Part shown: piece by piece, positions 1 to 64,000 of the stretch
How the letters are laid out: each line of letters opens with the position of its first letter
Numbering within the stretch: position 1 is the stretch's first letter
Assembly: GCA_913043025.1 (NCBI GenBank)
Contig: CAJWLM010000008.1
Span: forward strand, 39,306-103,305
Reading direction: 5' to 3'
Source of the DNA: an uncultured Rhodospirillaceae bacterium
GTDB lineage: Bacteria; Pseudomonadota; Alphaproteobacteria; UBA8366
Length of the DNA stretch: 64,000 nt
Notes under the pieces: generated by a model
Databases searched by the model: none
What the model was told of the DNA's origin: nothing
Seen by the model: the letters and a program-made list of their open reading frames with translations, nothing else
Position numbers and translations under genes: made by a program

Positions 1-1287
1 TAACGCCACAAATATTTCACCGTCAGGACCATACCATGCTGGAATTTGATGTCCCCACCATAACTGTCGTGAAATACACCAAGGCTGAATGTTCCTCATC
101 CATTCAAAATATGTCTTTGACCAATTTTCCGGTACAAATTTGGTATCACCGTTCTCAACAGCCTTGATCGCAGGCTTTGCGAGCTCCTTTGCATTAACAA
201 ACCATTGGTCCGTCAAATACGGCTCTATAGGCACGCCGCCCCGATCACCATAAGGAACCATATGAATGTGATCTTCTATCTTCTCAAGGAGCCCTTCAGC
301 CTTGATGTCCGATATGATTTTTTCTCTAGCTTCGAATCTATCAAGGCCACGGTAACGTTCAGGTGCCTTATCATTAATCCGACCCCTTACATCGAGCACA
401 TTAATCATGTCGAGCCCATGCCGGCGACCAACCTCAAAATCATTGAAGTCGTGCGCAGGAGTGATCTTTACAGCACCGGAGCCTTGTTCAGGGTCTGCAT
501 ATTCGTCTGCGACAATTTCTATGCGTCTTCCAACTAGAGGCAACAAGCAGTATCTACCGATTATACCTTTATATCGCTTATCGTCTGGATGCACTGCAAC
601 AGCTGTATCCCCCAGCATCGTCTCTGGCCTAGTCGTCGCAACGGTAATGAACTTTTGATTAATGCCTTCAATCGGATAACGAAAATACCACAGGTTTCCG
701 TTGGTTTCCGTCTGCACGACCTCAAGGTCGGAGATCGCAGTTTCTAATTTTGGATCCCAATTAACCAACCGTTTATCGCGATAAATTAATCCTTTAGAAT
801 AAAGTTTAACGAAAACCTCTACAACCGCTTTGCTTAGCCCCTCATCCATCGTGAACCGCTCGCGATTCCAATCACAGGAAGCACCTAATCGGCGTAATTG
901 CTTTGTAATGGTACCACCGGACTGTTCTTTCCATTCCCAAATGCGACTGAGAAAATTTTCTCGTCCCATTTCACGGCGACTTTCTCCATTCTCAGATAAT
1001 TGCCGTTCAACAACCATCTGCGTCGCAATGCCAGCATGGTCCATCCCGGGCTGCCAAAGCGCATCTTTACCAACTAAACGAGCGTGACGTATTAGAATAT
1101 CTTGAAGGGTGTTGTTGAGTGCATGTCCCATATGAAGGCTGCCCGTGACATTAGGCGGCGGAATAACAATCGTGTAGGGATCAGCATGGGGTGATCGACC
1201 CGACGCAAAAGCACCACTTCTCTCCCACTCAGCATAAAGCCTTGGTTCAACCTCATTTGGTTGATAAAATTTTTCAAGATTACTCAT
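1..1287 (-). CDS. valS: Valyl-tRNA synthetase, N-terminal 429 codons (3' part lies beyond the window edge)
   Basis: Absent from the ORF track because no stop codon lies in the window. My translation of the minus strand from the ATG at complement 1285-1287 reads [86 protein letters not shown].. This shows the class-I HIGH-type motif and a typical ValRS N-terminus. The frame stays open to nt 1. Confidence 0.9.
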
Positions 1288-1341
1288 GAATGCCTAGTTA
1301 AGGGACAGCCCACAGACAATGATCCCGCATTTAAGAGAGAT

Positions 1342-1920
1342 TTACTTTTGTTCTGCTTGGTCCGCCATTCGTTGTATTTCCTTTTGCACCAAACGTTCGA
1401 CCATATCTGGGAGGTTGGCGTCAACCCATTCTCTCAACATTGGTCGAAGAAGGTCTTCCGCTAATTGCTCAACGGTAGACCCAGGCCGATGCTCGCGTAT
1501 TGCTGCAGATAGACTAGTTAATGAGTTAGTCATTTTTGCTCGTTGAGGTTCCCCAACCAACGCATCAGCTTTTTTTTCTGGTGGTTTAGGTGGTGGAGGT
1601 GGTGGCGGAGGTGGTGGCGGAGGTGGTGCTGCATCAATTTCAGCAGCAATATCAGATTTTTCCGGCTGCTTCTCGAGGCCATCGTCCTGACTGGAAACAT
1701 CTTCTTTCACTTCATCTACCAGCTCAATTTCCTTTTCATCATCATCTTTATCAGGAACCTCTTCCTGCAAGACAAGCTCATTATCATCACCCTCAACCGT
1801 GTCAGGGGGTACACCTTTCATATCTGATTTCTCGCCATCATCATCCTCAGAAATTATCTTTCGGATAGATGCCAAAATTTCATCCATTGAAGGTCCTTGC
1901 TGTCCACCACCTTCACTCAT
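1342..1920 (-). CDS. popZ: PopZ-like polar organizing protein (DUF2497 family), acidic with a poly-proline linker
   Basis: 192 aa. The N-terminus MDEILASIRKIISEDD matches the PopZ/DUF2497 signature (MEEILASIRRIISED). The C-terminus LAEDLLRPMLREWVDANLPDMVERLVQKEIQRM matches the conserved DUF2497 C-terminal helix region. The position between valS and tolC is as in other alphaproteobacteria. Confidence 0.7.
   Translation of the reverse strand: MSEGGGQQGPSMDEILASIRKIISEDDDGEKSDMKGVPPDTVEGDDNELVLQEEVPDKDDDEKEIELVDEVKEDVSSQDDGLEKQPEKSDIAAEIDAAPPPPPPPPPPPPPKPPEKKADALVGEPQRAKMTNSLTSLSAAIREHRPGSTVEQLAEDLLRPMLREWVDANLPDMVERLVQKEIQRMADQAEQK
1588..1626 (-). repeat. Simple triplet repeat (plus strand NGG x13) encoding 13 consecutive prolines inside the popZ-like gene
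   Basis: Plus strand reads agg tgg tgg agg tgg tgg cgg agg tgg tgg cgg agg tgg. Every codon in the gene frame is CCN on the minus strand. Confidence 0.9.
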
Positions 1921-1983
1921 CGTTAAATACTTTCTCTATAAACCCCTTCAGATCCATAACAGTCACTTTTGTTTTAAAAGTTC

Positions 1984-3405
1984 TCAGGGTTTCTTTACCT
2001 TATTGGACAAATTAGATGAACTAATATCATCACCAAGCCCAAATATTTTCCACTGTACCGCCTTGTTGTGCACATTCGTATCATAATAACCACTTGGAAG
2101 CTTCAAAGCTGGACCGGTTAATCGACCGGTTGCACTCATAACATCGAACCTCGCAACTACTTCATCGCGTTCTGCTCTTACCAAATCAACTTTAGCGTCT
2201 AACAGCTCTTGTTCTGCATCCAAAACATTAAGAACAGTACGTGATCCCACTAATGCTTCCTGTTGAACACCCTCCAGAGCGATCTGCGCAGCACGCACTT
2301 CAGACTTTAGTGAGTCAATTCGGGCACGCGCCGTCGATAATGCTTCCCAGCCACTCGTAGCCTCCTCTACCGCCTGTCGTCTGGCCTCTTCAATTTGCAT
2401 TCTAGACTGAGCATGTAATTGCTTAGCCTCACGTACTCTACTGAAAACTGCCCCCTGTTGGTATATTGGAACCGTCAGTTGCGCCCTCAATTCATAATCT
2501 GTGTTATCTCGGTTAAGTACCGATTGATTACGACCCTTCGTTGCTTGACCTATCAAATCTAAGCTTGGAAGTAATTCCCCCGTAATTTCGCTAGTGTTGT
2601 GACGGGCTGCAGACTCTTCAAATTTCGCAGCCAAAACAATCGGGCTGTTTTCCATGGCAAGCCTGATTGCGTCCTTTCCATCGCTGGGCAATTCAAGAGC
2701 AGGATCCGGCTTATTCAAATCTGTTGCCTTTACGCCTACAATTTTCTCAAACACACCGCGGCTGGTTTTAAGATTTCCTTCGGCTTGAATACGATCCGCT
2801 TGCGCGCCTGACAAACGTGCCTCAGCCTGAGCAACATCAGTTCGCGTAACTTCTCCAACATTAAATCGATCTTGAGTCGCCTCTAATTGCCGAGCCAAAA
2901 CTTTTTCATTATTCAATGTGAGCTTCAAAACCGCGCCATCACGGAAGACGTCCATGTAAGCAGTTACCGCATTTAAAAGAACAGACTGTTCGGTCGATAC
3001 CAGCCTTGCTCGCTCAGCACGAACCTTGCTGTCTGCCTCTTCAGTAGCTGATAATGTTTGTCCGCCCTGAAAAATGTTCTGCGTAACGGTAACCTGCGCC
3101 TGATATCCACTGCGCCTGTTGATTTCGTTATTGTCGTTATTTCGTCTATTCCAAAACGTATTACTCCGAACCGAACCTTCTATTTCCGGACGCCAACCCG
3201 ACAATGCTTGGCTGACTTGCTCATCTGTTGCACGCACTAAAGCGCGCTGTGCAAGCAATGTTGGATTATTTTGATATGATAAAACCAACGCCTCTTCTAA
3301 GGTCATCGCATTAGCTGTCTGTAAAGCGCATAGACCACTTGCTGTAATCCATAAACCATACAAAACCATAAGGATTTTAAATTTTTTAAAAGTTTGTGCC
3401 ACCAA
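1984..3405 (-). CDS. tolC: TolC-family outer membrane efflux/type I secretion channel
   Basis: 473 aa. Signal peptide ends ..LCALQTANA. The start of the mature protein, MTLEEALVLSYQNNPTLLAQRA, is typical of the alphaproteobacterial TolC/OEP family. The protein has a two-repeat coiled-coil-rich composition. The start codon is TTG, so the exact start is uncertain. Confidence 0.85.
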   Translation of the reverse strand: MVAQTFKKFKILMVLYGLWITASGLCALQTANAMTLEEALVLSYQNNPTLLAQRALVRATDEQVSQALSGWRPEIEGSVRSNTFWNRRNNDNNEINRRSGYQAQVTVTQNIFQGGQTLSATEEADSKVRAERARLVSTEQSVLLNAVTAYMDVFRDGAVLKLTLNNEKVLARQLEATQDRFNVGEVTRTDVAQAEARLSGAQADRIQAEGNLKTSRGVFEKIVGVKATDLNKPDPALELPSDGKDAIRLAMENSPIVLAAKFEESAARHNTSEITGELLPSLDLIGQATKGRNQSVLNRDNTDYELRAQLTVPIYQQGAVFSRVREAKQLHAQSRMQIEEARRQAVEEATSGWEALSTARARIDSLKSEVRAAQIALEGVQQEALVGSRTVLNVLDAEQELLDAKVDLVRAERDEVVARFDVMSATGRLTGPALKLPSGYYDTNVHNKAVQWKIFGLGDDISSSNLSNKVKKP

Positions 3406-3598
3406 TGAAAACTCTCTCTAGGCTTTACGAATGATTACCCACTACTCCAGCCTTCAAAAAAGCGTTTGCAAAAATTACTTTGAATTGCCGAATTTTCCTC
3501 TTCCGAATATACAAACGCCAACCAAACCATAACGGCACAAAAGTAATTACGTCATCAATAACGTAATAACACCACAAAATCTAGTGCTTTGTTATCTA

Positions 3599-4249
3599 CT
3601 AGAACACAAAGTTTTGTGGCATCTCGAAATTAGGGAGTACAGGCGCTTTTGCATCAAATAAAACGCGGCCGGATCGAGCAGCACCACTCTTTAAAAACCG
3701 AGTCACCCTGCCCACGCCATTTTCTTGGATTATAGCCGTTAGCCTTCCTCCATCAGCCATCTGATCCAAAATGCCGTCGGGCAGTACTTCTATAGCGCCG
3801 TCAATAAAAATGGCATCGTATGGCGCTTCTTTGCCCCAACCCTTTTCCAGGGGCCCCGTCACAGATATAACGTTGTCGAGGCCAAGCTGATTACAAACAC
3901 TTGTGGTTTTTAAATTTAGATCTTGCTCGTCATGTAGCGCAAACACGACACGAGCCAAGCGCCCCATGACTGCTGCGGTGTAGCCGCTAGCCCTCCCAAT
4001 AGCGAGACATACATCCCCCTTTTTCAATTCTAAACATTGTAACATTCTCGCTGAAGTCATGGGTGCAAGCATTGATCGACCCTCGCCGATGTTTATCTCT
4101 CCGTCAGAGTAAGCAAAAGCTTGAAGATCGGCGGGCAAGAAAGCCTCCCTCGGAAGGTCTCCCATAGCAGACAATAATGCCGCATCTGTGACCTTATTAG
4201 TGCGCAATTGGCAGTCAACCATGTTCTGCCTTGCTTCGGTTATATCCAT
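3599..4249 (-). CDS. pcm: Protein-L-isoaspartate O-methyltransferase
   Basis: 216 aa. SAM-binding region DVCLAIGRASGYTAAVM and overall PCMT-like layout. The conserved tolC-pcm neighbourhood supports the call. Confidence 0.8.
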   Translation of the reverse strand: MDITEARQNMVDCQLRTNKVTDAALLSAMGDLPREAFLPADLQAFAYSDGEINIGEGRSMLAPMTSARMLQCLELKKGDVCLAIGRASGYTAAVMGRLARVVFALHDEQDLNLKTTSVCNQLGLDNVISVTGPLEKGWGKEAPYDAIFIDGAIEVLPDGILDQMADGGRLTAIIQENGVGRVTRFLKSGAARSGRVLFDAKAPVLPNFEMPQNFVF

Positions 4250-4418
4250 ATTAAGTCCATCCGAATTTTTCCAACTAAACTACAAAAACAGTAATGCTTC
4301 ATCAAACTTAATAATCCCATCTGTCTGTATCAAATCACACATAAAAAATTTATCCGTGCAGCTTCCGCTTGACCTACAGCATTCTCGGATTAGTATCTCG
4401 CCCCTGCACTGTATGAAT

Positions 4419-4492
4419 GGTCCGGTGGCAGAGTGGTTATGCAGCGGATTGCAAATCCGTGTACGGGGGTTCGATTCCCTCCCGGACCTCCA
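4419..4492 (+). tRNA. tRNA-Cys (GCA)
   Basis: GGTCCGG acceptor stem pairs with CCGGACC. Anticodon loop is ..GGATTGCAAATCC.. A GTTCGATTC T-loop and an encoded CCA end are present. Length 74 nt. Confidence 0.93.
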
Positions 4493-4681
4493 TGTTCAAG
4501 GCATCCCCATAATAAATCCAAATCGTCCCATTCATTAACATGATTAATTGCCGAAACCTTACAAAGAATTATTCTCAGATGTTTGTATAAAATATTATAT
4601 CATAGCTATTCGGCTTGCCTGTGATCAACGCCATTGCTATAAGCCAGCGGCAGAAAAGTTATAGTTGGTCATTCACTTTGA

Positions 4682-4757
4682 TCCGCGGTAGCTCAGTTGG
4701 TAGAGCAGGCGGCTGTTAACCGCCTTGTCGCAGGTTCGAGTCCTGCCCGCGGAGCCA
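4682..4757 (+). tRNA. tRNA-Asn (GTT)
   Basis: TCCGCGG acceptor stem pairs with CCGCGGA. D-arm is TAGCTCAGTTGGTAGAGC. Anticodon loop is GGCTGTTAACCGCC. A GGTTCGAGTCC T-arm and an encoded CCA are present. Length 76 nt. Confidence 0.95.
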
Positions 4758-4767
4758 ATAAAATCAA

Positions 4768-4809
4768 GGGTTTAGAGGAAAATAAAAACAAACCTCTAAG
4801 CCCTTTTTT
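4768..4809 (+). terminator. Rho-independent terminator candidate after tRNA-Asn (possibly bidirectional)
   Basis: gggtttagagg (4768-4778) pairs with cctctaagccc (4793-4803), giving 11 bp with one G-U. The loop is 14 nt and A-rich. A TTTTTT run follows at 4804-4809. Confidence 0.55.
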
Positions 4810-5095
4810 AATTTTCCGGGCAGAATTCGGGCACTTTGAGAGAACCGTTAGACGACCTTTCAAGCCATTCCCTGGCGCTTTCGCCCACCTGTCGCTGCTC
4901 AAGATACTTCTCTCGGAGTGAATTTATGGCGGGGTAATACAGATCGACGGCGTCTTTTTCCCAATCATGAATCAAGGTAATTTGACACGACCTAGTAACC
5001 GCACTGATGAGCTGAACACAGCGATTCTTGGTTCGAATTGTATTTAACCTTTTACTCGACTGACGATTAGCAGCGTCTCGTCTTGCGTCATTCCG
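4808..5095 (-). pseudogene. Start-less open frame (possible gene remnant) abutting tRNA-Asn
   Basis: My translation of the minus strand gives 95 sense codons between an upstream TGA (complement 5096-5098) and a TAA (complement 4808-4810): ..RLNTIRTKNRCVQLISAVTRSCQITLIHDWEKDAVDLYYPAINSLREKYLEQRQVGESAREWLERSSNGSLKVPEFCPEN. There is no in-frame ATG or GTG, only a TTG at 4975 (55 codons). I recognise no family. Confidence 0.2.
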
Positions 5096-5212
5096 TCACG
5101 TTTTACCTAAATCTCTGCAATCCGCCCGTTCGCTTGTGAACCAAATTTACAGAGACGACGTTATTATATTTGAAACAATCAAATTCAACTTATTTTAAGA
5201 AAGTAGTTAAAA

Positions 5213-5698
5213 ATGAAAAAGTTTGGTCGGTTAAACTTCTTTGCTGTGGTGATGATATTTATAGCACCTGTCGCCATTGCTGGTGGCCACAAAAAAGATA
5301 TTGTGGATACTGCTGCGTCTAACAAACAGTTCTCCACGCTTGTCGCAGCAGTAAAAGCTGCTGGTCTCGTTGATACTCTCAAATCGAGCGGTCCTTTTAC
5401 CGTTTTTGCGCCAACAAATGAAGCTTTTGCGGCGCTACCAAAAGGTACGTTGGAGAGTTTGCTCAAGCCCGAGAACAAGACCAAACTGGCAGCTATCCTT
5501 AAGCATCACGTTGTGAGCGGAAAAGTGTTGGCATCTGACGTTACCGGGAAGAAACTATCCCAAGCCACGGTAAACGGGACCAAAATCGACATTGATGGTA
5601 CTTCAGGAGTCACAGTTAGTGGCGCGAAAGTGATTTCTGCAGATCTAGGTACTACCAACGGCGTGATCCACGTTATTGATAAGGTTCTACTCCCATAA
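5213..5698 (+). CDS. Secreted fasciclin (FAS1) domain protein
   Basis: 161 aa. Signal peptide is [26 protein letters not shown]1 motifs are present: [15 protein letters not shown] and [13 protein letters not shown]. Confidence 0.9.
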
Positions 5699-5725
5699 GT
5701 CGGTGTTACGTCTACTGAGCTAAGC

Positions 5726-5757
5726 AACGGGGGCCTGGTAACACTCCGGCCCTCGTT
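5726..5757 (+). terminator. Hairpin downstream of the fasciclin gene (terminator candidate, no clear T-tract)
   Basis: aacgggggcc (5726-5735) pairs with ggccctcgtt (5748-5757), giving 10 bp with one G-U. The loop is 12 nt. Confidence 0.35.
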
Positions 5758-6182
5758 AGAGCTTTCCAATATTTATGCTTTTATGTGCCTAATTTTTCAG
5801 AATGACGTCCGCGCCGGATCCCATAAAAGCGTAAAGGCTTGTGAAGAAACACTTTGGTTATCAAAAAAGCTTCTTAGCAATCCGGAATGTGCATGGGATA
5901 GTTTTAAAAGACATTCTACACCATGCCACACCGCGGATCCTTTTCGGTTTCAAGCTGTTTCCGGGTGGGCGCGATCAATTGTTGGGATTGACTATAAAAA
6001 GCCAAAGCAAAAACTAACTGTCTACTCTATTGCTCGAGCATGGCGTCGAGCCTGGCTTGTTAACCGTTCTAAGCGAGAAGATACGATCTCAAAAGCTTCG
6101 ATCACTTGGACCCGCGACATTGCAAGCGACTCTGTATGTTGAGACCGATAATTCGCAGATACCTCTCGAACTTGGTTAAGAT

Positions 6183-6383
6183 CTAATTCAGCTCTTCGAG
6201 TTTATATTTTTCACGCAATACTTCGATGAATTCATGCGGTGGAATACGGTTCTTTGAGCCAATCTCGATTAGGAAAAAATCCTCAGTGCTTTTTTGTGCT
6301 AGGCACCTGCTGCGCACTTCAGCAAACCCAGCTAGTATTTTACTTTTTCTTATCGACTTTGGGGCCAGTGCAAGTTTCTTCAC
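6183..6383 (-). CDS. Hypothetical small protein (66 aa), doubtful
   Basis: ORF-track ORF whose 5' end overlaps the 3' end of the MFS gene by 44 nt. No recognisable motif. Confidence 0.2.
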   Translation of the reverse strand: MKKLALAPKSIRKSKILAGFAEVRSRCLAQKSTEDFFLIEIGSKNRIPPHEFIEVLREKYKLEELN

Positions 6384-7584
6384 CTGCTAAAAATCCGAAA
6401 TGCCGAATTTGGACTGCCACAACCAAGCAAGCACCGATAAATAAAACCGCAATTACGGTAAAACTCTCCTCTATTCCCCACCACTCCGCCATAAACCCCA
6501 TTCCAATCGGCACAATAATATTTGAAAAGCGGTTTACAGTATTGCGGAGTCCTACTGCTGCACCTTGCTGATTTTCATGAATAGCACGAGATAAAATTGA
6601 AAAAATAAGCGGCTGATTTACGCCCTGAGCAAAACCACGCAAAGCAGTAGCTATAATAAGCAATGACATAAACCCGGCAATCAGAGGTGTCAGACAAATG
6701 AGCAATATCGCACTCGCGACAAACAAAATTACTATCCAATATACTTTCCCACGAGCGGCAAACCAGCCTGCAGTAAGGCCACCAATGCCTACGAATACTT
6801 CTGATAGCCCCGTTAAAAAACCAATTGTTGTTCCCGAAATCCCATTTTGATGAAGGTAAACGACAAAAAATGAAGCTTGGATAGCACCCGGACAATTTCG
6901 GAATGCCGTTAAAAGCAAAACGAAAATAATGGATGGAATAGCGGCTAACGAAAGGGCAGTAGCGTATTCACTTCGACGCGGCAGAAGATCTGAGCAATAT
7001 ATTTTGCCTCCTTCTTTTGTTTTCGTCTCCGACGGAAGAAATAAAACCGAAACAACAGTAAGCACCCCCCACAAACTGATAATAATAAAGGTAGGTTCAT
7101 TTCCAAAATTATGCCAAATAAGGCCAATAATAAAAGGACCAAAAAAATTACCAAGCCGGGTCACAAAGCTGTATTTTCCGAGTATTGCAGAATCGCCTTT
7201 CGACAATTGGTTTATGACCGTCTGCCCGCTGGCCATTGCAAGGGTAATGATCAAGCCACTCAGCAATTGTAACACCACCAAACCCCAGAACCATCCAGTA
7301 AATGGGTAAAACAATGGCAATGCCGCTGCTGCGAGACCTACCCAAAACCCAACGAATGGGACACCCAAACGGTCCATTAAAATACCGCCATGAATTGAAA
7401 AAAGTACGGGCAACGCGGAGCGAGCTGCCACCACTAAACCAATTTCACTAAGGTTGAGGCCCACGAATACTGAGAAAAGCGGGATGATTATCCCCATCAT
7501 ATCCCACTGGCCGCCAGAAAATAGACCCAACGAATATGTAGCGTAAAGCCTGTGTGTGTTAGTTGGTGAGATTTGTTGTCCCAT
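6340..7584 (-). CDS. MFS-type transporter
   Basis: 414 aa, very hydrophobic, about 12 predicted helices in a two-halves arrangement typical of the major facilitator superfamily. Confidence 0.75.
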   Translation of the reverse strand: MGQQISPTNTHRLYATYSLGLFSGGQWDMMGIIIPLFSVFVGLNLSEIGLVVAARSALPVLFSIHGGILMDRLGVPFVGFWVGLAAAALPLFYPFTGWFWGLVVLQLLSGLIITLAMASGQTVINQLSKGDSAILGKYSFVTRLGNFFGPFIIGLIWHNFGNEPTFIIISLWGVLTVVSVLFLPSETKTKEGGKIYCSDLLPRRSEYATALSLAAIPSIIFVLLLTAFRNCPGAIQASFFVVYLHQNGISGTTIGFLTGLSEVFVGIGGLTAGWFAARGKVYWIVILFVASAILLICLTPLIAGFMSLLIIATALRGFAQGVNQPLIFSILSRAIHENQQGAAVGLRNTVNRFSNIIVPIGMGFMAEWWGIEESFTVIAVLFIGACLVVAVQIRHFGFLAGEETCTGPKVDKKK

Positions 7585-7903
7585 TACTAATTTACACTAC
7601 ATTCGTTGGTTTGCCAAAACGCTATACAGGTAAATGGGTATATTGTGACAAATCCTTTTCTCAAAATGCAAAAAAATGCCAAGATTAATTTATACTACGA
7701 GGATCCAAACATCAGAAATAAGCGCTATACAGAATCATTTTCTGAAATTTCAGTGCTGTTTATGATTTTGGATCGCTCTATCGCGGAGTATCTAGTTTCG
7801 AAATATTGAGTAACATTATTTTTTTAATACCGATGAGCTGAAAAAGAAAACCCGAATTAATCTGCCCCTTGACTAATGTGTGCCCTAAAACCAAGTCTCA
7901 GTC

Positions 7904-8533
7904 ATGGATTACACTGTCCCCTCAGAAGCATTTAAGCGCATAGATGAGTCAGATGATGAAATTTTCTATAGGGAACCAAGACTGGTAAAGCACATCGATG
8001 AAGCAGCCTGTACAGCATTAACTAGTTATTTGAGTACAGTACTACTTCCAAACAGCCAAGTTCTCGATTTAATGGCGAGTTGTGCGTCTCACTTACCTGA
8101 AGAAATAAGTTACGGAGGTGTGACAGGTCTTGGAATGAATCAAACTGAGTTAAACAACAATCCTCAACTTTCAAGCAGTGTTGTTCAAAACCTCGCTATC
8201 AATACAAAATTGCCTTTCGATGACTGCTTCTTCAACATTTGTTTGATAACAGTCTCTGTGCAATATCTTATATACCCTATTGCAATTTTTAATGAGATTG
8301 CGCGCGTACTAATCCCAGGCAGTCCATGCATCGTCGCCTTTTCGAATCGCTGCTTCCCGACTAAGGCTGTCGCTATTTGGCACCAACTCACAAATACAGG
8401 ACACGCCAAACTCGTTGGTCAATATTTTGATGCTACTCAAAAATTTGAGCCTTACACGGTTCGAGATATTTCGCCAATCGGAGGCCAGGGCGATCCGTTG
8501 TTCGTAGTTAGCGCAAAAACACAGCCAGTCTAA
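7904..8533 (+). CDS. Class I SAM-dependent methyltransferase-like protein
   Basis: 209 aa. Motif-I-like VLDLMASCASHL and post-motif ARVLIPGSPCIVAFSN resemble Methyltransf_11-type proteins. Confidence 0.55.
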   Translation: MDYTVPSEAFKRIDESDDEIFYREPRLVKHIDEAACTALTSYLSTVLLPNSQVLDLMASCASHLPEEISYGGVTGLGMNQTELNNNPQLSSSVVQNLAINTKLPFDDCFFNICLITVSVQYLIYPIAIFNEIARVLIPGSPCIVAFSNRCFPTKAVAIWHQLTNTGHAKLVGQYFDATQKFEPYTVRDISPIGGQGDPLFVVSAKTQPV

Positions 8534-8695
8534 AATATCACCATCAGGTAGAATGTATTCTGTAAACCTGCTAATTGGTTTATCGGTATAGATATTTTAC
8601 TCGTTATTATTTTTTCGCAGCGGGGAGAATATGCTGAAAACAATACGTATACAGGAGTATCTCGTTGCAAATAGCCAACGCCGTGAGGGAAGAAT

Positions 8696-10108
8696 ATGAG
8701 CAATGATAATTTTGATTTGATCGTGATCGGATCTGGACCCGGCGGAGAAAAGGGTGCTGCTCAAGCTGCATACTTTGGTAAAAGTGTTGCCATTATTGAA
8801 AGAGAGGGTGTTCCGGGCGGAGCTGCCGCGAACACGGGAACACTCCCTTCCAAAACACTACGCGAGTCAGCCCTCTACTTGTCTGGCTTTCGGCAAAGAG
8901 AACTTCATGGCGTAGACACTCAACTCAAAAGGACAGTTACAGCTCGAGATTTTCTTTTTCATGAACGTTTTGTGGTCCAAAGCGAACATCAACGGATAAG
9001 CGAAAACATTGACAAACATGGCATAACATATTTTGAAGGAAACGCCTCATTTGTCGATGAACATACCGTAAGCATCAAGTCATCAAAAAAAGATGATATT
9101 TCTGTTACGGGCGATGTAATCCTTATCGCCACTGGCTCCAGCCCGTATCACCCCCCAGCATTTCCGTTCGATGATCCACGCGTATATGACTCTGACACCA
9201 TACTTGGTCTGGACACACTTCCTTCTACTATGTTGATAGCGGGGGGTGGCGTGATTGGATGCGAGTACGCGTGCATGTTTTCCGCTCTTGGCATTGATGT
9301 TTCCCTAGTTGAGGGACGCGAGCGATTATTAAGTTTTATGGACTCTGAAATTGCTGACACACTAACCAATTGTATGCGTAACATGGGCATCGATCTATGC
9401 ATGCCAGAAGAAATTGAAAGCGTAGAAGCAGGGGGAGAACTAACGGTTAACCTCAAAACGGGGCGCTCTATAAAAGTGGATGCGCTTCTGGCAGCTACTG
9501 GCCGTAACGGCAATACAGGTGGTCTAGGTCTAGAAAATATAAAATTAAAGACTGAGTCCCGAGGGCAATTGAGAGTAAATAACACTTATCAAACTGCTTT
9601 GCCTAACATCTATGCGGTGGGTGACGTAATTGGTTTTCCAGCATTAGCATCAACATCAATGGAACAAGCGCGTGTAGCCATGGTTCACGCTTTTGATCTA
9701 GAATATAAAACTGAACTAGCCAATATTCTGCCCTACGGAATTTACACTATTCCTGAATGTTCGATGGCAGGCTCCTCAGAAGAGGAACTTAAAAGAGATA
9801 ACATCGCATACGTTACAGGTCGCGCAACATATCAGAACAATGCACGGGGACAAATTATTGGCGACCAAGACGGCTTCTTAAAATTACTGTTCCGAGAAGA
9901 AGACATGAAGCTGTTGGGCGTGCACGCAATAGGTGAAACGGCCAGTGAGTTAGTTCATGTAGGCTTAACAGCCCTTTTGGTCGGAGCAGGCGCCGAGTTA
10001 TTCATACAAACTTGCTATAATTATCCCACCCTCAGCGAGATGTATAAATACGCGACATATGATGCTCTTGGGAAACGTGATAAAAGTAAAAAATTGGCGG
10101 CAGCGTAG
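8696..10108 (+). CDS. sthA: Soluble pyridine nucleotide transhydrogenase (Si-specific NAD(P)+ transhydrogenase)
   Basis: 470 aa. FAD motif is DLIVIGSGPGGEKGA. The second dinucleotide fold is IAGGGVIGCEYACMF. The C-terminal YNYPTLSEMYKYATYDAL is typical of SthA rather than lipoamide dehydrogenase, and there is no redox CxxxxC. Confidence 0.8.
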   Translation: MSNDNFDLIVIGSGPGGEKGAAQAAYFGKSVAIIEREGVPGGAAANTGTLPSKTLRESALYLSGFRQRELHGVDTQLKRTVTARDFLFHERFVVQSEHQRISENIDKHGITYFEGNASFVDEHTVSIKSSKKDDISVTGDVILIATGSSPYHPPAFPFDDPRVYDSDTILGLDTLPSTMLIAGGGVIGCEYACMFSALGIDVSLVEGRERLLSFMDSEIADTLTNCMRNMGIDLCMPEEIESVEAGGELTVNLKTGRSIKVDALLAATGRNGNTGGLGLENIKLKTESRGQLRVNNTYQTALPNIYAVGDVIGFPALASTSMEQARVAMVHAFDLEYKTELANILPYGIYTIPECSMAGSSEEELKRDNIAYVTGRATYQNNARGQIIGDQDGFLKLLFREEDMKLLGVHAIGETASELVHVGLTALLVGAGAELFIQTCYNYPTLSEMYKYATYDALGKRDKSKKLAAA

Positions 10109-10218
10109 CTGCTCCTATTTTCAGTCTCTTTAGATCACGAAAGAAAGTTTAGTCGTTTGGAGGAACGCAACTGTCTGGGCGCTGAGAAGCAAAATCTTTA
10201 GATATTTTATTATTGCAA

Positions 10219-11268
10219 CTATCCATATTTGGAGATGATGTCACAGGCTAAATCACGAGCGGTATTTTCAATATCGCCATTACATTTCGCATGTAGAAGT
10301 ATTTTTCGGTCTTTCAGGCCCATAGAGCGTTCGTAGGATGGGTCATAATGATAATCTAGCAGATGCCTTGCCAAGGCATTCCAATCTTTTGAACTAAAGA
10401 AACATTTCGCTTTCTCTGCAACATCCGCGGGGTGACGAGAATCTAAGAACTCAAAAAATTTTTCAACAACGTTCTCATCCTCGAATACGTTTGAGTAACG
10501 CGCCACCAAAAAACTAGCTCGGTTGTGCCTAGAATTTTCTACAACGATACACCCTGAGTGATGCATTTTTTTGAAAAGTTCCGCTGGTATATTAACATTA
10601 CCAATCTTGTTGCTTTCAGCTTCCAAAAAAACGGGTTTGGACAAATCTAATTTTCTGATTTGTTCCAATAACAAGGTTTCAAAGTACTTTTGCCTCGGTT
10701 GCTCTGTGCCAGGGAAACCACCTAACATTGAACCCCGATGCGAAGCCAATCCCTCTAAATCAAGTATATTTCCACCCAAGGACGAGATATGTGAAAGAAT
10801 TTCTGTCTTACCATTTCCAGTTTTCCCGCTAATTACGATAAGCGTACAAGCCTTAGAGAACTGTTCGATCTCACGCATTACTGATTTTCGATATGCTTTA
10901 TAACCCCCATCCAGGACAGCACATTTCCACCCAATAGATGCACATATCGTTGCAAACGAATTCGAACGCTGCCCCCCTCTTGCACAATAAAACAAAGGTT
11001 TGAATGATTTTTTCTTATCGCAGAAAAATGTTTGCAAGTGAGAAGCAATATTTAAAGACACTAACCTCGCACCGATTTTTTTTGCTTCAAATGGTGAGAT
11101 ATTCTTATAAATTGTACCGACTTTTTCGTGCTCGTTATTTTTTAAAACCGGAAGATTTACAGACCCGATTATATGGTCTTCATGAAATTCCCTAGGTGAC
11201 CTAACATCGATGACCGCATCGCAGTCACCAATATTTTTTATCGTTTTTTCGTCGATATACAGTGTCAT
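10219..11268 (-). CDS. selU: tRNA 2-selenouridine synthase
   Basis: 349 aa. An N-terminal rhodanese domain (DVRSPREFHEDHI, active-site FYCARGGQRS) is followed by the P-loop ISGKTGNGKT, which is the MnmH/SelU architecture. Confidence 0.8.
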   Translation of the reverse strand: MTLYIDEKTIKNIGDCDAVIDVRSPREFHEDHIIGSVNLPVLKNNEHEKVGTIYKNISPFEAKKIGARLVSLNIASHLQTFFCDKKKSFKPLFYCARGGQRSNSFATICASIGWKCAVLDGGYKAYRKSVMREIEQFSKACTLIVISGKTGNGKTEILSHISSLGGNILDLEGLASHRGSMLGGFPGTEQPRQKYFETLLLEQIRKLDLSKPVFLEAESNKIGNVNIPAELFKKMHHSGCIVVENSRHNRASFLVARYSNVFEDENVVEKFFEFLDSRHPADVAEKAKCFFSSKDWNALARHLLDYHYDPSYERSMGLKDRKILLHAKCNGDIENTARDLACDIISKYG

Positions 11269-11333
11269 TCGGTCAATATTATTCTTGTTTTTTAAAAAGT
11301 TTCTGAAATCTTACAGGTGTATTATTTCCATGT

Positions 11334-12257
11334 TCAGTAACCAAAAACTGGGCTGAGATTTTCGGACACTTTACGCTCTAATTCGGCTGTCTGAGCCTCT
11401 GTAAAGTAATCTGTATAACCTCCAATCAGACCTCTCCTGGTCTTATAAGTATTTTCGTCGCTTGGGTCATCAGTGCTTACTCGAAAATCACCCTCATAGA
11501 AATTTTGCGCCTCACGTTTTTTCATACTTGCAAAATCAGCAAATTGAATAGCTTCAGCAATTTCAGAATCAGCAAAATCTAGATTCAAAAATTCAATGAT
11601 ATTCTTAAAGTTTTGGAAAGGATTTTTTCTAAGATCCTCGTAGCGAGAAATAATGTGATTTTCACATGTTGAGATAGTCCGAGCCCACTGATTCATAAAA
11701 CGTATTATTGTCGGCAATCCACCTCGCAAACCAGAAACCCCAACAACAAAATCATACATATCTGCGCCCTCTAAATAACCACTTCGTTTGCTTTGCTGAA
11801 AATACATCGAAACTGCTGTGTCCAATGGATGCCGAATCAACAATACGGTTCTTGAGCCCGCAAAATAACCTTTCCGTCCTCCTTCCGGCAAAAATTCATT
11901 GCCAACCAAAACATGAGCATCATCGTGGGTAAAGAATAACCTAGGCAGTTCAGAAAATATTCGATGCCCATCGGTAAAGTCGATAATCTCATTTTCAGGC
12001 AAAGATAGTCGCTTCTGGAACAAGCGCGAAAGCATCACCTCAACCCACGTTCTGCCGCTCTTTGGATAAGATAAGATGACTGCGTCAGCTCGCATAACCC
12101 CCTCCATCATGCGGGTACGAAACTTATAGGCTTTCCTTTTAAATCGCGGCAAGAATGGATAACAAAATGGGAAACCTACTCTTCGGGCAATACACAAACC
12201 CTCATACATTGTTCGATAGACCATAGTTCCCCGTCGTAAAACAGCATCGACACCCAC
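11334..12257 (-). CDS. Sulfotransferase-domain protein
   Basis: The PAPS 5'-phosphosulfate-binding motif SYPKSGRTWV and the downstream LLIRHPLDTAVS (3'-phosphate-binding region) are present. The ORF begins with GTG. The true start may be an internal ATG, such as the MM pair at aa 50-51 just upstream of the motif. Confidence 0.75.
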   Translation of the reverse strand: MGVDAVLRRGTMVYRTMYEGLCIARRVGFPFCYPFLPRFKRKAYKFRTRMMEGVMRADAVILSYPKSGRTWVEVMLSRLFQKRLSLPENEIIDFTDGHRIFSELPRLFFTHDDAHVLVGNEFLPEGGRKGYFAGSRTVLLIRHPLDTAVSMYFQQSKRSGYLEGADMYDFVVGVSGLRGGLPTIIRFMNQWARTISTCENHIISRYEDLRKNPFQNFKNIIEFLNLDFADSEIAEAIQFADFASMKKREAQNFYEGDFRVSTDDPSDENTYKTRRGLIGGYTDYFTEAQTAELERKVSENLSPVFGY

Positions 12258-12343
12258 TAACCAGCAGGCAACCTTTTATGCCAACAGATATGCTATCTAA
12301 CATTTGAAAGCATATCTGACCACCAGCACATATCTAAGTTTTA

Positions 12344-12703
12344 TTACTCAAACAGGGCTATTTCAAATGCTTGCTCCAAGCTATAGGCATAATTTTCACG
12401 GGCAAGTATCCGGACTACAATTTGCTGTGGTCGCCCCTGAAGCAATTCTGAGCAGTTAATAGCTTCGGAAAACCAGAATGCCGCATTATCCCAATTCTGC
12501 TCCACACCAAGGCCTCTAGCAAACAGCAACCCCATTGCGATTTGCGCCCTTGCATCTCTTTGCTCCGCAAGGGGTTTCATCTCTTTTCTGACGGAAACCC
12601 AATCTTCTCTCAAAAAGGCCTCGCGTCCCTCGTCAAAGCCAGCAAATGCTATGGAAGGCAACATAGTCGCTAGGAAAAATATAACTTTTATTAAAGACTT
12701 CAT
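12344..12703 (-). CDS. Secreted Sel1/TPR-like repeat protein
   Basis: 119 aa. Signal peptide is MKSLIKVIFFLATMLPSIAFA. A Sel1-type repeat is present: AQIAMGLLFARGLGVEQNWDNAAFWFSEA. Confidence 0.6.
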   Translation of the reverse strand: MKSLIKVIFFLATMLPSIAFAGFDEGREAFLREDWVSVRKEMKPLAEQRDARAQIAMGLLFARGLGVEQNWDNAAFWFSEAINCSELLQGRPQQIVVRILARENYAYSLEQAFEIALFE

Positions 12704-13222
12704 TCTTACTCACTTATTTGCTTAAGAACTTAGGAAGCACAAATCCCAACAAACCTGCGGGCTTTGTACGCTTCTTCGTCGTTCAACTAATTCAAAAAAA
12801 TAAATAACGAGTTTAGAAAGTCTCTGTGGTTTGTGACACTAATAAGGCAGTTTTGAGGCGATAACGTGAAATACGCACGCAATGTCGGTTCTTCTGAGGG
12901 GTTTACTTGTGAAATAGTTATTAATGGATCTAACTTTCAAAACGAACCTTGCCTGTCTCGTATCCAATCTCACCACTTAGCATTACATTAAAGCTAATAC
13001 TTAATCTTTCAGTGCTTGATTTGTTCCGCTCTACACTATGCTCTAGCCAGGACGGAAACCGGGTTGTCTTGGTCCCGTATTATCTTAAGTTACGGCAGTG
13101 CAGTTAAGCGGGTCGCTTGATATCGACATTCAAAATTAAGGGATCGAAGCTGCCTCGGCCTTGTGCTATTTTGCACTACTATTTCGAAACATTATAATTT
13201 TAATGGCAGGGAGAGTGCATTT

Positions 13223-14251
13223 ATGCCACACCAAATTATCCTTACGGGGGACATTAATCTTTTAGGAGTAAAAGACCCAAAAGCACCCTTTGCCAGAGTT
13301 AGGCAAACCCTGTTGGCGGCAGATATCGTTATATCAAACTTTGAATGTTGTCTATACGAACCTGATAGGGAACGTTCAATATACGAAGAAGGTTTTTACG
13401 CAGACCTTGCAGCAGGTGAGGCTCTTACAGATGCGGGTATAGGAATAATTGGTAATGCAAATAATGTGAACTTTGGTGGGCCGGCAATCAGAAGCTCTTG
13501 TGCAAGGCTAGATGAACTTGGCATTCCCCACGCCGGTGCTGGCATAGACCGAAAAAGCGCTTACGCATCGGTCATTGTGGAACGCGATGGCATAAAATAT
13601 GGGTTCTTGCAAAGGAGTTCCGTTTACTGGTCCCATGGAGGACACGAAGCTACGGCAGAATTCCCCGGAATTGCAGTTTTAGAGGCACATACTGCATACA
13701 AACCACGAATCTCAGAAACACGTACTCTGACACGGCCCGGCCACGCGCCTGAAATTATCACTTGGTGCGAACCTGGTTCCTTAAAAACTTTCTGTGACGA
13801 TATCGCAGAATTGCGAAGTTCATGTGACATATTGATCTGCTCTAACCATTGGGGTTGTGATCATGATGTCCTGCAGTATATGGAGCAAGCCGGTCGTGCT
13901 GCTATTGACGCTGGAGCAGATGTCGTCATGGGGCATGGCCCACATTTTCCATTGGGCATAGAAATCTATAAAAATAAACCCATTTTTTACAGCCTAGGAA
14001 GTTTCTCTTTTCATACTGGTCACAGCGCAAAAAAACATCCGGATTGGATTGGCATGATGCCTATATTGACCGGTAATAGCAATTCGATCGTTGAAGCGCG
14101 GTTTGCTCTCGTGAGACACAACCAAAAAAATGAAACGTATTTCGTTTCGCCGGCTGATGAAACACTGGAACTTGAAGCAATATATGCAAGTTCAGCGCCG
14201 TATAATACGAGTTTTTCGATCGATGGGAATGAGGTGGTGTTAAACCTATAA
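13223..14251 (+). CDS. CapA/PGA_cap family metallophosphoesterase-like protein
   Basis: The motifs LTGDINL.., NFECCL.., IGNANNV.., SNHWG..D.., and MGHGPH match the CapA family layout. I prefer the ATG at 13223, which is preceded by GGGAGAG, over the GTG at 13163 used by the track. Confidence 0.7.
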   Translation: MPHQIILTGDINLLGVKDPKAPFARVRQTLLAADIVISNFECCLYEPDRERSIYEEGFYADLAAGEALTDAGIGIIGNANNVNFGGPAIRSSCARLDELGIPHAGAGIDRKSAYASVIVERDGIKYGFLQRSSVYWSHGGHEATAEFPGIAVLEAHTAYKPRISETRTLTRPGHAPEIITWCEPGSLKTFCDDIAELRSSCDILICSNHWGCDHDVLQYMEQAGRAAIDAGADVVMGHGPHFPLGIEIYKNKPIFYSLGSFSFHTGHSAKKHPDWIGMMPILTGNSNSIVEARFALVRHNQKNETYFVSPADETLELEAIYASSAPYNTSFSIDGNEVVLNL

Positions 14252-14269
14252 AATCTGTTATTTCCTAAT

Positions 14270-15385
14270 CTATTTTGGAAATGCTTCCGGCCACGCAGAT
14301 GGCATCGCCCGCTCATATTGTGGGGGATAAGCCATCTCAACTCCAAGTTCGTAAGCCGCCCTCCAAGTCCATCGTGGCTCGTATAAAAACCCCCTTGCCA
14401 AGGCCACCATATCAGCTTTCCCATCCTTAACGATAGCGTTTGCAAATTTTGGTTCGCGTATCATGCCTACCGCCATCACTGGAATGTCCACCTCGGATTT
14501 AAGCTGCTCAGCACCCGGCAACTGATAACCAGGCTCAAGAGCAATACTTTGATCAAAGGTTACACCACCGCCCGAACAAGTTACATAATCACAGCCCAAT
14601 GCTTTCAATTTGTGAGTTAACACTATTGAATCTTCGATGCTCCATCCACGCTTATTAAAATCTAACGCTGATATACGAACTCCTAGTGGCTTATTATCAG
14701 GCCAAACGCCTCTCACTGCCTCAAATAGTTCCAAAGGAAAACTCATACGGCCATTTAAATCACCACCGTATTTGTCGTCACGCATATTTGCGAGCGGCGA
14801 GAGAAATTCATGCAGAAGATATCCGTGCGCATAATGTAATTCAATCAGGTCATAACCAAGAATTTCTGCGCGCTCTGCTGAATGAATGAAGGCCGATTTG
14901 ATTGTTCCTATCATATCCAACGATAACATGTTTGGCGTTGGCCAATTATCCGCCATTGCTAATGCTGACGGGGCTTCTGTTTCCCAAGCATGAGGACCTG
15001 TTATAGGCCCCCTACCCTCCCATGGCCGTTCGCAGGAGCCTTTTCTGCCGGCATGACAGAGTTGTATCCCAATTGGGACCTTGCTTACTTGCCTAACAAA
15101 TTTCAAGACACGTGCCAAAGCATGCTCATTTTCATCAGAATAAAGCCCGAGACAGCCATGGCTTATTCGACCTTCTGGCGAAACCGCCGTAGCCTCATGG
15201 ATAAGCATACCCGCACCGGACAATGCAAAATTACCAAGGTGCATTAAATGCCAATCAGTAGCATTACCCTCGTGTGCACTGTATTGGCACATTGGAGACA
15301 CCACTATTCGATTATCACGATTTAATTCCCGAAGTGTCATCGGCGTGAATAGTGGTGCCCTCATTTTATCATTTCCCATCTTCAA
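14270..15385 (-). CDS. NADH:flavin oxidoreductase (Old Yellow Enzyme family)
   Basis: 371 aa. Contains NRIVVSPMCQY, GIQLCHAGRKGS and HYAHGYLLHEFLSP, which are classic OYE/NemA-type motifs. The start may be the M at 15364. Confidence 0.85.
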   Translation of the reverse strand: MKMGNDKMRAPLFTPMTLRELNRDNRIVVSPMCQYSAHEGNATDWHLMHLGNFALSGAGMLIHEATAVSPEGRISHGCLGLYSDENEHALARVLKFVRQVSKVPIGIQLCHAGRKGSCERPWEGRGPITGPHAWETEAPSALAMADNWPTPNMLSLDMIGTIKSAFIHSAERAEILGYDLIELHYAHGYLLHEFLSPLANMRDDKYGGDLNGRMSFPLELFEAVRGVWPDNKPLGVRISALDFNKRGWSIEDSIVLTHKLKALGCDYVTCSGGGVTFDQSIALEPGYQLPGAEQLKSEVDIPVMAVGMIREPKFANAIVKDGKADMVALARGFLYEPRWTWRAAYELGVEMAYPPQYERAMPSAWPEAFPK

Positions 15386-16580
15386 AGCATGTTATGATTT
15401 TGTTTGTTTCCAGCACATTCATTCGCTCCTTGTCATAACCAAGCTCGCTCAATATCTCTCGCGTATGCTGGCCGACAGTCGGAGGTTGCCTTCTAAGGCC
15501 AATATCATGATCACCAATTTCAATTGGTAACCTGGGAAGCTTAGCGGTTCGTCCATCAGGCAAGCTTGTTTCAAGCATTCGACCTTTATAATTCAACTGC
15601 GGGTCATCAAAAAGATCTTTGGTTTCAGCAACTGGCGCGAAAGGAATATTAATTTCTTCGCAAATAGCAAGTATTTCATTTTTTCTGAGGGATTTAATGA
15701 TTTTACGGACGATAGGTTTCAGCCGCTCTTGAGCTGAAACACGATCTTCGTTCGTTTTAAAAGCAGGATCATTTAGCAGATCATACCTTTCGAATTTCTC
15801 ACAGAAACGCCGCCAATGATTATCACTAGTAATACCTATAAATACTTGTTCACGATCATTAGTCTCCATAACCTCGTAAATGGCCCACGCACTCCAACGT
15901 GCGGGCATCGGAGGAACCTCCTTTTGTTGAATCGCTTCACCGGACATGTGGGAACCCATAAGATGGGCAACATTTTCAAAAAGTGCGCTTTTGACAAGTT
16001 GGCCTTCACCAGTTTTATCGCGCTCACGCAGTGCTGCTAAAATTCCAACCACTCCAAAGGTACCGCCCATAATATCAATAACAGATGCTCCGGCACGCAA
16101 AGGCTGGCCAGGAGGGCCCGTCATGTATGCAAGCCCTCCCATGAATTGTACAACTTCGTCGAGAGCCTGACGTTTTGCATAAGGCCCACTAAGAAAACCT
16201 TTTAACGCGCAATAGACCAACGCGGGGTTAATTTTTATAGCTGTTTTAAATCCGCAACCAAGTCGCTCCATCGTTCCGGGCGCAAAGTTTTCAGTGAGCA
16301 CATCGGCTTCAGAAATAAGCTTATGGGCAATCTCAAGTCCTTCAGGCGTTTTCAAATTTACCGCTATTGATCGCCGATTTCGATTGAACGTAGAAAAAAA
16401 TCCTGCTGCAAATCCCGCAAGCTTCCGTGTTTTGTCTCCTGAAGGAGCGAGCTCAACCTTAATTACATCAGCTCCAAGGTCGGCCAAAACAACCCCACAA
16501 GAGGGACCCATGATGATTTGACAAAATTCAACTACCTTCAGCCCTGCCAAAGGCAACGGTTTGTCTTGATTATATGACAT
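15369..16580 (-). CDS. Family III CoA-transferase (CaiB/BaiF type)
   Basis: 403 aa. The N-terminal PLAGLKVVEFCQIIMGPSCGVVLADLGADVIKVE is the family III signature region. Confidence 0.85.
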   Translation of the reverse strand: MSYNQDKPLPLAGLKVVEFCQIIMGPSCGVVLADLGADVIKVELAPSGDKTRKLAGFAAGFFSTFNRNRRSIAVNLKTPEGLEIAHKLISEADVLTENFAPGTMERLGCGFKTAIKINPALVYCALKGFLSGPYAKRQALDEVVQFMGGLAYMTGPPGQPLRAGASVIDIMGGTFGVVGILAALRERDKTGEGQLVKSALFENVAHLMGSHMSGEAIQQKEVPPMPARWSAWAIYEVMETNDREQVFIGITSDNHWRRFCEKFERYDLLNDPAFKTNEDRVSAQERLKPIVRKIIKSLRKNEILAICEEINIPFAPVAETKDLFDDPQLNYKGRMLETSLPDGRTAKLPRLPIEIGDHDIGLRRQPPTVGQHTREILSELGYDKERMNVLETNKIITCFEDGK

Positions 16581-16601
16581 AATTCCTCCCAGCCGGGCAA
16601 A

Positions 16602-18002
16602 TTAGTGGCGCAATGCGCCTTCGGATCGCATCATATCAATCGCGCCCCTAACTGCATCTGCCGTGCGATCAGCATCAGCTTCAGAATGCACCGCGGAGAC
16701 TTTGCCGGCTAATTTGCCATTGATATCAATTCCGTTAACCATCAAGGCAAGCCTGAATTTAGTTGTGACTTCCTGATCACTTTTGAAGAAGTCGCACTTT
16801 CTTTTCATGAATTCAAAGTTTTCAGGATCGAGAGCTAAATTCTCTGGATTGGTAAAAAAATGAAGTTCTGAGAATTGTCCGTAACAAGCCCAGCGAATAT
16901 CCTCTTCAACGAATACTTTATTAACTTTAGAACGAATACTACGGGCAGTATCGATTGCGTCCTGCGTTGGGCTTTCATCCCGTACTTTCTGCAACATTGC
17001 CACTCCAGCAGATGCAGAAAGAGGGTTGGCATTGAAAGTTCCCTGATGTCCAATTTTTTCAAAACCTTTTGCTTCCGCCACATCAAAATCAAGCTGATCA
17101 AGCAACTCAGTGCTACCGCAGATTGCTCCACCGGGAAGACCACCAGCAACAATTTTTGCAAGGCTTGTTAGGTCAGGGATAACATTGTGAACCTGTTGAG
17201 CTCCTCCGGGCGCAGCACGGAAACCTGAAACTACCTCATCAAATATAAGTACTATTCCCAGTTTTTTTGTAATTTCTCGAAGACCAGATAAGAATTTACC
17301 TGTCACTGGTGTTTTGCCGAAGGCTGACCCAGTTGGTTCAATTATCACCGCCGCAATATCATCATGAGATTCAATGATACGTTTTGTCTCATCAATATCA
17401 TCAGGGGGTGCCATCACAACATTCTCAGCAATCCCATTAAGGACTCCCGGGGTAGGAGAGCCATCGAAATGATTAGAAACCCCAAAGGCGACATGGTCCT
17501 GCCAGCCATGATAGTGCCCTTTGAACCGCAGTAGTTTCTCGCGCCCTGTATGCGCTCGAGCTAAACGCAGTGCCATAAGATTGGCTTCTGTGCCCGATGA
17601 GAGAAACCTAACTTCTTCTGCGCACGCAATAAGATCCTTTACGAGACTTCCCCACTTTATTTCTAGCCGATGGCCAGCCCCATAATGAGTTCCTTTGTCA
17701 ATCTGCTCGTGCACTGCAGCGGTAACAACTGGATGGTTGTGTCCTAAAAGAAGCGCACCATGCCCCCCAAAAAAGTCTACATACTCGTTGCCATCAACAT
17801 CCCACTTTCGCGAACCTTTAGCCTTATCAACATAAAGTCCATATGGGCGCAAATGACGAGAGTCATGCGTCAAACCACTAGGAAAGTGTTCTTTGGCTTC
17901 TTTTGCGCATTCTGCGGAAAGCGGTGTCTTTTCTTTATAAGCCGCTATTATTTTCGAATTCGTTAAAAAATCATGTGCCATCATATACCTCTTTTCGGCC
18001 AA
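16602..18002 (-). CDS. Class III PLP aminotransferase (glutamate-1-semialdehyde aminomutase-like)
   Basis: 466 aa. Contains SGTEANLMALRLAR, IFDEVVSGFR and the Lys region TSLAKIVAGG. It is followed 21 nt downstream by the CoA-transferase gene. Confidence 0.85.
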   Translation of the reverse strand: MAEKRYMMAHDFLTNSKIIAAYKEKTPLSAECAKEAKEHFPSGLTHDSRHLRPYGLYVDKAKGSRKWDVDGNEYVDFFGGHGALLLGHNHPVVTAAVHEQIDKGTHYGAGHRLEIKWGSLVKDLIACAEEVRFLSSGTEANLMALRLARAHTGREKLLRFKGHYHGWQDHVAFGVSNHFDGSPTPGVLNGIAENVVMAPPDDIDETKRIIESHDDIAAVIIEPTGSAFGKTPVTGKFLSGLREITKKLGIVLIFDEVVSGFRAAPGGAQQVHNVIPDLTSLAKIVAGGLPGGAICGSTELLDQLDFDVAEAKGFEKIGHQGTFNANPLSASAGVAMLQKVRDESPTQDAIDTARSIRSKVNKVFVEEDIRWACYGQFSELHFFTNPENLALDPENFEFMKRKCDFFKSDQEVTTKFRLALMVNGIDINGKLAGKVSAVHSEADADRTADAVRGAIDMMRSEGALRH

Positions 18003-18705
18003 TACTTAGGTAAAAAACTAATTTGGACCTCGATGCGACTCCGCAGCATTAGATTGTGTTTATAACGGATTATTAGTTAATCCAAGGTGAAAGAAAATTT
18101 TATATTAATATCAGATGCATATTTTTTTATACTTAAAATATAGTGATATCATGTCTGTTTGACGCGCAGATGACAGCAAATAAACCACATAATATAAGCA
18201 CTTTATATTGCAGTTTCTGTCACGTCCCTACCGCATACAAAAATTGGGGTCTCAAACTTTTTACCAAGGCAACCTTATGCAACTAGAGCGTATAGTCTCC
18301 CAAGATACAAATCGAGCCACGCAAAGGACATACGGAACCTCATCATAACCATAGAAAAAATTTTTGCCGTTTATTTTCAATTCTTTAGGTATCATTATTC
18401 AGCTATTTTTGCGAACTAGTTTGCGCGCATTGTGCCTTGTAAGGCTACAGCGCACTTAGCTTCTCAATACCGTAATCGGCCGCGAAAAGCCTCATATTTA
18501 AAAAAAATTGGCTCAGTGCCAACCCTTTTAAATAAAGAATTTCATGCCCTGTTTGCTCATCAATTTTTACAAAAAAACTGGTATATTAGAGCCAACCCAA
18601 GGGCGTTTCTAAAGAACCATTTAAAATGCGATGTTTTTTTTATTAATTATTATTTGCAAAGCGCTCTAGTTGCAAAGATAAAAAATGTGCTAAAGAACTC
18701 TGGAC

Positions 18706-18735
18706 GGTCCGTTGTAGGGGCCATCGCAACGGACC
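18706..18735 (+). promoter_or_regulatory. Perfect 9-bp stem-loop in the presumed proteorhodopsin 5' leader
   Basis: ggtccgttg (18706-18714) pairs with caacggacc (18727-18735). The loop is 12 nt. It lies 52 nt upstream of the ATG at 18788. An AGGAG RBS sits at 18775-18779. Confidence 0.3.
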
Positions 18736-18787
18736 ACAGTTATGGTTTTCCGTAATAGTTAGGGATTAACGTACAGGAGATTATGAT

Positions 18788-19495
18788 ATGGGTAAGGGAC
18801 TAGACCCCGCAGATTTAGTAGGGGTATCGTTTTGGATTATTTCGGCTGCTATGGTGGCAGCAACCTTTTTCTTTTGGGTAGAAAGAGATCGGGCCGAAGG
18901 TAAGTGGAAGACTTCTTTGACTGTAGCCGCGATGGTTACGGGTATTGCGGCCATCCATTATTTTTATATGCGGGAGGTTTGGGTCAATACTGGCGCAAGC
19001 CCGACCGTGTTCAGATATGTTGATTGGTTACTAACAGTGCCGCTGCAGATTATTGAGTTCTATCTCATACTTGCAGCAATCACACTTGTTGCAGCTTCAG
19101 TGTTCTGGCGTTTGCTTATAGCTTCACTTGTCATGCTGGTAGCTGGCTATCTCGGTGAGATAGGCGCTGTTAGCGTTTGGGGTGGATTTGCCGTTGGCAT
19201 GGCTGGTTGGCTTTATATCATCTACGAAGTCTTCGCAGGTGAAGCTAGCCAGATCAACGCAAGCAAAGGCACGGCGGCTAGCCAGCAATGCTTCTCTGCA
19301 TTGCGTATAATTGTCACCGTTGGTTGGGCGATATACCCACTCGGATATATCTACGGATATGCCGGCTTGGGTGATCCAGCCAGCCTCAACATAATTTATA
19401 ACCTCGCGGATTTTGTTAACAAGATCGCATTTGGGGTTGTAATCTGGGCGGCGGCTACCGGATCGATCTGGGCAGCCACTTCGTCCAAGAAGTAA
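18788..19495 (+). CDS. Proteorhodopsin, DTE-motif proton pump, blue-tuned (Gln at the position-105 equivalent)
   Basis: 235 aa, 7 TM. Helix C reads RYVDWLLTVPLQIIEF, giving D97/T101/E108 equivalents with Q at position 105. His75 equivalent is in AAIHYFYMR. The Schiff-base Lys is in YNLADFVNKIAFG. Confidence 0.93.
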   Translation: MGKGLDPADLVGVSFWIISAAMVAATFFFWVERDRAEGKWKTSLTVAAMVTGIAAIHYFYMREVWVNTGASPTVFRYVDWLLTVPLQIIEFYLILAAITLVAASVFWRLLIASLVMLVAGYLGEIGAVSVWGGFAVGMAGWLYIIYEVFAGEASQINASKGTAASQQCFSALRIIVTVGWAIYPLGYIYGYAGLGDPASLNIIYNLADFVNKIAFGVVIWAAATGSIWAATSSKK

Positions 19496-19518
19496 ATAAG
19501 GCACTTAAACCTAACTAA

Positions 19519-19547
19519 TCCGGGCTGGCTTTTCCTAAGCCAGCCCG
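19519..19547 (+). terminator. Strong hairpin after the proteorhodopsin gene
   Basis: ccgggctggctt (19519-19530) pairs perfectly with aagccagcccgg (19536-19547), 12 bp. The loop is ttcct. Only a weak T-rich tail follows (agcttta). Confidence 0.6.
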
Positions 19548-19565
19548 GAGCTTTATGGCTTTATA

Positions 19566-20465
19566 ATGCGTCATGCCTTGCGCCATTCCGTTACTAATGT
19601 ATTCGATACGGATAAAAGAATATCTGCTTTATCCGGTATTGAAAGCAAAATGCTTGATCTTGTGTCATGCGCTGATGACTTGCATTCGGATATAAAAAAC
19701 GCCGTACACTATCATCTCAACGGTGAAGGCAGAAGAATCCGAGCGCGGCTAGCTATCGATACTAGTTTTGCTCTGGACCTCGATTTAGATGATACAATCG
19801 CAATAGGTGCAACAGTTGAATTACTCCACAATGCATCTCTAGTACATGACGATTTGCAAGACAGGGATGAAATGCGGAGGGGAGCACCCAGTGTATGGGC
19901 AAAATTCGGGGAACCAATTGCGATTTGTGTTGGGGACCTCTTAATATCAGCCGCCTATGCTGCCGGCGCGAGCCTCAAAAAAAGTAATAACTCGGCAAAT
20001 TTTATACAAAACGTCCACAGTAGCGTATCACGAACTATTTATGGACAATCCGCAGATCTCTATGCACAGGTGCATAAGCCCAAAAATTTGAATGTTTATG
20101 AAAAAATAGCGGCCGCCAAGTCAGGACCTCTATTGAGCATGCCAATGGAATTGCCTTTGATCGTTGCCGGTCATAACGACAAGATTGAAGCATGCAGACG
20201 CGCGTTGAATTATTATGCGATAGCATACCAAATAGCCGATGACATAAATGACATTGACCAGGACCAAAGCATTGGGGACGATCAAGTCCGATTGAATGCG
20301 GTGTTAATTTTCGGTGAAGGTAGCGTCACTAAGGATGCAATAAATCGATCTACAGAACGATTAAATGAATTATTGCAATTAGCACTCAGTGAAGCCGAGT
20401 TATTGCCTTCATCATGTCATGATACCTTGACGCGGTACTGTCATTTTCTAACTAAAAGAATATGA
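19566..20465 (+). CDS. crtE: Geranylgeranyl diphosphate synthase (polyprenyl synthetase)
   Basis: 299 aa. First Asp-rich motif is LVHDDLQD and the second is QIADDINDID. An ATGA overlap links it to crtI. Confidence 0.85.
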   Translation: MRHALRHSVTNVFDTDKRISALSGIESKMLDLVSCADDLHSDIKNAVHYHLNGEGRRIRARLAIDTSFALDLDLDDTIAIGATVELLHNASLVHDDLQDRDEMRRGAPSVWAKFGEPIAICVGDLLISAAYAAGASLKKSNNSANFIQNVHSSVSRTIYGQSADLYAQVHKPKNLNVYEKIAAAKSGPLLSMPMELPLIVAGHNDKIEACRRALNYYAIAYQIADDINDIDQDQSIGDDQVRLNAVLIFGEGSVTKDAINRSTERLNELLQLALSEAELLPSSCHDTLTRYCHFLTKRI

Positions 20466-21934
20466 AAGACGCTATTGTAATCGGCGGAGGTTTTGGCGGT
20501 ATAGCTGCATCTTTAAGGCTTAGGGCAAAGGGCTATAATGTTGAGCTTTTTGAACGCAGAGCAGAAATCGGCGGCAGAGCCCAAGTTTTTACATTAGATG
20601 GTTTCACACATGATGCCGGCCCTACGGTAATAACTGCCCCATTTTTATTTGAGGAACTTTTCAGTCTCTTCGGAAAAAAACTGTCGGATTATATCACCCT
20701 TGTACCTGTCGATCCTTGGTATCGTTTTTATTTCCCTGATGGAACACAGTTTGATTATGGTGGGACATTAGAGGACACACTCTCCGAGATATCAAAATTT
20801 GAGCCAAGTGATACTCAGGGATATCTGGAGCTTCTCAAACATTCACAGAATATATTTGAGGTTGCTTTTGACGAATTATCTGACCAACCATTCCATGAAT
20901 TTAGTTTGCTGTTTAAGACGACACCCACGCTAGTAAAACTTAAGTGCTACAAGACAGTTTGGCAGTTAGTGAGCACCTATCTTAAAAATGAAAAATTACG
21001 CCAAGCGTTCTCCATACAACCACTTCTTCTTGGTGGAAACCCATTTGATACAACGTGTATTTATTCACTGATCCATTTTCTAGAGCGCAAATGGGGTATT
21101 TATTTTCCGATCGGAGGCACGGGTGCATTAGTACAAGCTTTTAAAAAATTGATGACCGAAGAGGGCATAAAAATAACCACCAACTCTACGATTGAAAAAA
21201 TTATAGTTAAAAATAAGAAAACCAAAGGTGTTATAATTGACTCAGGTCGTAAAATTAGCGCGGATATAATCGTTTCAAATGCTGACCCCATGCACATGTA
21301 TAGCAGCATGATATCAACGGGAGACCAATCAATAACAGCACGCGTTAAGCAGAGATTATCGAAAGTTTCGATGGGTCTTTACGTATTATACTTCGGGACA
21401 CGTCGGACTTATTCAGATGTGGCGCATCATACTATTTGGATGGGAGCTCGCTACAAGGAGTTATTGAAGGATATTTTTGATCGCAAAATTTTAGCGGATG
21501 ATTTTTCACTTTATCTACATCGTCCTACAGCTACAGATCCTAGTTTTGCGCCTGAAGGTTGCGATTCATTCTACGTTCTGTGTCCTGTCCCAAATCTTCT
21601 TGGTTCAGTAGACTGGGAAATCGAGGGGCCACTTCTCCAAAAAAGGATTGTTAGCGCGCTTGGTAACACTATTCTTCCCGGCCTAACATCAACGATTTGC
21701 TCGACTTTTTTTATGACACCAGTGGATTTTAAAGAGAATTATCTCACTGCTTTTGGGAGTGGATTTTCTATAGCGCCAACATTTAAGCAATCTGCTTGGT
21801 TTCGATTTCACAATAAAGCTGAGGGTCCGAAGAATTTATTTTTAGTGGGAGCCGGAACCCACCCGGGGGCAGGATTACCAGGAGTCATAAGCTCCGCAAA
21901 GGTGGTAGATAAAATGATACCTCGGTCAAATTAG
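20462..21934 (+). CDS. crtI: Phytoene desaturase
   Basis: 490 aa. N-terminal FAD fold is AIVIGGGFGGIAASLRL. The C-terminal LFLVGAGTHPGAGLPGV is typical of CrtI. Confidence 0.9.
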   Translation: MKDAIVIGGGFGGIAASLRLRAKGYNVELFERRAEIGGRAQVFTLDGFTHDAGPTVITAPFLFEELFSLFGKKLSDYITLVPVDPWYRFYFPDGTQFDYGGTLEDTLSEISKFEPSDTQGYLELLKHSQNIFEVAFDELSDQPFHEFSLLFKTTPTLVKLKCYKTVWQLVSTYLKNEKLRQAFSIQPLLLGGNPFDTTCIYSLIHFLERKWGIYFPIGGTGALVQAFKKLMTEEGIKITTNSTIEKIIVKNKKTKGVIIDSGRKISADIIVSNADPMHMYSSMISTGDQSITARVKQRLSKVSMGLYVLYFGTRRTYSDVAHHTIWMGARYKELLKDIFDRKILADDFSLYLHRPTATDPSFAPEGCDSFYVLCPVPNLLGSVDWEIEGPLLQKRIVSALGNTILPGLTSTICSTFFMTPVDFKENYLTAFGSGFSIAPTFKQSAWFRFHNKAEGPKNLFLVGAGTHPGAGLPGVISSAKVVDKMIPRSN

Positions 21935-21937
21935 AAA

Positions 21938-22846
21938 ATGAATGAAGCAATTAACGAAAATATTTTTCGCACCCACGCAAGTTCATTTTATTTTGCCAGT
22001 TACTGGCTAGGCGGCAAGGATTTTCAGTCAGTGTCAGCACTCTATGCATTGTGTAGGAAAGTAGACGACATAGCTGACGAAGGTGTTTCAAACAATAAAT
22101 CGTTCGAGCAGCTCACTCACGTAATTGAAAGAATGCAGGCAAAAGACGTTACCAATGAATACGTTGATCATCTGACGTCGATTACTCCAGCTGTCGACGC
22201 TGAAATATTTACTCATTTGTTATTAGGCGTAAGAAGCGATACCCAACCGGTAGCCGTATCAGACGAAAAAGAACTAATACAATATTGTTACCGAGTAGCA
22301 GGCACGGTGGGTTTGATGATGTGCAATATTCTCAAAGTAGAAGATCCAAGGGCATTAGCACATGCAATCGACTTGGGCATTGCAATGCAATTAACCAATA
22401 TTGCTCGTGATGTCAGTGATGATGCAAAAATTGGACGCCGCTACCTGCCAGCAACATGGGTGAATAGTTGTAAGCCCGCTGAGATCTTATCCCCCTCGCA
22501 AGAACAAGTAATCCTTTTACAAAACGCTGTGGAACGATTGCTTATTTTAGCAGAGAAATATTATGCTTCAGGCTTCATTGGCCTTCCATTTCTGAGCTTT
22601 CGAGTGCGATTCGTGGTGTTGGTAGCCGGCCGAGTTTATCAAAAGATTGGAGCCAAGATTCGGAAGTCTGGGTTCAACGTCTGGGGCGGCCGTATTTATA
22701 CAACTAAAATGGAAAAATTAATCGAGCTGATAGTTTCAAGCTTTGTATGCTCTGCCGCTCCATCATTACGCCGCTACACAACAGGCCACAATAGTACTTT
22801 ACATGAGGCTCTGAAAGGATATCCGGGAGCCAATATTGAAGGATAG
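21938..22846 (+). CDS. crtB: Phytoene synthase
   Basis: 302 aa. Contains SFYFAS, LCRKVDDIADE and YCYRVAGTVGLMM..QLTNIARDV, the squalene/phytoene synthase signatures. Confidence 0.9.
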   Translation: MNEAINENIFRTHASSFYFASYWLGGKDFQSVSALYALCRKVDDIADEGVSNNKSFEQLTHVIERMQAKDVTNEYVDHLTSITPAVDAEIFTHLLLGVRSDTQPVAVSDEKELIQYCYRVAGTVGLMMCNILKVEDPRALAHAIDLGIAMQLTNIARDVSDDAKIGRRYLPATWVNSCKPAEILSPSQEQVILLQNAVERLLILAEKYYASGFIGLPFLSFRVRFVVLVAGRVYQKIGAKIRKSGFNVWGGRIYTTKMEKLIELIVSSFVCSAAPSLRRYTTGHNSTLHEALKGYPGANIEG

Positions 22847-22855
22847 ATTTATTTG

Positions 22856-23914
22856 ATGGTCTGGATACATATCGTAGGTGGTGGTGTTGCAGGACTATCG
22901 TTAGCAAGTGAGCTTTCGAAGTATCCGAGGCTACCTGGCTCAGTTGTTGTTAGTGACCCCAATATCGATTCCCGAGATGATCGTACATACAGCTTTTGGT
23001 CCGACCGTGACCACTCAAATTTCTTGCCCGGAACAAGCCAGTACTCAAAATGGGTGGTCTCTTCAGAAAGCAAAAGTGTAACACAGACCGGCAAAAATTG
23101 GCACTATTATAGAATTTCGGGTCGCGCCTTTTTCGAAAAATGCAAGAAGGTTATTGAGCGCCATCCCCAGTGTTTTCTCAACAATGAAACTATAGGTTCG
23201 AAACCTTCAGCAAAGTATGTATTCGATAGCCGTCCCCCCGGCACAAATCGTTTTCGCGCCTATCAAAGTTTCGTAGGAATAGAAATTAAATGTGAGCACG
23301 ATTTTGCTACGGATATCGCACTTCTAATGACAAATATGAGAACAGAGGATGCAGGATTATATTTTGAATACATGTTGCCAATAACCGACACAAGTTTGCT
23401 CATCGAAAGTACCTATTTTGGTACAATTCCGGGAAATATGGATAATCTTGAAAGAAATTCTCTAGAATGGATCAAAAATAATAATCTTACCGGACAAGTC
23501 ATTCGAAAAGAGAAGGCGCATATCCCAATGGGACTTCGCCCTAGCACCAATGATGATTGGGGTATTCCAATCGGGGCTCGTGGAGGAATGACCCGTGCCT
23601 CTAGTGGCTATGGTTTTATGAATATGCGTGCCTGGGCAAAAATAACAGCCAAAAAACTTACGGCTGGACAACCAATAACAAAATATAGGTCACCTCTACT
23701 TGAAACTTGGATGGACCTACAGCTTATAAAGATCATACAAAAAAAGCCCCAATATCTGCCAAAAATTTTTTTAGATATTGCACAAAACACAAAGGGTGAC
23801 GACTTTGCTTCATTCTTGACTAAAACCCGGCCCCTCAATGCGCTGCAGGTGATTACTGGTGCGCCAGCAAAGCCATTCTTAGAATCAATTATGCAAATGT
23901 TTAAAGAGAAATAA
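22856..23914 (+). CDS. crtY: Lycopene beta-cyclase
   Basis: N-terminal IVGGGVAGLSLA, and the position between crtB and blh. The ATG at 22856 lies one codon after the TTG used by the track. Confidence 0.8.
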   Translation: MVWIHIVGGGVAGLSLASELSKYPRLPGSVVVSDPNIDSRDDRTYSFWSDRDHSNFLPGTSQYSKWVVSSESKSVTQTGKNWHYYRISGRAFFEKCKKVIERHPQCFLNNETIGSKPSAKYVFDSRPPGTNRFRAYQSFVGIEIKCEHDFATDIALLMTNMRTEDAGLYFEYMLPITDTSLLIESTYFGTIPGNMDNLERNSLEWIKNNNLTGQVIRKEKAHIPMGLRPSTNDDWGIPIGARGGMTRASSGYGFMNMRAWAKITAKKLTAGQPITKYRSPLLETWMDLQLIKIIQKKPQYLPKIFLDIAQNTKGDDFASFLTKTRPLNALQVITGAPAKPFLESIMQMFKEK

Positions 23915-24690
23915 TGTTTTGGGATTATACAGCACTAGCACTAATTGCTCTTGGCGGAATACCGCATGGCGCGCTAGATCCGATTCTGGCAAAAAATGCA
24001 CGTATCTATAGTACTACATATGGTTTCATAATCTTTATTTGCACTTATTCATTCATAGGCATTTTAACAGCACTTTTCTGGATCAAATCACCTTTTATAG
24101 GACTGAGTTTGTTCATTCTTATATCGGTATATCATTTTAGCAGAGACCAAGTTTCTCAAATGCAGGGTATTCCATACGCCACGCTTATATTGGCATTGAC
24201 GGTCTGGTTTTGGCCTGCCGAGGTAGAACAAATTTTTAAAGGTTTAATTTTCGGAGAAGACCCTAAATATATTATTACGGTAATCCATTTCGCTGGCTAT
24301 TTTGCTGTTTTATCCTTACTTCTTGATATCAAAAATTGGAATTCACAAATATTATTTGATCTTCTTATGTTGTTGTTTTTAGCGGTTTTTTTTCCTCCTC
24401 TTATTTATTTTTCCCTATATTTTGTTTTCATACACAGCGCGCGACATATCAGACACGAATTTACCCTCCTGGATAGAGAAACACAGGGCCTGGCCGTTAA
24501 AAACATGGTCACTTATTCGGGGCTAACAATATTACTTGCAGTAACAGCCTACGGCTGGTTTTCCTCAAATCAAGATATTACTGATTTGCACTTCAAAATC
24601 TTATTCATTGGCTTGGCGGCGATAACGGTGCCCCATATGCTATTAATTGAATTGTTAAGGTTTCTTCGAGCTAAAGTAAACTCAGCTTAG
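23914..24690 (+). CDS. blh: Brp/Blh-family beta-carotene 15,15'-dioxygenase (retinal synthesis)
   Basis: 258 aa membrane protein with the four conserved His regions GIPHGALD, VYHFSRD, FIHSARH and VPHMLL. A TAATG overlap links it to crtY. Confidence 0.88.
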   Translation: MFWDYTALALIALGGIPHGALDPILAKNARIYSTTYGFIIFICTYSFIGILTALFWIKSPFIGLSLFILISVYHFSRDQVSQMQGIPYATLILALTVWFWPAEVEQIFKGLIFGEDPKYIITVIHFAGYFAVLSLLLDIKNWNSQILFDLLMLLFLAVFFPPLIYFSLYFVFIHSARHIRHEFTLLDRETQGLAVKNMVTYSGLTILLAVTAYGWFSSNQDITDLHFKILFIGLAAITVPHMLLIELLRFLRAKVNSA

Positions 24691-24842
24691 TTGAATTAAA
24701 ACCTACATGTTTTGTCCGTCATGCGTTTAAACCGTCCGAGAACCCAAAACCCCAAGCTACTTGACCCTGCTTATTAGTCTCTATTTGATACATAACAGCA
24801 CCTGTCACAAATATTGGAGTTTGCTAATGAATCGATTTTTTT

Positions 24843-25712
24843 ATGAATAAAGCCAGAATTGATTTCTCAGCCCCGCTTGTTTCTACAGACTGGCTAAACG
24901 CTCATCTTGACGCAGATAATGTGCGCATCATTGACGGCACATATTTCCTTCCGAATATTCGGCGTAACGCAGCGATTGAATACGAATCCGAACATATACC
25001 GGGAGCCTGTTTTTTTGATATTGATGACATCAAAGATCCACAAAACACTTTACCTCACATGATACCGCCGGCCGAAATTTTTTCTTCAAGGGTCAGGAAG
25101 ATGGGAATCAGCGATAGTGATTATATCGTCGTCTATGACAGGCTGGGTGTTTTTTCATCGCCTAGAATCTGGTGGACCTTTCAGCTCTTCAGCCATGAGA
25201 AAATAGCTATTCTCGACGGTGGACTTCCAAAATGGCTAAAGGAAAAATTACCGGTCACTGATCAAAAATATTCGCCAAAAGATGGGCATTTCACCGCCCA
25301 TTTGAATACGAAATTTTTGCGGACATTTGACCAAATTAAAGCAAATTTAGACACCAATGAGGAATTAATTATTGACGGAAGGCCTGATGGCCGTTTTTCC
25401 GGTGAGGTCAAAGAGCCACGGCCAGGCCTTGCTTGTGGTCATATTCCAGGCTCAGTTAATTTAATGCCTACCCTTTTTATGAATTCTGAAACCGGAGCAT
25501 TACTTTCAAAAAGTGAATTACGTAATGTTTTTGTAAAAGCAGGTATTGATCCAGAGGGCCCCATGGCTATGACATGTGGGTCCGGAGTTGCAGCTGCCAC
25601 ACTTTCTTTCGTGAGATTTTTAGTAACTGGAAAAATAGCACCCGTTTACGATGGGTCGTGGACCGAGTGGGGAAGCACAGAAGGCGCCCCAGTAGCCACC
25701 GGTCAATCTTAA
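24843..25712 (+). CDS. sseA: 3-mercaptopyruvate/thiosulfate sulfurtransferase (tandem rhodanese)
   Basis: 289 aa with two rhodanese domains. The active-site loop is MTCGSGVAAAT. The C-terminal YDGSWTEWG is present. Confidence 0.8.
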   Translation: MNKARIDFSAPLVSTDWLNAHLDADNVRIIDGTYFLPNIRRNAAIEYESEHIPGACFFDIDDIKDPQNTLPHMIPPAEIFSSRVRKMGISDSDYIVVYDRLGVFSSPRIWWTFQLFSHEKIAILDGGLPKWLKEKLPVTDQKYSPKDGHFTAHLNTKFLRTFDQIKANLDTNEELIIDGRPDGRFSGEVKEPRPGLACGHIPGSVNLMPTLFMNSETGALLSKSELRNVFVKAGIDPEGPMAMTCGSGVAAATLSFVRFLVTGKIAPVYDGSWTEWGSTEGAPVATGQS

Positions 25713-25726
25713 TTTGATTTCTAAGA

Positions 25727-26314
25727 ATGATTGATGGTGCTACAAATAATCTTACCGTCAGGGTTACGTACCTAAAAATGACTTCTCGCCCCGTTGGTAT
25801 CCTTCCACCAGCACCTGACCTAAACTCTGAAATTGAGCTTAGTAGGGTTGAGAGCCCTTCCATTGACTTCTATCGTCATATTTACGCTGAAGTGGGGCTT
25901 CCTTGGCTCTGGTATGAACGTACTGAGATGACAGATAAAGAGCTTCTTAAGATTATATCTGATGATCGAGTAAAAATATATGTTCTTTACGTCAACGGAG
26001 AGGCCGCTGGCTTCGCAGAACTCGACTCCAGACAGCCACCAAATAACGACTTGCGAGACATACACCTAGCATACTTCGGCTTAGCCAGTAGATATATAGG
26101 ACGTGGCCTTGGAACTTTCTTCATAAATTCAATACTTGATATAGCCTGGGCTAACGATATACGCCGAATTTGGCTGAGGACTTGCTCTTTAGACCACCCT
26201 GCTGCTCTATCTACATATCTAAAAGCAGGGTTTGTCATATACGGTCGCGAAACTTGTGTTATTGAAGATCCTCGCACGCGCAAAATCATACCAAATGTGC
26301 CAACGATTAAATAA
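25727..26314 (+). CDS. GNAT-family N-acetyltransferase
   Basis: 195 aa. Acetyl-CoA motif A is RYIGRGLGTFFINSILDIAW. The start is uncertain. Confidence 0.7.
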   Translation: MIDGATNNLTVRVTYLKMTSRPVGILPPAPDLNSEIELSRVESPSIDFYRHIYAEVGLPWLWYERTEMTDKELLKIISDDRVKIYVLYVNGEAAGFAELDSRQPPNNDLRDIHLAYFGLASRYIGRGLGTFFINSILDIAWANDIRRIWLRTCSLDHPAALSTYLKAGFVIYGRETCVIEDPRTRKIIPNVPTIK

Positions 26315-26316
26315 AT

Positions 26317-27429
26317 TTAAACATTTAATAGGTCGGAAACGTATTCACCAAGTGCCATGGAGCTAGTGATCCCGGGCGATTCAATTCCGAACATATTTAC
26401 TAATCCTTCAATGCCGTGATGGTTTGGGCCAGAAACCATAAAATCAGGCAACGAAGTTCCTGGACCATGTATTTTTGGCCTGATGCCGGCATAGTCTGGA
26501 CTGAGAGAGTCGTCTGGCAAACCTGGCCAATAGGTACGTATTGCCTCGTAAAATCCCTGGCACCGAGATGGGTCGACCTCATAATTAAAATCAGGGCTAC
26601 TTTCAAGCCACTCAACATCCGGCCCAAAACGGGCTCTCCCGCCCATATCAACAGTAATGTGAACACCAAGCCCTCCATCGCGGGGAATGGGGTACACAAG
26701 TTTCGAAAATGGCGCCTTACACGATAAGCCGTAATAGTTTCCTTTAGCAAAATATTCCTTTGGAACACTCGCTGGCTCTAATCCGTTAATTTTTCTTGCC
26801 AAAGCCGGGGCTTTTAAACCAGCACAATTAATTACACCGTTGCAATGCAAATCCATCGGCATCTCACCGCCGATAGAGAGTTCGATATAATTGGATTTGA
26901 TATTCCCAGACAAAACCGGGCTAAGGAATGCTATAACAGCGCCCTTCTCCTCGGCATCGCCCTGTAACGAAAGCATTAAAGAATGTGTATCAATTATACC
27001 AGTGGTCGGAGAATGAAGTGCCCCAACGCAGCGCAATTCGGGTTCCATCGCTATGGCCTCATTAGCACGAATAAGATCGAGGGGCACACCGTTCATTGAG
27101 GCTTTCTCTTGAATACCTTGCAATAATTCGAGCTGAGTTTCATCAGTCGCAACAATCAACTTTCCACAGTTACGGTGAGGAATACCTCTTTCTTCACAGT
27201 ACTGGTAAAGCATTATTTTCCCTTCAACGCAGACGCTAGCCTTTAGTGAACCAGGCTCATAATAGATGCCAGCGTGTATGACCTCCGAATTGCGCGAACT
27301 AGTTCCTGTGCCTATTGCATTTTCGCTCTCTAAAACGATCACCTCACAGCCACGGAGAGAAAGAGAACGGGCTACGGCTAAACCCACCACCCCAGCACCT
27401 ATTACTGCATATTCAATCCGATCAGCCAT
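26317..27429 (-). CDS. FAD-dependent oxidoreductase (DAO family, L-2-hydroxyglutarate oxidase-like)
   Basis: Contains YAVIGAGVVGLAVARSL and EVIHAGIYY. I prefer the ATG at 27429, preceded by AAGGAAA, over the TTG at 27453 used by the track. Confidence 0.7.
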   Translation of the reverse strand: MADRIEYAVIGAGVVGLAVARSLSLRGCEVIVLESENAIGTGTSSRNSEVIHAGIYYEPGSLKASVCVEGKIMLYQYCEERGIPHRNCGKLIVATDETQLELLQGIQEKASMNGVPLDLIRANEAIAMEPELRCVGALHSPTTGIIDTHSLMLSLQGDAEEKGAVIAFLSPVLSGNIKSNYIELSIGGEMPMDLHCNGVINCAGLKAPALARKINGLEPASVPKEYFAKGNYYGLSCKAPFSKLVYPIPRDGGLGVHITVDMGGRARFGPDVEWLESSPDFNYEVDPSRCQGFYEAIRTYWPGLPDDSLSPDYAGIRPKIHGPGTSLPDFMVSGPNHHGIEGLVNMFGIESPGITSSMALGEYVSDLLNV

Positions 27430-27542
27430 ATCTTCAGTTTCCTTGTGCACCAATTGCGTAAAATCTGTTAGAGTAAGAAATTCTGTTCCTATTTATGTCA
27501 ACACCCCTTTGGAATGAGCATATAACCGAAATCGGAGATGAT

Positions 27543-28703
27543 ATGAAGGACGATACTAAAATAATTCACGCAGGCCGAGCCCCTTTTGATCATTATGGCG
27601 CCGTAAACACCCCCGTCTACCACGCCTCAACGATTTTATTTCCAACAATGGCGCAATACCTCTCCCGGGGGACTGATCCAAATGTGAAGGTGCGTTACGG
27701 ATTACGCGGTACGCCGACCTCTTTTGCACTAGAAGATGCGCTTACAGAACTTGAATCTGGCGCCGGCACAATTTTAAATCCATCGGGACTTCAGGCAATT
27801 ACAATGGCTTTTATGGCGTTTGTTGAGCCCGGAGATCACGTTCTTGTAACTGATAATACATATGCCCCATGCCGATCCTTCTGCGATAATTTCCTCTCCC
27901 GTTTTGGAGTGACTACTGAATACTACGACCCGCTCATTGGTGAAGGTGTGAAAGAACTAATACGTCAAAATACGAAGTTAATTTGGACAGAGTCACCCGG
28001 TTCGCAAACTTTTGAAGTTCAGGATATTCCAGTCATCGCGGATATTGCTCGCCAAGCTGGCGTCATTTCCATAATAGATAATACTTGGTCATCTGGTTAT
28101 TTTTTCAAAGCAATCGAAAATGGCATAGATGTATCCATTCACGCTTCCACAAAATATATAAGCGGTCACTCGGATGTAATGATGGGGGCAATAATTTGTA
28201 ATGAAGCCACCTATGAAAGAGTTAAAGAAATCACAGACCTATTTGGGAACTTCGCCGCACCAGACGACGTATATCTTACGCTCAGAGGTTTACGAACTAT
28301 GGGCGTGCGAATGAGCCGCCAGCATACAAATGGTATTAAAGTAGCGAAGTGGTTAGAGGCGCATCCGCTGGTTATGAAGGTTATGCATCCAGCACTCGAG
28401 AGCGACCGCGGGCATGATATTTGGAAACGCGATTTCACTGGAGCAGCAAGCCTCTTTGGTTTTATCGTTAATGAAACTGACCAAACCAAAGTCGCTGCTT
28501 TCTTAGATGGAATGAAGTTATTTGGCATGGGGTCAAGCTGGGGTGGATATGAAAGTTTATTAATCCCAACATTTCCGAACGAAAACCGGTCAGTAACCAA
28601 ATGGGAACCTGACGGTCAAACGATGCGTATTCATATCGGACTAGAAGACCCGGATGATTTAATAGATGATCTTGAAGATGGGCTTCGACGATTAGCTAAA
28701 TGA
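27543..28703 (+). CDS. metC: Cystathionine beta-lyase
   Basis: The N-terminal MKDDTKIIHAGR and the PLP-Lys signature HASTKYISGHSD are present. I prefer the ATG at 27543 (GGAG upstream) over 27495. Confidence 0.8.
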   Translation: MKDDTKIIHAGRAPFDHYGAVNTPVYHASTILFPTMAQYLSRGTDPNVKVRYGLRGTPTSFALEDALTELESGAGTILNPSGLQAITMAFMAFVEPGDHVLVTDNTYAPCRSFCDNFLSRFGVTTEYYDPLIGEGVKELIRQNTKLIWTESPGSQTFEVQDIPVIADIARQAGVISIIDNTWSSGYFFKAIENGIDVSIHASTKYISGHSDVMMGAIICNEATYERVKEITDLFGNFAAPDDVYLTLRGLRTMGVRMSRQHTNGIKVAKWLEAHPLVMKVMHPALESDRGHDIWKRDFTGAASLFGFIVNETDQTKVAAFLDGMKLFGMGSSWGGYESLLIPTFPNENRSVTKWEPDGQTMRIHIGLEDPDDLIDDLEDGLRRLAK

Positions 28704-28878
28704 TAAACCCTGCTATGAAAAAATTACCTAGAAGAACTTTCTGCCCGGCAATTTTTACCGCATTGCAAGTTGCACCGGGCTTCATGGTAAAACTGGACTA
28801 GTAATTTGCATTTTTACCTCACATAGCATTAACTCGTTATCTATCTGGTCATTCACCTTTCAGCAAGTTGAGACAACT

Positions 28879-30459
28879 ATGGACCATCGGGTCTTACCAC
28901 CTGCTAATATAAAAAGCGATGTGCTTTCAAAAATTATAACAATTTCTGAGCTGAAAAAATTGTTAGGCGCACGAGGAGTGGCTGATCCCAAGGTTGTTCT
29001 TTGCCATGGAGTTTTTGATTTGTTACACATGGGCCATGTTCGGCACTTCCAAGAAGCGCGAGCAATGGGAGATCTCCTCGTTGTATCGATCACCGCGGAT
29101 GCTTTTGTAAATAAAGGACCGGGTAAGCCCGTTTTTTCTCAGGGCCTGCGTGCCGAAATGCTTGCAGCTCTCTCATGTATTGACTGGGTGACGGTCAATG
29201 ATGCCCCTGATGCTTTACCAATTATCGACGCTATCAAGCCAGACTTTTATGCAAAGGGTTCAGATTATTCGGATGCTAAAAATGATATTACTGGCAAAAT
29301 TAATGTGGAGCAAAAAAAAGCGGAAGCTTATGGCGGGAAGCTGGCTATAACAGACGATATAACATTTAGTTCTTCTGAACTACTAAATCGCCATTTTGAT
29401 GTGTTCGACCAACCTGTCCGTGATTTCTTATCACATATGCGCCTGAATGGGGCACTTAAACGCTTAAACAAACATTTGGAACAGCTTTCTCAAATGAGAG
29501 TTTTAGTGGTTGGGGATGCAATTATTGACGAATACCGATACGTAGCACCACTTGGAAAATCACCAAAAGAAAATATGATTGCAACTAAGTTCGAAGAAAA
29601 TGAGGTCTTTGCGGGCGGCGCCATCGCAACCGCTAACCACATTGCGGGATTGTGTGCCCAAGTCGATATCATGACGTGCCTAGGTGATAAGAGTGGAGAT
29701 AATGGGCACAACGACGAAGAACTTATCATGTCGGGCCTCGCTCAAAATGTCCAACTCTTGCCTATCCGACGTCGCGGCGCTCCGACTACACGCAAGACAC
29801 GTTTCATTGATCGATATTATTTCCGCAAACTGTTTGAGGTTTATGATTTCGATGACACTGCTCTTCCTCAGCCGTTACAAACGAAATTTGATCAGATGAT
29901 TGAGGAGAAAATAGAAGAATATGATATCGTCATTGTAAATGACTTTGGCCATGGACTTATTGCAGCAGAGACAATATCGATCTTAACAAAGAATTCGAAA
30001 TTCTTAGCGGTAAACGCCCAATCAAACAGCGCCAATTTTGGATTTAATCTGATAACGCGCTATCCACGGGCTGACGTTGTCTTCATTGATACGCCAGAAG
30101 CCCAGCTTGCGGTCGGCAATAAAACTACCGATCCCGCAACCGTAGTGTCAAAAGTACTGCCGACAAGAATAGACTGCGACAGATTTGTTTTAACTCTCGG
30201 AGCAGGTGGCTGTACCACATGGGAGAAAGGTAAAAACGTTCAAACTGTTCCAGCTTTCGCAACCTCTGTCGTAGATCTTGTTGGTGCCGGCGATGCCTTT
30301 CTTGCTGTAGCAGCCCCTTTTGTTGCAGTAGGCGCGTCAATGCGGGACGTTGGCTTCATGGGTAATATAGCCGGTGCCATCAAAGTAGGTATTGTGGGCC
30401 ATCGCAGTTCAATTGATGCAGCCAAGCTAATGAAATCTATTACAGGCCTACTTAAATGA
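28879..30459 (+). CDS. Bifunctional heptose-type sugar kinase/nucleotidyltransferase, HldE-like but with swapped domain order (nucleotidyltransferase N-terminal, PfkB kinase C-terminal)
   Basis: 526 aa. The N-terminal part VLCHGVFDLLHMGHVRHFQEARAMGDLLVVSITADAFVNKGPGKPV..CIDWV..KPDFYAKGSDY matches RfaE domain II (HxGH cytidylyltransferase-like). The C-terminal part VLVVGDAIIDEYRYV ... VVDLVGAGDAFLAVAA matches RfaE domain I (PfkB). Confidence 0.75.
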   Translation: MDHRVLPPANIKSDVLSKIITISELKKLLGARGVADPKVVLCHGVFDLLHMGHVRHFQEARAMGDLLVVSITADAFVNKGPGKPVFSQGLRAEMLAALSCIDWVTVNDAPDALPIIDAIKPDFYAKGSDYSDAKNDITGKINVEQKKAEAYGGKLAITDDITFSSSELLNRHFDVFDQPVRDFLSHMRLNGALKRLNKHLEQLSQMRVLVVGDAIIDEYRYVAPLGKSPKENMIATKFEENEVFAGGAIATANHIAGLCAQVDIMTCLGDKSGDNGHNDEELIMSGLAQNVQLLPIRRRGAPTTRKTRFIDRYYFRKLFEVYDFDDTALPQPLQTKFDQMIEEKIEEYDIVIVNDFGHGLIAAETISILTKNSKFLAVNAQSNSANFGFNLITRYPRADVVFIDTPEAQLAVGNKTTDPATVVSKVLPTRIDCDRFVLTLGAGGCTTWEKGKNVQTVPAFATSVVDLVGAGDAFLAVAAPFVAVGASMRDVGFMGNIAGAIKVGIVGHRSSIDAAKLMKSITGLLK

Positions 30460-31043
30460 CGGATTACCCCGCAACAATTGACCAATATCTCGAGAATATT
30501 TCAGACCTCAGGCACAAGATCACAGCGAGAAATAGTGCAGGAGAAATACTTTCACTCGCCGATGCCACAAAACTATCTGTAGAGTTAATTAGGTGTGCAT
30601 CACAGGACGGAGGAAAAATAATATTTATAGGCAATGGCGGCAGTGCAGCGATTGCAAGCCATATGGCAGTTGATTTTTCAAAAAACGGCCGGATGCCAGC
30701 GATTTGTTTTAACGACGCCGTGGCATTAACCTGCCTCACTAACGATCTGGGGTATGAAGAGGTGTTTTCTCAACCGATTCGAATGCTTGCAAAATCTAAT
30801 GATGTTCTTGTAGCAATCAGTAGTTCGGGACAATCACTTAATATAATTAACGCTGTGAAAGCGGCTCATTCTATTCCTATGAAAGTGGTAACACTTAGCG
30901 GTTTTGATGAGGCTAACTTACTTATAAATGAAGGCAATGTAAATTTTCATGTCCCATCAACACGTTATGGTGCCGTGGAAATTACCCATCTTACCTTATG
31001 CCATGCATTGCTTGATTTAATACTAGGAAAGAAAGCGGTCTGA
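30456..31043 (+). CDS. gmhA: Sedoheptulose-7-phosphate isomerase (SIS domain)
   Basis: 195 aa. Contains IIFIGNGGSAAIASHMAVDF and VLVAISSSGQSLNII, which is GmhA-like. An ATGA overlap links it to the upstream gene. Confidence 0.8.
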   Translation: MTDYPATIDQYLENISDLRHKITARNSAGEILSLADATKLSVELIRCASQDGGKIIFIGNGGSAAIASHMAVDFSKNGRMPAICFNDAVALTCLTNDLGYEEVFSQPIRMLAKSNDVLVAISSSGQSLNIINAVKAAHSIPMKVVTLSGFDEANLLINEGNVNFHVPSTRYGAVEITHLTLCHALLDLILGKKAV

Positions 31044-31048
31044 GGGCG

Positions 31049-32641
31049 TTAGCCCTTTTCATTGTTTGAAAATCCACTAAACCCGATCTGTTCTTTTTTC
31101 GAAAAACCTGCTGTCGCGTATTCCGCCGCATTCATAAAGGTTTTATGTGCTCTTTCGGATTTGGTTTGTCGTTTTTTCTTTAATTCTTGGTGTTTCCTCC
31201 AGGTGGTTCTTCGAACATCTTCGATTTCCTCCTGCGTCATACCCTCGATACGAATAGAAGACACAGAATACCTAATGTCATCAGGATCAAAAGATTCAGA
31301 CAACAAACCTCTATCAATAGCCTCGTCATAAACTGGAGTACCCGGAAGAGGAGTTACAACGGATAAGGCAAAGTCATCTAATTCTAAAGACATTGCATAG
31401 TCGGCTGTATGAAGAATTGATTGTTTCGTTTCGTCTGGAAAACCAATCATTAAAAAGCCTCGGACCTCTATATTTTTCGATTTCGCATACTGTATGATTT
31501 CAGGAACGCGCTCTAAATCAACTCTCTTGTCAATTCGTTCATCCTGGATGTCCTGATTTGCAGACTCAATTGCAAGCGTAAGACGATAGAAATTAGCTTC
31601 AGCAAGAAGATCAATCATCTCTTTATCTAAAGCATTTATCTCAGTGCCCGCCGGAACACTAAACACCATATCCGGAAAATTTGCAGCGAGCTCGCGACAA
31701 AGGTCTTTAACTCTCGGACCGGAGACAAAAAAATTATCGTCTAGAAATTGAATTTCTTCGACTCCAAATTCATCACGCAACCATCGAATTTCCTTTACCA
31801 CGTCATCATTTGTACGCTTGCGATAACCCTTAAAACCACCCATCAAAGGAGAAGTGCAATAAAAGCAAACATGAGGGCAGCCTCGAGTTGATACCATGAC
31901 GGCGTGTCGCTCTGCTTGAACATCGCCCCCCCCTGCCCGAACTTCAGAAGTCCAATAGGCTTCCATTGGAAACATATCCCAAGCTGGCAGCGGAAGTTTC
32001 GCAAGGCTTCCTGGATTGGGACCATCCTTACGGAAGTAATATTTGAAATCTTCCCCCTCAACGGCCGGCTTCACATTTGCCTGATTATCTATGATGTCAT
32101 TTCCATTACGATGAAATAGACCGCGGATATCACACAAGTCCCTGGTACCATTTAGTGCGTTGCATAGCTCAACAAAAGTTTCATCTGCTTCCCCCGCCAG
32201 AACGAAATCAACTTCTGGTCGTTTCATAACTTTTATGGGCATTGCTGAAGGATGATGGCCCCCTAACACAATAATTTTCTTTGGAAACCGAATTTTAATA
32301 GCTTCCACTAAACGAAAACTTTCCGCTGCTAGATTGGAGAAAAGAATACTGATCCCAATCAGGTCGGGATCAGCAACTTCTATGCGAGATAGGGCCTCCT
32401 CGACACCCAATCCATAGTAAACAAATTGTTCGGTATAACGCTCCTGATTATAGCCTTCAGCCAGCATATCTAGCACGTCGACCAGATAACCAGCTTCTCG
32501 AGCAGCAGCAGCTAAATACGCTAACCCGAGTGGGGGGTGACAATGCTTGCGCTCTGTAATTGTGCCATCTTTACCAATCAGGCAACGGCCTGGTGGCTGT
32601 ATCAACATAACGCGACGGATTTTATGCATTCTGTTTAACAT
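31049..32641 (-). CDS. B12-binding-domain radical SAM enzyme (class B type)
   Basis: 530 aa. An N-terminal Rossmann-like B12-binding-type region (PPLGLAYLAAAAREAGYLVDVLDM ... IIVLGGHHPS) is followed by the radical SAM motif TRGCPHVCFYCTS. Confidence 0.8.
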   Translation of the reverse strand: MLNRMHKIRRVMLIQPPGRCLIGKDGTITERKHCHPPLGLAYLAAAAREAGYLVDVLDMLAEGYNQERYTEQFVYYGLGVEEALSRIEVADPDLIGISILFSNLAAESFRLVEAIKIRFPKKIIVLGGHHPSAMPIKVMKRPEVDFVLAGEADETFVELCNALNGTRDLCDIRGLFHRNGNDIIDNQANVKPAVEGEDFKYYFRKDGPNPGSLAKLPLPAWDMFPMEAYWTSEVRAGGGDVQAERHAVMVSTRGCPHVCFYCTSPLMGGFKGYRKRTNDDVVKEIRWLRDEFGVEEIQFLDDNFFVSGPRVKDLCRELAANFPDMVFSVPAGTEINALDKEMIDLLAEANFYRLTLAIESANQDIQDERIDKRVDLERVPEIIQYAKSKNIEVRGFLMIGFPDETKQSILHTADYAMSLELDDFALSVVTPLPGTPVYDEAIDRGLLSESFDPDDIRYSVSSIRIEGMTQEEIEDVRRTTWRKHQELKKKRQTKSERAHKTFMNAAEYATAGFSKKEQIGFSGFSNNEKG

Positions 32642-32689
32642 TCGTTCAGAAAGGAAAGGTTTTTAAACTGTTAATACATATTGCTGCAA

Positions 32690-34219
32690 TTAGCACGCCA
32701 AATCACCTAAGGCTTTGGCAATTCGGCCTATAAGTTCACTAAATTCACCTTTAGAACGAAATAAACGCAGGCTTGGATACCATGGGGTATCCTCGCGTTC
32801 TAATTGCCACCGCCAGTCAGGCACAGTATCAAGTATCAGCCAAGTCGGCACACCCAAAGCCCCTGCTAAATGAGCAACCGATGTATCTACGGTGATCAGG
32901 AGATCCACATCAGAGAGTGCGCATGCGGTATCATAAAAATCATCAAATCCATCGCTTATATTTAGTAACGGTGTCTTAATATCTGAAAGTTGCTCGGCAG
33001 CAGTTCCCATTTGAAAACTCAAGAATTTAACACCTGGCACAGAGAGGATGGGCTCAAATGCCTTAAGCGGTAAGCTTCGCCTATGGTCGCGAGCATGATC
33101 CGGGTTTCCGGCCCACACGAGACCAACCTTCAGTTGCCGAGTGTGCGGGGTCAAACAGAATTTTTTATTCATTGAAATATATGGGACTTGGGAGGGAACC
33201 GTATGGAGCTGCGTTTTGAAAATATACGGTAAGCTCATTAACGGTGCATGGCAATCCGCATGCAAGGCCTTATCGCCCACTGTAACTTCATCCACACCGT
33301 CAACGTATGAAAAAAGTCGTAGAAGCGACTGACGACAGCTTATTACAACCCTACCAACTCGATCCTTCACTAGTTGGGCATATCGGATGAATTGAATTGC
33401 ATCGCCATGACCTTGCTCAGCCCACAGAATGATTGTCTCATTAGGCCGACATTCACCATCCCAAAATGGCACACTAAAACTTTGCCGATAGTCTTTTCTC
33501 TGCAGGCGCCATTCGTGTTCTGCAAAGCCATTAATGAAATCACCATGTAGAAGTAAAAGTTGTGCGCGATTGAGACGCGCGAAAACATGCTTAGAATTAA
33601 ATTTTAGCGCCATTTCTGATGCCTCACGTGCCAAAGCATATTCACCCCTCAACCCCCTTGCCACACATAAGTTATTAAACGCGTCGGCATCCTCAGAATG
33701 TTGTTCGATCTGATCCTCAATTTCTTTGACTGCTTCCGGAAGACGGTCCAGCCGCATCAAGGCAAGCCCAAGACCATTCCGAACTTTCGCATGCCACGGA
33801 GCATACAATTGACATTTCTGGAAGTGCCCAAGAGCCGCTTCGTAACGATTACGCTTATTCTCGAGAAGCCCAAGATTATAATGAGCATCGGCATATTCAG
33901 GAGCTTGAGATAGTGCGCTTAGATATGCTGTTTTTGCTTCATCCAGCCGCCCAAGAGCACTAAGCACTAGCCCCAAATTATTTGAATATTCCGGAATAGC
34001 TGGATTAAGAACGAGTGCTTTTTCTATATAAATTAATGCCTGCTCATTATCTTTGAGTTGGTGATTAATGAGCCCTAAAAGATTCAGTGCATCCGTGTTG
34101 TGTACATCCAGATTCAGAATTGATTCGTAAAGCTTTCGCGCAGCATTGAAGTCACCCGATTGGTGTAACTTAACCGCGGCATTCATAATATCTGAAGTCA
34201 CAAACGCACCTATTCCCAA
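32690..34219 (-). CDS. TPR-repeat protein fused to a GT9 (heptosyltransferase-family) glycosyltransferase domain
   Basis: 509 aa. The N-terminal ~220 aa are TPRs (ALNLLGLINHQLKDNEQALIYIEKALVLNP, YSNNLGLVLSALGRLDEAKTAY..). The C-terminal part has GT9 hallmarks: EQGHGDAIQFIRYAQLV, LKVGLVWAGNP.H..D..RS and LLITVDTSVAHLAGALGVPTWLIL. The start is either TTG 34219 or ATG 34186. Confidence 0.8.
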   Translation of the reverse strand: MGIGAFVTSDIMNAAVKLHQSGDFNAARKLYESILNLDVHNTDALNLLGLINHQLKDNEQALIYIEKALVLNPAIPEYSNNLGLVLSALGRLDEAKTAYLSALSQAPEYADAHYNLGLLENKRNRYEAALGHFQKCQLYAPWHAKVRNGLGLALMRLDRLPEAVKEIEDQIEQHSEDADAFNNLCVARGLRGEYALAREASEMALKFNSKHVFARLNRAQLLLLHGDFINGFAEHEWRLQRKDYRQSFSVPFWDGECRPNETIILWAEQGHGDAIQFIRYAQLVKDRVGRVVISCRQSLLRLFSYVDGVDEVTVGDKALHADCHAPLMSLPYIFKTQLHTVPSQVPYISMNKKFCLTPHTRQLKVGLVWAGNPDHARDHRRSLPLKAFEPILSVPGVKFLSFQMGTAAEQLSDIKTPLLNISDGFDDFYDTACALSDVDLLITVDTSVAHLAGALGVPTWLILDTVPDWRWQLEREDTPWYPSLRLFRSKGEFSELIGRIAKALGDLAC

Positions 34220-34318
34220 TTGAAGATTAAAATTTACTGTAATCTTTAATCAACGTAGCGGAATTCCCAATTTACAAAGATAAAATTATGACCAAGGAAA
34301 TTCGGGCACACTAGCTAG

Positions 34319-37300
34319 TTAGGGGTCAAGATAGCCACCTATGAATTCACCATCTTCAGGTCGGATAAGTTTTGGTCTCCATGGCCAGATCATCGTTGTG
34401 CAGGCTTGCTCCTTATCATCAAATTTTCTTAACACCTCTCCCGCAGCCCTATAATTTTCCAACGCCAATGAGACATTACCCAAAATTTCGTGACAACTAG
34501 CTAGTCGAACAAAAGTATCAAAACTCTGGCCTCCTAGAGATATTCCTTTTCCGTAGGAGCATATTGCTTTTTCAAGCTCTCCCATTTTTCTAAATGCGTC
34601 TCCCAGATAGTCCCAAGGCTCAAAAAGCATTGGATCGTGGGTGGCTGAGGTTTCAAATGCTTTTATAGATTCTTGGAGATTACCCTCTTCATAAAGCGCA
34701 ATTCCCAAATTAAAAAAGAAAGCAGGCTCATCTCTTTTAAGGGCTATCGCATTCTCAAAGAGATCAATTGCATCAGAATGTTTTCGAAATATGTTAGCCG
34801 CGATACCCAACATTCCTATTGTATTTGCATGGTCGGGAATCACTTGGAGGATCTGCTGAAATACCTGCACGCCCTTGTTAAATGTTGCAATGCCTCCACA
34901 GAACAAACGAACGCCTAATTTAAATGCTGCGTCTATCTTCAATTCAGCTTTATTAGCGCAAAGCGAGTGATTTACAGAAATATTATTCTCGTGTCCTATT
35001 TTCCCTAGCAAAGATTCAACATCGTGAACCTCGCGAATACATTCGTTATTTTGAATGGGCACACAGTCCAAGCAGTACACTGTGTTTGCAGCCTCTACCA
35101 AGGCTAACTGCAAATCAAAATGCAAAGACGCCGGTAAATGGATGCCAAATTTATAAGCCTCCGTTGTGGAAAAAACGGCACAACTGTCAAACGGTATCAC
35201 TAAAGCAGTTTTTGACCCAGCCTGCCTATTATCTTTTATAAACCTTAGAAATTTATCTCCGTATGCATCATCTTTGATTAATCTCTGAGAAGATTCAGAG
35301 CCCAAAAGTATAACCGTTAAAGGCAAATTTTCACCTTGCGAAGATCTCCACACATTAATGTAGGCTGCAGCTTGTATAGTTGCCTTCATAGGAAATTTCT
35401 GTTTCCTCTCAAAGGGCGGCAACTTTCCCGGTTGTTGATAGCTCCCGTTATTCACCAATGACTGACTATTTGTATTATTTTGGATAGCTAAAAATTCCAA
35501 GGCTCTATTGCGGCATATAAAGAAAGAAAACCCCCTGTTCTTGCGCACCATAGGAATCCACTTCATGACCAATTGCAATGGAATATGCCCACCTACCGAC
35601 ATACTCTTTATGTTTTTTGGAACGATACAAATGTGATTTGGCTGTTCGGCTACACCACTCGCAAACCTCACAAAGTTTTCAAGCGGGTCTTCACATTCCA
35701 AATCATCATCTTTTTCTAAATCGTACTCAACAACGACAACAGGTTGATTTAATTCCTTAGGTTTTCCAAATTCGTTTTCCCAGATCTCCATTGTTTGTGT
35801 AGAACCAACTAAGGGCAGTACGAGGTGCTTGTGCCGTCCCTCAAATATGGTCCTTCGTCTTGGAAATAGGGTTTCCTTTGCCTCATCTAACTTCCGTTTC
35901 TGCTTTTTGTGTGATACCACAAAAGAATTGTACATCCTTGCAGCCGTCTTATTCTTTCCTAACCTCTCATGACAAAATGCTAAATCCAGCTTTGCTCGCC
36001 AGTTCAAACGGTCCCTTTCAACCTCAATCGCAAATTCATCCGCAGCTTTACTCATGTGCCCCTGTGAGAGATACAGTTTAGCAAGAAGGCCTGATATGCC
36101 ATTTAATTTACAATCAGATTTTTTTAAATTTTCTAACAAATCTAACGCCACGGAGGCATTCCCTAAAGATTTTTCTGCAAGTGCCAAGTTGAAAATACAC
36201 TGCGGCGAATGGGGTTGACGATCTAAACAAAGCTTTAAAGCTTTTTTCGCTTCCGTGGGGCGTTCAAGATGAAGAAGTGCTAGGCCTCGCATCACAGCGG
36301 CATCAAAATCATCTTGATCAAGAGACAAAAGATAATCGTAGATATCCAGCGCGTGCGTACATCTACCTACCTGATGCAAGGTTACAGCAAAACGATAACT
36401 TTCGTCTCGTCCAAATATTGGTCGATTTTCGATTTTGTCCAAATCACCGCGCTCTATTGCATTATTTACCGCGCAAGAAGCATCTGCGAAAGAATCCACC
36501 AGTGTCTCGTAACAATCATCATTCCATATTATTCGCTGAAATGGTGTTGCCATCGGTAACTGGCCTCCAATAGGGATCCCATAAACACCACATGTTGCTC
36601 TCTCATCTGCTTCATCTGTTGCATTAAACATCTTATAGGCTAGATATCGAATTTTTGGATTAAGGTAGCAAATCTGTAACGGACCATTGTTAACCAACAT
36701 GTTGAGAAATGCGGACTCGTAAAATGCTAGGCGCAGGTCTAGGTCAATCGCTGCCTCATTAAAATGGCACAAGCCCTTCAATTCTTCAGGAACAGGTAAA
36801 AATACTGCATCTGTGTCACGAATTATAACGGGAAGAAATTCATTTTCATCAATGGTCGCTGCAAAGCGTGCCCAAGCATCAAGGTTACTATTGCGAGCCG
36901 GATCATTAGGAGACTCCCGCAAAGTTATAGCAATTACCTTGCGTCCCCTAGCATGCTTCTCATACCACTCCCTAACATATTGTTCTGCTCGGAGCGTCGG
37001 AGTTAAAATTGGGACTTCATCGCCTTTTAAGTGCCTTATAACAACCCCAGCAAACATAAACGCATCAATCGATGACTGAATAGCTTTTTGCGAGTCAAAA
37101 ATATGGGTGGTGTAATCAACCGGAAAGATATTCGATGCTAAATTATCCTCTATAGAAGTTGCCTGTGCCCGTTTGGAGCAAACTGTGATTCCTTTAATCG
37201 AAGAAAGGAAAGAGCAAGCAGCAATATGCATATTTTGTAATCGCCAACGACTAATATCACCTGACAAATGCATCATACGGAAACCGTCATCGGCCCCCGG

Positions 37301-37450
37301 GACAAAAACTATATGTAATGACTTGCAACCAACCTGAATTCGTCGCATTTCTGCGCGAAGAAGAAAGCTTAGAAAGTCAAAGGTCACCGTGCATATTTGC
37401 AAATCGTAAAAGGCGTAAAGAACACTGTTGCTATTTTGAACATTTTTCAT
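34319..37450 (-). CDS. 1043-aa protein: two divergent GT9-like glycosyltransferase-type modules, each followed by a TPR array
   Basis: The CDS itself is confident (long ORF). Aa ~9-325 are clearly paralogous to aa ~6-312 of the 47163-48728 protein. Aa ~340-520 and ~860-1010 are TPRs. Aa ~690-800 repeat the second half of the module (LTVILLGSESSQ..ALVIPFD..LHFDLQLALVEAANTVYCLD). The GT function is inferred from layout similarity to GT9 and has not been demonstrated. Confidence 0.55.
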   Translation of the reverse strand: MKNVQNSNSVLYAFYDLQICTVTFDFLSFLLRAEMRRIQVGCKSLHIVFVPGADDGFRMMHLSGDISRWRLQNMHIAACSFLSSIKGITVCSKRAQATSIEDNLASNIFPVDYTTHIFDSQKAIQSSIDAFMFAGVVIRHLKGDEVPILTPTLRAEQYVREWYEKHARGRKVIAITLRESPNDPARNSNLDAWARFAATIDENEFLPVIIRDTDAVFLPVPEELKGLCHFNEAAIDLDLRLAFYESAFLNMLVNNGPLQICYLNPKIRYLAYKMFNATDEADERATCGVYGIPIGGQLPMATPFQRIIWNDDCYETLVDSFADASCAVNNAIERGDLDKIENRPIFGRDESYRFAVTLHQVGRCTHALDIYDYLLSLDQDDFDAAVMRGLALLHLERPTEAKKALKLCLDRQPHSPQCIFNLALAEKSLGNASVALDLLENLKKSDCKLNGISGLLAKLYLSQGHMSKAADEFAIEVERDRLNWRAKLDLAFCHERLGKNKTAARMYNSFVVSHKKQKRKLDEAKETLFPRRRTIFEGRHKHLVLPLVGSTQTMEIWENEFGKPKELNQPVVVVEYDLEKDDDLECEDPLENFVRFASGVAEQPNHICIVPKNIKSMSVGGHIPLQLVMKWIPMVRKNRGFSFFICRNRALEFLAIQNNTNSQSLVNNGSYQQPGKLPPFERKQKFPMKATIQAAAYINVWRSSQGENLPLTVILLGSESSQRLIKDDAYGDKFLRFIKDNRQAGSKTALVIPFDSCAVFSTTEAYKFGIHLPASLHFDLQLALVEAANTVYCLDCVPIQNNECIREVHDVESLLGKIGHENNISVNHSLCANKAELKIDAAFKLGVRLFCGGIATFNKGVQVFQQILQVIPDHANTIGMLGIAANIFRKHSDAIDLFENAIALKRDEPAFFFNLGIALYEEGNLQESIKAFETSATHDPMLFEPWDYLGDAFRKMGELEKAICSYGKGISLGGQSFDTFVRLASCHEILGNVSLALENYRAAGEVLRKFDDKEQACTTMIWPWRPKLIRPEDGEFIGGYLDP

Positions 37451-37589
37451 GTGACCAAGCCTTAACCTCAGGCATGACTAAAGTATATTAATCTTAAAAC
37501 TGATGGTAAGAACCGTGATTGAAAATTCATTCACTCTTGCCTCCATGATGGAATGCTTTTTGCATGGTTGCAACCTGTAAAATAGCTAT

Positions 37590-38780
37590 TTGGTGATTCA
37601 GATGCAGATGAGACAACAAGAGCAGAATTTATTTGCAGAAATTCAAAAAAAGATTTCTGCCCTTACTGAAACGCAAAAAAACCTCTCTCGTGAAAATCAA
37701 ATTCTTCGCCAATATATATCTGAAAACCAAATCCAAGCAGAAAAATTTAATACCGAGTTGCAACATAAATTAGCCGATAATTATGCAGCAGCGCGAGAAG
37801 CCGACTATTATTACAATATCGATATCGTGGGTACGTGCTCAGTCCAATGCCCTTCATGCCCGGTTGGAAATTCTGCTGATGCCCCAACCCCCAAGGGAAT
37901 GATGAGCATCGAGACTTTTGAAGAGGTATTAGACAAAATTAAAATTGAAAGTCCAGGCGCACGTACATCAGTTGAACTCTACAATTGGGGAGAGTCGGCA
38001 TTACACCCTGACTTGCCTAAATTTATAGCAGCAGTCAAAAACCGAGGATTCATCTGCGGCCTCTCGAACAATTTGAATCACGTTCGGGATATGCGTGGAT
38101 TAGTCAAGGCAAAGCCGGACTATTTAAGGGTGTCCATATCAGGTTTTAAGAACGAAACCTATCAACAGACCCACAGGGGTGGCGATGTTAATAATGTTAA
38201 AGCTAATCTACACTTACTTCGCGCTACCATGGATAGCTACGGGCTTGACGTCACACAGGTAGAAATTGGTTATTTAGTTTACCGTCATAATTTTGATGAG
38301 GATTTCATAGCGATCAAACATCTATGCGATCAATTACATTTTTCATTCAATTGGACATTTTCGGTAATGATGCCGGTCGAGACTGCCATCAAGATAGCCG
38401 AAGGGAAAATACCAAAGAATGTAGAAGAAATTAATGATTTACTAGTCATTAATCCCGCCAAGTGGAAGGAGCTAACACTGCAATATCGCGATTACTTCAA
38501 AGAATGTGATATGAGACCTAATCGCACAGTGATAAACTTCGATAAATCAGTACCTTTGTGTTGCGGTACATATTTACCTGAAAATTATATTGCGCAAGAC
38601 TTTTTAAAAATCTCGCATAATGATTTACAGAAAAAGAAATATGAAAATGATCTGTGCGCAAAGTGTATGGAAAATATGGTAGACCACATGTTTACATGTG
38701 TGAGACCGCCCGAAGTAGATGATTATGCGTATAAAGAATTAAGCAAATTAGGAACGTTTACGGGGAAAAATGGACGTTAA
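37590..38780 (+). CDS. Radical SAM protein with an N-terminal Q/E-rich coiled-coil; paralog of 40795-42798
   Basis: 396 aa. Contains NIDIVGTCSVQCPSCPVGN (CxxxCxxC). The N-terminus is MQMRQQEQNLFAEIQKKISALTETQKNLSRENQILRQYISENQ. The start codon is TTG, with ATG alternatives at 37602 and 37608. Confidence 0.75.
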   Translation: MVIQMQMRQQEQNLFAEIQKKISALTETQKNLSRENQILRQYISENQIQAEKFNTELQHKLADNYAAAREADYYYNIDIVGTCSVQCPSCPVGNSADAPTPKGMMSIETFEEVLDKIKIESPGARTSVELYNWGESALHPDLPKFIAAVKNRGFICGLSNNLNHVRDMRGLVKAKPDYLRVSISGFKNETYQQTHRGGDVNNVKANLHLLRATMDSYGLDVTQVEIGYLVYRHNFDEDFIAIKHLCDQLHFSFNWTFSVMMPVETAIKIAEGKIPKNVEEINDLLVINPAKWKELTLQYRDYFKECDMRPNRTVINFDKSVPLCCGTYLPENYIAQDFLKISHNDLQKKKYENDLCAKCMENMVDHMFTCVRPPEVDDYAYKELSKLGTFTGKNGR

Positions 38781-38940
38781 AACAAACTGAGTGCGTTGAA
38801 TATTTGCAGTTCATAACACGGATATAGGACGAGAAAGATTCTTAATTCATTAACTGTAAAATAAGGGTATTTGCAAAGAGTAAAAAGAATTCCCTGTCAG
38901 CGCAGCACAAACTTAATGGCAAAGAATTGATAAATAAGCC

Positions 38941-40752
38941 TCAAAGACACTTATCAGCCAAATCGATTACCGAGACACGAGAACCATCACAGAACAACTC
39001 CCACATTTTTTTTAGTCCTAACTGCACCGAGCGTGAAAAATGATCCGCGTCACAAAGAGAAGAACACTCTGTTTTTGAGGGTAATGTTTTCCTTAACTGA
39101 CGAAGCGCATCAGGTTTCTTAGCGAGGGTCCTTGCCAAATTTATATATTCGTCAACTGAATTTGTTGAAAACTCTTCAAGATTAATTGCTTCATAAATCG
39201 TTCTGCCTGTTCGAGACACTATCCTATTATCGTAACACCAATTTATAACTGGAACTCCATGGCAGAGAGCTTCCAGAGTGGTACACCCCCCCTGCTCAGG
39301 TATCGTGTCGAGTGCTATATCAATTTTATGATAAATATCTAAGTGTGAAATCTGGTCGGTTTGACCGAAGAAAGATAGACGGTCAGCTGCGATATTCTTT
39401 TTAGAGAAAAAAGACAAAACCCTCTGTTGAATTAGGGTTTCATCAAATTGGCCTCCTTTTAAGATCAATCGAGAATTGGGCACGGATGCCAACACATCGG
39501 ACCAGACCTCTAAACAAAGCGGCGTAACTTTTACGAATCGATTGAGGCTACCGAAAGTTATGAAGCCCTGGCTATCGAATGGCAAGTCTGACACATTTTT
39601 ACCATTAATTGGTGACGTCCAACAAAAATATGGCCCATCAGCCAACACCATAGCGCCATTGTACGCATGGAAGGTTTCCTTTGGAACAACACTGCGATCA
39701 AACCAGAAATAATCAAATTCACTGGTCCCTAAAGGTAAACTCGCGGCCTCGACTTGAATTGGAGCAGCTCGGCCTGCATACACCCGCACGCGAGGACGAT
39801 CGCCGATTGCCCCCAAATGTATAAGGATATCAATTTTATCCTCTCTCACCCTAGATAGAACTTCCTCATCAGTAAGGTTAGAAATTTGATATTGGTGATC
39901 AAAAACATCCGTAAAATCGGAAACAGTGCCAAAGCAAACGTCGCCGTCAATATACCCAAATAATTCGAAATTGTTTTTATCATAGCCGTAAAACCATGCC
40001 CCCCAGATGTAGAGCAATGTATTTGCGTCAACTAATTCAAGCGGCAAAAAACCAATGCGCAGTCGTCTGTCCTTCGCTTTTTTAACAGTCGCATAGTCAA
40101 AGTCCGGCACGACGCCGTAATTATACTTTTGGAGATTTTCTAATCCGGAAAAATGACTTGATTGCTCTGGAGACCGCAATGAGGTCTCGGCAAAGTGAAA
40201 GTATAATGCTTCGGGAGAAGCCTCAGGCCTTTTAATAAGAGGCTCGAGTAAATCCATACCCTCAGTATGGAAACCACGAGTAAGAACAACATATGCAATA
40301 CGAAATCGAAGTGCATCCAATTCCAAATCTTGCATCGCAAGAAAATGCTTTGCTCCATCAAGGGCTACTTCAATATTCCCCTGATGTAATAGCGTAGCGA
40401 GAACACCAACTAACTTTTCGTGAAAATATGATAAGTCATTGCCCTGAATCGCATGCTTTTTTAGTACAAAGCAAGCGGCTGAAAACTTTCCTTGCATTAA
40501 GAGTGAATCAAACCAAAATCTTAATGCAAGCGAATCTGTGTTCTGAGGTTGTTGAGTACAAATCTTTTCGAAATAGCCTTCTGCTTTTGTTGGCTGCTGC
40601 TTTTGCAGATAAATTAATCCAATCAACAATAGCGCTTGGGCCTGACTTGGTTCAGATGATAAAACGTCCAGCAACAAAGTCTCTGCGACATCAAGTTTTC
40701 CTACTTTCTGATATTTTATAGCCGATTCTACTTTTGAAAGCTGATCATTCAT
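38941..40752 (-). CDS. TPR + GT41 (O-GlcNAc-transferase/SPINDLY-like) glycosyltransferase
   Basis: 603 aa with N-terminal TPRs. The C-terminal ITFGSLNRFVKVTPLCLEVWSDVLASVPNSRLILKGG and DIALDTIPEQGGCTTLEALCHGVPVI match the OGT/SPY catalytic-domain signatures (F.xFN...K..P....W..IL..VPNS.L.L and D..LDT.P..G.TT). Confidence 0.8.
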   Translation of the reverse strand: MNDQLSKVESAIKYQKVGKLDVAETLLLDVLSSEPSQAQALLLIGLIYLQKQQPTKAEGYFEKICTQQPQNTDSLALRFWFDSLLMQGKFSAACFVLKKHAIQGNDLSYFHEKLVGVLATLLHQGNIEVALDGAKHFLAMQDLELDALRFRIAYVVLTRGFHTEGMDLLEPLIKRPEASPEALYFHFAETSLRSPEQSSHFSGLENLQKYNYGVVPDFDYATVKKAKDRRLRIGFLPLELVDANTLLYIWGAWFYGYDKNNFELFGYIDGDVCFGTVSDFTDVFDHQYQISNLTDEEVLSRVREDKIDILIHLGAIGDRPRVRVYAGRAAPIQVEAASLPLGTSEFDYFWFDRSVVPKETFHAYNGAMVLADGPYFCWTSPINGKNVSDLPFDSQGFITFGSLNRFVKVTPLCLEVWSDVLASVPNSRLILKGGQFDETLIQQRVLSFFSKKNIAADRLSFFGQTDQISHLDIYHKIDIALDTIPEQGGCTTLEALCHGVPVINWCYDNRIVSRTGRTIYEAINLEEFSTNSVDEYINLARTLAKKPDALRQLRKTLPSKTECSSLCDADHFSRSVQLGLKKMWELFCDGSRVSVIDLADKCL

Positions 40753-40794
40753 ATAAATTGCTCGCGCGGCATTGTGAGCACTTTTTTTATGAGA

Positions 40795-42798
40795 TCAACG
40801 GCCATCTTTCCCAACAAACGCACCTTTTTCAGATAGTGTCTTATATGCTTTTCTTTCACCCATTTCTGGGTGAACGCCTGAATAAAAGAAATAGGCGTTT
40901 GACTCCATACAATCTCCACAAAGACTGTGGTCGGAGCGGCATTTCTGTATGTCATCGTGCGATACTTCAAGAAAATCTTTTACTGTAATATTGTCGTAAG
41001 AATAGGACGCGCAGCAAATAGGAACTGTACCATCAAAATTAATTGCCATTCGATGCTTTTTTAAGTGGCATTCACCTGGAACATTCTTGCGGAAGGCGCC
41101 TGAAGCATCAACCAGCTCTTTCCATTCACGGGGATCTACAGGTAAATTTTCAAAAATTTCTTTATCAGCCTGGTCATATTCTCCGCGAATGGCTGTGATG
41201 GTTTTTTCGACTGGCATGTAAACAGCGAAGATCCAATCGAAATGAAAATCAAGTTCTTCTGCCAATAAACGCATTCGCACAAAATCATCTGAAAAATTAT
41301 GCTTGTACACCATATACCCAATTTCAATCGCCGTTTTCGATTTGGTCCGGTCTAAGACATGACGCAACAAATGCATATTCGATTTTACAATATTGATGTC
41401 ACCACGGGTATGAGTTTGCATATGAGTTTCATTGCTAAATCCCGACAGCGATATTCTCAGGGCATCTGGCTCCGCCCCGATAATTTCCTCTAGCTTTTTT
41501 CGGCTCAAATTATGGTTCAAATTGCTAGACAAACCGACAAGGAAGCCATATTCACGAGTTTTTTTTATGAATTCGGGCAACTTTGGATGGAGCAGCGATT
41601 CCCCCCAATTATGTATATCTATCGCTATGCTAACACATGGATCATGAGATTTTTTTATCTTCGCTAAGATTTTTTCATATTTATCCAAGTCCATAAATCC
41701 CTTTGGAATCCCACCATCATCAAAGTTTCCAACAGGGCATGAGGGGCACCGTAGATTACAAGTACCAACAATATCAATGTTGTAGTAAAAGTCTGCTTGC
41801 CGCGCAGCATAGTACTTTTCTCGCAACTGCTCCATTTTATGAGCATCGAACCGAACCGATAATAATCGGTCGAGTTCCGAATTATCTAACTTTGGCAAGT
41901 GCCATAGAGCACGGGTCGCCAAATCATTATTAGGTTGTAATTCGACTACCCGCTCAAACGCCGTGATGGCCTCCCTTATGGCGGCTGATGCATAAAGACT
42001 TTGAGCAGTCATTGCCCATTGAACAATGTCATCAGCAGCCTGACCATATAAATGTGCGATTGCCAGATGTGCATCCTGATCTCGATAACTTAACTCAGGA
42101 GGGTTAATCACCTCAAAGATAGGAAGCTGTGGCTGCTGAAAAGCTGGCGTTTCCCTTGCCAAATCCGTCAAATAGGGGTTTTTGCGGATACTTAAGATAC
42201 AGTCAATCAAATGGGTCGCAATAGTATCCTTAGGCAGGTCAAAATTATTAAAAACATCTGAGTCTATGAATTGTGCGGTTTCAAGATTCTTAAGGGCTAA
42301 GCGCACGTAATCACACTCAGCCGCGAAAATACCAATCACACAATAGGTTTCGGCAAGACTTGGAAGCTTTTTCAAAAATATGTTGTGTTGATTAACGCCG
42401 GATTCCGCGCATTTTTTTTCGCTGCCAAACCATTGGTAAAGAGGCCTTGCGATTTCTTCGTATTCAGTCGAAATACCGCGCCCTTGTTCACGGGCTTTAT
42501 CGAGTGCTTTGAGAAAAAGCTTGATCTGCCCTAACTCAAGAGAAATGATCGCTGCTTTTAATAAAGTATCAGGTTCCAAAGACGCTTTAATAATCTCAGC
42601 CATCAAATGATGTGCTTTGTCTAAAATCCCCTTTTCTAGGTACTCCCGCGCCATGGCTATTAGGTCGATTTCACTGGAGCTTGATGTTATCTCAGAAGCC
42701 GTCTCTCTTTCAGATTTTTCTTCGGTCGAACCATAGAGATCGGCGGTCCTATTGCTATCCGTTTCAGTGATTATTTCTGCAACATTTTGATACGACAT
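40795..42798 (-). CDS. Radical SAM protein with a long N-terminal helical-repeat (TPR-like) region; paralog of 37590-38780
   Basis: 667 aa. Contains NIDIVGTCNLRCPSCPVGN. It is collinear with the 396-aa paralog through to the C-terminus (..SEKGAFVGKDGR versus ..SKLGTFTGKNGR). Confidence 0.75.
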   Translation of the reverse strand: MSYQNVAEIITETDSNRTADLYGSTEEKSERETASEITSSSSEIDLIAMAREYLEKGILDKAHHLMAEIIKASLEPDTLLKAAIISLELGQIKLFLKALDKAREQGRGISTEYEEIARPLYQWFGSEKKCAESGVNQHNIFLKKLPSLAETYCVIGIFAAECDYVRLALKNLETAQFIDSDVFNNFDLPKDTIATHLIDCILSIRKNPYLTDLARETPAFQQPQLPIFEVINPPELSYRDQDAHLAIAHLYGQAADDIVQWAMTAQSLYASAAIREAITAFERVVELQPNNDLATRALWHLPKLDNSELDRLLSVRFDAHKMEQLREKYYAARQADFYYNIDIVGTCNLRCPSCPVGNFDDGGIPKGFMDLDKYEKILAKIKKSHDPCVSIAIDIHNWGESLLHPKLPEFIKKTREYGFLVGLSSNLNHNLSRKKLEEIIGAEPDALRISLSGFSNETHMQTHTRGDINIVKSNMHLLRHVLDRTKSKTAIEIGYMVYKHNFSDDFVRMRLLAEELDFHFDWIFAVYMPVEKTITAIRGEYDQADKEIFENLPVDPREWKELVDASGAFRKNVPGECHLKKHRMAINFDGTVPICCASYSYDNITVKDFLEVSHDDIQKCRSDHSLCGDCMESNAYFFYSGVHPEMGERKAYKTLSEKGAFVGKDGR

Positions 42799-43011
42799 AT
42801 GCAGTTGTCTCCGGCTTATTGATCAATACATAGCCACCTTGGCAGCCGATAGTCACCAGCTCCGCAACGGGGAGAAGAGCAACCTGAATAGGTTGTCCTT
42901 TTAATGACCGGACGAAACTGTATTAAAAGCTTGCAAATTTCACACCAAGTAGGAGGATCTGTATAAATTTGTATACGTGCTATAGAAGGTTATTTGGTTG
43001 AGGAAAGTTCC

Positions 43012-43851
43012 ATGAAAATCTTGTTACTCGGAAACCGCGGTCAGTTTGGTACTGCATTCGAAAAAATATGTAGAATGCGGGGGATCGAATGTATTGCTCC
43101 TAGCCACTCTGAATTAGATGTAACGCAACCTCAGAAGATATCCCTTGCGCTTTCAAAGGAAGCACCAGATGCCGTCGTTAATTCCACTGGAATCATAGAC
43201 ATAGGCGAATGCGAATCATGTCCATTAGATGCCTACAAAGTGAATGCGCAAGCTTCGCTATACCTCGCTGAAGCGACAGTAGAGAAAAAGATCACCCTAG
43301 TTCAGACCAGCACACATCTGGTTTTTGACGGTAAAAGCCACCAACCATACACCGAGTATGACCTTCCATCGCCAAACACCGTATATGCAGCAACCAAGCT
43401 TATAAGCGAGCATTACGCAATAACTCGAAACCCCAAAAGTTATGTTGTGCGTTTTCCAACTCTTTTTGGCCATCGACGTAATGAAAAATCAGGTTTCGTT
43501 GAGAAAATGATCACAAAATTAATAGCTGGAGATCCTCTTAGGATCGCTGATGACCGGATGGATTGCCCAACCTGGTCAGAAGACGCCGCACGCGAAGTAG
43601 CCGAAATAGTTGTTAGTCGCGCTAACTTCGGACTTTACCATGTCGCTAATCGCGGTGCTGTGAGTTATTTCGATTTCATTGCTACATTGGCAAAATTCTT
43701 GAATAGCCAAAGCGGCATAGAAGCTGCAAAGGATAAAGAGTTTACAGCAAGACCACCAAAACCACTCCGTCTTGCTATTTCTTCAGACAAACGACCAGCA
43801 CTCCGACCGTGGCCAGAAGCTTTGCAAGAATATTCAGAAGTCTACAGGTAA
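43012..43851 (+). CDS. RmlD-like NAD(P)-dependent sugar-nucleotide reductase (dTDP-4-dehydrorhamnose reductase family)
   Basis: Contains MKILLLGNRGQFG, SELDVTQ and STHLVFDG..PYTEYD..SPNTVYAATKLISE (YxxxK). I prefer the ATG at 43012, preceded by GAGGAAAG, over the track start at 42994. Confidence 0.75.
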   Translation: MKILLLGNRGQFGTAFEKICRMRGIECIAPSHSELDVTQPQKISLALSKEAPDAVVNSTGIIDIGECESCPLDAYKVNAQASLYLAEATVEKKITLVQTSTHLVFDGKSHQPYTEYDLPSPNTVYAATKLISEHYAITRNPKSYVVRFPTLFGHRRNEKSGFVEKMITKLIAGDPLRIADDRMDCPTWSEDAAREVAEIVVSRANFGLYHVANRGAVSYFDFIATLAKFLNSQSGIEAAKDKEFTARPPKPLRLAISSDKRPALRPWPEALQEYSEVYR

Positions 43852-43856
43852 GTTCA

Positions 43857-45050
43857 ATGTCCAACACTAAAATCAAAGAAAATGATTGCTGCAAAATATG
43901 CGGAAGCAAGAAACTTGAAGCACTCATAAAGCTGCCAAATTTCCCAATTACCGGTGTTTTTGTAGGTGAAAGCCTTCCAGGCCCTATACGAGGTTTTGAC
44001 CAGACCCTTATGATGTGTTGCGATTGCTTGCATATGCAACTGTCCCATATTATTCCGCCGGCACAGCTGTATGGTGATGATTATACACATCGCTCAAGCG
44101 CGAGCCATATCACTCCTACTGCGTTTTCTGATATTCTTAGATATTTAAATGAACTAAAACCAGGTCAACGCTTTCGATCGATTTTAGAAATTGGATGCAA
44201 CGATTTAATGCTCCTCACAAAACTGTCCCAATTAGCAGACCAGGTTGTCGGCATAGACCCAATCTGGATCGGGAAGGAAGATGATGCTGAAAAAGCTGAA
44301 AATATGACAGTGATTGGAAATTATTTAGAAAAAGTTCAACTGTCGAAGGAACTCACAATCTCTCCAGACATCGTAATTTCAACCCATAATCTCGAGCATA
44401 TCGAGGAACCCATGGTGCAAATTCGCCGCCTTTTGGAAGCTGCAGACGATGATGCAATATTACTAATTGAAGTTCCCGACAGCGAAATTATGGTTCGCAA
44501 TCTTCGATTTGATCAAGTTTTTCACCAGCACATTCATTATTTTAATATTTCGACCTTCCTCAAAATGTTGGAAGTAGCAGGTGGTTATTATTTCAGCCAC
44601 CGAGTCCATCCGGGGAACTGGGGCGGCACCATCGCTGTGGCATTTACAAAAAAACCTAATGGCGTAAAAGTGCCACAGACTGAGCCTATCCCCGCAGAAA
44701 AAGTTAAAAAGCAATTCGACTTGTTCAAGCGAAAAATGTTGGATTTTACCCAGGCCATTGGGGGCCTTGAGGGCCCTGTGTACGCTTATGGGGCAGCCCA
44801 AATGCTACCAACGCTCGCATATCATATGGAGAGTAATCTCGCATTTTTGGATGGTATACTCGATGACTGTAAATTCCGACCTGGTCTTACCTACCCCCAT
44901 ATCCCAGTGCGCATAAAGCGGCCAGAGGAAGTTGACGATATTAATGATGCGACAGTTATAATAACAGCATTGGATGCAGTTCGCCCTATCACTAAACGCC
45001 TGCGGGATTTTGGCCCCGCATACATTACAACTCCTGTTCAATTTTATTAG
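43857..45050 (+). CDS. NDP-sugar C-methyltransferase (TylCIII-type: Zn-ribbon + SAM MTase + C-terminal domain)
   Basis: N-terminal Cys pairs are CCKICGS ... CCDCLHMQL. The SAM motif is ILEIGCNDLMLL. Length (~397 aa) and layout match sugar 3-C-methyltransferases. I prefer the ATG at 43857 over the GTG at 43809, which would overlap the upstream gene. Confidence 0.7.
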   Translation: MSNTKIKENDCCKICGSKKLEALIKLPNFPITGVFVGESLPGPIRGFDQTLMMCCDCLHMQLSHIIPPAQLYGDDYTHRSSASHITPTAFSDILRYLNELKPGQRFRSILEIGCNDLMLLTKLSQLADQVVGIDPIWIGKEDDAEKAENMTVIGNYLEKVQLSKELTISPDIVISTHNLEHIEEPMVQIRRLLEAADDDAILLIEVPDSEIMVRNLRFDQVFHQHIHYFNISTFLKMLEVAGGYYFSHRVHPGNWGGTIAVAFTKKPNGVKVPQTEPIPAEKVKKQFDLFKRKMLDFTQAIGGLEGPVYAYGAAQMLPTLAYHMESNLAFLDGILDDCKFRPGLTYPHIPVRIKRPEEVDDINDATVIITALDAVRPITKRLRDFGPAYITTPVQFY

Positions 45051-45062
45051 GCGTAAGAGTGG

Positions 45063-46190
45063 CTAAATAAAGTTTACATGCTGCGGGGTAAAGTCTGGCT
45101 CTTTGAGATCCTTCGGCTGGCCATTAATATCTGACAAAAATCTATTCAAATAATGTTGCCGACAATTGCTCTCACAATCTTTGTTAACATTTACCGCTTG
45201 CACACGCTGTTGCACTTCCCAATACCGTTCTGATTCAAAAATTTCTTTAAACGATTGTTCAATAATATTGCCCATGAGAAATTCCTCTTGGCGCACATCG
45301 AACCAATGACCGCAAGGGAAAACGTTACCCGTGCCACTAACAGCAATTAAAAATTGGGTGCCGAAACAAACATTATAATCTTTGTGACCCAAATTTCCTA
45401 ACTTCACGATTTTTGGTATGACCTCGTAGCCCGGCTTAGAAAATTTCTTAGCCTCCATGAAAACGTCCCAATTATCAATGTATTCTTCCTTTGGCGAATC
45501 GAGTTTATAATCCGACGTATCAGAACATGGCTTAATAACAAAATAATCAGCATCAAGCTGGTTACCCAGCTCAGCAAGAGGAACTACTTGATCGAAGTTT
45601 TCTTTGGTCATCACCATCTGCAAGCCAATTGTGCACGGATAACCATATTTTTTCTTCGCTTTAACCATACGGTCAATATTATCCAAAACCCGGTCATATT
45701 GCGGGACTTGGTGTATCTTTTCGAAAGCCTCTTTAGTGCCCGCACTGATATTTATCCTTAGCCACGTCAAACCAGTCAAAAGGCTTTCGAGCTCAACTGG
45801 ATCCCTCGGTATTCGAATTCCATTAGTGGCGAGCCCCAAATCGAGCCCAATCCCTTTTGCATAATCAACCGACTTACAGAGTGCTGGATTCAGGGTGTTT
45901 TCACCCTCGCCTATCAAAGCAATTGAACGAATTCCAATATCTTTAGCGTCTTTGAAGAAGCGCAAAATAGCCTCCTCAGGCATGTTGAAACGTCCCTTTA
46001 TATCAGTTCCGAAACCTGTCCGCCCTTGAATGACACCATAACAGTAGGTGCAAGCCATATTGCAGCCGGCACTTATACCCATGTCAACGTGGAGGGGCGC
46101 CACCCTCTCTCCAGCCTGCCACTGAGAGACACGATCCAGGTGCCACATCAACTTGTGACCATCCATATTATAACTATCGCGTTCCTGCAT
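45063..46190 (-). CDS. Radical SAM protein (sugar-cluster type, Cys-containing C-terminal region)
   Basis: 375 aa. Contains GISAGCNMACTYCYG (CxxxCxxC) and IALIGEGENTLNP (GGE-like). C-terminal cysteines are at VFPCGHW and NKDCESNCRQH. Confidence 0.75.
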   Translation of the reverse strand: MQERDSYNMDGHKLMWHLDRVSQWQAGERVAPLHVDMGISAGCNMACTYCYGVIQGRTGFGTDIKGRFNMPEEAILRFFKDAKDIGIRSIALIGEGENTLNPALCKSVDYAKGIGLDLGLATNGIRIPRDPVELESLLTGLTWLRINISAGTKEAFEKIHQVPQYDRVLDNIDRMVKAKKKYGYPCTIGLQMVMTKENFDQVVPLAELGNQLDADYFVIKPCSDTSDYKLDSPKEEYIDNWDVFMEAKKFSKPGYEVIPKIVKLGNLGHKDYNVCFGTQFLIAVSGTGNVFPCGHWFDVRQEEFLMGNIIEQSFKEIFESERYWEVQQRVQAVNVNKDCESNCRQHYLNRFLSDINGQPKDLKEPDFTPQHVNFI

Positions 46191-46401
46191 AAAACATCTC
46201 CATCAACAAGCAGCCAAACCCTCGTCAGATATTTAAAAAATACTACAGCCTTTTAAAACTCTAGAAATTTCGTAATCAGAGACTAGTGAACCTAACATGG
46301 CCTACTCTTCCCCTGGTACATAAAATTCGAAAACAAGATATTTTCCCAAAATCATTCTGTATATGTTGTGACTTCTATCTCGCTTATTTTGTATAAACAA
46401 T

Positions 46402-47136
46402 TTATGCCACACATAATGTGATCAAATAATGTGCCATTTTATCAAAACCGGTATGCACAACCTCGTCGTTCATTGAAAATAAGAAAACATTACTAAAATG
46501 ATTTTCTAAAGTTGAAACAAGCCGATCAGGAGAGAAAAGATTTATGTGCCCAATCTGGCTACGTTCCGACGCATAGTCACTTGCATGCAAACTGGGAGTG
46601 CCAATTATTGCCACCCCCCCTTCTTTCAAACAGCTTCTGCAATTTGTCAGAAATGCCAACTCCTCTTCGCCCCTCGGAAGATGCTCGATTACATCTAAGC
46701 AAACCAGGCCATCGAAAGCACTCTTTGCCTCACCGTCATTAGCAAAATCACGTGCTTCGTAGGAAAGGCGTCCTCGATCATGAGGATGCTGCTCCTCAAA
46801 TGGTATCAATAAGTTTTTCCGTGCATATGTTATCTGCGATTCATCAAAATCGTAGCCTACAACTTGGGCATCGGTTTCTCCCGCCAGCATTAAGGCACCT
46901 ATACCCTCGCCGCAGCCAACCTCAATTATACGTTTTTTATTCTTGAGCATTTTTGACGCAAATTTGTACCGCGAAAGCACAAAGGTGAAGCATTTTGGAT
47001 CTTTAAGAAGAAAATAACTATAGATCGGGCCAAGCTTGAGATTCTGATCAATATTCAGTGCAGTTACTTTTTCCCATTGGGCTTTGGGATCAGTCATGGC
47101 AAACTCTTTGTTCTGATGGACTATGTTTATAGGCAT
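46402..47136 (-). CDS. Class I SAM-dependent methyltransferase
   Basis: Motif I is IIEVGCGEGIGALMLA and the post-I motif is VVGYDFD, followed by LVCLDVIEHL. The start is at 47136 or at ATG 47097. Confidence 0.8.
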   Translation of the reverse strand: MPINIVHQNKEFAMTDPKAQWEKVTALNIDQNLKLGPIYSYFLLKDPKCFTFVLSRYKFASKMLKNKKRIIEVGCGEGIGALMLAGETDAQVVGYDFDESQITYARKNLLIPFEEQHPHDRGRLSYEARDFANDGEAKSAFDGLVCLDVIEHLPRGEEELAFLTNCRSCLKEGGVAIIGTPSLHASDYASERSQIGHINLFSPDRLVSTLENHFSNVFLFSMNDEVVHTGFDKMAHYLITLCVA

Positions 47137-47162
47137 ATTAATAAATAACTATTAAGGATGCG

Positions 47163-48728
47163 ATGCAAGCCATGGGCCAAACACTCAATGCGTTCTATGA
47201 CCTTGAGGTCTGTCCGATTACCTTCGACTTCGTTAATTTTTTAATTCTTGCTGAATTAGAAAGACGCCGACGTAAACTTAAAGATCTACATGTAACTATT
47301 GTGCCAGGTTCAAATGAAGGTTTCCGTGATGACGATGCAGCCTTTAACACCTCCAATAAAATTTGGCGCCTCGAACAAGTAGCTGTTCCTGCGTGTTGGT
47401 TGATGCCAAAACCAGTGAAACTGACAATATGCAGAAAGCGCTCTGACCTTAGTCAGCATTTTAATGAATTATCAGAAAATATATTTCCTCTGGATTATCA
47501 TCCGGACGCACCACGGGGCGATTTCCTTTGGGCTGGGATAGCCGCCGCTGCAGCAACAGGTGAAGATATTCCTCGTCTCCGCGCAACTGCCCAGGGCAAA
47601 ACCTACATGGCCCAATGGCTATCTAGTCTCGGCAAAGAAACAAGGCCAGTAACGATCACACTCCGAGAAAGCAGTCATAAGCCCGCACGGAATAGTAATA
47701 TCGTTGAATGGGCTGAAGCAGCTAAGAAAATATCAGGCCTCGGGTTTCATCCAATTATTGTTAGAGATACGGAGAATTCGTTTAACACACCTGATCCACT
47801 TTTTAAGAACTTCAGCCATTGCCCCCAAGCTGCCGTAAACCTCGACCTACGCCTCGCTCTATATGAATTATGCCAAACCAATTTGATGGTACTAAACGGA
47901 CCCGGCGTTCTGTGCTGGCTCAGCAAAAAAGCATCCTACATAATGTTTCGGATGATCACTTCCAATGTAGATAATAGTAATCTTGCAATGTTAGCATCTA
48001 TGGGTCTCGCCCCAAATTCAGATTTAGCCATTGCGAGCCCAAAACAACGGCTTATCTGGGAGACAGATACATCAGAGAATATAGTACGAGAATTCCAGAA
48101 ACTTACAAAGGCGATGAATAATGATGATGATAATGATCTGATACAATCACCTAAAGTGGATTCTTCACTCACCTTAGCACAACAGTTTTTCCTTACGGGG
48201 CGATTCGAAGAAGCCACTTCAATAGTAAAGAAGTATCTCGAATCATACCCCGAACATCCAGACGCGTGGCAGTTAATTGGACTCATAGCTTTCAAGGCTG
48301 AAAAATTTGATGTTGCGGAAAAAATGATGCAACGAGCGATAAATCTCGATGGAACTAAAGCAAGTTTTTTTGTCAATTTAGGTACCTTATATCGGCGGAC
48401 AAGTCGTCATGAGGAGGCGTTGCAGGCGTTCACTAAAGTAATATTAATTGATGATAACGATGCAGACGCCCATGCGCAGATAGCAGAACTTTTGTTACTC
48501 AAAGGCGAAAAAAGCCAGGCTAAAGGCGCTATGGGAAAGGCGGTAGAAATTGGGCAACATTCACCGGAAATCTGCGAAAAGGCAGCAAAGATGTTGAACG
48601 ATTTAGGTAATTATGAAGATGCAAACGGTTTTTATAGGCGCGCGATCGAGTTAAGAGAGGAGTTAGAGAAAGAACGCCAAATACAAAAAGCGAAATCACC
48701 TGAACTTGTTATTCCATCCATAAAATAA
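47163..48728 (+). CDS. 521-aa protein: one divergent GT9-like module followed by TPRs (single-module paralog of the 1043-aa protein)
   Basis: LNAFYDLEVCPITFDFVNFLILAE..HVTIVPGSNEGFR, VTITLRESSHKPARNSN..PIIVRDTEN and VNLDLRLALYELCQTNLMVLNGPG align by eye with the N-terminal module of 34319-37450. C-terminal TPRs are present (PDAWQLIGLIAFKAEKFDVAEKMMQRAINLD..). Confidence 0.55.
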   Translation: MQAMGQTLNAFYDLEVCPITFDFVNFLILAELERRRRKLKDLHVTIVPGSNEGFRDDDAAFNTSNKIWRLEQVAVPACWLMPKPVKLTICRKRSDLSQHFNELSENIFPLDYHPDAPRGDFLWAGIAAAAATGEDIPRLRATAQGKTYMAQWLSSLGKETRPVTITLRESSHKPARNSNIVEWAEAAKKISGLGFHPIIVRDTENSFNTPDPLFKNFSHCPQAAVNLDLRLALYELCQTNLMVLNGPGVLCWLSKKASYIMFRMITSNVDNSNLAMLASMGLAPNSDLAIASPKQRLIWETDTSENIVREFQKLTKAMNNDDDNDLIQSPKVDSSLTLAQQFFLTGRFEEATSIVKKYLESYPEHPDAWQLIGLIAFKAEKFDVAEKMMQRAINLDGTKASFFVNLGTLYRRTSRHEEALQAFTKVILIDDNDADAHAQIAELLLLKGEKSQAKGAMGKAVEIGQHSPEICEKAAKMLNDLGNYEDANGFYRRAIELREELEKERQIQKAKSPELVIPSIK

Positions 48729-48808
48729 ATATTAGGAACATCTCTTAAAAAGATAAACGGCTGTGACAAAATTTTTTGATTGCGTAACGTTTTGATTGAT
48801 GAAAAATT

Positions 48809-49585
48809 TTATCCGATAGGTTGACATTGCGGGCAGAAGAATGCCGATCGACCATTAATTTCAATTTTTTCAATGGTCTCACTACACAATGGGCAGTGAG
48901 TTTTATTAAAAATATTTAATCTTTCTGCGTTCCTACCTTTAATATCTATTGAGGTAGTAATTATCCTGTTGTTTTGCATGCCCACGTGCAAAAGTACCTT
49001 GGCGTCATCCCACAGTTTCTTCAACTGGGCCCCGCTTAAATCCTTTCCTACGGTGCAGGGATGTATATTTTGACGCCAAAGAATTTCTGTTCGATAGATA
49101 TTACCGATACCAGCCACAACGGATTGATCCATTAATAATGTTCCTATCCTGGCCCTACTGCGTTTTACCCTATTGAAAAAATAATATGGGTCAGCGTCGT
49201 CACGAAGCAGATCAGGACCTATGCGCAGAATTAATCTATCAAATTCATCTTGATTCCGTACCGCACAAATAGTTGGCCCACTTATATCCACGCAACAATC
49301 ACCACCTATTAAACGAACCCGGACTTGACCAAGAGGCGCCATCACTGGAGCTTTTGTCTTTCGTATACGACCGAATAGGCCAAGGTGTATGTGAAGGTAC
49401 ATATCACACGTAAATTTATAAAAGAGATGCTTGCCAAATGCCTCGATGGAGGAGCATACGTGCATGTCGAGTATTTTCGCGCCGTCGGAAAAGCGCCCCT
49501 GTGGCGATGACACGATGATTCTATGACCCATAAGAGCTTTTTTATGATCACGAGCTGCGCGATGGATTGTGTGTCCCTCAGGCAT
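48809..49585 (-). CDS. Fpg/Nei-family DNA glycosylase (endonuclease VIII-like)
   Basis: With the ATG at 49585 the protein starts MPEGHTIHR (catalytic Pro2, Glu3). The helix-two-turn-helix region is LMDQSVVAGIGNIYRTEILW. The C-terminal zinc finger is CPLCSETI..FFCPQCQ. Confidence 0.85.
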   Translation of the reverse strand: MPEGHTIHRAARDHKKALMGHRIIVSSPQGRFSDGAKILDMHVCSSIEAFGKHLFYKFTCDMYLHIHLGLFGRIRKTKAPVMAPLGQVRVRLIGGDCCVDISGPTICAVRNQDEFDRLILRIGPDLLRDDADPYYFFNRVKRSRARIGTLLMDQSVVAGIGNIYRTEILWRQNIHPCTVGKDLSGAQLKKLWDDAKVLLHVGMQNNRIITTSIDIKGRNAERLNIFNKTHCPLCSETIEKIEINGRSAFFCPQCQPIG

Positions 49586-49788
49586 TGTAATGGAGAACCC
49601 ACTTAAAACAATGTTTACTGAAAATAAACAGTAGAGCAAACGTATTCGTTTTCAATAACAAACAAAGGCGCTTATTCATTATAATTGCCTAGGTAACAAC
49701 AACGGTACCTTCAATTTATAAGTGTTGAGAATCAATGAGAAAAAATGCAACAGTTAGTCGGAATATTTCTTTGCGAGGTAAATATTAG

Positions 49789-50430
49789 ATGAGCAAAATA
49801 GTAGTAATGGGTGGGTCGCGAGGTATAGGGATCGAAACAGTGAAGGTGCTGCTTGAAAGAGGACATCAGGTGACCGCGTTTTCCAGAAGCGCCAGTGATT
49901 TTGGCGACGGTAATCCGAATTTTAAGCATGTATGTGGTGACGCCTGCAACCCGGCTGATGTTTGTGCCGTTGTTGAGTCTAATGAAGTAGTTATACAGAC
50001 ACTAGGAGTTCCGTTGAATCTTAAGCTTATAACAGGTCCAATTGACCTTTTTTCTAAATCGACCAGAATACTAATAGATGCCATGGAACATGCGAAAGTA
50101 CGGCGACTAATTTCAGTCACGGGCTTTGGTGCAGGAAGTAGTTTCCAGAGCATAAATTGTTTTCAGAAAATTCCATTCCAAATATGTTTTGGAGTGGCTT
50201 ATAGGGATAAGTCCATTCAAGAGACCCTTATTAAAAATTCAAGCCTAGATTGGACGATTGTTCGCCCCGGCGTTCTTACCAATCAAAAATTAAGCAAGCC
50301 ATATACTATTCGCCTCCACCCAACAGAATGGCGCAATGGTGTCATATCGCGATCAGCAGTAGCTGACTTTATAGCTTCTGCCGTAGATGATCCAAAGATG
50401 TTTGGCGCTGAACCAGTGTTGGCAAATTAG
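49789..50430 (+). CDS. NAD(P)H-binding NmrA/atypical-SDR-like protein
   Basis: 213 aa. The N-terminal IVVMGGSRGIGIETVKVLLERGHQVTAFSRS is a Rossmann fold. Confidence 0.65.
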   Translation: MSKIVVMGGSRGIGIETVKVLLERGHQVTAFSRSASDFGDGNPNFKHVCGDACNPADVCAVVESNEVVIQTLGVPLNLKLITGPIDLFSKSTRILIDAMEHAKVRRLISVTGFGAGSSFQSINCFQKIPFQICFGVAYRDKSIQETLIKNSSLDWTIVRPGVLTNQKLSKPYTIRLHPTEWRNGVISRSAVADFIASAVDDPKMFGAEPVLAN

Positions 50431-50539
50431 ATACCAATAGTGCCGAAATTTTAAACAAAATTGATGATTTGAAGGAGGTGCGCCAATTGGGCCAAAGCGA
50501 TTCGGAAAAAACCGCTAAACCATTCTCTTTACTAAAAAA

Positions 50540-50616
50540 TGGTGACTCCGGCAGGACTCGAACCTGCAACCCCCGGCTTAGAAGGCCGGTGCTCTATCCG
50601 GTTGAGCTACGGAGCC
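50540..50616 (-). tRNA. tRNA-Arg (TCT)
   Basis: The reverse complement reads GGCTCCGTAGCTCAACCGGATAGAGCACCGGCCTTCTAAGCCGGGGGTTGCAGGTTCGAGTCCTGCCGGAGTCACCA. The anticodon loop CTTCTAA gives anticodon TCT. CCA is encoded. Confidence 0.93.
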
Positions 50617-50652
50617 TCTCAAATTTTTTATCGTCAGTTGCGAGAAGTGCAA

Positions 50653-50958
50653 TTAATGTGTCCATGGCCGACGTCGATCATAGGCAAAATTATCCGAATA
50701 AGCCTTGGGTTTAATTCGGCGTTCGTTTGACGGCATAACAGTATAAGTGTATCCCTGGTTCTTAGCATACTCAACCGCGTCTTTTTGATTTTCAAATTCA
50801 AGCTTAACTTGACGACTTGTATCACTCGAACCATTCCACCCCATAATAGGGTCTGGTGCAATTGGATCCTGAGGTTCAAAAACTAGACACCAATCTTTGG
50901 TTTTGGCACGTCCTGACTGCATTGCAGTTTTTGTAGGTTTATATATGCGAACGTGCAT
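50653..50958 (-). CDS. NDUFS4-like protein (ETC complex I subunit conserved region family)
   Basis: With the ATG at 50958 the protein starts MHVRIYKPTKTAMQSGRAKTKDW.L.FE, typical of the alphaproteobacterial NDUFS4 homologs. GAGAGGA lies upstream. Confidence 0.75.
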   Translation of the reverse strand: MHVRIYKPTKTAMQSGRAKTKDWCLVFEPQDPIAPDPIMGWNGSSDTSRQVKLEFENQKDAVEYAKNQGYTYTVMPSNERRIKPKAYSDNFAYDRRRPWTH

Positions 50959-51169
50959 TATGTATCCTCTCAAAATCAATGTACCGTGGTGACTTCATAT
51001 CTGACATCTATGTCTGAAGAATTGTATTTGAAACCCCTATCGCATCTCAATGAATTTAATTTCAAATTTTATCACACAACCCTTACTCAGTATTAATTAG
51101 GATAACTAAAAAGCTAAACCATACGAAAGTAAGCATCCAATTTTATGGGACGAACCAGTCAACATCAGT

Positions 51170-51592
51170 TTATCTTTCTTTCGGCGCGGCGGCCATGTGA
51201 ATTTTATTTTCATCAAAATATTTTTTTGCCACCCGCGCTGCACTTAGACCTGCAGGCACTCCCGCGTAAACACTGACATGAAGCAAAACCTCGCGAATTT
51301 CTTCCGGAGTGCACCCGTTTCTCAGCGCGCCATCGATGTGATGCTCTAGCTCGACCGGTTTATCGAGGGCGGCAAGCAAACAGACACTCAGCATACTCTT
51401 GATATTTCTATCTAGTCCAGGCCGAGCCCAGACCATACCCCAACCCCATTCCGTCGCAGCTTGTTGGAAAGCAGCCATAAATGGGTCATTATCAGCGTCA
51501 GCAATTCCTTTATTAACTCGGTCTGAGTCAAGGACAGCGGTGCGAACTGCCAATCCTTTTTTGAATTGCTCATTTTTATCCAAATAAACCAT
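51170..51592 (-). CDS. Carboxymuconolactone decarboxylase-family protein
   Basis: 140 aa. Contains WARPGLD...S....A and EEIREVLLHVSVYAGVPAG, the CMD/PcaC family motif. Confidence 0.8.
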   Translation of the reverse strand: MVYLDKNEQFKKGLAVRTAVLDSDRVNKGIADADNDPFMAAFQQAATEWGWGMVWARPGLDRNIKSMLSVCLLAALDKPVELEHHIDGALRNGCTPEEIREVLLHVSVYAGVPAGLSAARVAKKYFDENKIHMAAAPKER

Positions 51593-51903
51593 TTTATTCT
51601 CCGTTGTTTCTAATAAACCGTAGATTGCCTAACTTTTATTCTTGCCTTGTATAAGTTTTTTAAAATTTTTCCTAATAAGGCACCGTTAGGCTGAGCTCAT
51701 ACATCAAAACACCTTGAACGTGTACCTTGATTGGTATTTTCAGTGATCAGATTTGATTAAAACCATTTGGTTACTCTGCGCGGCACTAATATGAGTCGTA
51801 TCTGCAACAGAGTAGTGTGACCAGAAAACATGACGCTGCCAAAGGTATAGTCAAAAAATATTTATCAATATTTCCCATGATCTATATCGCTAATGCAATT
51901 AGA

Positions 51904-51980
51904 TGGTCGGGGCGGTATGATTCGAACATACGACCCTCTGCTCCCAAAGCAGATGCGCTACCAGGCTGCGCTACGCCCCG
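51904..51980 (-). tRNA. tRNA-Pro (TGG)
   Basis: The reverse complement reads CGGGGCGTAGCGCAGCCTGGTAGCGCATCTGCTTTGGGAGCAGAGGGTCGTATGTTCGAATCATACCGCCCCGACCA. The anticodon loop TTTGGGA gives anticodon TGG. CCA is encoded. Confidence 0.93.
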
Positions 51981-52069
51981 ACATAAGATAAATATTCTCA
52001 AACTTATGCGGTTCTAGAGTAAACTCAGTTGTGTTCCAACAAAAATAATTGAAAAGTTGTGAGTATTTT

Positions 52070-53023
52070 ATGAAAATTGGTTTTTTGTCCAAAGCTGGTG
52101 TAGACATCGCGGAAATGAAAAAAGTTTTTTATCCGAAACAGATTTCTATTTTCAACAGCCAGGCGTCATTGAGAGAAGCAGCTCACGAACTCGATATCCT
52201 CATTGCACAAAACCAAGGCTTTTATCGTTTTACCATAGACGCTGATATCCTTAGGTGTGCGAAAAAACTCCGCCTCGTTCAGCATATTGGGGTGGCCGCA
52301 GACATCACTGATGTCAAGGCCGCCGGCGAATATGGTATTCCCGTTGCGACGGTCCCTGCACAGAATTGCCGTTCAGTAGCTGAGACTGCGATGTATATAA
52401 TGCTTGGTTGTGCGAAACGAGGCAGAACTGCACAACGCCTAGTAGGTGAAGGATCAATGGCTGAATTTCAATGTAATGAGCTTGGTGGTAAAATGCTATG
52501 CCTCATCGGGCTTGGTACAATTGGCAAAATGCTGGTACCCATGGCCCGCGGTTTTGGAATGAATATCATAGCTGTTCGCAGGGACATTTCCAAAGATGGC
52601 GATATTGATGGCGTTGAAAAGATTTATCCAACAGAAGATCTCTACTTAGCTTTAAGACAAGCAGACTATATCATTCTCGTCTTGCCACTTAATGACGAAA
52701 CCCTTCACATGATTGATGACAAGGCTTTTTCTTCAATTAAATCAGATGCCTTTTTAATTAACATGTCACGAGGTGACCACATTGCCCGAACCGCTCTGGA
52801 AAAAGCACTTGCAGATGGGAATATTGCGGGATTTGGCACAGACGTTTTTTGGAAGGAGCCAAATGACCCTGATGATCCGTTACTCCGAGATGAACGTGTT
52901 TTTGCCACACCCCATTCGGGGGGTAAATCGTATGAAGCAATTTCCGGAGGCACACGAGAAGTTTACAAAAATATTCAGAGGGTTATTGATGGAAAAGTCC
53001 CGTTAAATATCATGTCGCAGTGA
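52070..53023 (+). CDS. D-isomer-specific 2-hydroxyacid dehydrogenase family protein
   Basis: NAD-binding motif is LCLIGLGTIGKMLVPMARGFGMNIIAVRR. The catalytic region is LINMSRGDHI ... TPHSGG. I prefer the ATG at 52070 over the TTG at 52049. Confidence 0.8.
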   Translation: MKIGFLSKAGVDIAEMKKVFYPKQISIFNSQASLREAAHELDILIAQNQGFYRFTIDADILRCAKKLRLVQHIGVAADITDVKAAGEYGIPVATVPAQNCRSVAETAMYIMLGCAKRGRTAQRLVGEGSMAEFQCNELGGKMLCLIGLGTIGKMLVPMARGFGMNIIAVRRDISKDGDIDGVEKIYPTEDLYLALRQADYIILVLPLNDETLHMIDDKAFSSIKSDAFLINMSRGDHIARTALEKALADGNIAGFGTDVFWKEPNDPDDPLLRDERVFATPHSGGKSYEAISGGTREVYKNIQRVIDGKVPLNIMSQ

Positions 53024-53136
53024 AATTAGTACGCTACCTAAAAAAGCATGCCCTGACGTATCACTGAATTACCCAAGTTCAAAACTTTGCTAAAAGTATA
53101 ACACCAGCCATGGTCCAATTTTGACTAACACCCGAA

Positions 53137-53661
53137 CTACTCGTTGCCAAATATCGAGTGGCGCACTAAGTCTCCTACCTTAAAGCCAAACCTCGATACA
53201 ATTCCAGCATTAAGCTCTAAGACGGCACGCGCTGGGAACTTACCAGTAATTAACTTCTCGCTGAGCGGGACAGCTCTCTCGTGGATATAATTAATACGTC
53301 CTTTAGTATCAATGAATAGCATGTCTAATGCCAAATAAGTGTTTTTCATCCACATAGAAATTTTAGAACGCGTTTTATAAACGAACAACATACCATTTTT
53401 TTGTGGTAAAGACCGCCGGTACATCAAGCCAATTGATTTCTGGCTCCGAGAAACCGCAAGCTCAACAACAAATTTTTGGGCTGTGCCGTCACTTTCAATT
53501 ATCAATATAGAAGCCGCAGATTCTGGCTTTGCATGGCACTGGCCACCAACCACAAACACCGTACATATAAATACAATGTAACTCAAAGACGCAAAGGAAT
53601 GGCTTAAAATTTTCTTAAGAAAATTATTATACTTGAAAACACACGGACTATTGCTGGGCAT
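53137..53661 (-). CDS. DUF192-domain protein with an N-terminal membrane/signal anchor
   Basis: 174 aa. GLMYRRSLPQKNGMLFVY...MWMKNTYLALDMLFID and AVLELNAG are typical of DUF192 (COG1430). Confidence 0.65.
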   Translation of the reverse strand: MPSNSPCVFKYNNFLKKILSHSFASLSYIVFICTVFVVGGQCHAKPESAASILIIESDGTAQKFVVELAVSRSQKSIGLMYRRSLPQKNGMLFVYKTRSKISMWMKNTYLALDMLFIDTKGRINYIHERAVPLSEKLITGKFPARAVLELNAGIVSRFGFKVGDLVRHSIFGNE

Positions 53662-53709
53662 CCCTACGTGAACCGAATTTTTTCTGCATAGTCGAATGCA
53701 ATGGAAGAC

Positions 53710-55416
53710 CTAAGTGAATTGAACAATCAACAGCAGCATTAATAGGAGTATTACCCATACAACCATAGTGCCAGCACTCGTTGCCCGTGCCGCAAGACTA
53801 TTAGGGCCACTGTGATATCGAACTTGTTCAATAACGTATTTTACACACTCCACCATCATGCTACGGAGCGCTAATGCTGCCAAACTTATGCTGTGTATAA
53901 CATTCCTCACGATCTCACTGCCGGCGCGACGATAAAACCAATCAAAATCAAGTACAGTCGATCTTAATTCTGGCGGATAAAGGCCGGTTTTTTGAAGAAC
54001 GGCAAAAGCGAGAGCTGAAAACATGAGAAGCTGAAGCATAGTCACCACATGCGTCGTGGTATAGGGCACATAATCTACCGGATAAGGCAAAATATCATAA
54101 AGCGGTTGCGGGTAGACCCCAATTCCAAAACATAATATCGCAGCGATACCCATAGCAATTAACATATTCATGGGAGCCTCTTTGGGCCGTTTTCCAGAAT
54201 CATGAGCAAAAAACGCGAAAAAAGGGATTTTTATTCCAGAGTGATGGAATACGCCCGCTGAGGCAAAGAGCAGCAAGAGAAATGGAAACAGATAATCTTG
54301 ATCAGCAGCTGCAGTTAAAATCATTGATTTAGTAACGAACCCAGAAAACAATGGAAAACCAGAGATTGCTGCCGATCCAACGATACAGAAGCCAGTGGTC
54401 CAAGGCATCGATTTATAAAGGCCGCCCAGTTCAGAACCCTTTGCAGTTCCCGCACGATATAGCACAGCACCCATCGCCATAAACAGAAGAGCTTTATATA
54501 AAATATGTGCAAAGGCATGACTGACAGCACCGTTGATAGCTAATTGAGTGCCAATACCTACACCGGCAACCATGAACCCCAGCTGATTATTTAGTGAGTA
54601 GGCAAGAACACGCCGTAAATCATTTTCTATAACTGCAAAAAATATTGGGAATGCTGTCATGGCTGCCCCAATCCAAACAAGCAACTCCGTTCCGGGATAG
54701 CCACGCGCTAATGCATAAATAGCCAACTTGGTTGTAAATGCCGAAAGAAAAACAGTACCCGTTGGAGATGCTTCTGGATAGGCATCCTGAAGCCAATTGT
54801 GCATGAGAGGGAACGCACATTTGATACCAAAGGCCAAAAAAATAAGGACACCCCCTGGTCCATCCAAACCAATGAAGTTAAAAGCTAACGAGCCTGTCGT
54901 TTGAGCCTGCACCACAGCTCCCGCAGCTAACAGCACGCCTGAGAAAATTTGTATGATGAGATAACGCATGCCAGCGTCATATGCTCTATTGCTACCTCCA
55001 GCCCATATTATAAATACGGAGGTGAGTGCAGTAAGCTCCCAGTATACAAATAGTGTTATAAGGTCGCCCGCGAAAGCCGCCCCGATGGCAGCGCCTGCAT
55101 ACGCCAGCGCTGCTGTTTGCTCCATTACATCCTTAGAATGCAACGAGAAAAGAGTAGCAACAAATGCCGCAATGTAAAAAATAATACCAAAAACAAAGGA
55201 AAGAGCATCGATGCGAACATGAATGAGCTCGTAACCGAATAATGATATTTCCCCAAAACTTCCGTGTTCAAGTGAAAGAAGGCTCAAGAGTCCTACAATA
55301 GGCAACAGGAGTAAGTACCCTTTCCTTGGCCAACCTGGCGGGATTAGCGGAACAAGGAAGGCGCCTATTATCAGTATTAACCCGGGAGGAATATCAACGA
55401 TCATAATAATCTTCAT
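53710..55416 (-). CDS. Mrp-like antiporter, large NuoL/M/N-family subunit (MrpD/A-like, third copy)
   Basis: 568 aa polytopic protein of the Proton_antipo_M type, with motifs such as FVYWELTALTS and H.W..DAYPEA. Confidence 0.8.
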   Translation of the reverse strand: MKIIMIVDIPPGLILIIGAFLVPLIPPGWPRKGYLLLLPIVGLLSLLSLEHGSFGEISLFGYELIHVRIDALSFVFGIIFYIAAFVATLFSLHSKDVMEQTAALAYAGAAIGAAFAGDLITLFVYWELTALTSVFIIWAGGSNRAYDAGMRYLIIQIFSGVLLAAGAVVQAQTTGSLAFNFIGLDGPGGVLIFLAFGIKCAFPLMHNWLQDAYPEASPTGTVFLSAFTTKLAIYALARGYPGTELLVWIGAAMTAFPIFFAVIENDLRRVLAYSLNNQLGFMVAGVGIGTQLAINGAVSHAFAHILYKALLFMAMGAVLYRAGTAKGSELGGLYKSMPWTTGFCIVGSAAISGFPLFSGFVTKSMILTAAADQDYLFPFLLLLFASAGVFHHSGIKIPFFAFFAHDSGKRPKEAPMNMLIAMGIAAILCFGIGVYPQPLYDILPYPVDYVPYTTTHVVTMLQLLMFSALAFAVLQKTGLYPPELRSTVLDFDWFYRRAGSEIVRNVIHSISLAALALRSMMVECVKYVIEQVRYHSGPNSLAARATSAGTMVVWVILLLMLLLIVQFT

Positions 55417-55822
55417 CCCGTATTAAAAATTTCCTCAGTTCCCTCGAAGCGAGCACCAATAGAAAAGAAAGACCAAACCCAAATATGCCGAAAAAGCCAA
55501 AAATCCCTTCGAATTCGTAGTGGGTATGCTTGTGATAAAATGCGTCACTCACCACAAGCGCAATACAAATAAATACGAGCACATAGAAAATTTTATTTAC
55601 GTTTCTAGCGTCATCTAACCAATAATGCTTTTTGTTAGGGACCTTTTTTTTCAATCTCGCACTCCGGATGGCTTTATCCGGAGAACTTGGTGTTTTTTTA
55701 ATACCCTTTTTTACCCCATCATTAGATATCTTTTTGGGAGGAAATTTTCTCTTTTTAGATGCTGTTGATTTCTTTAACACAGCATTTTTACTGATTGCTT
55801 TTTTGATCGGCTTTTTTGCCAT
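55394..55822 (-). CDS. Lysine-rich N-terminal tail + 2-TM membrane protein embedded in the Mrp-like operon (unknown function)
   Basis: 142 aa. The first 65 residues contain 22 Lys (MAKKPIKKAISKNAVLKKSTASKKRKFPPKK..). Two hydrophobic segments follow (IFYVLVFICIALVV and IFGFFGIFGFGLSFLLVLA). Its 3' end overlaps the next gene by 23 nt. Confidence 0.6.
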   Translation of the reverse strand: MAKKPIKKAISKNAVLKKSTASKKRKFPPKKISNDGVKKGIKKTPSSPDKAIRSARLKKKVPNKKHYWLDDARNVNKIFYVLVFICIALVVSDAFYHKHTHYEFEGIFGFFGIFGFGLSFLLVLASRELRKFLIRDEDYYDR

Positions 55823-55845
55823 GTTCGATCCCTAACGCCCCCAAA

Positions 55846-57327
55846 TCACATGCCGGCAATCGGAGAGAGAAACCCCGCAAGATCATCAGCTATAAAGAAA
55901 GCTCCGATCGTCAAAACGCTTGCCGTACAAATACCTATTAAACACAATGCTGGCGCCTCCTGTATACCCGTGCCCCCACCCTTACTTTGTACCGATGCTT
56001 TTGTTTTAGACCCACTATAAAAAGCCCGAAGCACTATCGGCAGAAGATACCCTGCCGAAAGAAGAGAACTGCCCATCCACACAAACATAAAAATTAAATG
56101 ATCCGACTCAGCTGTGCCCATCATTAGATACCATTTTGACAGAGCCCCACCCGCAGGTGGAATACCTATAATCCCTAGGCACCCTATCAGGAAACAGCCC
56201 ATTGTTATTGGCATTCGGCGTCCGATTCCATCCAGTTGACTAATTTCAGTCTTATGCGAAGCTACCAAAATTGCACCAGCGCAGAAAAAAAGTGTTATCT
56301 TAGCGGTGGCATGCATCACGATGTGCATACTAGCCCCAACAATGCCAGCACCAGTTGCCATCGCCGCTCCAAGTACTATGTACGAAAGTTGGCTTATAGT
56401 TGAATAAGCTAGTCTCGCCTTAAGGTTATCTTTACGAAATGCTATTACAGCCGATATTAGCAGAGTAGCACCTGCAATTATTGCCAAGTATAGAGAGCCG
56501 TCAGATCCATTTAAGGTCTCTAATCCAAACAAATATACGATCACTTTTATAACTGTGAAAACGCCCGCTTTCACAACTGCTACAGCATGCAGAAGTGCGC
56601 TTACGGGAGTTGGCGCTACCATTGCAGCTGGCAACCAACGATGAAATGGCATTAACGCTGCTTTGCCCACACCAAACATAAAAAGTAACAGCAAGATCGT
56701 GATGATAGGCCCGTCAGCCTTTCCGGCAAGGATGCCTCCCTCTGTGAAATCGAGAGTGCCAGTCAAAACATATGTCCAAACAATAGCAAATAATTGAAAT
56801 CCTATTGATGTCCCAATCAATATTCCAAGATAAATTCGACCCGCTTTTTTTGTTTCGTCAGTCCCATGATGAGTAACGAGTGGGAAAGTACACAACGTAA
56901 GAACTTCGTAAAAAATGAAGAGCGTCAACATATTTCCAGCGAATGCAACGCCGATAGCTGCCGCAATGGAGATCGCAAAAAAGAAATAAAACTTTGTTTG
57001 GTTTACCTCATGGTGGCCGCGCATGTATCCGATTGCATATATCGATGTAACTATCCAGAGAAAGCTCGCGACACACGCAAAGATCATACCCAAGGGTTCA
57101 ATTGTAAAGGCAATAGACAACCCCGGCAGCATCTCTAACAGGGTAATACTCGGACGAAACCCAGATGCAACCGTTGGCACTAAATGCGCCACACAAAGAA
57201 ACAAAAATCCCGCAGTGCATAATGTTACTGCCTCGCGTAAATTGGGATAGGACCCCGCTAGAACTATAAATGCAGCCCCGACCAAAGGTACAGAGAGGCA
57301 GGCGTAGATCAGAGTCTCGGCACTCAT
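55846..57327 (-). CDS. mrpD: Mrp-like antiporter subunit D (NuoM/N family, second copy)
   Basis: 493 aa polytopic protein of the Proton_antipo_M family. A 4-nt overlap links it to the upstream gene. Confidence 0.85.
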   Translation of the reverse strand: MSAETLIYACLSVPLVGAAFIVLAGSYPNLREAVTLCTAGFLFLCVAHLVPTVASGFRPSITLLEMLPGLSIAFTIEPLGMIFACVASFLWIVTSIYAIGYMRGHHEVNQTKFYFFFAISIAAAIGVAFAGNMLTLFIFYEVLTLCTFPLVTHHGTDETKKAGRIYLGILIGTSIGFQLFAIVWTYVLTGTLDFTEGGILAGKADGPIITILLLLFMFGVGKAALMPFHRWLPAAMVAPTPVSALLHAVAVVKAGVFTVIKVIVYLFGLETLNGSDGSLYLAIIAGATLLISAVIAFRKDNLKARLAYSTISQLSYIVLGAAMATGAGIVGASMHIVMHATAKITLFFCAGAILVASHKTEISQLDGIGRRMPITMGCFLIGCLGIIGIPPAGGALSKWYLMMGTAESDHLIFMFVWMGSSLLSAGYLLPIVLRAFYSGSKTKASVQSKGGGTGIQEAPALCLIGICTASVLTIGAFFIADDLAGFLSPIAGM

Positions 57328-58799
57328 TGCGCAACTCCAGTCATTAAAAAGTTAGCAGCAGCCATGGCAATATCTATAGTCCGGCTGGCATCGATGCCAA
57401 AATAAATACTCGCCCCTGTTAAAATAAATAATGGTATCAACATGCTTAATGGCGGTTCAGACATTACTGCGGCACGCTTTGGCGGTGCGCGGAAATACGC
57501 AACCTCAACTACCCTCCAAATGTAAATCACTGCTAGCAAGGAACTCACTAAAATCAAAACAGCTATAAGCCACATATCCTTTTCAAGCGCTGCCGACACA
57601 AGATACCACTTGCTAATGAAGCCGGCCGTCAACGGCACTCCTATAAGTCCGAGCCCCGCAACCACAAAACAACCAGTTGTAATAGGTATGCGTTTACCAA
57701 TACCAGCCATATCATCAAGACGCACAGAGGCAATCCGAAAAAACATGCCTCCTACAGCCATAAATAGTGCCCCCTTTACCAATGCATGATTAAAAAGATG
57801 GATGATACCGCCAGCTAACCCAGTGGTAGTAATAAAACTTATTCCAAGGACCATATAACCTATTTGAGCTATGCTAGAGTATGCCAACATTCGTTTTATG
57901 TTGGTTTGGTATATGGCGACTAAAGAACCAACAAACATTGCTGCCACCGATAAAATCATAAGAATTTCACCAATGACAAACAGCGGATCACCGCCGAAAA
58001 CCGTAAATATCATGCGGAGAAGCGCATACACTGCTACCTTTGTCGCCGTAGCGGCTAAGAAGACCGTAACAACTGACGGGGCAAAAGTGTATGCATTTGG
58101 AAGCCACATATGTAACGGGAAAATAGCAAGCTTTAAACTAAGCCCAACAACGATAAAGGCGATGGCAACCTGGATTGTACGTGTATCCTCGACCGCTGGT
58201 ATGCGATTAGCTAGATCTGACATATTAAGGGTACCGGTCATCATATACATCATGCCAACCCCTATGATGTAGAACGTCGCACCCACTGTTCCCATAATAA
58301 GATAACGATAAGCAGCCGTGAGTGACCGGCGATATCTCCCCATACTGATTAAAACATATGAGGAAAGCGATGATATCTCTAGAAAGACAAATAAATTGAA
58401 AGCATCGCCGGTAACGGCAATGCCTAATAGACCGCAAAGGCATAGCAGATACATCGTATAGAATAAGTATATTCGTGCCTCAGGAATTTCAGAAGAGACA
58501 CTTGCATGCGCGTAAGGAAGTACCACGGCGCCAATCGAGGAGACAATCACCAATAAAAATGCACTCAAAAGATCAATCTTATATTCAATACCAATTGGAG
58601 CTGCCCAATCACCTATAGGATAAGAAATCGCCCCGGTAGAAAGCACCTTTGACAACAGACAGATAGCAATGCCGAGGCAGCACCATGTCACTATGGTCGC
58701 CCACAACCAGGCCCAATCGGAGCGTCTAAGAAGTAGGCAAATAGGAGCAGCAATAAGGGGCAGAACAACTTGCAGAGCTGGGAGATTGAGCATCAACAT
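57324..58799 (-). CDS. mrpD: Mrp-like antiporter subunit D (NuoM/N family, first copy)
   Basis: 491 aa polytopic protein of the Proton_antipo_M family. A TGATG overlap links it to mrpC. Confidence 0.85.
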   Translation of the reverse strand: MLMLNLPALQVVLPLIAAPICLLLRRSDWAWLWATIVTWCCLGIAICLLSKVLSTGAISYPIGDWAAPIGIEYKIDLLSAFLLVIVSSIGAVVLPYAHASVSSEIPEARIYLFYTMYLLCLCGLLGIAVTGDAFNLFVFLEISSLSSYVLISMGRYRRSLTAAYRYLIMGTVGATFYIIGVGMMYMMTGTLNMSDLANRIPAVEDTRTIQVAIAFIVVGLSLKLAIFPLHMWLPNAYTFAPSVVTVFLAATATKVAVYALLRMIFTVFGGDPLFVIGEILMILSVAAMFVGSLVAIYQTNIKRMLAYSSIAQIGYMVLGISFITTTGLAGGIIHLFNHALVKGALFMAVGGMFFRIASVRLDDMAGIGKRIPITTGCFVVAGLGLIGVPLTAGFISKWYLVSAALEKDMWLIAVLILVSSLLAVIYIWRVVEVAYFRAPPKRAAVMSEPPLSMLIPLFILTGASIYFGIDASRTIDIAMAAANFLMTGVAQ

Positions 58800-59170
58800 C
58801 AGAAATGTTTCTCCCGTCGCCGTTCCTCAGCTTCAATCTCATCCTCTTCAATCGACCCATACGAGTCTCGAATACGCACAACCAATGCGAGAGCAAGAGC
58901 GGTCGTTGCGACACCAACCACGATTGCTGTTAAAATTAGAACATGTGGCAGCGGGTTTGAATAAACGGTGATGCCCTCCGCAATTATCGGAGCACTACCA
59001 TCCTCTACTTTACTCATAGATATGTAGAAGATAAACACCGACACCTGAAAAATATTCAGCCCAACCACTTTTTTGATCAGGTTGTGTTGTGCCATAACGA
59101 TATAAAATCCAATCATCATCAGAACGATAAAAATCCAGTAATTATACAAACCAGCGAATTGGTCCATCAT
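58799..59170 (-). CDS. mrpC: Mrp antiporter subunit C (NuoK-like)
   Basis: 123 aa, 3 TM. Contains LIKKVVGLNIFQVSVFIFYIS and NPLPHVLILTAIVVGVATTALALAL. Confidence 0.85.
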   Translation of the reverse strand: MMDQFAGLYNYWIFIVLMMIGFYIVMAQHNLIKKVVGLNIFQVSVFIFYISMSKVEDGSAPIIAEGITVYSNPLPHVLILTAIVVGVATTALALALVVRIRDSYGSIEEDEIEAEERRREKHF

Positions 59171-59631
59171 TCGGAATCATCCTGATTGGCAAATACGTAA
59201 AATATAGTGATCATAGCAGCAGCTACAGTCACCCCTACTCCTAATTCAATCAACAAAATACCCAAATGCTGGCCAGCAATAGGGTCTTGTAATAAAACCG
59301 AATAATTAAGATATCGCCCCCCTAGAAGCATACCTACTATGCCTACTCCTGCATAAAGTAGGAGGCCCGCTGCTAAAAAAAATCTCCTTGCCCCGGGGGA
59401 CAATACTTTCATCCCAACGTCAACGCCGAAAATTAGAGCATAAAGTATAAACGCACTTGCGAATATGACACCAGCCTGGAACCCCCCTCCAGGGCCAAAA
59501 TCTCCGTGAAATTGAACGTATAAAGCAAACAGCATTATCAACGGTATCAAAAGTTTTGAACAGACGCGTAAAACTTCCTTGTGCTGCATTTCACGCCGCC
59601 TGCGTTTGCTCATAACTCTTAAACTTTTCAT
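59167..59631 (-). CDS. mrpB: Mrp antiporter subunit B (MnhB domain)
   Basis: 154 aa. The motif HGDFGPGGGFQAGVIFA is typical of the MnhB domain. Confidence 0.85.
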   Translation of the reverse strand: MKSLRVMSKRRRREMQHKEVLRVCSKLLIPLIMLFALYVQFHGDFGPGGGFQAGVIFASAFILYALIFGVDVGMKVLSPGARRFFLAAGLLLYAGVGIVGMLLGGRYLNYSVLLQDPIAGQHLGILLIELGVGVTVAAAMITIFYVFANQDDSE

Positions 59632-60251
59632 GGGCGTTCTCCAGAGCGTGTTCTCTTAATCACCCCATTTTTTTTCTTACGGCGACGCCCTATCAAAGCC
59701 AAAACCCCCGCGGCAGCCGTGAAAACAACTGTCACCTCTCCCAAGGTATCATAACCTCGGTAGCTCGCTAGTATCGAGGTTACTACGTTTGGCATTCCGG
59801 TCTGTTTTGGACCACGTTCGATATATTCTGGGGCCACATGCTGATGGATGGGGGCCATAGGGTCGCCATAACGCGGCATATCTAAAGTACCATAAATGAG
59901 CGCTGCACCCACCACTACAACTACAGCCAAATGGGGCCAAGACACCCCTGGGTCTGCTTTCTCATGCGAGGTCGTGAGAGCTAAAGTACCTAACATTAAA
60001 ACCGTTGCTATGCCGGCGCCAACTGCCGCCTCAGTAAAAGCAACGTCAACCGCATCCATTACGACATACAGTACCGCAGCATTGAGGCTAAAGCTACCTG
60101 AAAGCATAACTACTGCGAAGAGATTACGTAGCCAAAGCAAGGCCAAAGCGCTCACGACCATGAAGGTAAGGAGTGCGTAGAAGATCAAATTTTCTATGAC
60201 GATCCTCCCCTTTTTTTCCTTCGACCAGTTTTTGGGTTTATTCCACCCCAA
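59628..60251 (-). CDS. Mrp antiporter MnhB-N-terminal-type subunit (DUF4040 / MbhD-E-like)
   Basis: 207 aa. Contains DAVDVAFTEAAVGAGIATVL and NVVTSILASYRGYDTLGEVTVV. The start is either TTG 60251 (58-nt overlap with mrpG) or TTG 60188. Confidence 0.8.
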   Translation of the reverse strand: MGWNKPKNWSKEKKGRIVIENLIFYALLTFMVVSALALLWLRNLFAVVMLSGSFSLNAAVLYVVMDAVDVAFTEAAVGAGIATVLMLGTLALTTSHEKADPGVSWPHLAVVVVVGAALIYGTLDMPRYGDPMAPIHQHVAPEYIERGPKQTGMPNVVTSILASYRGYDTLGEVTVVFTAAAGVLALIGRRRKKKNGVIKRTRSGERP

Positions 60252-60550
60252 AGTGCCGCTTGTGCCAATGCATGGGTTGTTGTCGGATTTGTAATGAATA
60301 AGAATAAGGCGATCAACAGCAACTTACCACAGACTAAAAGAGCTGCTTTTGTCGATGGCAAAAGTTCGAACGCCTGAATTGCTAGTCCTGAGAATAATAA
60401 TAATATCCCGAGCGTTTCAATAATGCTTCCTGCATGCATCCGGCTGAATAAGTCTGGCAGCCGAACAAGTCCAAAAGCGCCGATTAAACAGAATATTGCA
60501 CCTGAACCTATCAGTGCCCAGCTAGTTATATCTAATGCTGACATACTCAT
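60194..60550 (-). CDS. mrpG: Mrp antiporter subunit G
   Basis: 118 aa. IGAFGLVRLPDLFSRMHAGSIIETLG matches the PhaG/MnhG signature. Confidence 0.85.
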   Translation of the reverse strand: MSMSALDITSWALIGSGAIFCLIGAFGLVRLPDLFSRMHAGSIIETLGILLLFSGLAIQAFELLPSTKAALLVCGKLLLIALFLFITNPTTTHALAQAALWGGINPKTGRRKKRGGSS

Positions 60551-60834
60551 ATATCATCAACCTCTTCAACATTTGAGGTCCTTCCCAAGCGGGCAAACTT
60601 TATAAATTTTGTTACCGCAATCGTGGCTACAAAATTGATAAGTGCATAAACCATAGCAATATCTAAAAATTCCGGCCTGCCATCAAGAAAACCAAACAAT
60701 GCTATCAAAATCACACTGAATGTTCCAAATGTGTTGACCGCAAGAATTCGGTCATAAACTGTTGGCCCTTTAACCGCTCTAAAAAGTACTAATGCCATAG
60801 ATACTAAGGTAAGTGCAGCAGCAAATTCAAACAT
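60547..60834 (-). CDS. mrpF: Mrp antiporter subunit F
   Basis: 95 aa. FRAVKGPTVYDRILAVNTFGT matches the MrpF/PhaF signature. Confidence 0.85.
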   Translation of the reverse strand: MFEFAAALTLVSMALVLFRAVKGPTVYDRILAVNTFGTFSVILIALFGFLDGRPEFLDIAMVYALINFVATIAVTKFIKFARLGRTSNVEEVDDI

Positions 60835-61324
60835 TCCCTGCTCCTTTTCCGCTAGTCTCGAGTTTTGTGACTTTACTGTCCATTTCTCCAGTCTTTACGC
60901 CCGCAGCAGCCGCATTTGTTAATGCGTGAACACTCATTTCTCCGTCCTCAACATCAACTGTAACTGTTCCGGGGGTCAGCGTTATTGAATGCGAATAAAC
61001 AACATTTCCCACCTCACTTTGCTGTGAGGCCTGGATCGTAAATATATGGGGCTGAATCTCCATGCGCGGTGAAATTATAATCTTAGCAACGACCAAGTTT
61101 GCCTTCACAATTTCCCAAAGGAGCCACGGAAAATAAAGAATCATTCCAAAACCGAGGTGACTTGGATGCCCTTCGTGATCGATTACATCCATTCTGTGCG
61201 CAACAAAGAGCACTGCCCCGATTGATATTACACCCAGTAAAAGGATCAACGTGTTATCGTATATACCCGAAAGCATAAGCCACAACACCGCAAGCGTAAT
61301 ACCAGAACCAATTTTATGAGGCAA
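60827..61324 (-). CDS. mrpE: Mrp antiporter subunit E
   Basis: 165 aa. It shows the MnhE layout: two N-terminal TM helices, then ANLVVAKIIISP and SITLTPGTVTVDV. Confidence 0.8.
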   Translation of the reverse strand: MPHKIGSGITLAVLWLMLSGIYDNTLILLLGVISIGAVLFVAHRMDVIDHEGHPSHLGFGMILYFPWLLWEIVKANLVVAKIIISPRMEIQPHIFTIQASQQSEVGNVVYSHSITLTPGTVTVDVEDGEMSVHALTNAAAAGVKTGEMDSKVTKLETSGKGAGNV

Positions 61325-61516
61325 AATACTCCTCCCGAATAATTACTACCAACCTATTATACATTCGCTTTATCTCTAAGCAAATTTCCAAGTTCAATTT
61401 CGCATTTCTACAAAAATTAGACCTCATGGCAGGCTTGCGACCTTCATTCAAAAGAACTACTTTTGTAAATATAAATTCACTTTCAAAATCCTGCTTCATT
61501 ACATGAAAGATAGCTT

Positions 61517-61978
61517 ATGGATATGACCGGAGAATATCGCATTCCAGCCAGCCGCGAAGAGGTATGGAAAGCATTAAATGATATAGAAATATTAAAGCAA
61601 TGTATTCCCGGATGCGAGGAAATTGAAAAGCACTCCGAAACTGAGTTAAGTGCAAAGGTAACAGCTAAAGTGGGACCGGTAAAAGCCAAATTTAATGGAA
61701 AAGTAACATTATCTGACATGGATCCTCCCAATGGCTATACAATTACAGGTGAAGGCACAGGAGGAGCGGCAGGATTTGCAAAGGGTGGCGCTTCAGTAAT
61801 TCTGAAAGCGGAAGGACCCGAAACTATTCTGTCATATGAAGCAAAGGCTGCAGTAGGGGGAAAACTAGCACAGATTGGCAGTCGATTAATTGACTCAACG
61901 TCTAAAAAACTTGCCAATCAGTTTTTTAGTAATTTTGCAAAAGTGCTAGGTGCCGATGAAGAAAAAGACGAGGATTGA
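61517..61978 (+). CDS. coxG: CoxG-type SRPBCC protein (carbon monoxide dehydrogenase subunit G family)
   Basis: 153 aa. Contains GEYRIPASREEVWKALNDIEILKQCIPGCEE and GPVKAKFNGKVTLSD..GGAAGFAKGGA, the CoxG family pattern. Confidence 0.85.
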   Translation: MDMTGEYRIPASREEVWKALNDIEILKQCIPGCEEIEKHSETELSAKVTAKVGPVKAKFNGKVTLSDMDPPNGYTITGEGTGGAAGFAKGGASVILKAEGPETILSYEAKAAVGGKLAQIGSRLIDSTSKKLANQFFSNFAKVLGADEEKDED

Positions 61979-61980
61979 AT

Positions 61981-62103
61981 ATGGGGTCTAAAAATATTCA
62001 ACATGTAAATGACAGCGCTGAGGGTCTGAGACCTGCAGCGTGGATTCCAATACTCATATGTGTAGCCCTATTGATGCCGCTCTGCTTCGTGTTATTTGGT
62101 TAA
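61981..62103 (+). CDS. 40-aa single-TM small ORF between coxG and coxS (below the ORF-track cutoff)
   Basis: My translation is MGSKNIQHVNDSAEGLRPAAWIPILICVALLMPLCFVLFG. The ATG begins 2 nt after the coxG stop codon. The hydrophobic C-terminal half is long enough for one TM helix. Confidence 0.4.
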   Translation: MGSKNIQHVNDSAEGLRPAAWIPILICVALLMPLCFVLFG

Positions 62104-62170
62104 GTGTACTTAACACTGTTAATTGATAAGAAAACCAGCATTTCGAGATAACAAGGAGGGAGAACAAAAA

Positions 62171-62638
62171 ATGCCAAGCGTAACCATGAAGGTTAATGGC
62201 AAAAATGTAAATGCCGAGGTCGAGAATCGTACTTTGCTCGTACAATATTTGCGAGATCATCTCAACATGACAGGTACTCACGTTGGCTGTGATACGAGTC
62301 AATGTGGTTGTTGCGTCGTGCATGTAAATGGGTCGTCGGTAAAAAGTTGTACAATGCTTGCAGTCCAGGCTGAAGGTGCAGATGTGGTTACAATTGAAGG
62401 CCTTGCTGATGGAGAAGTTTTACATCCTATGCAGGCTGCGTTTCGTGAACACCATGGTCTACAGTGTGGGTTTTGTACGCCGGGCATGGTTATGAGTGCA
62501 GTGGATCTTGCAAAAGAAAACCCAGACCCCTCGGAAACAGAAATTAGAGAATGGCTTGAAGGTAACATCTGCCGCTGTACCGGTTATCATAACATTGTAA
62601 AAGCAATTGCAGCTGGTACAAAGAACATGCAGGGTTAA
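62171..62638 (+). CDS. coxS: Molybdenum hydroxylase small subunit, [2Fe-2S]-binding (CoxS type)
   Basis: Contains [21 protein letters not shown] and [15 protein letters not shown]. The ATG at 62171 is preceded by AAGGAGGG. Confidence 0.9.
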
Positions 62639-62813
62639 AAAACCATAAACAAGATTTGTAGAGGATATTAAGTGTCCCTTTCATGCTGATCAACCTGATA
62701 CTGTCGGTCCTTTTTAGGAAGAAAAGGCAAGGCGTTTCATTTATCAGAGTGGAATAAACAATACCTAGTATTTTGGATTAACGGCCAGCGGGTGCCGAAC
62801 GGGAAAGTCTATT

Positions 62814-63611
62814 ATGTATAATTTTCAATATCATCGCCCTAAAAATCTTGAGGAAGCATCTCAGATTTTAGATGTGGGGGACGACCCAAAATTAGTTGCT
62901 GGCGGCATGACAATTATACCGACGCTTAAACAGAGGTTGGCCCAACCGTCTGATCTGATTGATCTGGCAGATATAAATAATTTGGTGGGTATTAATCTGC
63001 AATATCAATCTTTAGAGATAGGCTCAATGACGAGACACTGCGATGTTGCAAAATCTGAAATTGTTAGGGAAATCATACCCGCACTGTCCAGCCTGGCAAG
63101 CCACATAGGGGACTCCCAAGTAAGACACCGTGGCACAATAGGCGGTTCGTTAGCTAATAATGATCCAGCTGCCGATTATCCGGCCGGTGCACTTGGGCTT
63201 GGCGCAACAATAATTACTGATAAACGAGAAATACTCGCCGACGATTTTTTTGTGGGTTTATTTGAAACGGCGCTCGAAGACAATGAAATCATTACAGCAG
63301 TTAGATTTCCAAAACCTAAACGTGCGGCCTACACAAAATTTCCCAATCCCGCTTCACGTTATGCTATTATCGGGGTTATGGTTGCCGAGACAAACAACCA
63401 AGTTCGCGTTGCGGTAACCGGAGCGGGTGACGATGGCGTCTTCAGAGAAGAAAAAATGGAGGCTGCTCTGTCAACAAACTTCACATCTGATGCAATTGCA
63501 GATATTAGCATCGACGATGAGACTCTTTTGTCAGATATTCACGCAAGCTCAGAGTATCGTGCGCACTTGATCAACGTAATGGCACAGCGCGCGGTAGATA
63601 AAGCTACTTAG
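62814..63611 (+). CDS. coxM: Molybdenum hydroxylase medium subunit, FAD-binding (CoxM type)
   Basis: 265 aa. Contains LVAGGMTIIPTLKQRL, RGTIGGSLANNDPAADYP and SSEYRAHLINV. Confidence 0.88.
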   Translation: MYNFQYHRPKNLEEASQILDVGDDPKLVAGGMTIIPTLKQRLAQPSDLIDLADINNLVGINLQYQSLEIGSMTRHCDVAKSEIVREIIPALSSLASHIGDSQVRHRGTIGGSLANNDPAADYPAGALGLGATIITDKREILADDFFVGLFETALEDNEIITAVRFPKPKRAAYTKFPNPASRYAIIGVMVAETNNQVRVAVTGAGDDGVFREEKMEAALSTNFTSDAIADISIDDETLLSDIHASSEYRAHLINVMAQRAVDKAT

Positions 63612-63718
63612 TACTTCTTTGAATAGCGTGGGTCAGGGCTCTCCTGGTTTTATCAGGAAGGAATATGTAAGAATTTTCCGACTCTCCGAACATAGTGCCG
63701 AAATGAAATGGATTTAAT

Positions 63719-64000
63719 ATGGCAAAGCTTCCGACTTGTGTTGACGCAACTCTAGATTTGCTGAAAACAGGCAATTACATTGCCGACAGGAGCCTTGCCA
63801 CAGCGCTTTATTTGTCGCTATCGCTAAATAAACCACTTTTCCTTGAAGGTGAGGCCGGTGTAGGTAAAACAGAAATTGCTAAAGTTTTGTCGAAGTGCCT
63901 CAATCGGCAGTTGATCCGATTACAATGTTACGAGGGTTTGGACGTCGCCTCTGCGGTTTATGAATGGAATTATGCCCGCCAAATGCTCGAAATACGCTTG
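63719..64000 (+). CDS. MoxR-family AAA+ ATPase (CoxD-like), N-terminal 94 codons, runs off the window
   Basis: My translation is MAKLPTCVDATLDLLKTGNYIADRSLATALYLSLSLNKPLFLEGEAGVGKTEIAKVL..RLQCYEGLD. It shows a Walker A motif in MoxR context. Confidence 0.8.
   Translation, partial: MAKLPTCVDATLDLLKTGNYIADRSLATALYLSLSLNKPLFLEGEAGVGKTEIAKVLSKCLNRQLIRLQCYEGLDVASAVYEWNYARQMLEIRL

What the first reader, a model, noticed from the sequence alone, without database searches (positions are those of the whole stretch)
34319..37450. 1043-aa protein looks like a head-to-tail fusion of two [GT9-like module + TPR] units (twice the 521-aa paralog)
The architecture read from the translation is module 1 (aa ~9-325), TPRs (~340-520), a second degenerate module (~560-800), then TPRs (~860-1010). 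The second module includes ..VVEYDLEKDDD.., LTVILLGSESSQ.., ALVIPFDS and LHFDLQLALVEAANTVYCLD. Total length (1043 aa) is almost exactly twice the single-unit paralog (521 aa) encoded 10 kb away. The second module is much more diverged than the first, which suggests either a regulatory pseudo-GT or a second specificity. Tandem bi-modular glycosyltransferases typically add two different sugars or act processively.
Basis: inference. Interest (0 to 1): 0.55.

Follow-up and report, generated by a model that had tools for sequence, protein, structure and literature searches.

The report
Glycosyltransferase with degenerate, hypervariable second copy
This 1043-residue protein from a marine bacterium really is two copies of a [sugar-transferase-like module + TPR repeats] unit joined head to tail, but the second copy has lost nearly all the family's conserved residues and lies in a stretch of the gene that differs drastically between otherwise near-identical genomes, so it is more likely a swappable binding module than a second enzyme.

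Summary
ORF 34319-37450 (-) encodes 1043 aa: module 1 (aa 5-330), TPR1 (343-549), module 2 (~565-854), TPR2 (859-1009).

- Unit 1 matches the 521-aa paralog (47163-48728) at E=2e-66.
- Unit 2 is a very diverged homolog of unit 1. hhalign gives E=3.5e-10 for the modules alone and E=7e-24 over 440 collinear columns for whole units. Reversed-profile controls give E=0.16-0.27.
- Module 1 belongs to a widespread family with no Pfam or NCBIfam model. Its AlphaFold model (pLDDT 94) is GT-B, closest to GT9 heptosyltransferases by fold only.
- Module 2 keeps 4 of 33 family-conserved positions in all three alleles, yet is under purifying selection (dN/dS ≤0.23). It is probably a non-catalytic pseudo-glycosyltransferase.
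- Unexpected: from about codon 310 to the stop, the gene is a deeply diverged allelic cassette (35-56% identity, saturated dS). The island around it is 81-95% identical (dS ~0.3-0.4).
- Geobacter-type relatives carry two intact modules.

Not shown: enzyme activity, the acceptor, and the 3D fold of module 2 (its AlphaFold model failed, pLDDT 41). I rate this a new variant of a known kind, of moderate interest.

The parts
34319..37450 (-). Complete 1043-aa ORF (ATG start to stop), soluble two-unit protein
   Evidence: ORF. (identical protein on two marine metagenome contigs). (no TM-like segment, maximum KD19 of 1.34).
36461..37438 (-). Module 1 (aa 5-330): conserved GT-B-fold module of an unannotated family; probable catalytic glycosyltransferase
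   Evidence: Family HMM E=2e-128. 82 homologs. AF2 pLDDT 94.4. Foldseek top hits are GT9 structures. 87% identical to the ortholog, dS 0.38.
35804..36424 (-). TPR block 1 plus linker (aa 343-549)
   Evidence: Pfam TPR families above gathering score. Family TPR-tail HMM 101 bits.
34889..35758 (-). Module 2 (aa ~565-854): deeply diverged duplicate of module 1 that lacks the family's conserved polar residues; probable pseudo-glycosyltransferase
   Evidence: hhalign E=3.5e-10 with controls. Conserved-residue map. No homolog other than orthologous alleles. No PDB sequence hit. dN/dS <=0.23.
34424..34876 (-). TPR block 2 (aa 859-1009)
   Evidence: Pfam TPR families. Family TPR-tail HMM 101 bits.
34322..34420 (-). 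C-terminal tail (aa 1011-1043), better conserved between alleles (70-81%), includes the KEQAC.TMIWPWRPKL.RPE motif
34319..36520 (-). Hypervariable allelic cassette (codon ~310 to the stop): synonymous sites saturated against L004, while the flanks have dS ~0.3-0.4
   Evidence: Sliding pS/pN. Regional dS. blastn similarity is lost at 34946-36264 against both L004 and L003.
47163..48728 (+). 521-aa single-unit paralog (module + TPR)
   Evidence: E=1.8e-66. (TPR only in Pfam). Uniformly 87% identical to its counterpart in MAG SP3966.
28879..48728 (.). Surrounding sugar-tailoring island: HldE-like, SIS/GmhA-like, five radical-SAM enzymes (one B12-binding), TPR-GT9-like, TPR-GT41, RmlD-like, C-methyltransferase, SAM methyltransferase

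Best explanation
The gene encodes a soluble, cytoplasmic two-unit protein that arose by tandem duplication and fusion of a [GT-B module + TPR] gene like the 521-aa paralog.

Unit 1 carries the working enzyme. It is a GT-B-fold (GT9-like fold) nucleotide-sugar transferase from a widespread but unannotated family, and it acts in the surrounding heptose and modified-sugar island.

Unit 2 is an ancient, strongly diverged copy that has lost the residues the family uses (by inference) to bind the nucleotide-sugar. It is nevertheless kept under purifying selection. It most likely serves as a non-catalytic binding or scaffolding module (a pseudo-glycosyltransferase) which, together with the two TPR blocks, recognises the acceptor or a partner protein and presents it to module 1.

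The whole non-catalytic part (TPR1, module 2, TPR2) exists as deeply diverged alleles that recombination has exchanged into an otherwise conserved island. This would let closely related strains retarget the same catalytic module.

Shown: the architecture, the homology of the two units, the GT-B fold of module 1, the loss of conserved residues in module 2, purifying selection, and the mosaic structure.

Inferred: glycosyltransferase activity of module 1, inactivity and a binding role for module 2, and specificity switching by the cassette.
For: - Architecture and homology.
- Module 1 fold: AF2 pLDDT 94.4, pTM 0.92. Foldseek best hits are GT9 3tov (E=3.8e-8, TM 0.53), WaaF 1psw, WaaC 2h1h and TibC 4rap, followed by other GT-B enzymes.
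- Family context is consistently sugar-nucleotide tailoring. Examples are a flagellin glycosylation island with Maf/FliS/FliD/FlaG/flagellin in Pseudoalteromonas, NeuB and CMP-sugar clusters, and a Wzx-type flippase.
- Module 2 degeneracy: only D577, V610, R647 and A783 of 33 conserved positions persist in all three alleles. T176/R178, R186-N187-S188, P110/Y113, Y244, N250, G256 and P257 are lost or deleted. By contrast, both modules of the Geobacter-type double proteins keep 23-24 of 33, including the whole polar core.
- Not a relic: the ORF is intact and exactly 1043 aa in two lineages whose synonymous sites are saturated. dN/dS is <=0.23, and about 75 positions are invariant among three alleles that are 35-43% identical.
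- Mosaic: flanking genes have dS 0.18-0.62 and 81-95% aa identity, and module 1 has dS 0.38. From about codon 310, pS is 0.6-1.0. The paralog is uniformly 87% identical in the same genome pair.
- Precedents: inactive GT-B modules that bind substrate and lack the donor-binding basic residues, namely GtfB, Asp1 and the Gly N-terminal domains. TPR as the acceptor-binding module of a GT-B enzyme, FlmG. TPR as an oligomerisation module in multi-domain polymerases.
Against: - No enzyme activity, donor or acceptor is known for any member of the family. The GT assignment rests on fold similarity at 9-14% identity, and other GT-B-fold enzymes (2-epimerases, TagF) also appear among the hits.
- The 3D fold of module 2 could not be verified (pLDDT 40.8).
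- Which family-conserved residues bind the donor is inferred from their position in the GT-B topology and from a non-significant alignment to WaaC (E=0.4).
- Module 2 keeps D577 (equivalent to the invariant D16) and R647, and it has its own conserved motifs, so a changed catalytic activity is not excluded.
- Only three alleles are known, and one was stitched across two frameshifts on an error-prone contig.
- No candidate acceptor gene, such as flagellin, lies in the 64-kb window.
Confidence: 0.58

Rival explanations
1. Bifunctional enzyme. Both modules are active glycosyltransferases, and module 2 has evolved a different donor and/or acceptor specificity, so its loss of family-signature residues reflects re-specialisation and not inactivation. 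The protein would add two different sugars in succession, as dual-module enzymes such as KpsC do.
For: Module 2 is under purifying selection and has its own invariant motifs across three alleles, such as NHICxVP, WxPxVxxNxGxSxF, TxQAxAYIxxW and PAxLxxDLxxALxEA. It keeps the D16 and R94 equivalents. Relatives with two intact modules exist (L071, L075, L076). The dual-module GT precedent is KpsC.
Against: The polar core that is invariant across the whole family, including both modules of the 25-30%-identical Geobacter proteins (T176, R178, R186, N187, S188, W193, Y244, N250, G256), is replaced by non-polar or unrelated residues or is deleted. Loss of basic donor-binding residues is the hallmark of inactive GT-B modules. 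The three alleles differ by about 60% in sequence, which is unusual for a catalytic site serving a fixed pathway.
Confidence: 0.24
2. Module 1 and its family are not glycosyltransferases. They are another kind of GT-B-fold enzyme acting on nucleotide sugars, for example a 2-epimerase-like or TagF-like phosphotransferase. The two-unit architecture would stay as described.
For: Foldseek also returns UDP-GlcNAc 2-epimerases (E~2e-4) and TagF (E~1e-3). There is no sequence link to any CAZy/Pfam GT family. The islands are rich in sugar-tailoring enzymes and poor in obvious polymerisation genes.
Against: The best hits, and the only ones with E<1e-5 that cover the whole model, are GT9 transferases with TM about 0.5. 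Fusion to TPRs is typical of protein-directed GT-B transferases. The family also occurs fused to other GT-like or Maf-type domains.
Confidence: 0.12
3. Unit 2 is a functionless relic of a gene duplication that is drifting, and its high divergence between genomes is just relaxed constraint.
For: Amino-acid identity is very low between alleles (34-43%). Signature residues are lost. No homologs exist outside the orthologs.
Against: Synonymous sites are also saturated in the cassette while the flanks have dS ~0.3-0.4, so the region has a deeper history and not just a faster protein clock. dN/dS is <=0.23. There are no stops or frameshifts, and only 10 gap columns across two 1043-aa alleles at saturating divergence. 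The hydrophobic and secondary-structure pattern stays collinear with module 1.
Confidence: 0.04
4. The apparent similarity of module 2 to module 1 is a chance or compositional match between two alpha/beta regions, and the protein is a fusion of unrelated parts.
For: Single-sequence tests are only marginal (BLAST E=0.18; hhalign P=0.0076 and shuffles p~0.004). The structure prediction failed.
Against: Three-allele profile E=3.5e-10, against reversed controls of 0.16-0.27. Whole-unit E=7e-24. HMM hits are reciprocal and always in the same register. Motif order is the same in both modules.
Confidence: 0.02

Closest known systems
GT9 heptosyltransferases (WaaC, WaaF, Veillonella 3tov; protein heptosyltransferase TibC)
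   Same: Module 1's predicted structure is a two-Rossmann GT-B fold whose best PDB matches are these enzymes. The island encodes heptose-nucleotide genes (SIS/GmhA-like, HldE-like). A non-significant but collinear alignment puts R186-N187-S188/W193 opposite the WaaC K192-W region, and VNNGP opposite the VDTGLSH loop.
   Different: There is no detectable sequence relationship: Pfam PF01075 is absent even at E<=10, hhalign against WaaC/F/Q/U gives E=0.4, and identity in structural alignments is 9-14%. The family has its own motif set (LYAFYDL, TLRE, RNSN, RDTE, LRxALYE, NNGP). The donor and acceptor are unknown.
TPR-GT-B protein glycosyltransferases (FlmG of Caulobacter; OGT/GT41)
   Same: A TPR block is combined with a GT-B catalytic domain in a soluble protein. 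In FlmG the TPR part binds the acceptor, flagellin, and the GT part transfers the sugar. One family member lies in a flagellin glycosylation island, and a TPR-GT41 gene is a neighbour.
   Different: The domain order is reversed (GT then TPR). The unit is duplicated, with a degenerate second GT-like module. There is no flagellin or other identified acceptor in the window, and no sequence similarity to GT41 outside the TPRs.
Catalytically inactive GT-B modules that bind substrate (GtfB of the GtfA/GtfB O-GlcNAc transferase, Asp1, the N-terminal domains of Gly)
   Same: A GT-fold module that has lost the basic and acidic residues needed for nucleotide-sugar binding is retained next to, or in complex with, an active GT, and it binds the acceptor. 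Module 2 shows the same pattern of losses (R178 to G/S/A, R186 to L/I/L).
   Different: Here the inactive copy is fused in cis. It derives from the same family as the active module, is flanked by TPRs, and is an allelic hypervariable cassette. A binding function has not been demonstrated, and there is no sequence homology to GtfB or Asp1.
Dual-module glycosyltransferases with two active homologous modules (KpsC; the Geobacter-type double N-family proteins L071/L075/L076)
   Same: Two homologous GT modules sit in tandem in one polypeptide.
   Different: In KpsC and in the Geobacter-type proteins, both modules keep the catalytic signature (23-24 of 33 positions). The window's module 2 keeps 9 of 33 (4 of 33 across alleles). 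The linker is a full TPR block, not the ~140-aa YYLxxxPD-repeat linker.
Multi-domain capsule polymerases with TPR domains (Cps1B, Cps7D and other TagF-like polymerases)
   Same: These are large soluble proteins that combine two transferase domains with a TPR domain, which mediates oligomerisation and is dispensable for catalysis.
   Different: Their two catalytic domains are from different families and both are active. They have one TPR block, and there is no evidence of allelic cassettes.

Membership tests
GT9 (CAZy GT9 / Pfam PF01075 Glyco_transf_9) | Sequence match to the family profile at or above the curated threshold | tested here: not met
   No PF01075 hit for the full protein at E<=1, nor for isolated module 1, module 2 or the paralog module at E<=10. 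No NCBIfam GT model either.
GT9 (CAZy GT9 / Pfam PF01075 Glyco_transf_9) | Profile-profile similarity to bona fide GT9 enzymes | tested here: not met
   hhalign of the N-family profile against E. coli WaaC/WaaF/WaaQ/WaaU gives probability 0.15%, E=0.4. The neighbouring 509-aa TPR protein does reach E=3.5e-5 in the same test.
GT9 (CAZy GT9 / Pfam PF01075 Glyco_transf_9) | GT-B fold most similar to GT9 structures | tested here: met
   Module 1 only. The AF2 model has pLDDT 94.4. Foldseek top hits are 3tov E=3.8e-8, 1psw E=1.8e-6, 2h1h and 4rap, with TM 0.4-0.53.
GT9 (CAZy GT9 / Pfam PF01075 Glyco_transf_9) | Inverting transfer of heptose from ADP-heptose | not testable with these tools
   Only contextual evidence: SIS/GmhA-like and HldE-like genes in the island.
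Unannotated N-module family (motifs LYAFYDL / TLRE / RNSN / RDTE / LRxALYE / NNGP) | Full-length match to the family HMM | tested here: met
   Module 1: 413.8 bits, E=2e-128. Paralog: E=1.8e-66. Module 2 scores only -0.4 to 2.9 bits in the window allele and 21.7 bits in the L007 allele.
Unannotated N-module family (motifs LYAFYDL / TLRE / RNSN / RDTE / LRxALYE / NNGP) | Retention of the 33 invariant or near-invariant positions | tested here: not met
   This row is for module 2: 9 of 33 in the window allele and 4 of 33 in all three alleles. For comparison, module 1 has 33 of 33, the paralog 31 of 33, and the Geobacter-type modules 23-24 of 33.
Unannotated N-module family (motifs LYAFYDL / TLRE / RNSN / RDTE / LRxALYE / NNGP) | Common ancestry of module 2 with the family (profile-profile homology) | tested here: met
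   hhalign probability 96.7%, E=3.5e-10, with reversed controls at E=0.16-0.27. Whole units E=7.3e-24. Reciprocal HMM hits.
TPR repeat proteins | Pfam TPR models above gathering score | tested here: met
   TPR_16, TPR_2, TPR_1, TPR_12, TPR_9 and others in two blocks.
Non-catalytic GT-B modules (functional class: GtfB, Asp1) | GT-B fold retained | tested here: inconclusive
   The AF2 model of module 2 from three sequences has pLDDT 40.8. Its secondary-structure order resembles module 1, but the model is not reliable.
Non-catalytic GT-B modules (functional class: GtfB, Asp1) | Loss of donor-binding or catalytic residues while remaining under selection | tested here: met
   Losses are listed. dN/dS is <=0.23 and the ORF is intact. 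The assignment of those residues to donor binding is inferred, not shown.
Non-catalytic GT-B modules (functional class: GtfB, Asp1) | Binds acceptor or partner and lacks transferase activity | not testable with these tools
   Requires biochemistry.
Dual-active tandem glycosyltransferases (KpsC-like class) | Both modules keep the catalytic signature | tested here: not met
   Module 2 lacks the family's polar core. The Geobacter-type relatives do meet this feature.

The most novel reading that the evidence does not exclude
The TPR1 / pseudo-GT / TPR2 segment is a swappable specificity cassette. Deeply diverged alleles are maintained in the population and recombined at the module 1/TPR1 junction, which retargets one conserved catalytic glycosyltransferase to different acceptors or partners. 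Strain-level glycan or protein-glycosylation diversity would then be encoded by exchanging the non-catalytic two-thirds of a single gene, and not by swapping whole glycosyltransferase genes.
Probability: 0.3. Interest if true: 0.7.

Novelty: new variant of a known kind. Interest (0 to 1): 0.5.

Why it matters
The finding matters for three reasons:

1. **An unannotated enzyme family.** It defines a widespread GT-B family with no Pfam or NCBIfam model, found in Alphaproteobacteria, Nitrospirales, Planctomycetia, Desulfobacterota, Gammaproteobacteria and at least one methanogen. The family travels with unusual sugar-tailoring islands, including a flagellin glycosylation island. It is a candidate for the missing transferases of such islands.

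2. **A natural active/inactive comparison.** Within one family there are single units, tandem units with two intact modules, and this tandem unit with one degenerate module. That is a ready-made system for asking how pseudo-glycosyltransferases arise and what they do.

3. **A testable model for glycan diversification.** The sharp mosaic, with a conserved catalytic third and hypervariable non-catalytic two-thirds, suggests that specificity is diversified by cassette exchange inside a single gene. If so, this is a compact mechanism for surface-glycan variation in marine bacteria.

Tried and rejected
- **dN/dS of about 10 in module 2 (L007 against L004).** This is an artefact. 49 isolated N characters in the L007 MAG were being counted as substitutions. 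With those codons skipped, there are only about 7 real differences in the gene. L007 and L004 are the same allele.
- **Structure of module 2.** The second run, with three sequences, gave pLDDT 40.8. I did not run a fold search on it because the result would be meaningless.
- **Word-indexed homolog searches with module 2.** These found nothing, or only the 127-aa fragment P0084. Scanning 185k reference genomes with module 2 found nothing.
- **Exhaustive HMMER search.** It found only the ortholog P0083 and P0084.
- **Pfam, NCBIfam and PDB sequence searches.** They gave no family for either module.
- **Mapping family residues onto GT9 catalytic residues by hhalign.** Not significant (E=0.4), so I use it only as an illustration.
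- **Apparent long fusions in L025 (1181 aa) and L019 (678 aa).** These are stop-to-stop over-extensions in high-GC sequence, not real architectures.
- **The first genome scan with the 74-sequence alignment.** It failed because no stretch was conserved enough. I repeated it with 10 sequences.
- **Flagellin or another acceptor gene in the window.** None was found.


Full report
**1. What is at the coordinates**

Pfam places TPR families in two blocks, about aa 353-447 and 857-1011, and finds nothing else. NCBIfam likewise gives only sub-threshold TPR-type hits.

The "521-aa paralog" is the ORF at 47163..48728 (+). It aligns to aa 4-478 of the large protein at 30% identity, E=1.8e-66, and its TPR tail also matches aa 838-1003. 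The exact 1043-aa protein is called on two separately assembled marine metagenome contigs with the same gene order. An ortholog of exactly 1043 aa exists on a Tara Oceans scaffold. The long ORF is therefore real.

**2. Is the second half a copy of the first?**

Outside the TPRs, BLAST sees only an in-register hit of E=0.18.

I built an HMM from 83 module-1 homologs. It finds a second weak match at aa 688-789 in the same profile register. About 20 of 5000 shuffles of the C-module reach the real score, and hhalign against the single sequence gives P=0.0076. That is suggestive only.

The exhaustive HMMER search of 1.84 billion representatives returned just two relatives of module 2: the ortholog P0083 and a 127-aa fragment, P0084. 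P0084 lies on a long-read contig (L003) where every gene call is broken by frameshifts. Stitching three reading-frame pieces gave a third allele.

With the three-allele profile, hhalign against the module-1 family gives probability 96.7% and E=3.5e-10 over 281 collinear columns. Reversing either profile gives E=0.27 and 0.16. Comparing whole units (module plus TPR) gives probability 99.6% and E=7.3e-24 over 440 collinear columns, aa 4-524 against 565-1017.

Independently, the family HMM hits the second module of the ortholog in the Rhodospirillaceae MAG SP3966 (L007) at i-E=1.6e-5. The module-2 HMM also hits ordinary family members down to E=2e-7, always over the same sub-region.

The head-to-tail duplication is therefore established by sequence statistics. 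It could not be checked structurally, because the AlphaFold model of module 2 from three sequences has pLDDT 40.8.

**3. What module 1 is**

A search with aa 1-340 finds 82 homologs. Most are stand-alone proteins of 330-430 aa with no Pfam domain, about 15 carry a C-terminal TPR tail, and none is longer than 583 aa.

A scan of one genome per species found 80 loci across Alphaproteobacteria (mostly Rhodospirillales), Nitrospirales, Planctomycetia, Dehalococcoidia, Desulfobacterota, Gammaproteobacteria, Acidobacteria and others. One member is from a Methanospirillum assembly.

The AlphaFold model of module 1 is confident (pLDDT 94.4, pTM 0.92) and shows two Rossmann-like lobes. Foldseek against the PDB gives GT9 enzymes as best hits: 3tov E=3.8e-8 with TM 0.53, WaaF 1psw, WaaC 2h1h, and TibC 4rap. 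These are followed by WaaG, NodZ/POFUT1/FUT8, UDP-GlcNAc 2-epimerases and TagF. Sequence identity to all of them is 9-14%.

At the sequence level there is no link to GT9. Pfam finds nothing even at E<=10, the PDB profile search finds only TPR proteins, and hhalign against E. coli WaaC/WaaF/WaaQ/WaaU gives E=0.4. "GT9-like" is therefore correct for the fold and unsupported for family membership.

**4. Genomic context**

The gene sits in an island of about 20 kb (28.9-48.7 kb). It encodes:
- an HldE-like kinase/cytidylyltransferase and a SIS (GmhA-like) isomerase;
- five radical-SAM enzymes, one of them B12-binding;
- a TPR protein with a weak GT9-like C-terminal domain, and a TPR-GT41 protein;
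- an RmlD-like reductase, a sugar C-methyltransferase and a SAM methyltransferase;
- the 521-aa paralog.

Housekeeping genes flank the island.

Other family members lie in comparable sugar-tailoring clusters:
- P0076 sits next to NeuB, a CMP-sugar synthetase and LicD in Paraneptunicella.
- P0009 sits among TPR proteins and split transketolase genes.
- P0014 sits next to a Wzx-type flippase.
- P0072 sits next to a B12-radical-SAM enzyme and NeuB in Methanospirillum.
- P0077 in Pseudoalteromonas sits in a flagellin glycosylation island that ends with Maf, FliS, FliD, FlaG and flagellin.

This fits a transferase that acts on unusual activated sugars. The acceptor, whether protein or glycan, is not identified, and the window has no flagellar genes.

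**5. Is module 2 an enzyme?**

The family alignment has 8 invariant and 25 near-invariant positions. Mapping them through the hhalign alignment shows that only D16→D577, V50→V610, R94→R647 and A242→A783 persist in all three module-2 alleles.

The following are replaced by unrelated residues or deleted:
- T176-x-R178, which directly follows the first strand of the C-terminal lobe;
- R186-N187-S188;
- FP110xxY113;
- Y244;
- the N250/G256/P257 loop.

By contrast, Desulfuromonadales MAGs (L071, L075, L076) encode proteins of about 900 aa with two full-scoring modules (each E~1e-60). Although these are only 25-30% identical to the window protein, both of their modules keep 23-24 of the 33 positions, including the whole polar core.

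In GT-B enzymes the C-terminal lobe binds the nucleotide-sugar (established knowledge). Loss of the basic residues there is what distinguishes the inactive substrate-binding GT-B proteins GtfB and Asp1 from active GtfA. On that basis I judge module 2 to be probably non-catalytic. This is an inference, and a re-specialised activity is not excluded.

**6. Module 2 is not decaying**

Between the window and L004, the cassette has saturated synonymous divergence (pS 0.70-0.83), yet dN/dS is <=0.23. The two proteins are both exactly 1043 aa, with only 10 gap columns. About 75 positions are invariant among three alleles that are 35-43% identical.

**7. The unexpected part: a mosaic gene**

Every neighbouring protein is 81-95% identical between the window and L004, and module 1 is 87% identical. 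In contrast, TPR1 is 48%, module 2 is 35%, TPR2 is 56% and the last ~30 residues are 70-81% identical. L003 shows the same profile.

Flanking genes have dS 0.18-0.62, and module 1 has dS 0.38. At about codon 300-320, pS jumps to 0.6-1.0 and stays there to the stop codon. blastn similarity to both relatives is lost over window 34946-36264.

In the same genome pair, the 521-aa paralog is uniformly 87% identical. The non-catalytic two-thirds of this one gene therefore has a much older history than everything around it. These are divergent alleles placed by recombination, with the 5' breakpoint at the module 1/TPR1 junction.

**8. An error I caught**

A first comparison of L007 with L004 gave dN/dS of about 10 in module 2. 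This was caused by 49 isolated N characters in the MAG sequence. When those codons are skipped, the two are essentially identical. No claim of positive selection is made.

**9. Verdict**

The thing itself is best described as a conserved catalytic GT-B module of an unannotated family, fused to a hypervariable TPR / pseudo-GT / TPR cassette derived from an ancient duplication of the same unit.

The nearest functional analogues are:
- FlmG and OGT, where a TPR targets a GT-B enzyme;
- GtfB and Asp1, which are inactive GT-B binding modules;
- KpsC and the Geobacter-type relatives, which have two active tandem modules;
- the TPR-containing multi-domain capsule polymerases.

It is a new variant of known kinds, not a new kind. 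Its interest lies in the unannotated family and in the cassette-like variation.

Noticed in passing
window 37425-38796 (ORF 37590..38780 +): The 396-aa radical-SAM gene, divergently transcribed from the 1043-aa gene, is a 1.37-kb insertion absent from both related islands (L004, L003). Its best match there is 40% identity to the C-terminal part of the 670-aa radical-SAM protein, so it looks like a paralog-derived accessory gene specific to this allele of the island.
   Followed up: partly
window ~37150-37390 (codons ~21-100 of the 1043-aa gene): Synonymous divergence from L004 is almost nil here (pS 0.00-0.09), while the rest of module 1 and the flanking genes have pS ~0.3-0.4. This suggests a very recent exchange patch inside the conserved module.
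   Followed up: no
L007 5992-9120 (MAG SP3966 ortholog): Isolated N characters are about 4 times denser in module 2 (34 per kb, spread evenly over codon positions) than in the rest of the gene (7-10 per kb, mostly third positions). If they mark ambiguous consensus calls, they hint at population microdiversity concentrated in module 2. Their meaning is unknown, and downstream genes have even more Ns.
   Followed up: partly
L071 4591-7290, L075 4573-7293, L076 4573-7293: Geobacter/Desulfuromonadales MAGs encode proteins of about 900 aa with two intact family modules. The modules are joined by a ~140-aa linker carrying repeated D-x-x-YYL-x-x-x-PD motifs, and are followed by a short TPR.
   Followed up: partly
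L069 4606-6975 (Nitrospirales MAG): A 790-aa ORF joins a different N-terminal domain of about 460 aa to a family module with 27 of 33 conserved positions. By eye the N-terminal domain resembles CgeB-like glycosyltransferase domains. I did not scan it against Pfam.
   Followed up: no
L087, L006, L089, L088, L005 (contexts of family members): The family recurs with one particular gene set: split transketolase N and C subunits, Zn-ADH, SDRs, several SAM methyltransferases, a sugar C-methyltransferase, an HldE-like enzyme, a B12-radical-SAM enzyme and NeuB. This suggests a shared pathway for an unusual branched or higher-carbon sugar. In L087 the cluster abuts Maf, FliS, FliD, FlaG and flagellin.
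   Followed up: partly
window 32690-34219 (-): The neighbouring 509-aa TPR protein has a C-terminal domain that is only marginally GT9-like: Pfam PF01075 E=0.012 (below threshold), and hhalign against E. coli GT9 enzymes E=3.5e-5 over 39 columns around the DSG..H-type loop. It appears to be another divergent TPR-linked transferase in the island.
   Followed up: partly
Foldseek result for module 1 (window 36431-37450): Rank 4 in the PDB search is chain 9grx_1 of the spinach NDH-PSI-LHCI supercomplex (E=1.7e-5, TM 0.45), an unexpected GT-B-like match that I did not examine.
   Followed up: no
window 42994-43851 (+) and 43809-45050 (+): The RmlD-like ORF and the GTG-started C-methyltransferase ORF overlap by 43 nt in the mechanical ORF list. 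On the metagenome contigs the methyltransferase is called at 397 aa and the RmlD-like gene at 279 aa, so the longest-ORF starts are probably too far upstream.
   Followed up: no

Follow-up and report, generated by a model that had tools for sequence, protein, structure and literature searches.

A conserved two-helix membrane protein with a lysine-rich N-terminus, encoded between antiporter genes of an Mrp-type operon

Mrp antiporters and complex I have proton-pumping modules in common. In the stretch of DNA analysed here (64 kb in length, called the window below), an Mrp-type operon holds a 142-aa ORF between its second and third large antiporter genes. The initial annotation described this ORF, here called gene X, as having 22 lysines in its first 65 residues, followed by two hydrophobic helices and an acidic end, and as overlapping the next gene by 23 nt; all of this holds for 55394..55822. 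This raises the question of whether the ORF is a gene, to which system its protein belongs, and whether the lysine-rich N-terminus is as histone-like as was first suggested.

The operon and its small membrane protein

Searches with Pfam and NCBIfam give the gene order MrpE-F-G-(MbhD/E-like)-MnhB-C-D-D-X-D, which includes three Proton_antipo_M subunits, and the nine neighbouring proteins of gene X all match curated Mrp models. The features are:

53710..55416, minus strand: D3, a PRK12668-type MrpD-like subunit of 568 aa, which as read from its sequence has an amphipathic C-terminal segment and a TM helix at the very end (NF009310, 714 bits, above cutoff)
55394..55416, minus strand: 23-nt overlap of the gene X end with the D3 start, with presumed translational coupling (X stop codon 55394-55396; D3 start 55416)
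55394..55822, minus strand: gene X, a small membrane protein of 142 aa with a K-rich tail and a conserved 2-TM core (ATG start; 57 homologs)
55846..57327, minus strand: D2, an MrpA/NuoL-N-like antiporter subunit of 493 aa, upstream neighbour of gene X (Proton_antipo_N and Proton_antipo_M)
57324..61324, minus strand: span of the remaining operon, with the genes below, all assigned by Pfam and NCBIfam
57324-58799, minus strand: D1
58799-59170, minus strand: MrpC
59167-59631, minus strand: MnhB
59628-60251, minus strand: MbhD/E-like
60194-60550, minus strand: MrpG
60547-60834, minus strand: MrpF
60827-61324, minus strand: MrpE

Group-3 Mrp (CPA3) operons contain all Mrp subunit types in an irregular gene order or with duplications, for instance of MrpD or MrpB (Ito et al. 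2017, PMC5703873), and the window order E-F-G-MbhD/E-B-C-D-D-X-D falls under this definition. An 'MrpEFGBBCDD' operon has been described in the Solemya velum symbiont (PMC4287430). The window differs in its small 2-TM protein, as neither PMC5703873 nor PMC4287430 describes such a protein between D genes. A scan for promoters and terminators gave no more signals than in shuffled sequence, and no internal one close to gene X. Within gene X, the following parts can be distinguished:

55628..55822, minus strand: tail, codons 1-65, Lys-rich, predicted to be disordered and cytoplasmic (composition, open frame, structure model)
55538..55609, minus strand: helix 1 (TM1), residues 72-95, with conserved C86 and D93 (AlphaFold2 helix 72-95)
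55505..55537, minus strand: loop YHKHTHYEFEG, residues 96-106, with conserved K98, H99 and E105 (conservation), probably periplasmic
55445..55504, minus strand: TM2, about residues 107-126, motif GFxGxFGF (AlphaFold2 helix 110-137)
55397..55444, minus strand: C-terminal helix, putatively cytoplasmic, motif (S)RELRKxLxRDEDYYDR (conservation)

Codons 1-65 encode 22 K and 3 R versus 2 D and no E, and the 66 residues up to the conserved Trp have a net charge of +23; the tail is 34% Lys. In all six frames of the window the tail is the sole stretch with at least 10 K in 40 residues, of which it holds 15. An AlphaFold2 model based on a 37-sequence alignment is of moderate confidence (mean pLDDT 61); residues 1-67 are without regular structure and helices are placed at 72-95, 103-106 and 110-137. 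The tail is read as a disordered cytoplasmic polycation. The charge distribution, together with the cytoplasmic-type Cys4 N-terminal domains of two family members (P0108 and P0133), suggests a periplasmic loop and a cytoplasmic N-terminus.

The core family and its gene neighbourhood

The C-terminal ~80 residues of gene X belong to a large family that has neither a name nor a curated Pfam or NCBIfam model. A profile search with E<=1e-3 finds 2068 clusters at 50% identity, the nearest representative being P0002 (E 5e-38), and among the matches listed almost all are 73-130 aa long, typically 80-100 aa. The pattern [LV][MK]RDEDYY occurs in at least 547 genomes, which belong to Alpha- and Gammaproteobacteria, Myxococcota, Gemmatimonadota, Planctomycetota and Binatia. 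Across 211 sequences, conservation reaches 83% at C86, 92% at D93, 97% at F110, 99% at G115 and 96% at F116, and near the C-terminus 99% at R130, 96% at R135, 95% at E137, 95% at Y139 and 98% at Y140. With W68, K98, H99 and E105 these make up the invariant-like core residues. The gene X protein, whose C-terminus is RDEDYYDR, has all positions of the family: WLDD, C86, D93, K98-H99, E105, GFxGxFGF, R130 and the terminal RDEDYY(D/E).

No Pfam or NCBIfam model matches the gene X protein at E<=0.01, and none of the MrpA-G models does, so the claim that it corresponds to no curated Mrp subunit stands; it extends to the 37 alignment members, which at E<=1 give no consistent family and only scattered weak matches to unrelated membrane families. 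One of these, to ESSS (E 0.07, one member of 37), was dismissed as noise. A profile search of the PDB returned nothing relevant, with the V-ATPase K subunit on top (E 0.037 over 24 residues), and Foldseek against the PDB with the moderate-confidence model gave nothing below E = 6. The lack of a curated family match is what could be said for a spurious ORF that lies between two real genes by chance. However, the core has a dN/dS of 0.05-0.1 with differences concentrated at third codon positions, and the homologous clusters and the invariant position in 80 loci also refute this explanation, whose probability is negligible. Gene X is real, and it sits in an Mrp-type operon, as originally annotated.

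The neighbourhood of the family is very regular. A gene X homolog lies directly upstream of a PRK12668-type D3 in 80/80 loci, and D2 normally precedes it. Where the pair has been split off from the remaining operon (loci L007 and L057), X and D3 stay together. With its breadth over genomes, this synteny agrees with the proposal that the TM part is a conserved accessory subunit of such loci. A projected overlap of X and D3 is seen in 74 of the 80 loci (two being mis-paired tblastn matches) with a median of -23 nt, in agreement with the translational coupling of gene X with the third D subunit that had been proposed from the window. The association of the core is with the D2/D3 pair and not with Mrp generally.

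The same triplet occurs in a second type of enzyme. In green complex I, two MrpD-like subunits replace NuoL, as stated in the passages of PMC9040806 and PMC7415380 that cite Degli Esposti & Martinez-Romero 2016, and the rhizobial MrpD2 carries a lateral helix (HL) (PMC9040806); PMC9040806 makes no mention of the small ORF. In Ensifer pT173d the gene order is nuoJ-K-[MrpD-like 487 aa]-[84-aa hypothetical]-[antiporter D 586 aa]-nuoM-N-A-B..., and the gene of the 84-aa protein lies between both antiporter genes and overlaps them. The C-terminus of this protein reads MRREDYYD, and the X profile matches the protein at a probability of 97.9% (E 3e-13). The window D2 is 48% identical to the Ensifer 487-aa MrpD-family protein, and D3 is 50% identical to the 586-aa subunit. 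A tblastn search of the window X core against the plasmid collection gave no match, and the rhizobial link was reached via D3. An X homolog is carried by 99 rhizobial replicons, and its counts per genus come close to those of D3 in the same genera (67/18/11/2 for X versus 69/18/11/2 for D3); the converse question, if D3-type genes occur without X, was covered for these rhizobial replicons. The likeness covers the D2-X-D3 gene triplet, an MrpD-like pair orthologous to the rhizobial one with a C-terminal segment on its second subunit, and an X homolog between the two. The differences lie in context and in the N-terminus: the rhizobial triplet is found inside a nuo operon (nuoJ-K...nuoM-N-A-G) where it replaces nuoL, whereas the window has Mrp E/F/G/B/C and no nuo genes, and the rhizobial X has a 20-residue N-terminus without a Lys-rich tail.

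The lysine-rich tail

The Lys-rich tail is present in seven sequences, which come from a small marine group of Rhodospirillaceae-type relatives; its only carriers are the window, L001, L004, P0002-5 and P0011. Most N-termini of the family are 10-25 residues long and acidic or polar. Other lineages bear acidic, His-rich or zinc-ribbon appendages at the N-terminal site, the zinc-ribbon-like Cys4 N-termini being those of P0108 and P0133, and the divergent member P0157 has a second, independent K-rich tail. Between P0005, which has the tail, and the tail-less P0006, the cores are 92% identical and the flanks MAKQP...PAD(E/T)KTYWLDD are common to both. Long N-termini were also seen in tblastn matches from Competibacter, Defluviicoccus and a Planctomycetales MAG; these result from reading on into the 3' end of D2 in a different frame, and the real starts give short N-termini. 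The tail is a lineage-specific, recent add-on, dispensable for the function of the core. This agrees with the more cautious reading in the initial annotation, that of a lineage-specific low-complexity extension of a small accessory subunit, since the core is conserved whereas only a handful of close relatives have the tail.

Before any function is considered, it has to be asked if the tail is translated. Two features are relevant:

55823..55845, minus strand: spacer of 23 nt between the D2 stop and the ATG; a conserved SD-like TAGGGA lies 6 nt upstream of the start codon (sequence context)
55652..55654, minus strand: codon 57, TTG, at which internal initiation could yield an 86-aa form lacking the tail (GGAG 7 nt upstream in the window)

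It is conceivable that the true start is TTG or GTG at codon 57, giving an 86-aa protein, and that the Lys-rich ORF is an A-rich leader that is open by chance. The typical family length fits this, as do the start-capable codon 57 (TTG in the window, GTG in P0002-4) and a tail dN/dS of 0.3-1.2 without codon-position periodicity or third-position bias, a pattern that untranslated DNA would also give. Against it, P0005 and L004 have no start-capable codon at that position and ATG-1 is their sole in-frame ATG, GTG or TTG. The start context TGA..TAGGGATCGAAC-ATG-GCA-AAA-AAG-CC, which follows the D2 stop directly, is conserved between the window and P0002-4 and similar in P0005 and P0011, and the short forms P0006 and P0007 begin with the same MAKQP. 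Frame 1 is open in 7/7 tail-bearing sequences, with zero indels and zero stops, and shuffles of the A-rich ones are open in 0.3-0.9% of trials (for the window, with 47% A in its tail DNA, mononucleotide shuffling leaves frame 1 stop-free in 0.8%). The positive charge is also kept against neutral expectation, as described below. An untranslated tail is accordingly quite improbable, and the conserved ATG and SD context, the open frame and the two relatives without an alternative start indicate that the tail is very probably translated. As codon 57 could serve as a start both in the window and in the three relatives closest to it, a tail-less isoform, or translation of the tail-less form only, is possible in this organism.

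The net charge of the tail is +21 to +26 in 7/7 tail-bearing sequences despite differing nucleotide composition. For the four tails that are co-linear it is +21 to +24, versus a mean of 13-16 in a simulation of neutral substitution (P 0.001-0.013) that assumes uniform site mutation and kappa = 2, so that the argument from charge would be weaker under an A-biased mutation spectrum. The tail appears to be selected for positive charge and not for sequence. No tandem repeats were found in the tail DNA, and simple slippage of a unit is therefore not evident.

Lys-rich 'histone H1-like' disordered tails are known from several bacterial proteins, such as Chlamydia Hc1/Hc2, Pseudomonas AlgP, PhaF and mycobacterial HupB. 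By analogy the gene X tail would resemble them as a basic, Lys-dominated, low-complexity and disordered segment joined to a folded domain, and it could be a dedicated histone-like module that binds polyanions and, by tethering DNA, RNA or polyphosphate to the antiporter, serves regulation or localisation. The Lys content, charge and predicted disorder, the selection on charge and the independent K-rich tail of P0157 would all suit such a module. However, the tail is attached to a membrane hairpin and not to a DNA-binding fold, it has no match to histone or H1-like families in Pfam, and it lacks repeat periodicity such as AKKA or KKAA units. Its residues are almost free of constraint, it has been gained or lost between relatives with near-identical cores, and a membrane-proximal polycation would meet anionic lipids first. 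The different appendages found at the same site in other lineages point to a permissive site and not to a conserved function. A dedicated polyanion-binding module is thus improbable, and of the first description as 'histone-tail-like', the resemblance in composition stands, while family membership, repeat structure and residue-level conservation do not support it.

A proposed role at the antiporter pair

The most likely role of gene X in the D2/D3 module is that of a small subunit so far unrecognised, or else of an assembly partner. The fuller reading, which is considered probable, is that of a real inner-membrane protein that serves the D2/D3 pair in this way and has a Lys-rich tail that is a translated, charge-selected lineage add-on with an electrostatic role. 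The core would consist of two TM helices with a short His/Lys/Glu loop between them, followed by a cytoplasmic helix ending in RDEDYY. Its role would be structural, as a small subunit of the antiporter-like pair, or that of a partner dedicated to the assembly of this pair, in the D2-X-D3 triplet that group-3 Mrp operons including the window share with green complex I, and it would be made together with D3 through translational coupling. The 65-residue N-terminus would be an in-frame expansion of the normally short cytoplasmic N-terminus, and may act electrostatically on, or recruit, anionic phospholipid head groups or other cytoplasmic polyanions close to where the complex ends distally. A likeness is offered by the small supernumerary TM subunits of complex I-type enzymes, as short TM proteins genetically tied to antiporter-like subunits, with the difference that gene X has no detectable sequence or fold homology to any solved chain.

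Whether such a protein stays in the mature complex can be argued in both directions. An assembly factor or membrane chaperone for D3 that is no stoichiometric subunit would agree with the link to the D3 gene alone, seen in the overlap and in the co-travel when the operon is split, and with the lack of a sequence homolog in any solved Mrp or complex I structure. On the other hand, the charged loop and the C-terminal motif are at 95-99% identity and X is kept in two different enzyme contexts, which fits a permanent interface, although neither observation is decisive; a pure assembly role is judged unlikely. A more far-reaching version, which is less likely than not, has a portable D2-X-D3 'double antiporter' module that extends group-3 Mrp and replaces NuoL in green complex I, with X as its obligate subunit in stoichiometric amount. 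The Asp-Lys-His-Glu loop and the RDEDYY helix would then contribute to the D2/D3 interface or to an ion path, and in this marine lineage the function of the +23 tail would be to adjust the local surface potential of the membrane or to draw lipid to the distal pump.

The Lys-rich tail is of narrower interest, as a natural example of a disordered appendage on a membrane protein that appears to have been recently gained and selected for charge. Green complex I, 2M complex I and the Manganitrophus complexes are examples of variants that have additional pump subunits, and such variants serve in arguments on pumping stoichiometry and reverse electron flow. A strongly conserved small protein that accompanies the MrpD-like pair throughout is missing from the curated family models and from the descriptions in PMC9040806 and the group-3 Mrp texts, so that models of the structure and bioenergetics of these enzymes may be incomplete. 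For testing, cultured hosts are available in Sinorhizobium meliloti (pSymA), Nisaea denitrificans and Thalassobaculum.

Gene X and its operon

The small minus-strand gene X lies between D2 and D3, the second and third large antiporter subunits of the Mrp-type operon. Its stop codon falls 23 nt within the D3 gene, and residues 1-65 include 22 Lys and 3 Arg, with just 2 Asp and no Glu, so that the ORF, lysine count and overlap described in the initial annotation are confirmed. Within 40 residues the tail has 15 Lys; elsewhere in the 64-kb window, whatever the frame, the count stays below 10. The tail DNA is 47% A, a composition that leaves a stop-free frame in only 0.8% of shuffles. In an AlphaFold2 model built from 37 homologs (mean pLDDT 61), residues 1-67 are without regular structure and helices occupy 72-95, 103-106 and 110-137.

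Features of gene X and two rhizobial homologs
55394..55822, minus strand: X, 142 residues, coordinates as initially annotated
X start: ATG 23 nt after the D2 stop, TAGGGA six nt upstream of the ATG
55652-55654, minus strand: X codon 57, start-capable, TTG in the window, GTG in homologs P0002-4
L088 8763-9017: X homolog, Ensifer canadensis pT173d
L093 6001-6252: X homolog, S. meliloti 1021 pSymA

By Pfam and NCBIfam, the operon encodes MrpE, F, G, an MbhD/E-like protein, MnhB, MrpC and three Proton_antipo_M proteins, of which D2 also has a NuoL/MrpA-type N-terminal domain; D3 is a PRK12668 equivalog (714 bits). As listed, the MbhD/E-like ORF (59628-60251, minus strand) begins with a TTG and shares 58 nt with mrpG; its Pfam matches start at residue 30, and translation probably initiates at a more 3' codon. 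Directly 3' of D3 on the same strand is a DUF192 gene (PF02643; 53137-53661, minus strand), which may be functionally linked to the operon; a homolog occurs within 10 kb in about 21 of 80 related loci, as a rule 5' of mrpE and in divergent orientation. Divergent CoxG-like (PF06240) and CoxS-like [2Fe-2S] (PF01799) genes upstream of the operon (61517-62638, plus strand) suggest an adjoining CO or xanthine dehydrogenase-family cluster.

The core family and its association with D3

X has no match in Pfam, in NCBIfam, or in the PDB by sequence or by fold, and those public records that name its homologs call them 'hypothetical protein'. An initial homology search with X returned 57 proteins, most of them 82-105 aa long and matching only the last ~80 query residues, with the consensus YWLDDxRNVxKI...C.ALV.AD.FYHKHxHFxFEGxFGFFGIFGF...VLLVLAAKELRKxLMRDEDYYDR. 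An exhaustive profile search extended this to 2068 clusters (50% identity) at E<=1e-3, 942 of them at E<=1e-10; among the 150 clusters listed out of 2068, almost all are 73-130 aa long. Between the window and three co-linear relatives, core dN/dS is 0.05-0.1, with changes mostly at third codon positions.

Conservation of core positions over 211 sequences
D93: 92%
K/R98: 97%
H99: 88%
E105: 82%
F110: 97%
G115: 99%
F116: 96%
R130: 99%
R135: 96%
E137: 95%
Y139: 95%
Y140: 98%

When one genome per species is scanned, the core is encoded in at least 547 genomes, including Rhodospirillaceae-type MAGs, Nisaea, Thalassobaculum, Magnetovibrio, Defluviicoccus and SAR116, and further Competibacter, Contendobacter, Myxococcota, Gemmatimonadota, Planctomycetota and Binatia. 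Across the 80 loci retained, X always sits directly 5' of the D3 ortholog, and the genes nearly always run E-F-G-MbhD/E-B-C-D1-D2-X-D3. The projected spacing between X and D3 has a median value of -23 nt; 74 of the 80 loci give a negative value (an overlap), and two of these values come from mis-paired tblastn hits. In two alphaproteobacterial MAGs (loci L007 and L057), X-D3 is a separate unit that converges with E-F-G-B-B-C-D1-D2; since the pair stands apart from the remaining operon here, X travels with D3.

In some members other sequences are attached to the core. Homologs P0108 and P0133 have a Cys4 zinc-ribbon-like segment before it, suggesting a cytoplasmic N-terminus and modular appendages; P0047, P0051 and P0209 have His-rich extensions after RDEDYY (e.g. 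...HGHGHNHEAGH and HHGHHEHGHSEHGHH) that may bind metal; and some members end in acidic C-termini. This variety points to the termini as permissive cytoplasmic attachment points. From the charge distribution and the cytoplasmic-type N-terminal domains in other members, we infer an N-in/C-in topology, with the His/Lys/Glu loop outside.

The lysine-rich tail

Most homologs have an N-terminus of 10-25 acidic or polar residues, and Lys-rich tails of this kind occur only in the window, loci L001 and L004, and proteins P0002-5 and P0011. This supports the fallback claim of the initial annotation, a small accessory subunit with an extension particular to one lineage: the core at D3 is widespread, and the tail is found in a few relatives only. 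The cores of P0005, which has a tail, and P0006, whose N-terminus is 21 residues long, are 92% identical, and the two share the flanks MAKQP... and ...PAD(E/T)KTYWLDD. Within a conserved short N-terminus, therefore, either the tail was inserted in frame or it was deleted where it is lacking. The divergent P0157 (L094 114-488), in the same gene arrangement, has an independent K-rich tail at its N-terminus, with 15 K and 4 R over 50 residues, so that polycationic tails have more than one origin.

The ATG/TAGGGA context is kept across the tail-bearing sequences, and none of the seven has a stop in frame 1, against up to 7 in each of the two remaining forward frames. In P0005 and L004 the first ATG is the only in-frame ATG/GTG/TTG before the core. 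A tail-less isoform is possible in the window, where codon 57, a conserved start-capable position immediately ahead of the core, has GGAG 7 nt 5' of it, and both long and short forms may be made. A 67-aa antisense ORF over the tail (55632-55835, plus strand) was rejected as evidence for a gene: it mirrors the poly-Lys run (AAA/AAG read as TTT/CTT). The matching frame is open in most relatives too.

Tail dN/dS is 0.3-1.2, without codon periodicity. Net charge nevertheless stays at +21 to +26 in 7 of 7 sequences, even where T drops from 18% to 5-8%. The four co-linear sequences are at +21 to +24, whereas a neutral-substitution simulation that ignores mutation bias would bring them down to roughly +13 to +16 (P 0.001-0.013 per pair under the same simulation). 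The tail is read as a lineage-specific, charge-selected, disordered cytoplasmic polycation. A specific histone-like function is not supported, though it keeps a small probability, and the histone-like, polyanion-binding reading put forward in the initial annotation stays a hypothesis. The most economical role would be electrostatic attraction to anionic lipids, or to other polyanions, beside the distal pump.

Rhizobial green complex I and the role of X

D3 homologs about 50% identical are found on rhizobial megaplasmids. As an example, Ensifer canadensis pT173d has the order nuoJ, nuoK, MrpD-family (487 aa), an 84-aa hypothetical, 'Na+/H+ antiporter subunit D' (586 aa), nuoM, nuoN, nuoA-G; its antiporter pair shares 48% (D2) and 50% (D3) identity with the window proteins. 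The 84-aa protein ends in MRREDYYD and matches the X profile (hhalign probability 97.9%, E 3e-13). An X homolog is present on 99 replicons (Sinorhizobium 67, Rhizobium 18, Ensifer 11, Phyllobacterium 2, Pararhizobium 1), S. meliloti 1021 pSymA among them, and D3 counts are nearly equal (69, 18, 11 and 2 for the first four genera). The small gene is unlisted in many rhizobial records (PLSDB gene tables).

The Ensifer operon is what the literature calls 'green complex I', where NuoL is replaced by two MrpD-like subunits with a lateral helix on MrpD2; pairs related to this one occur in Ca. Manganitrophus complexes (PMC9040806). That paper makes no mention of a small ORF between the MrpD-like genes. 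Up-regulation of green complex I in symbiosis is reported (PMC7415380).

The best reading of X is as a small subunit of the D2/D3 module or a partner in its assembly. Beyond the original claim about the tail, the more interesting result is that a widespread small protein with no curated family marks the MrpD-like pair in group-3 Mrp and green complex I alike.
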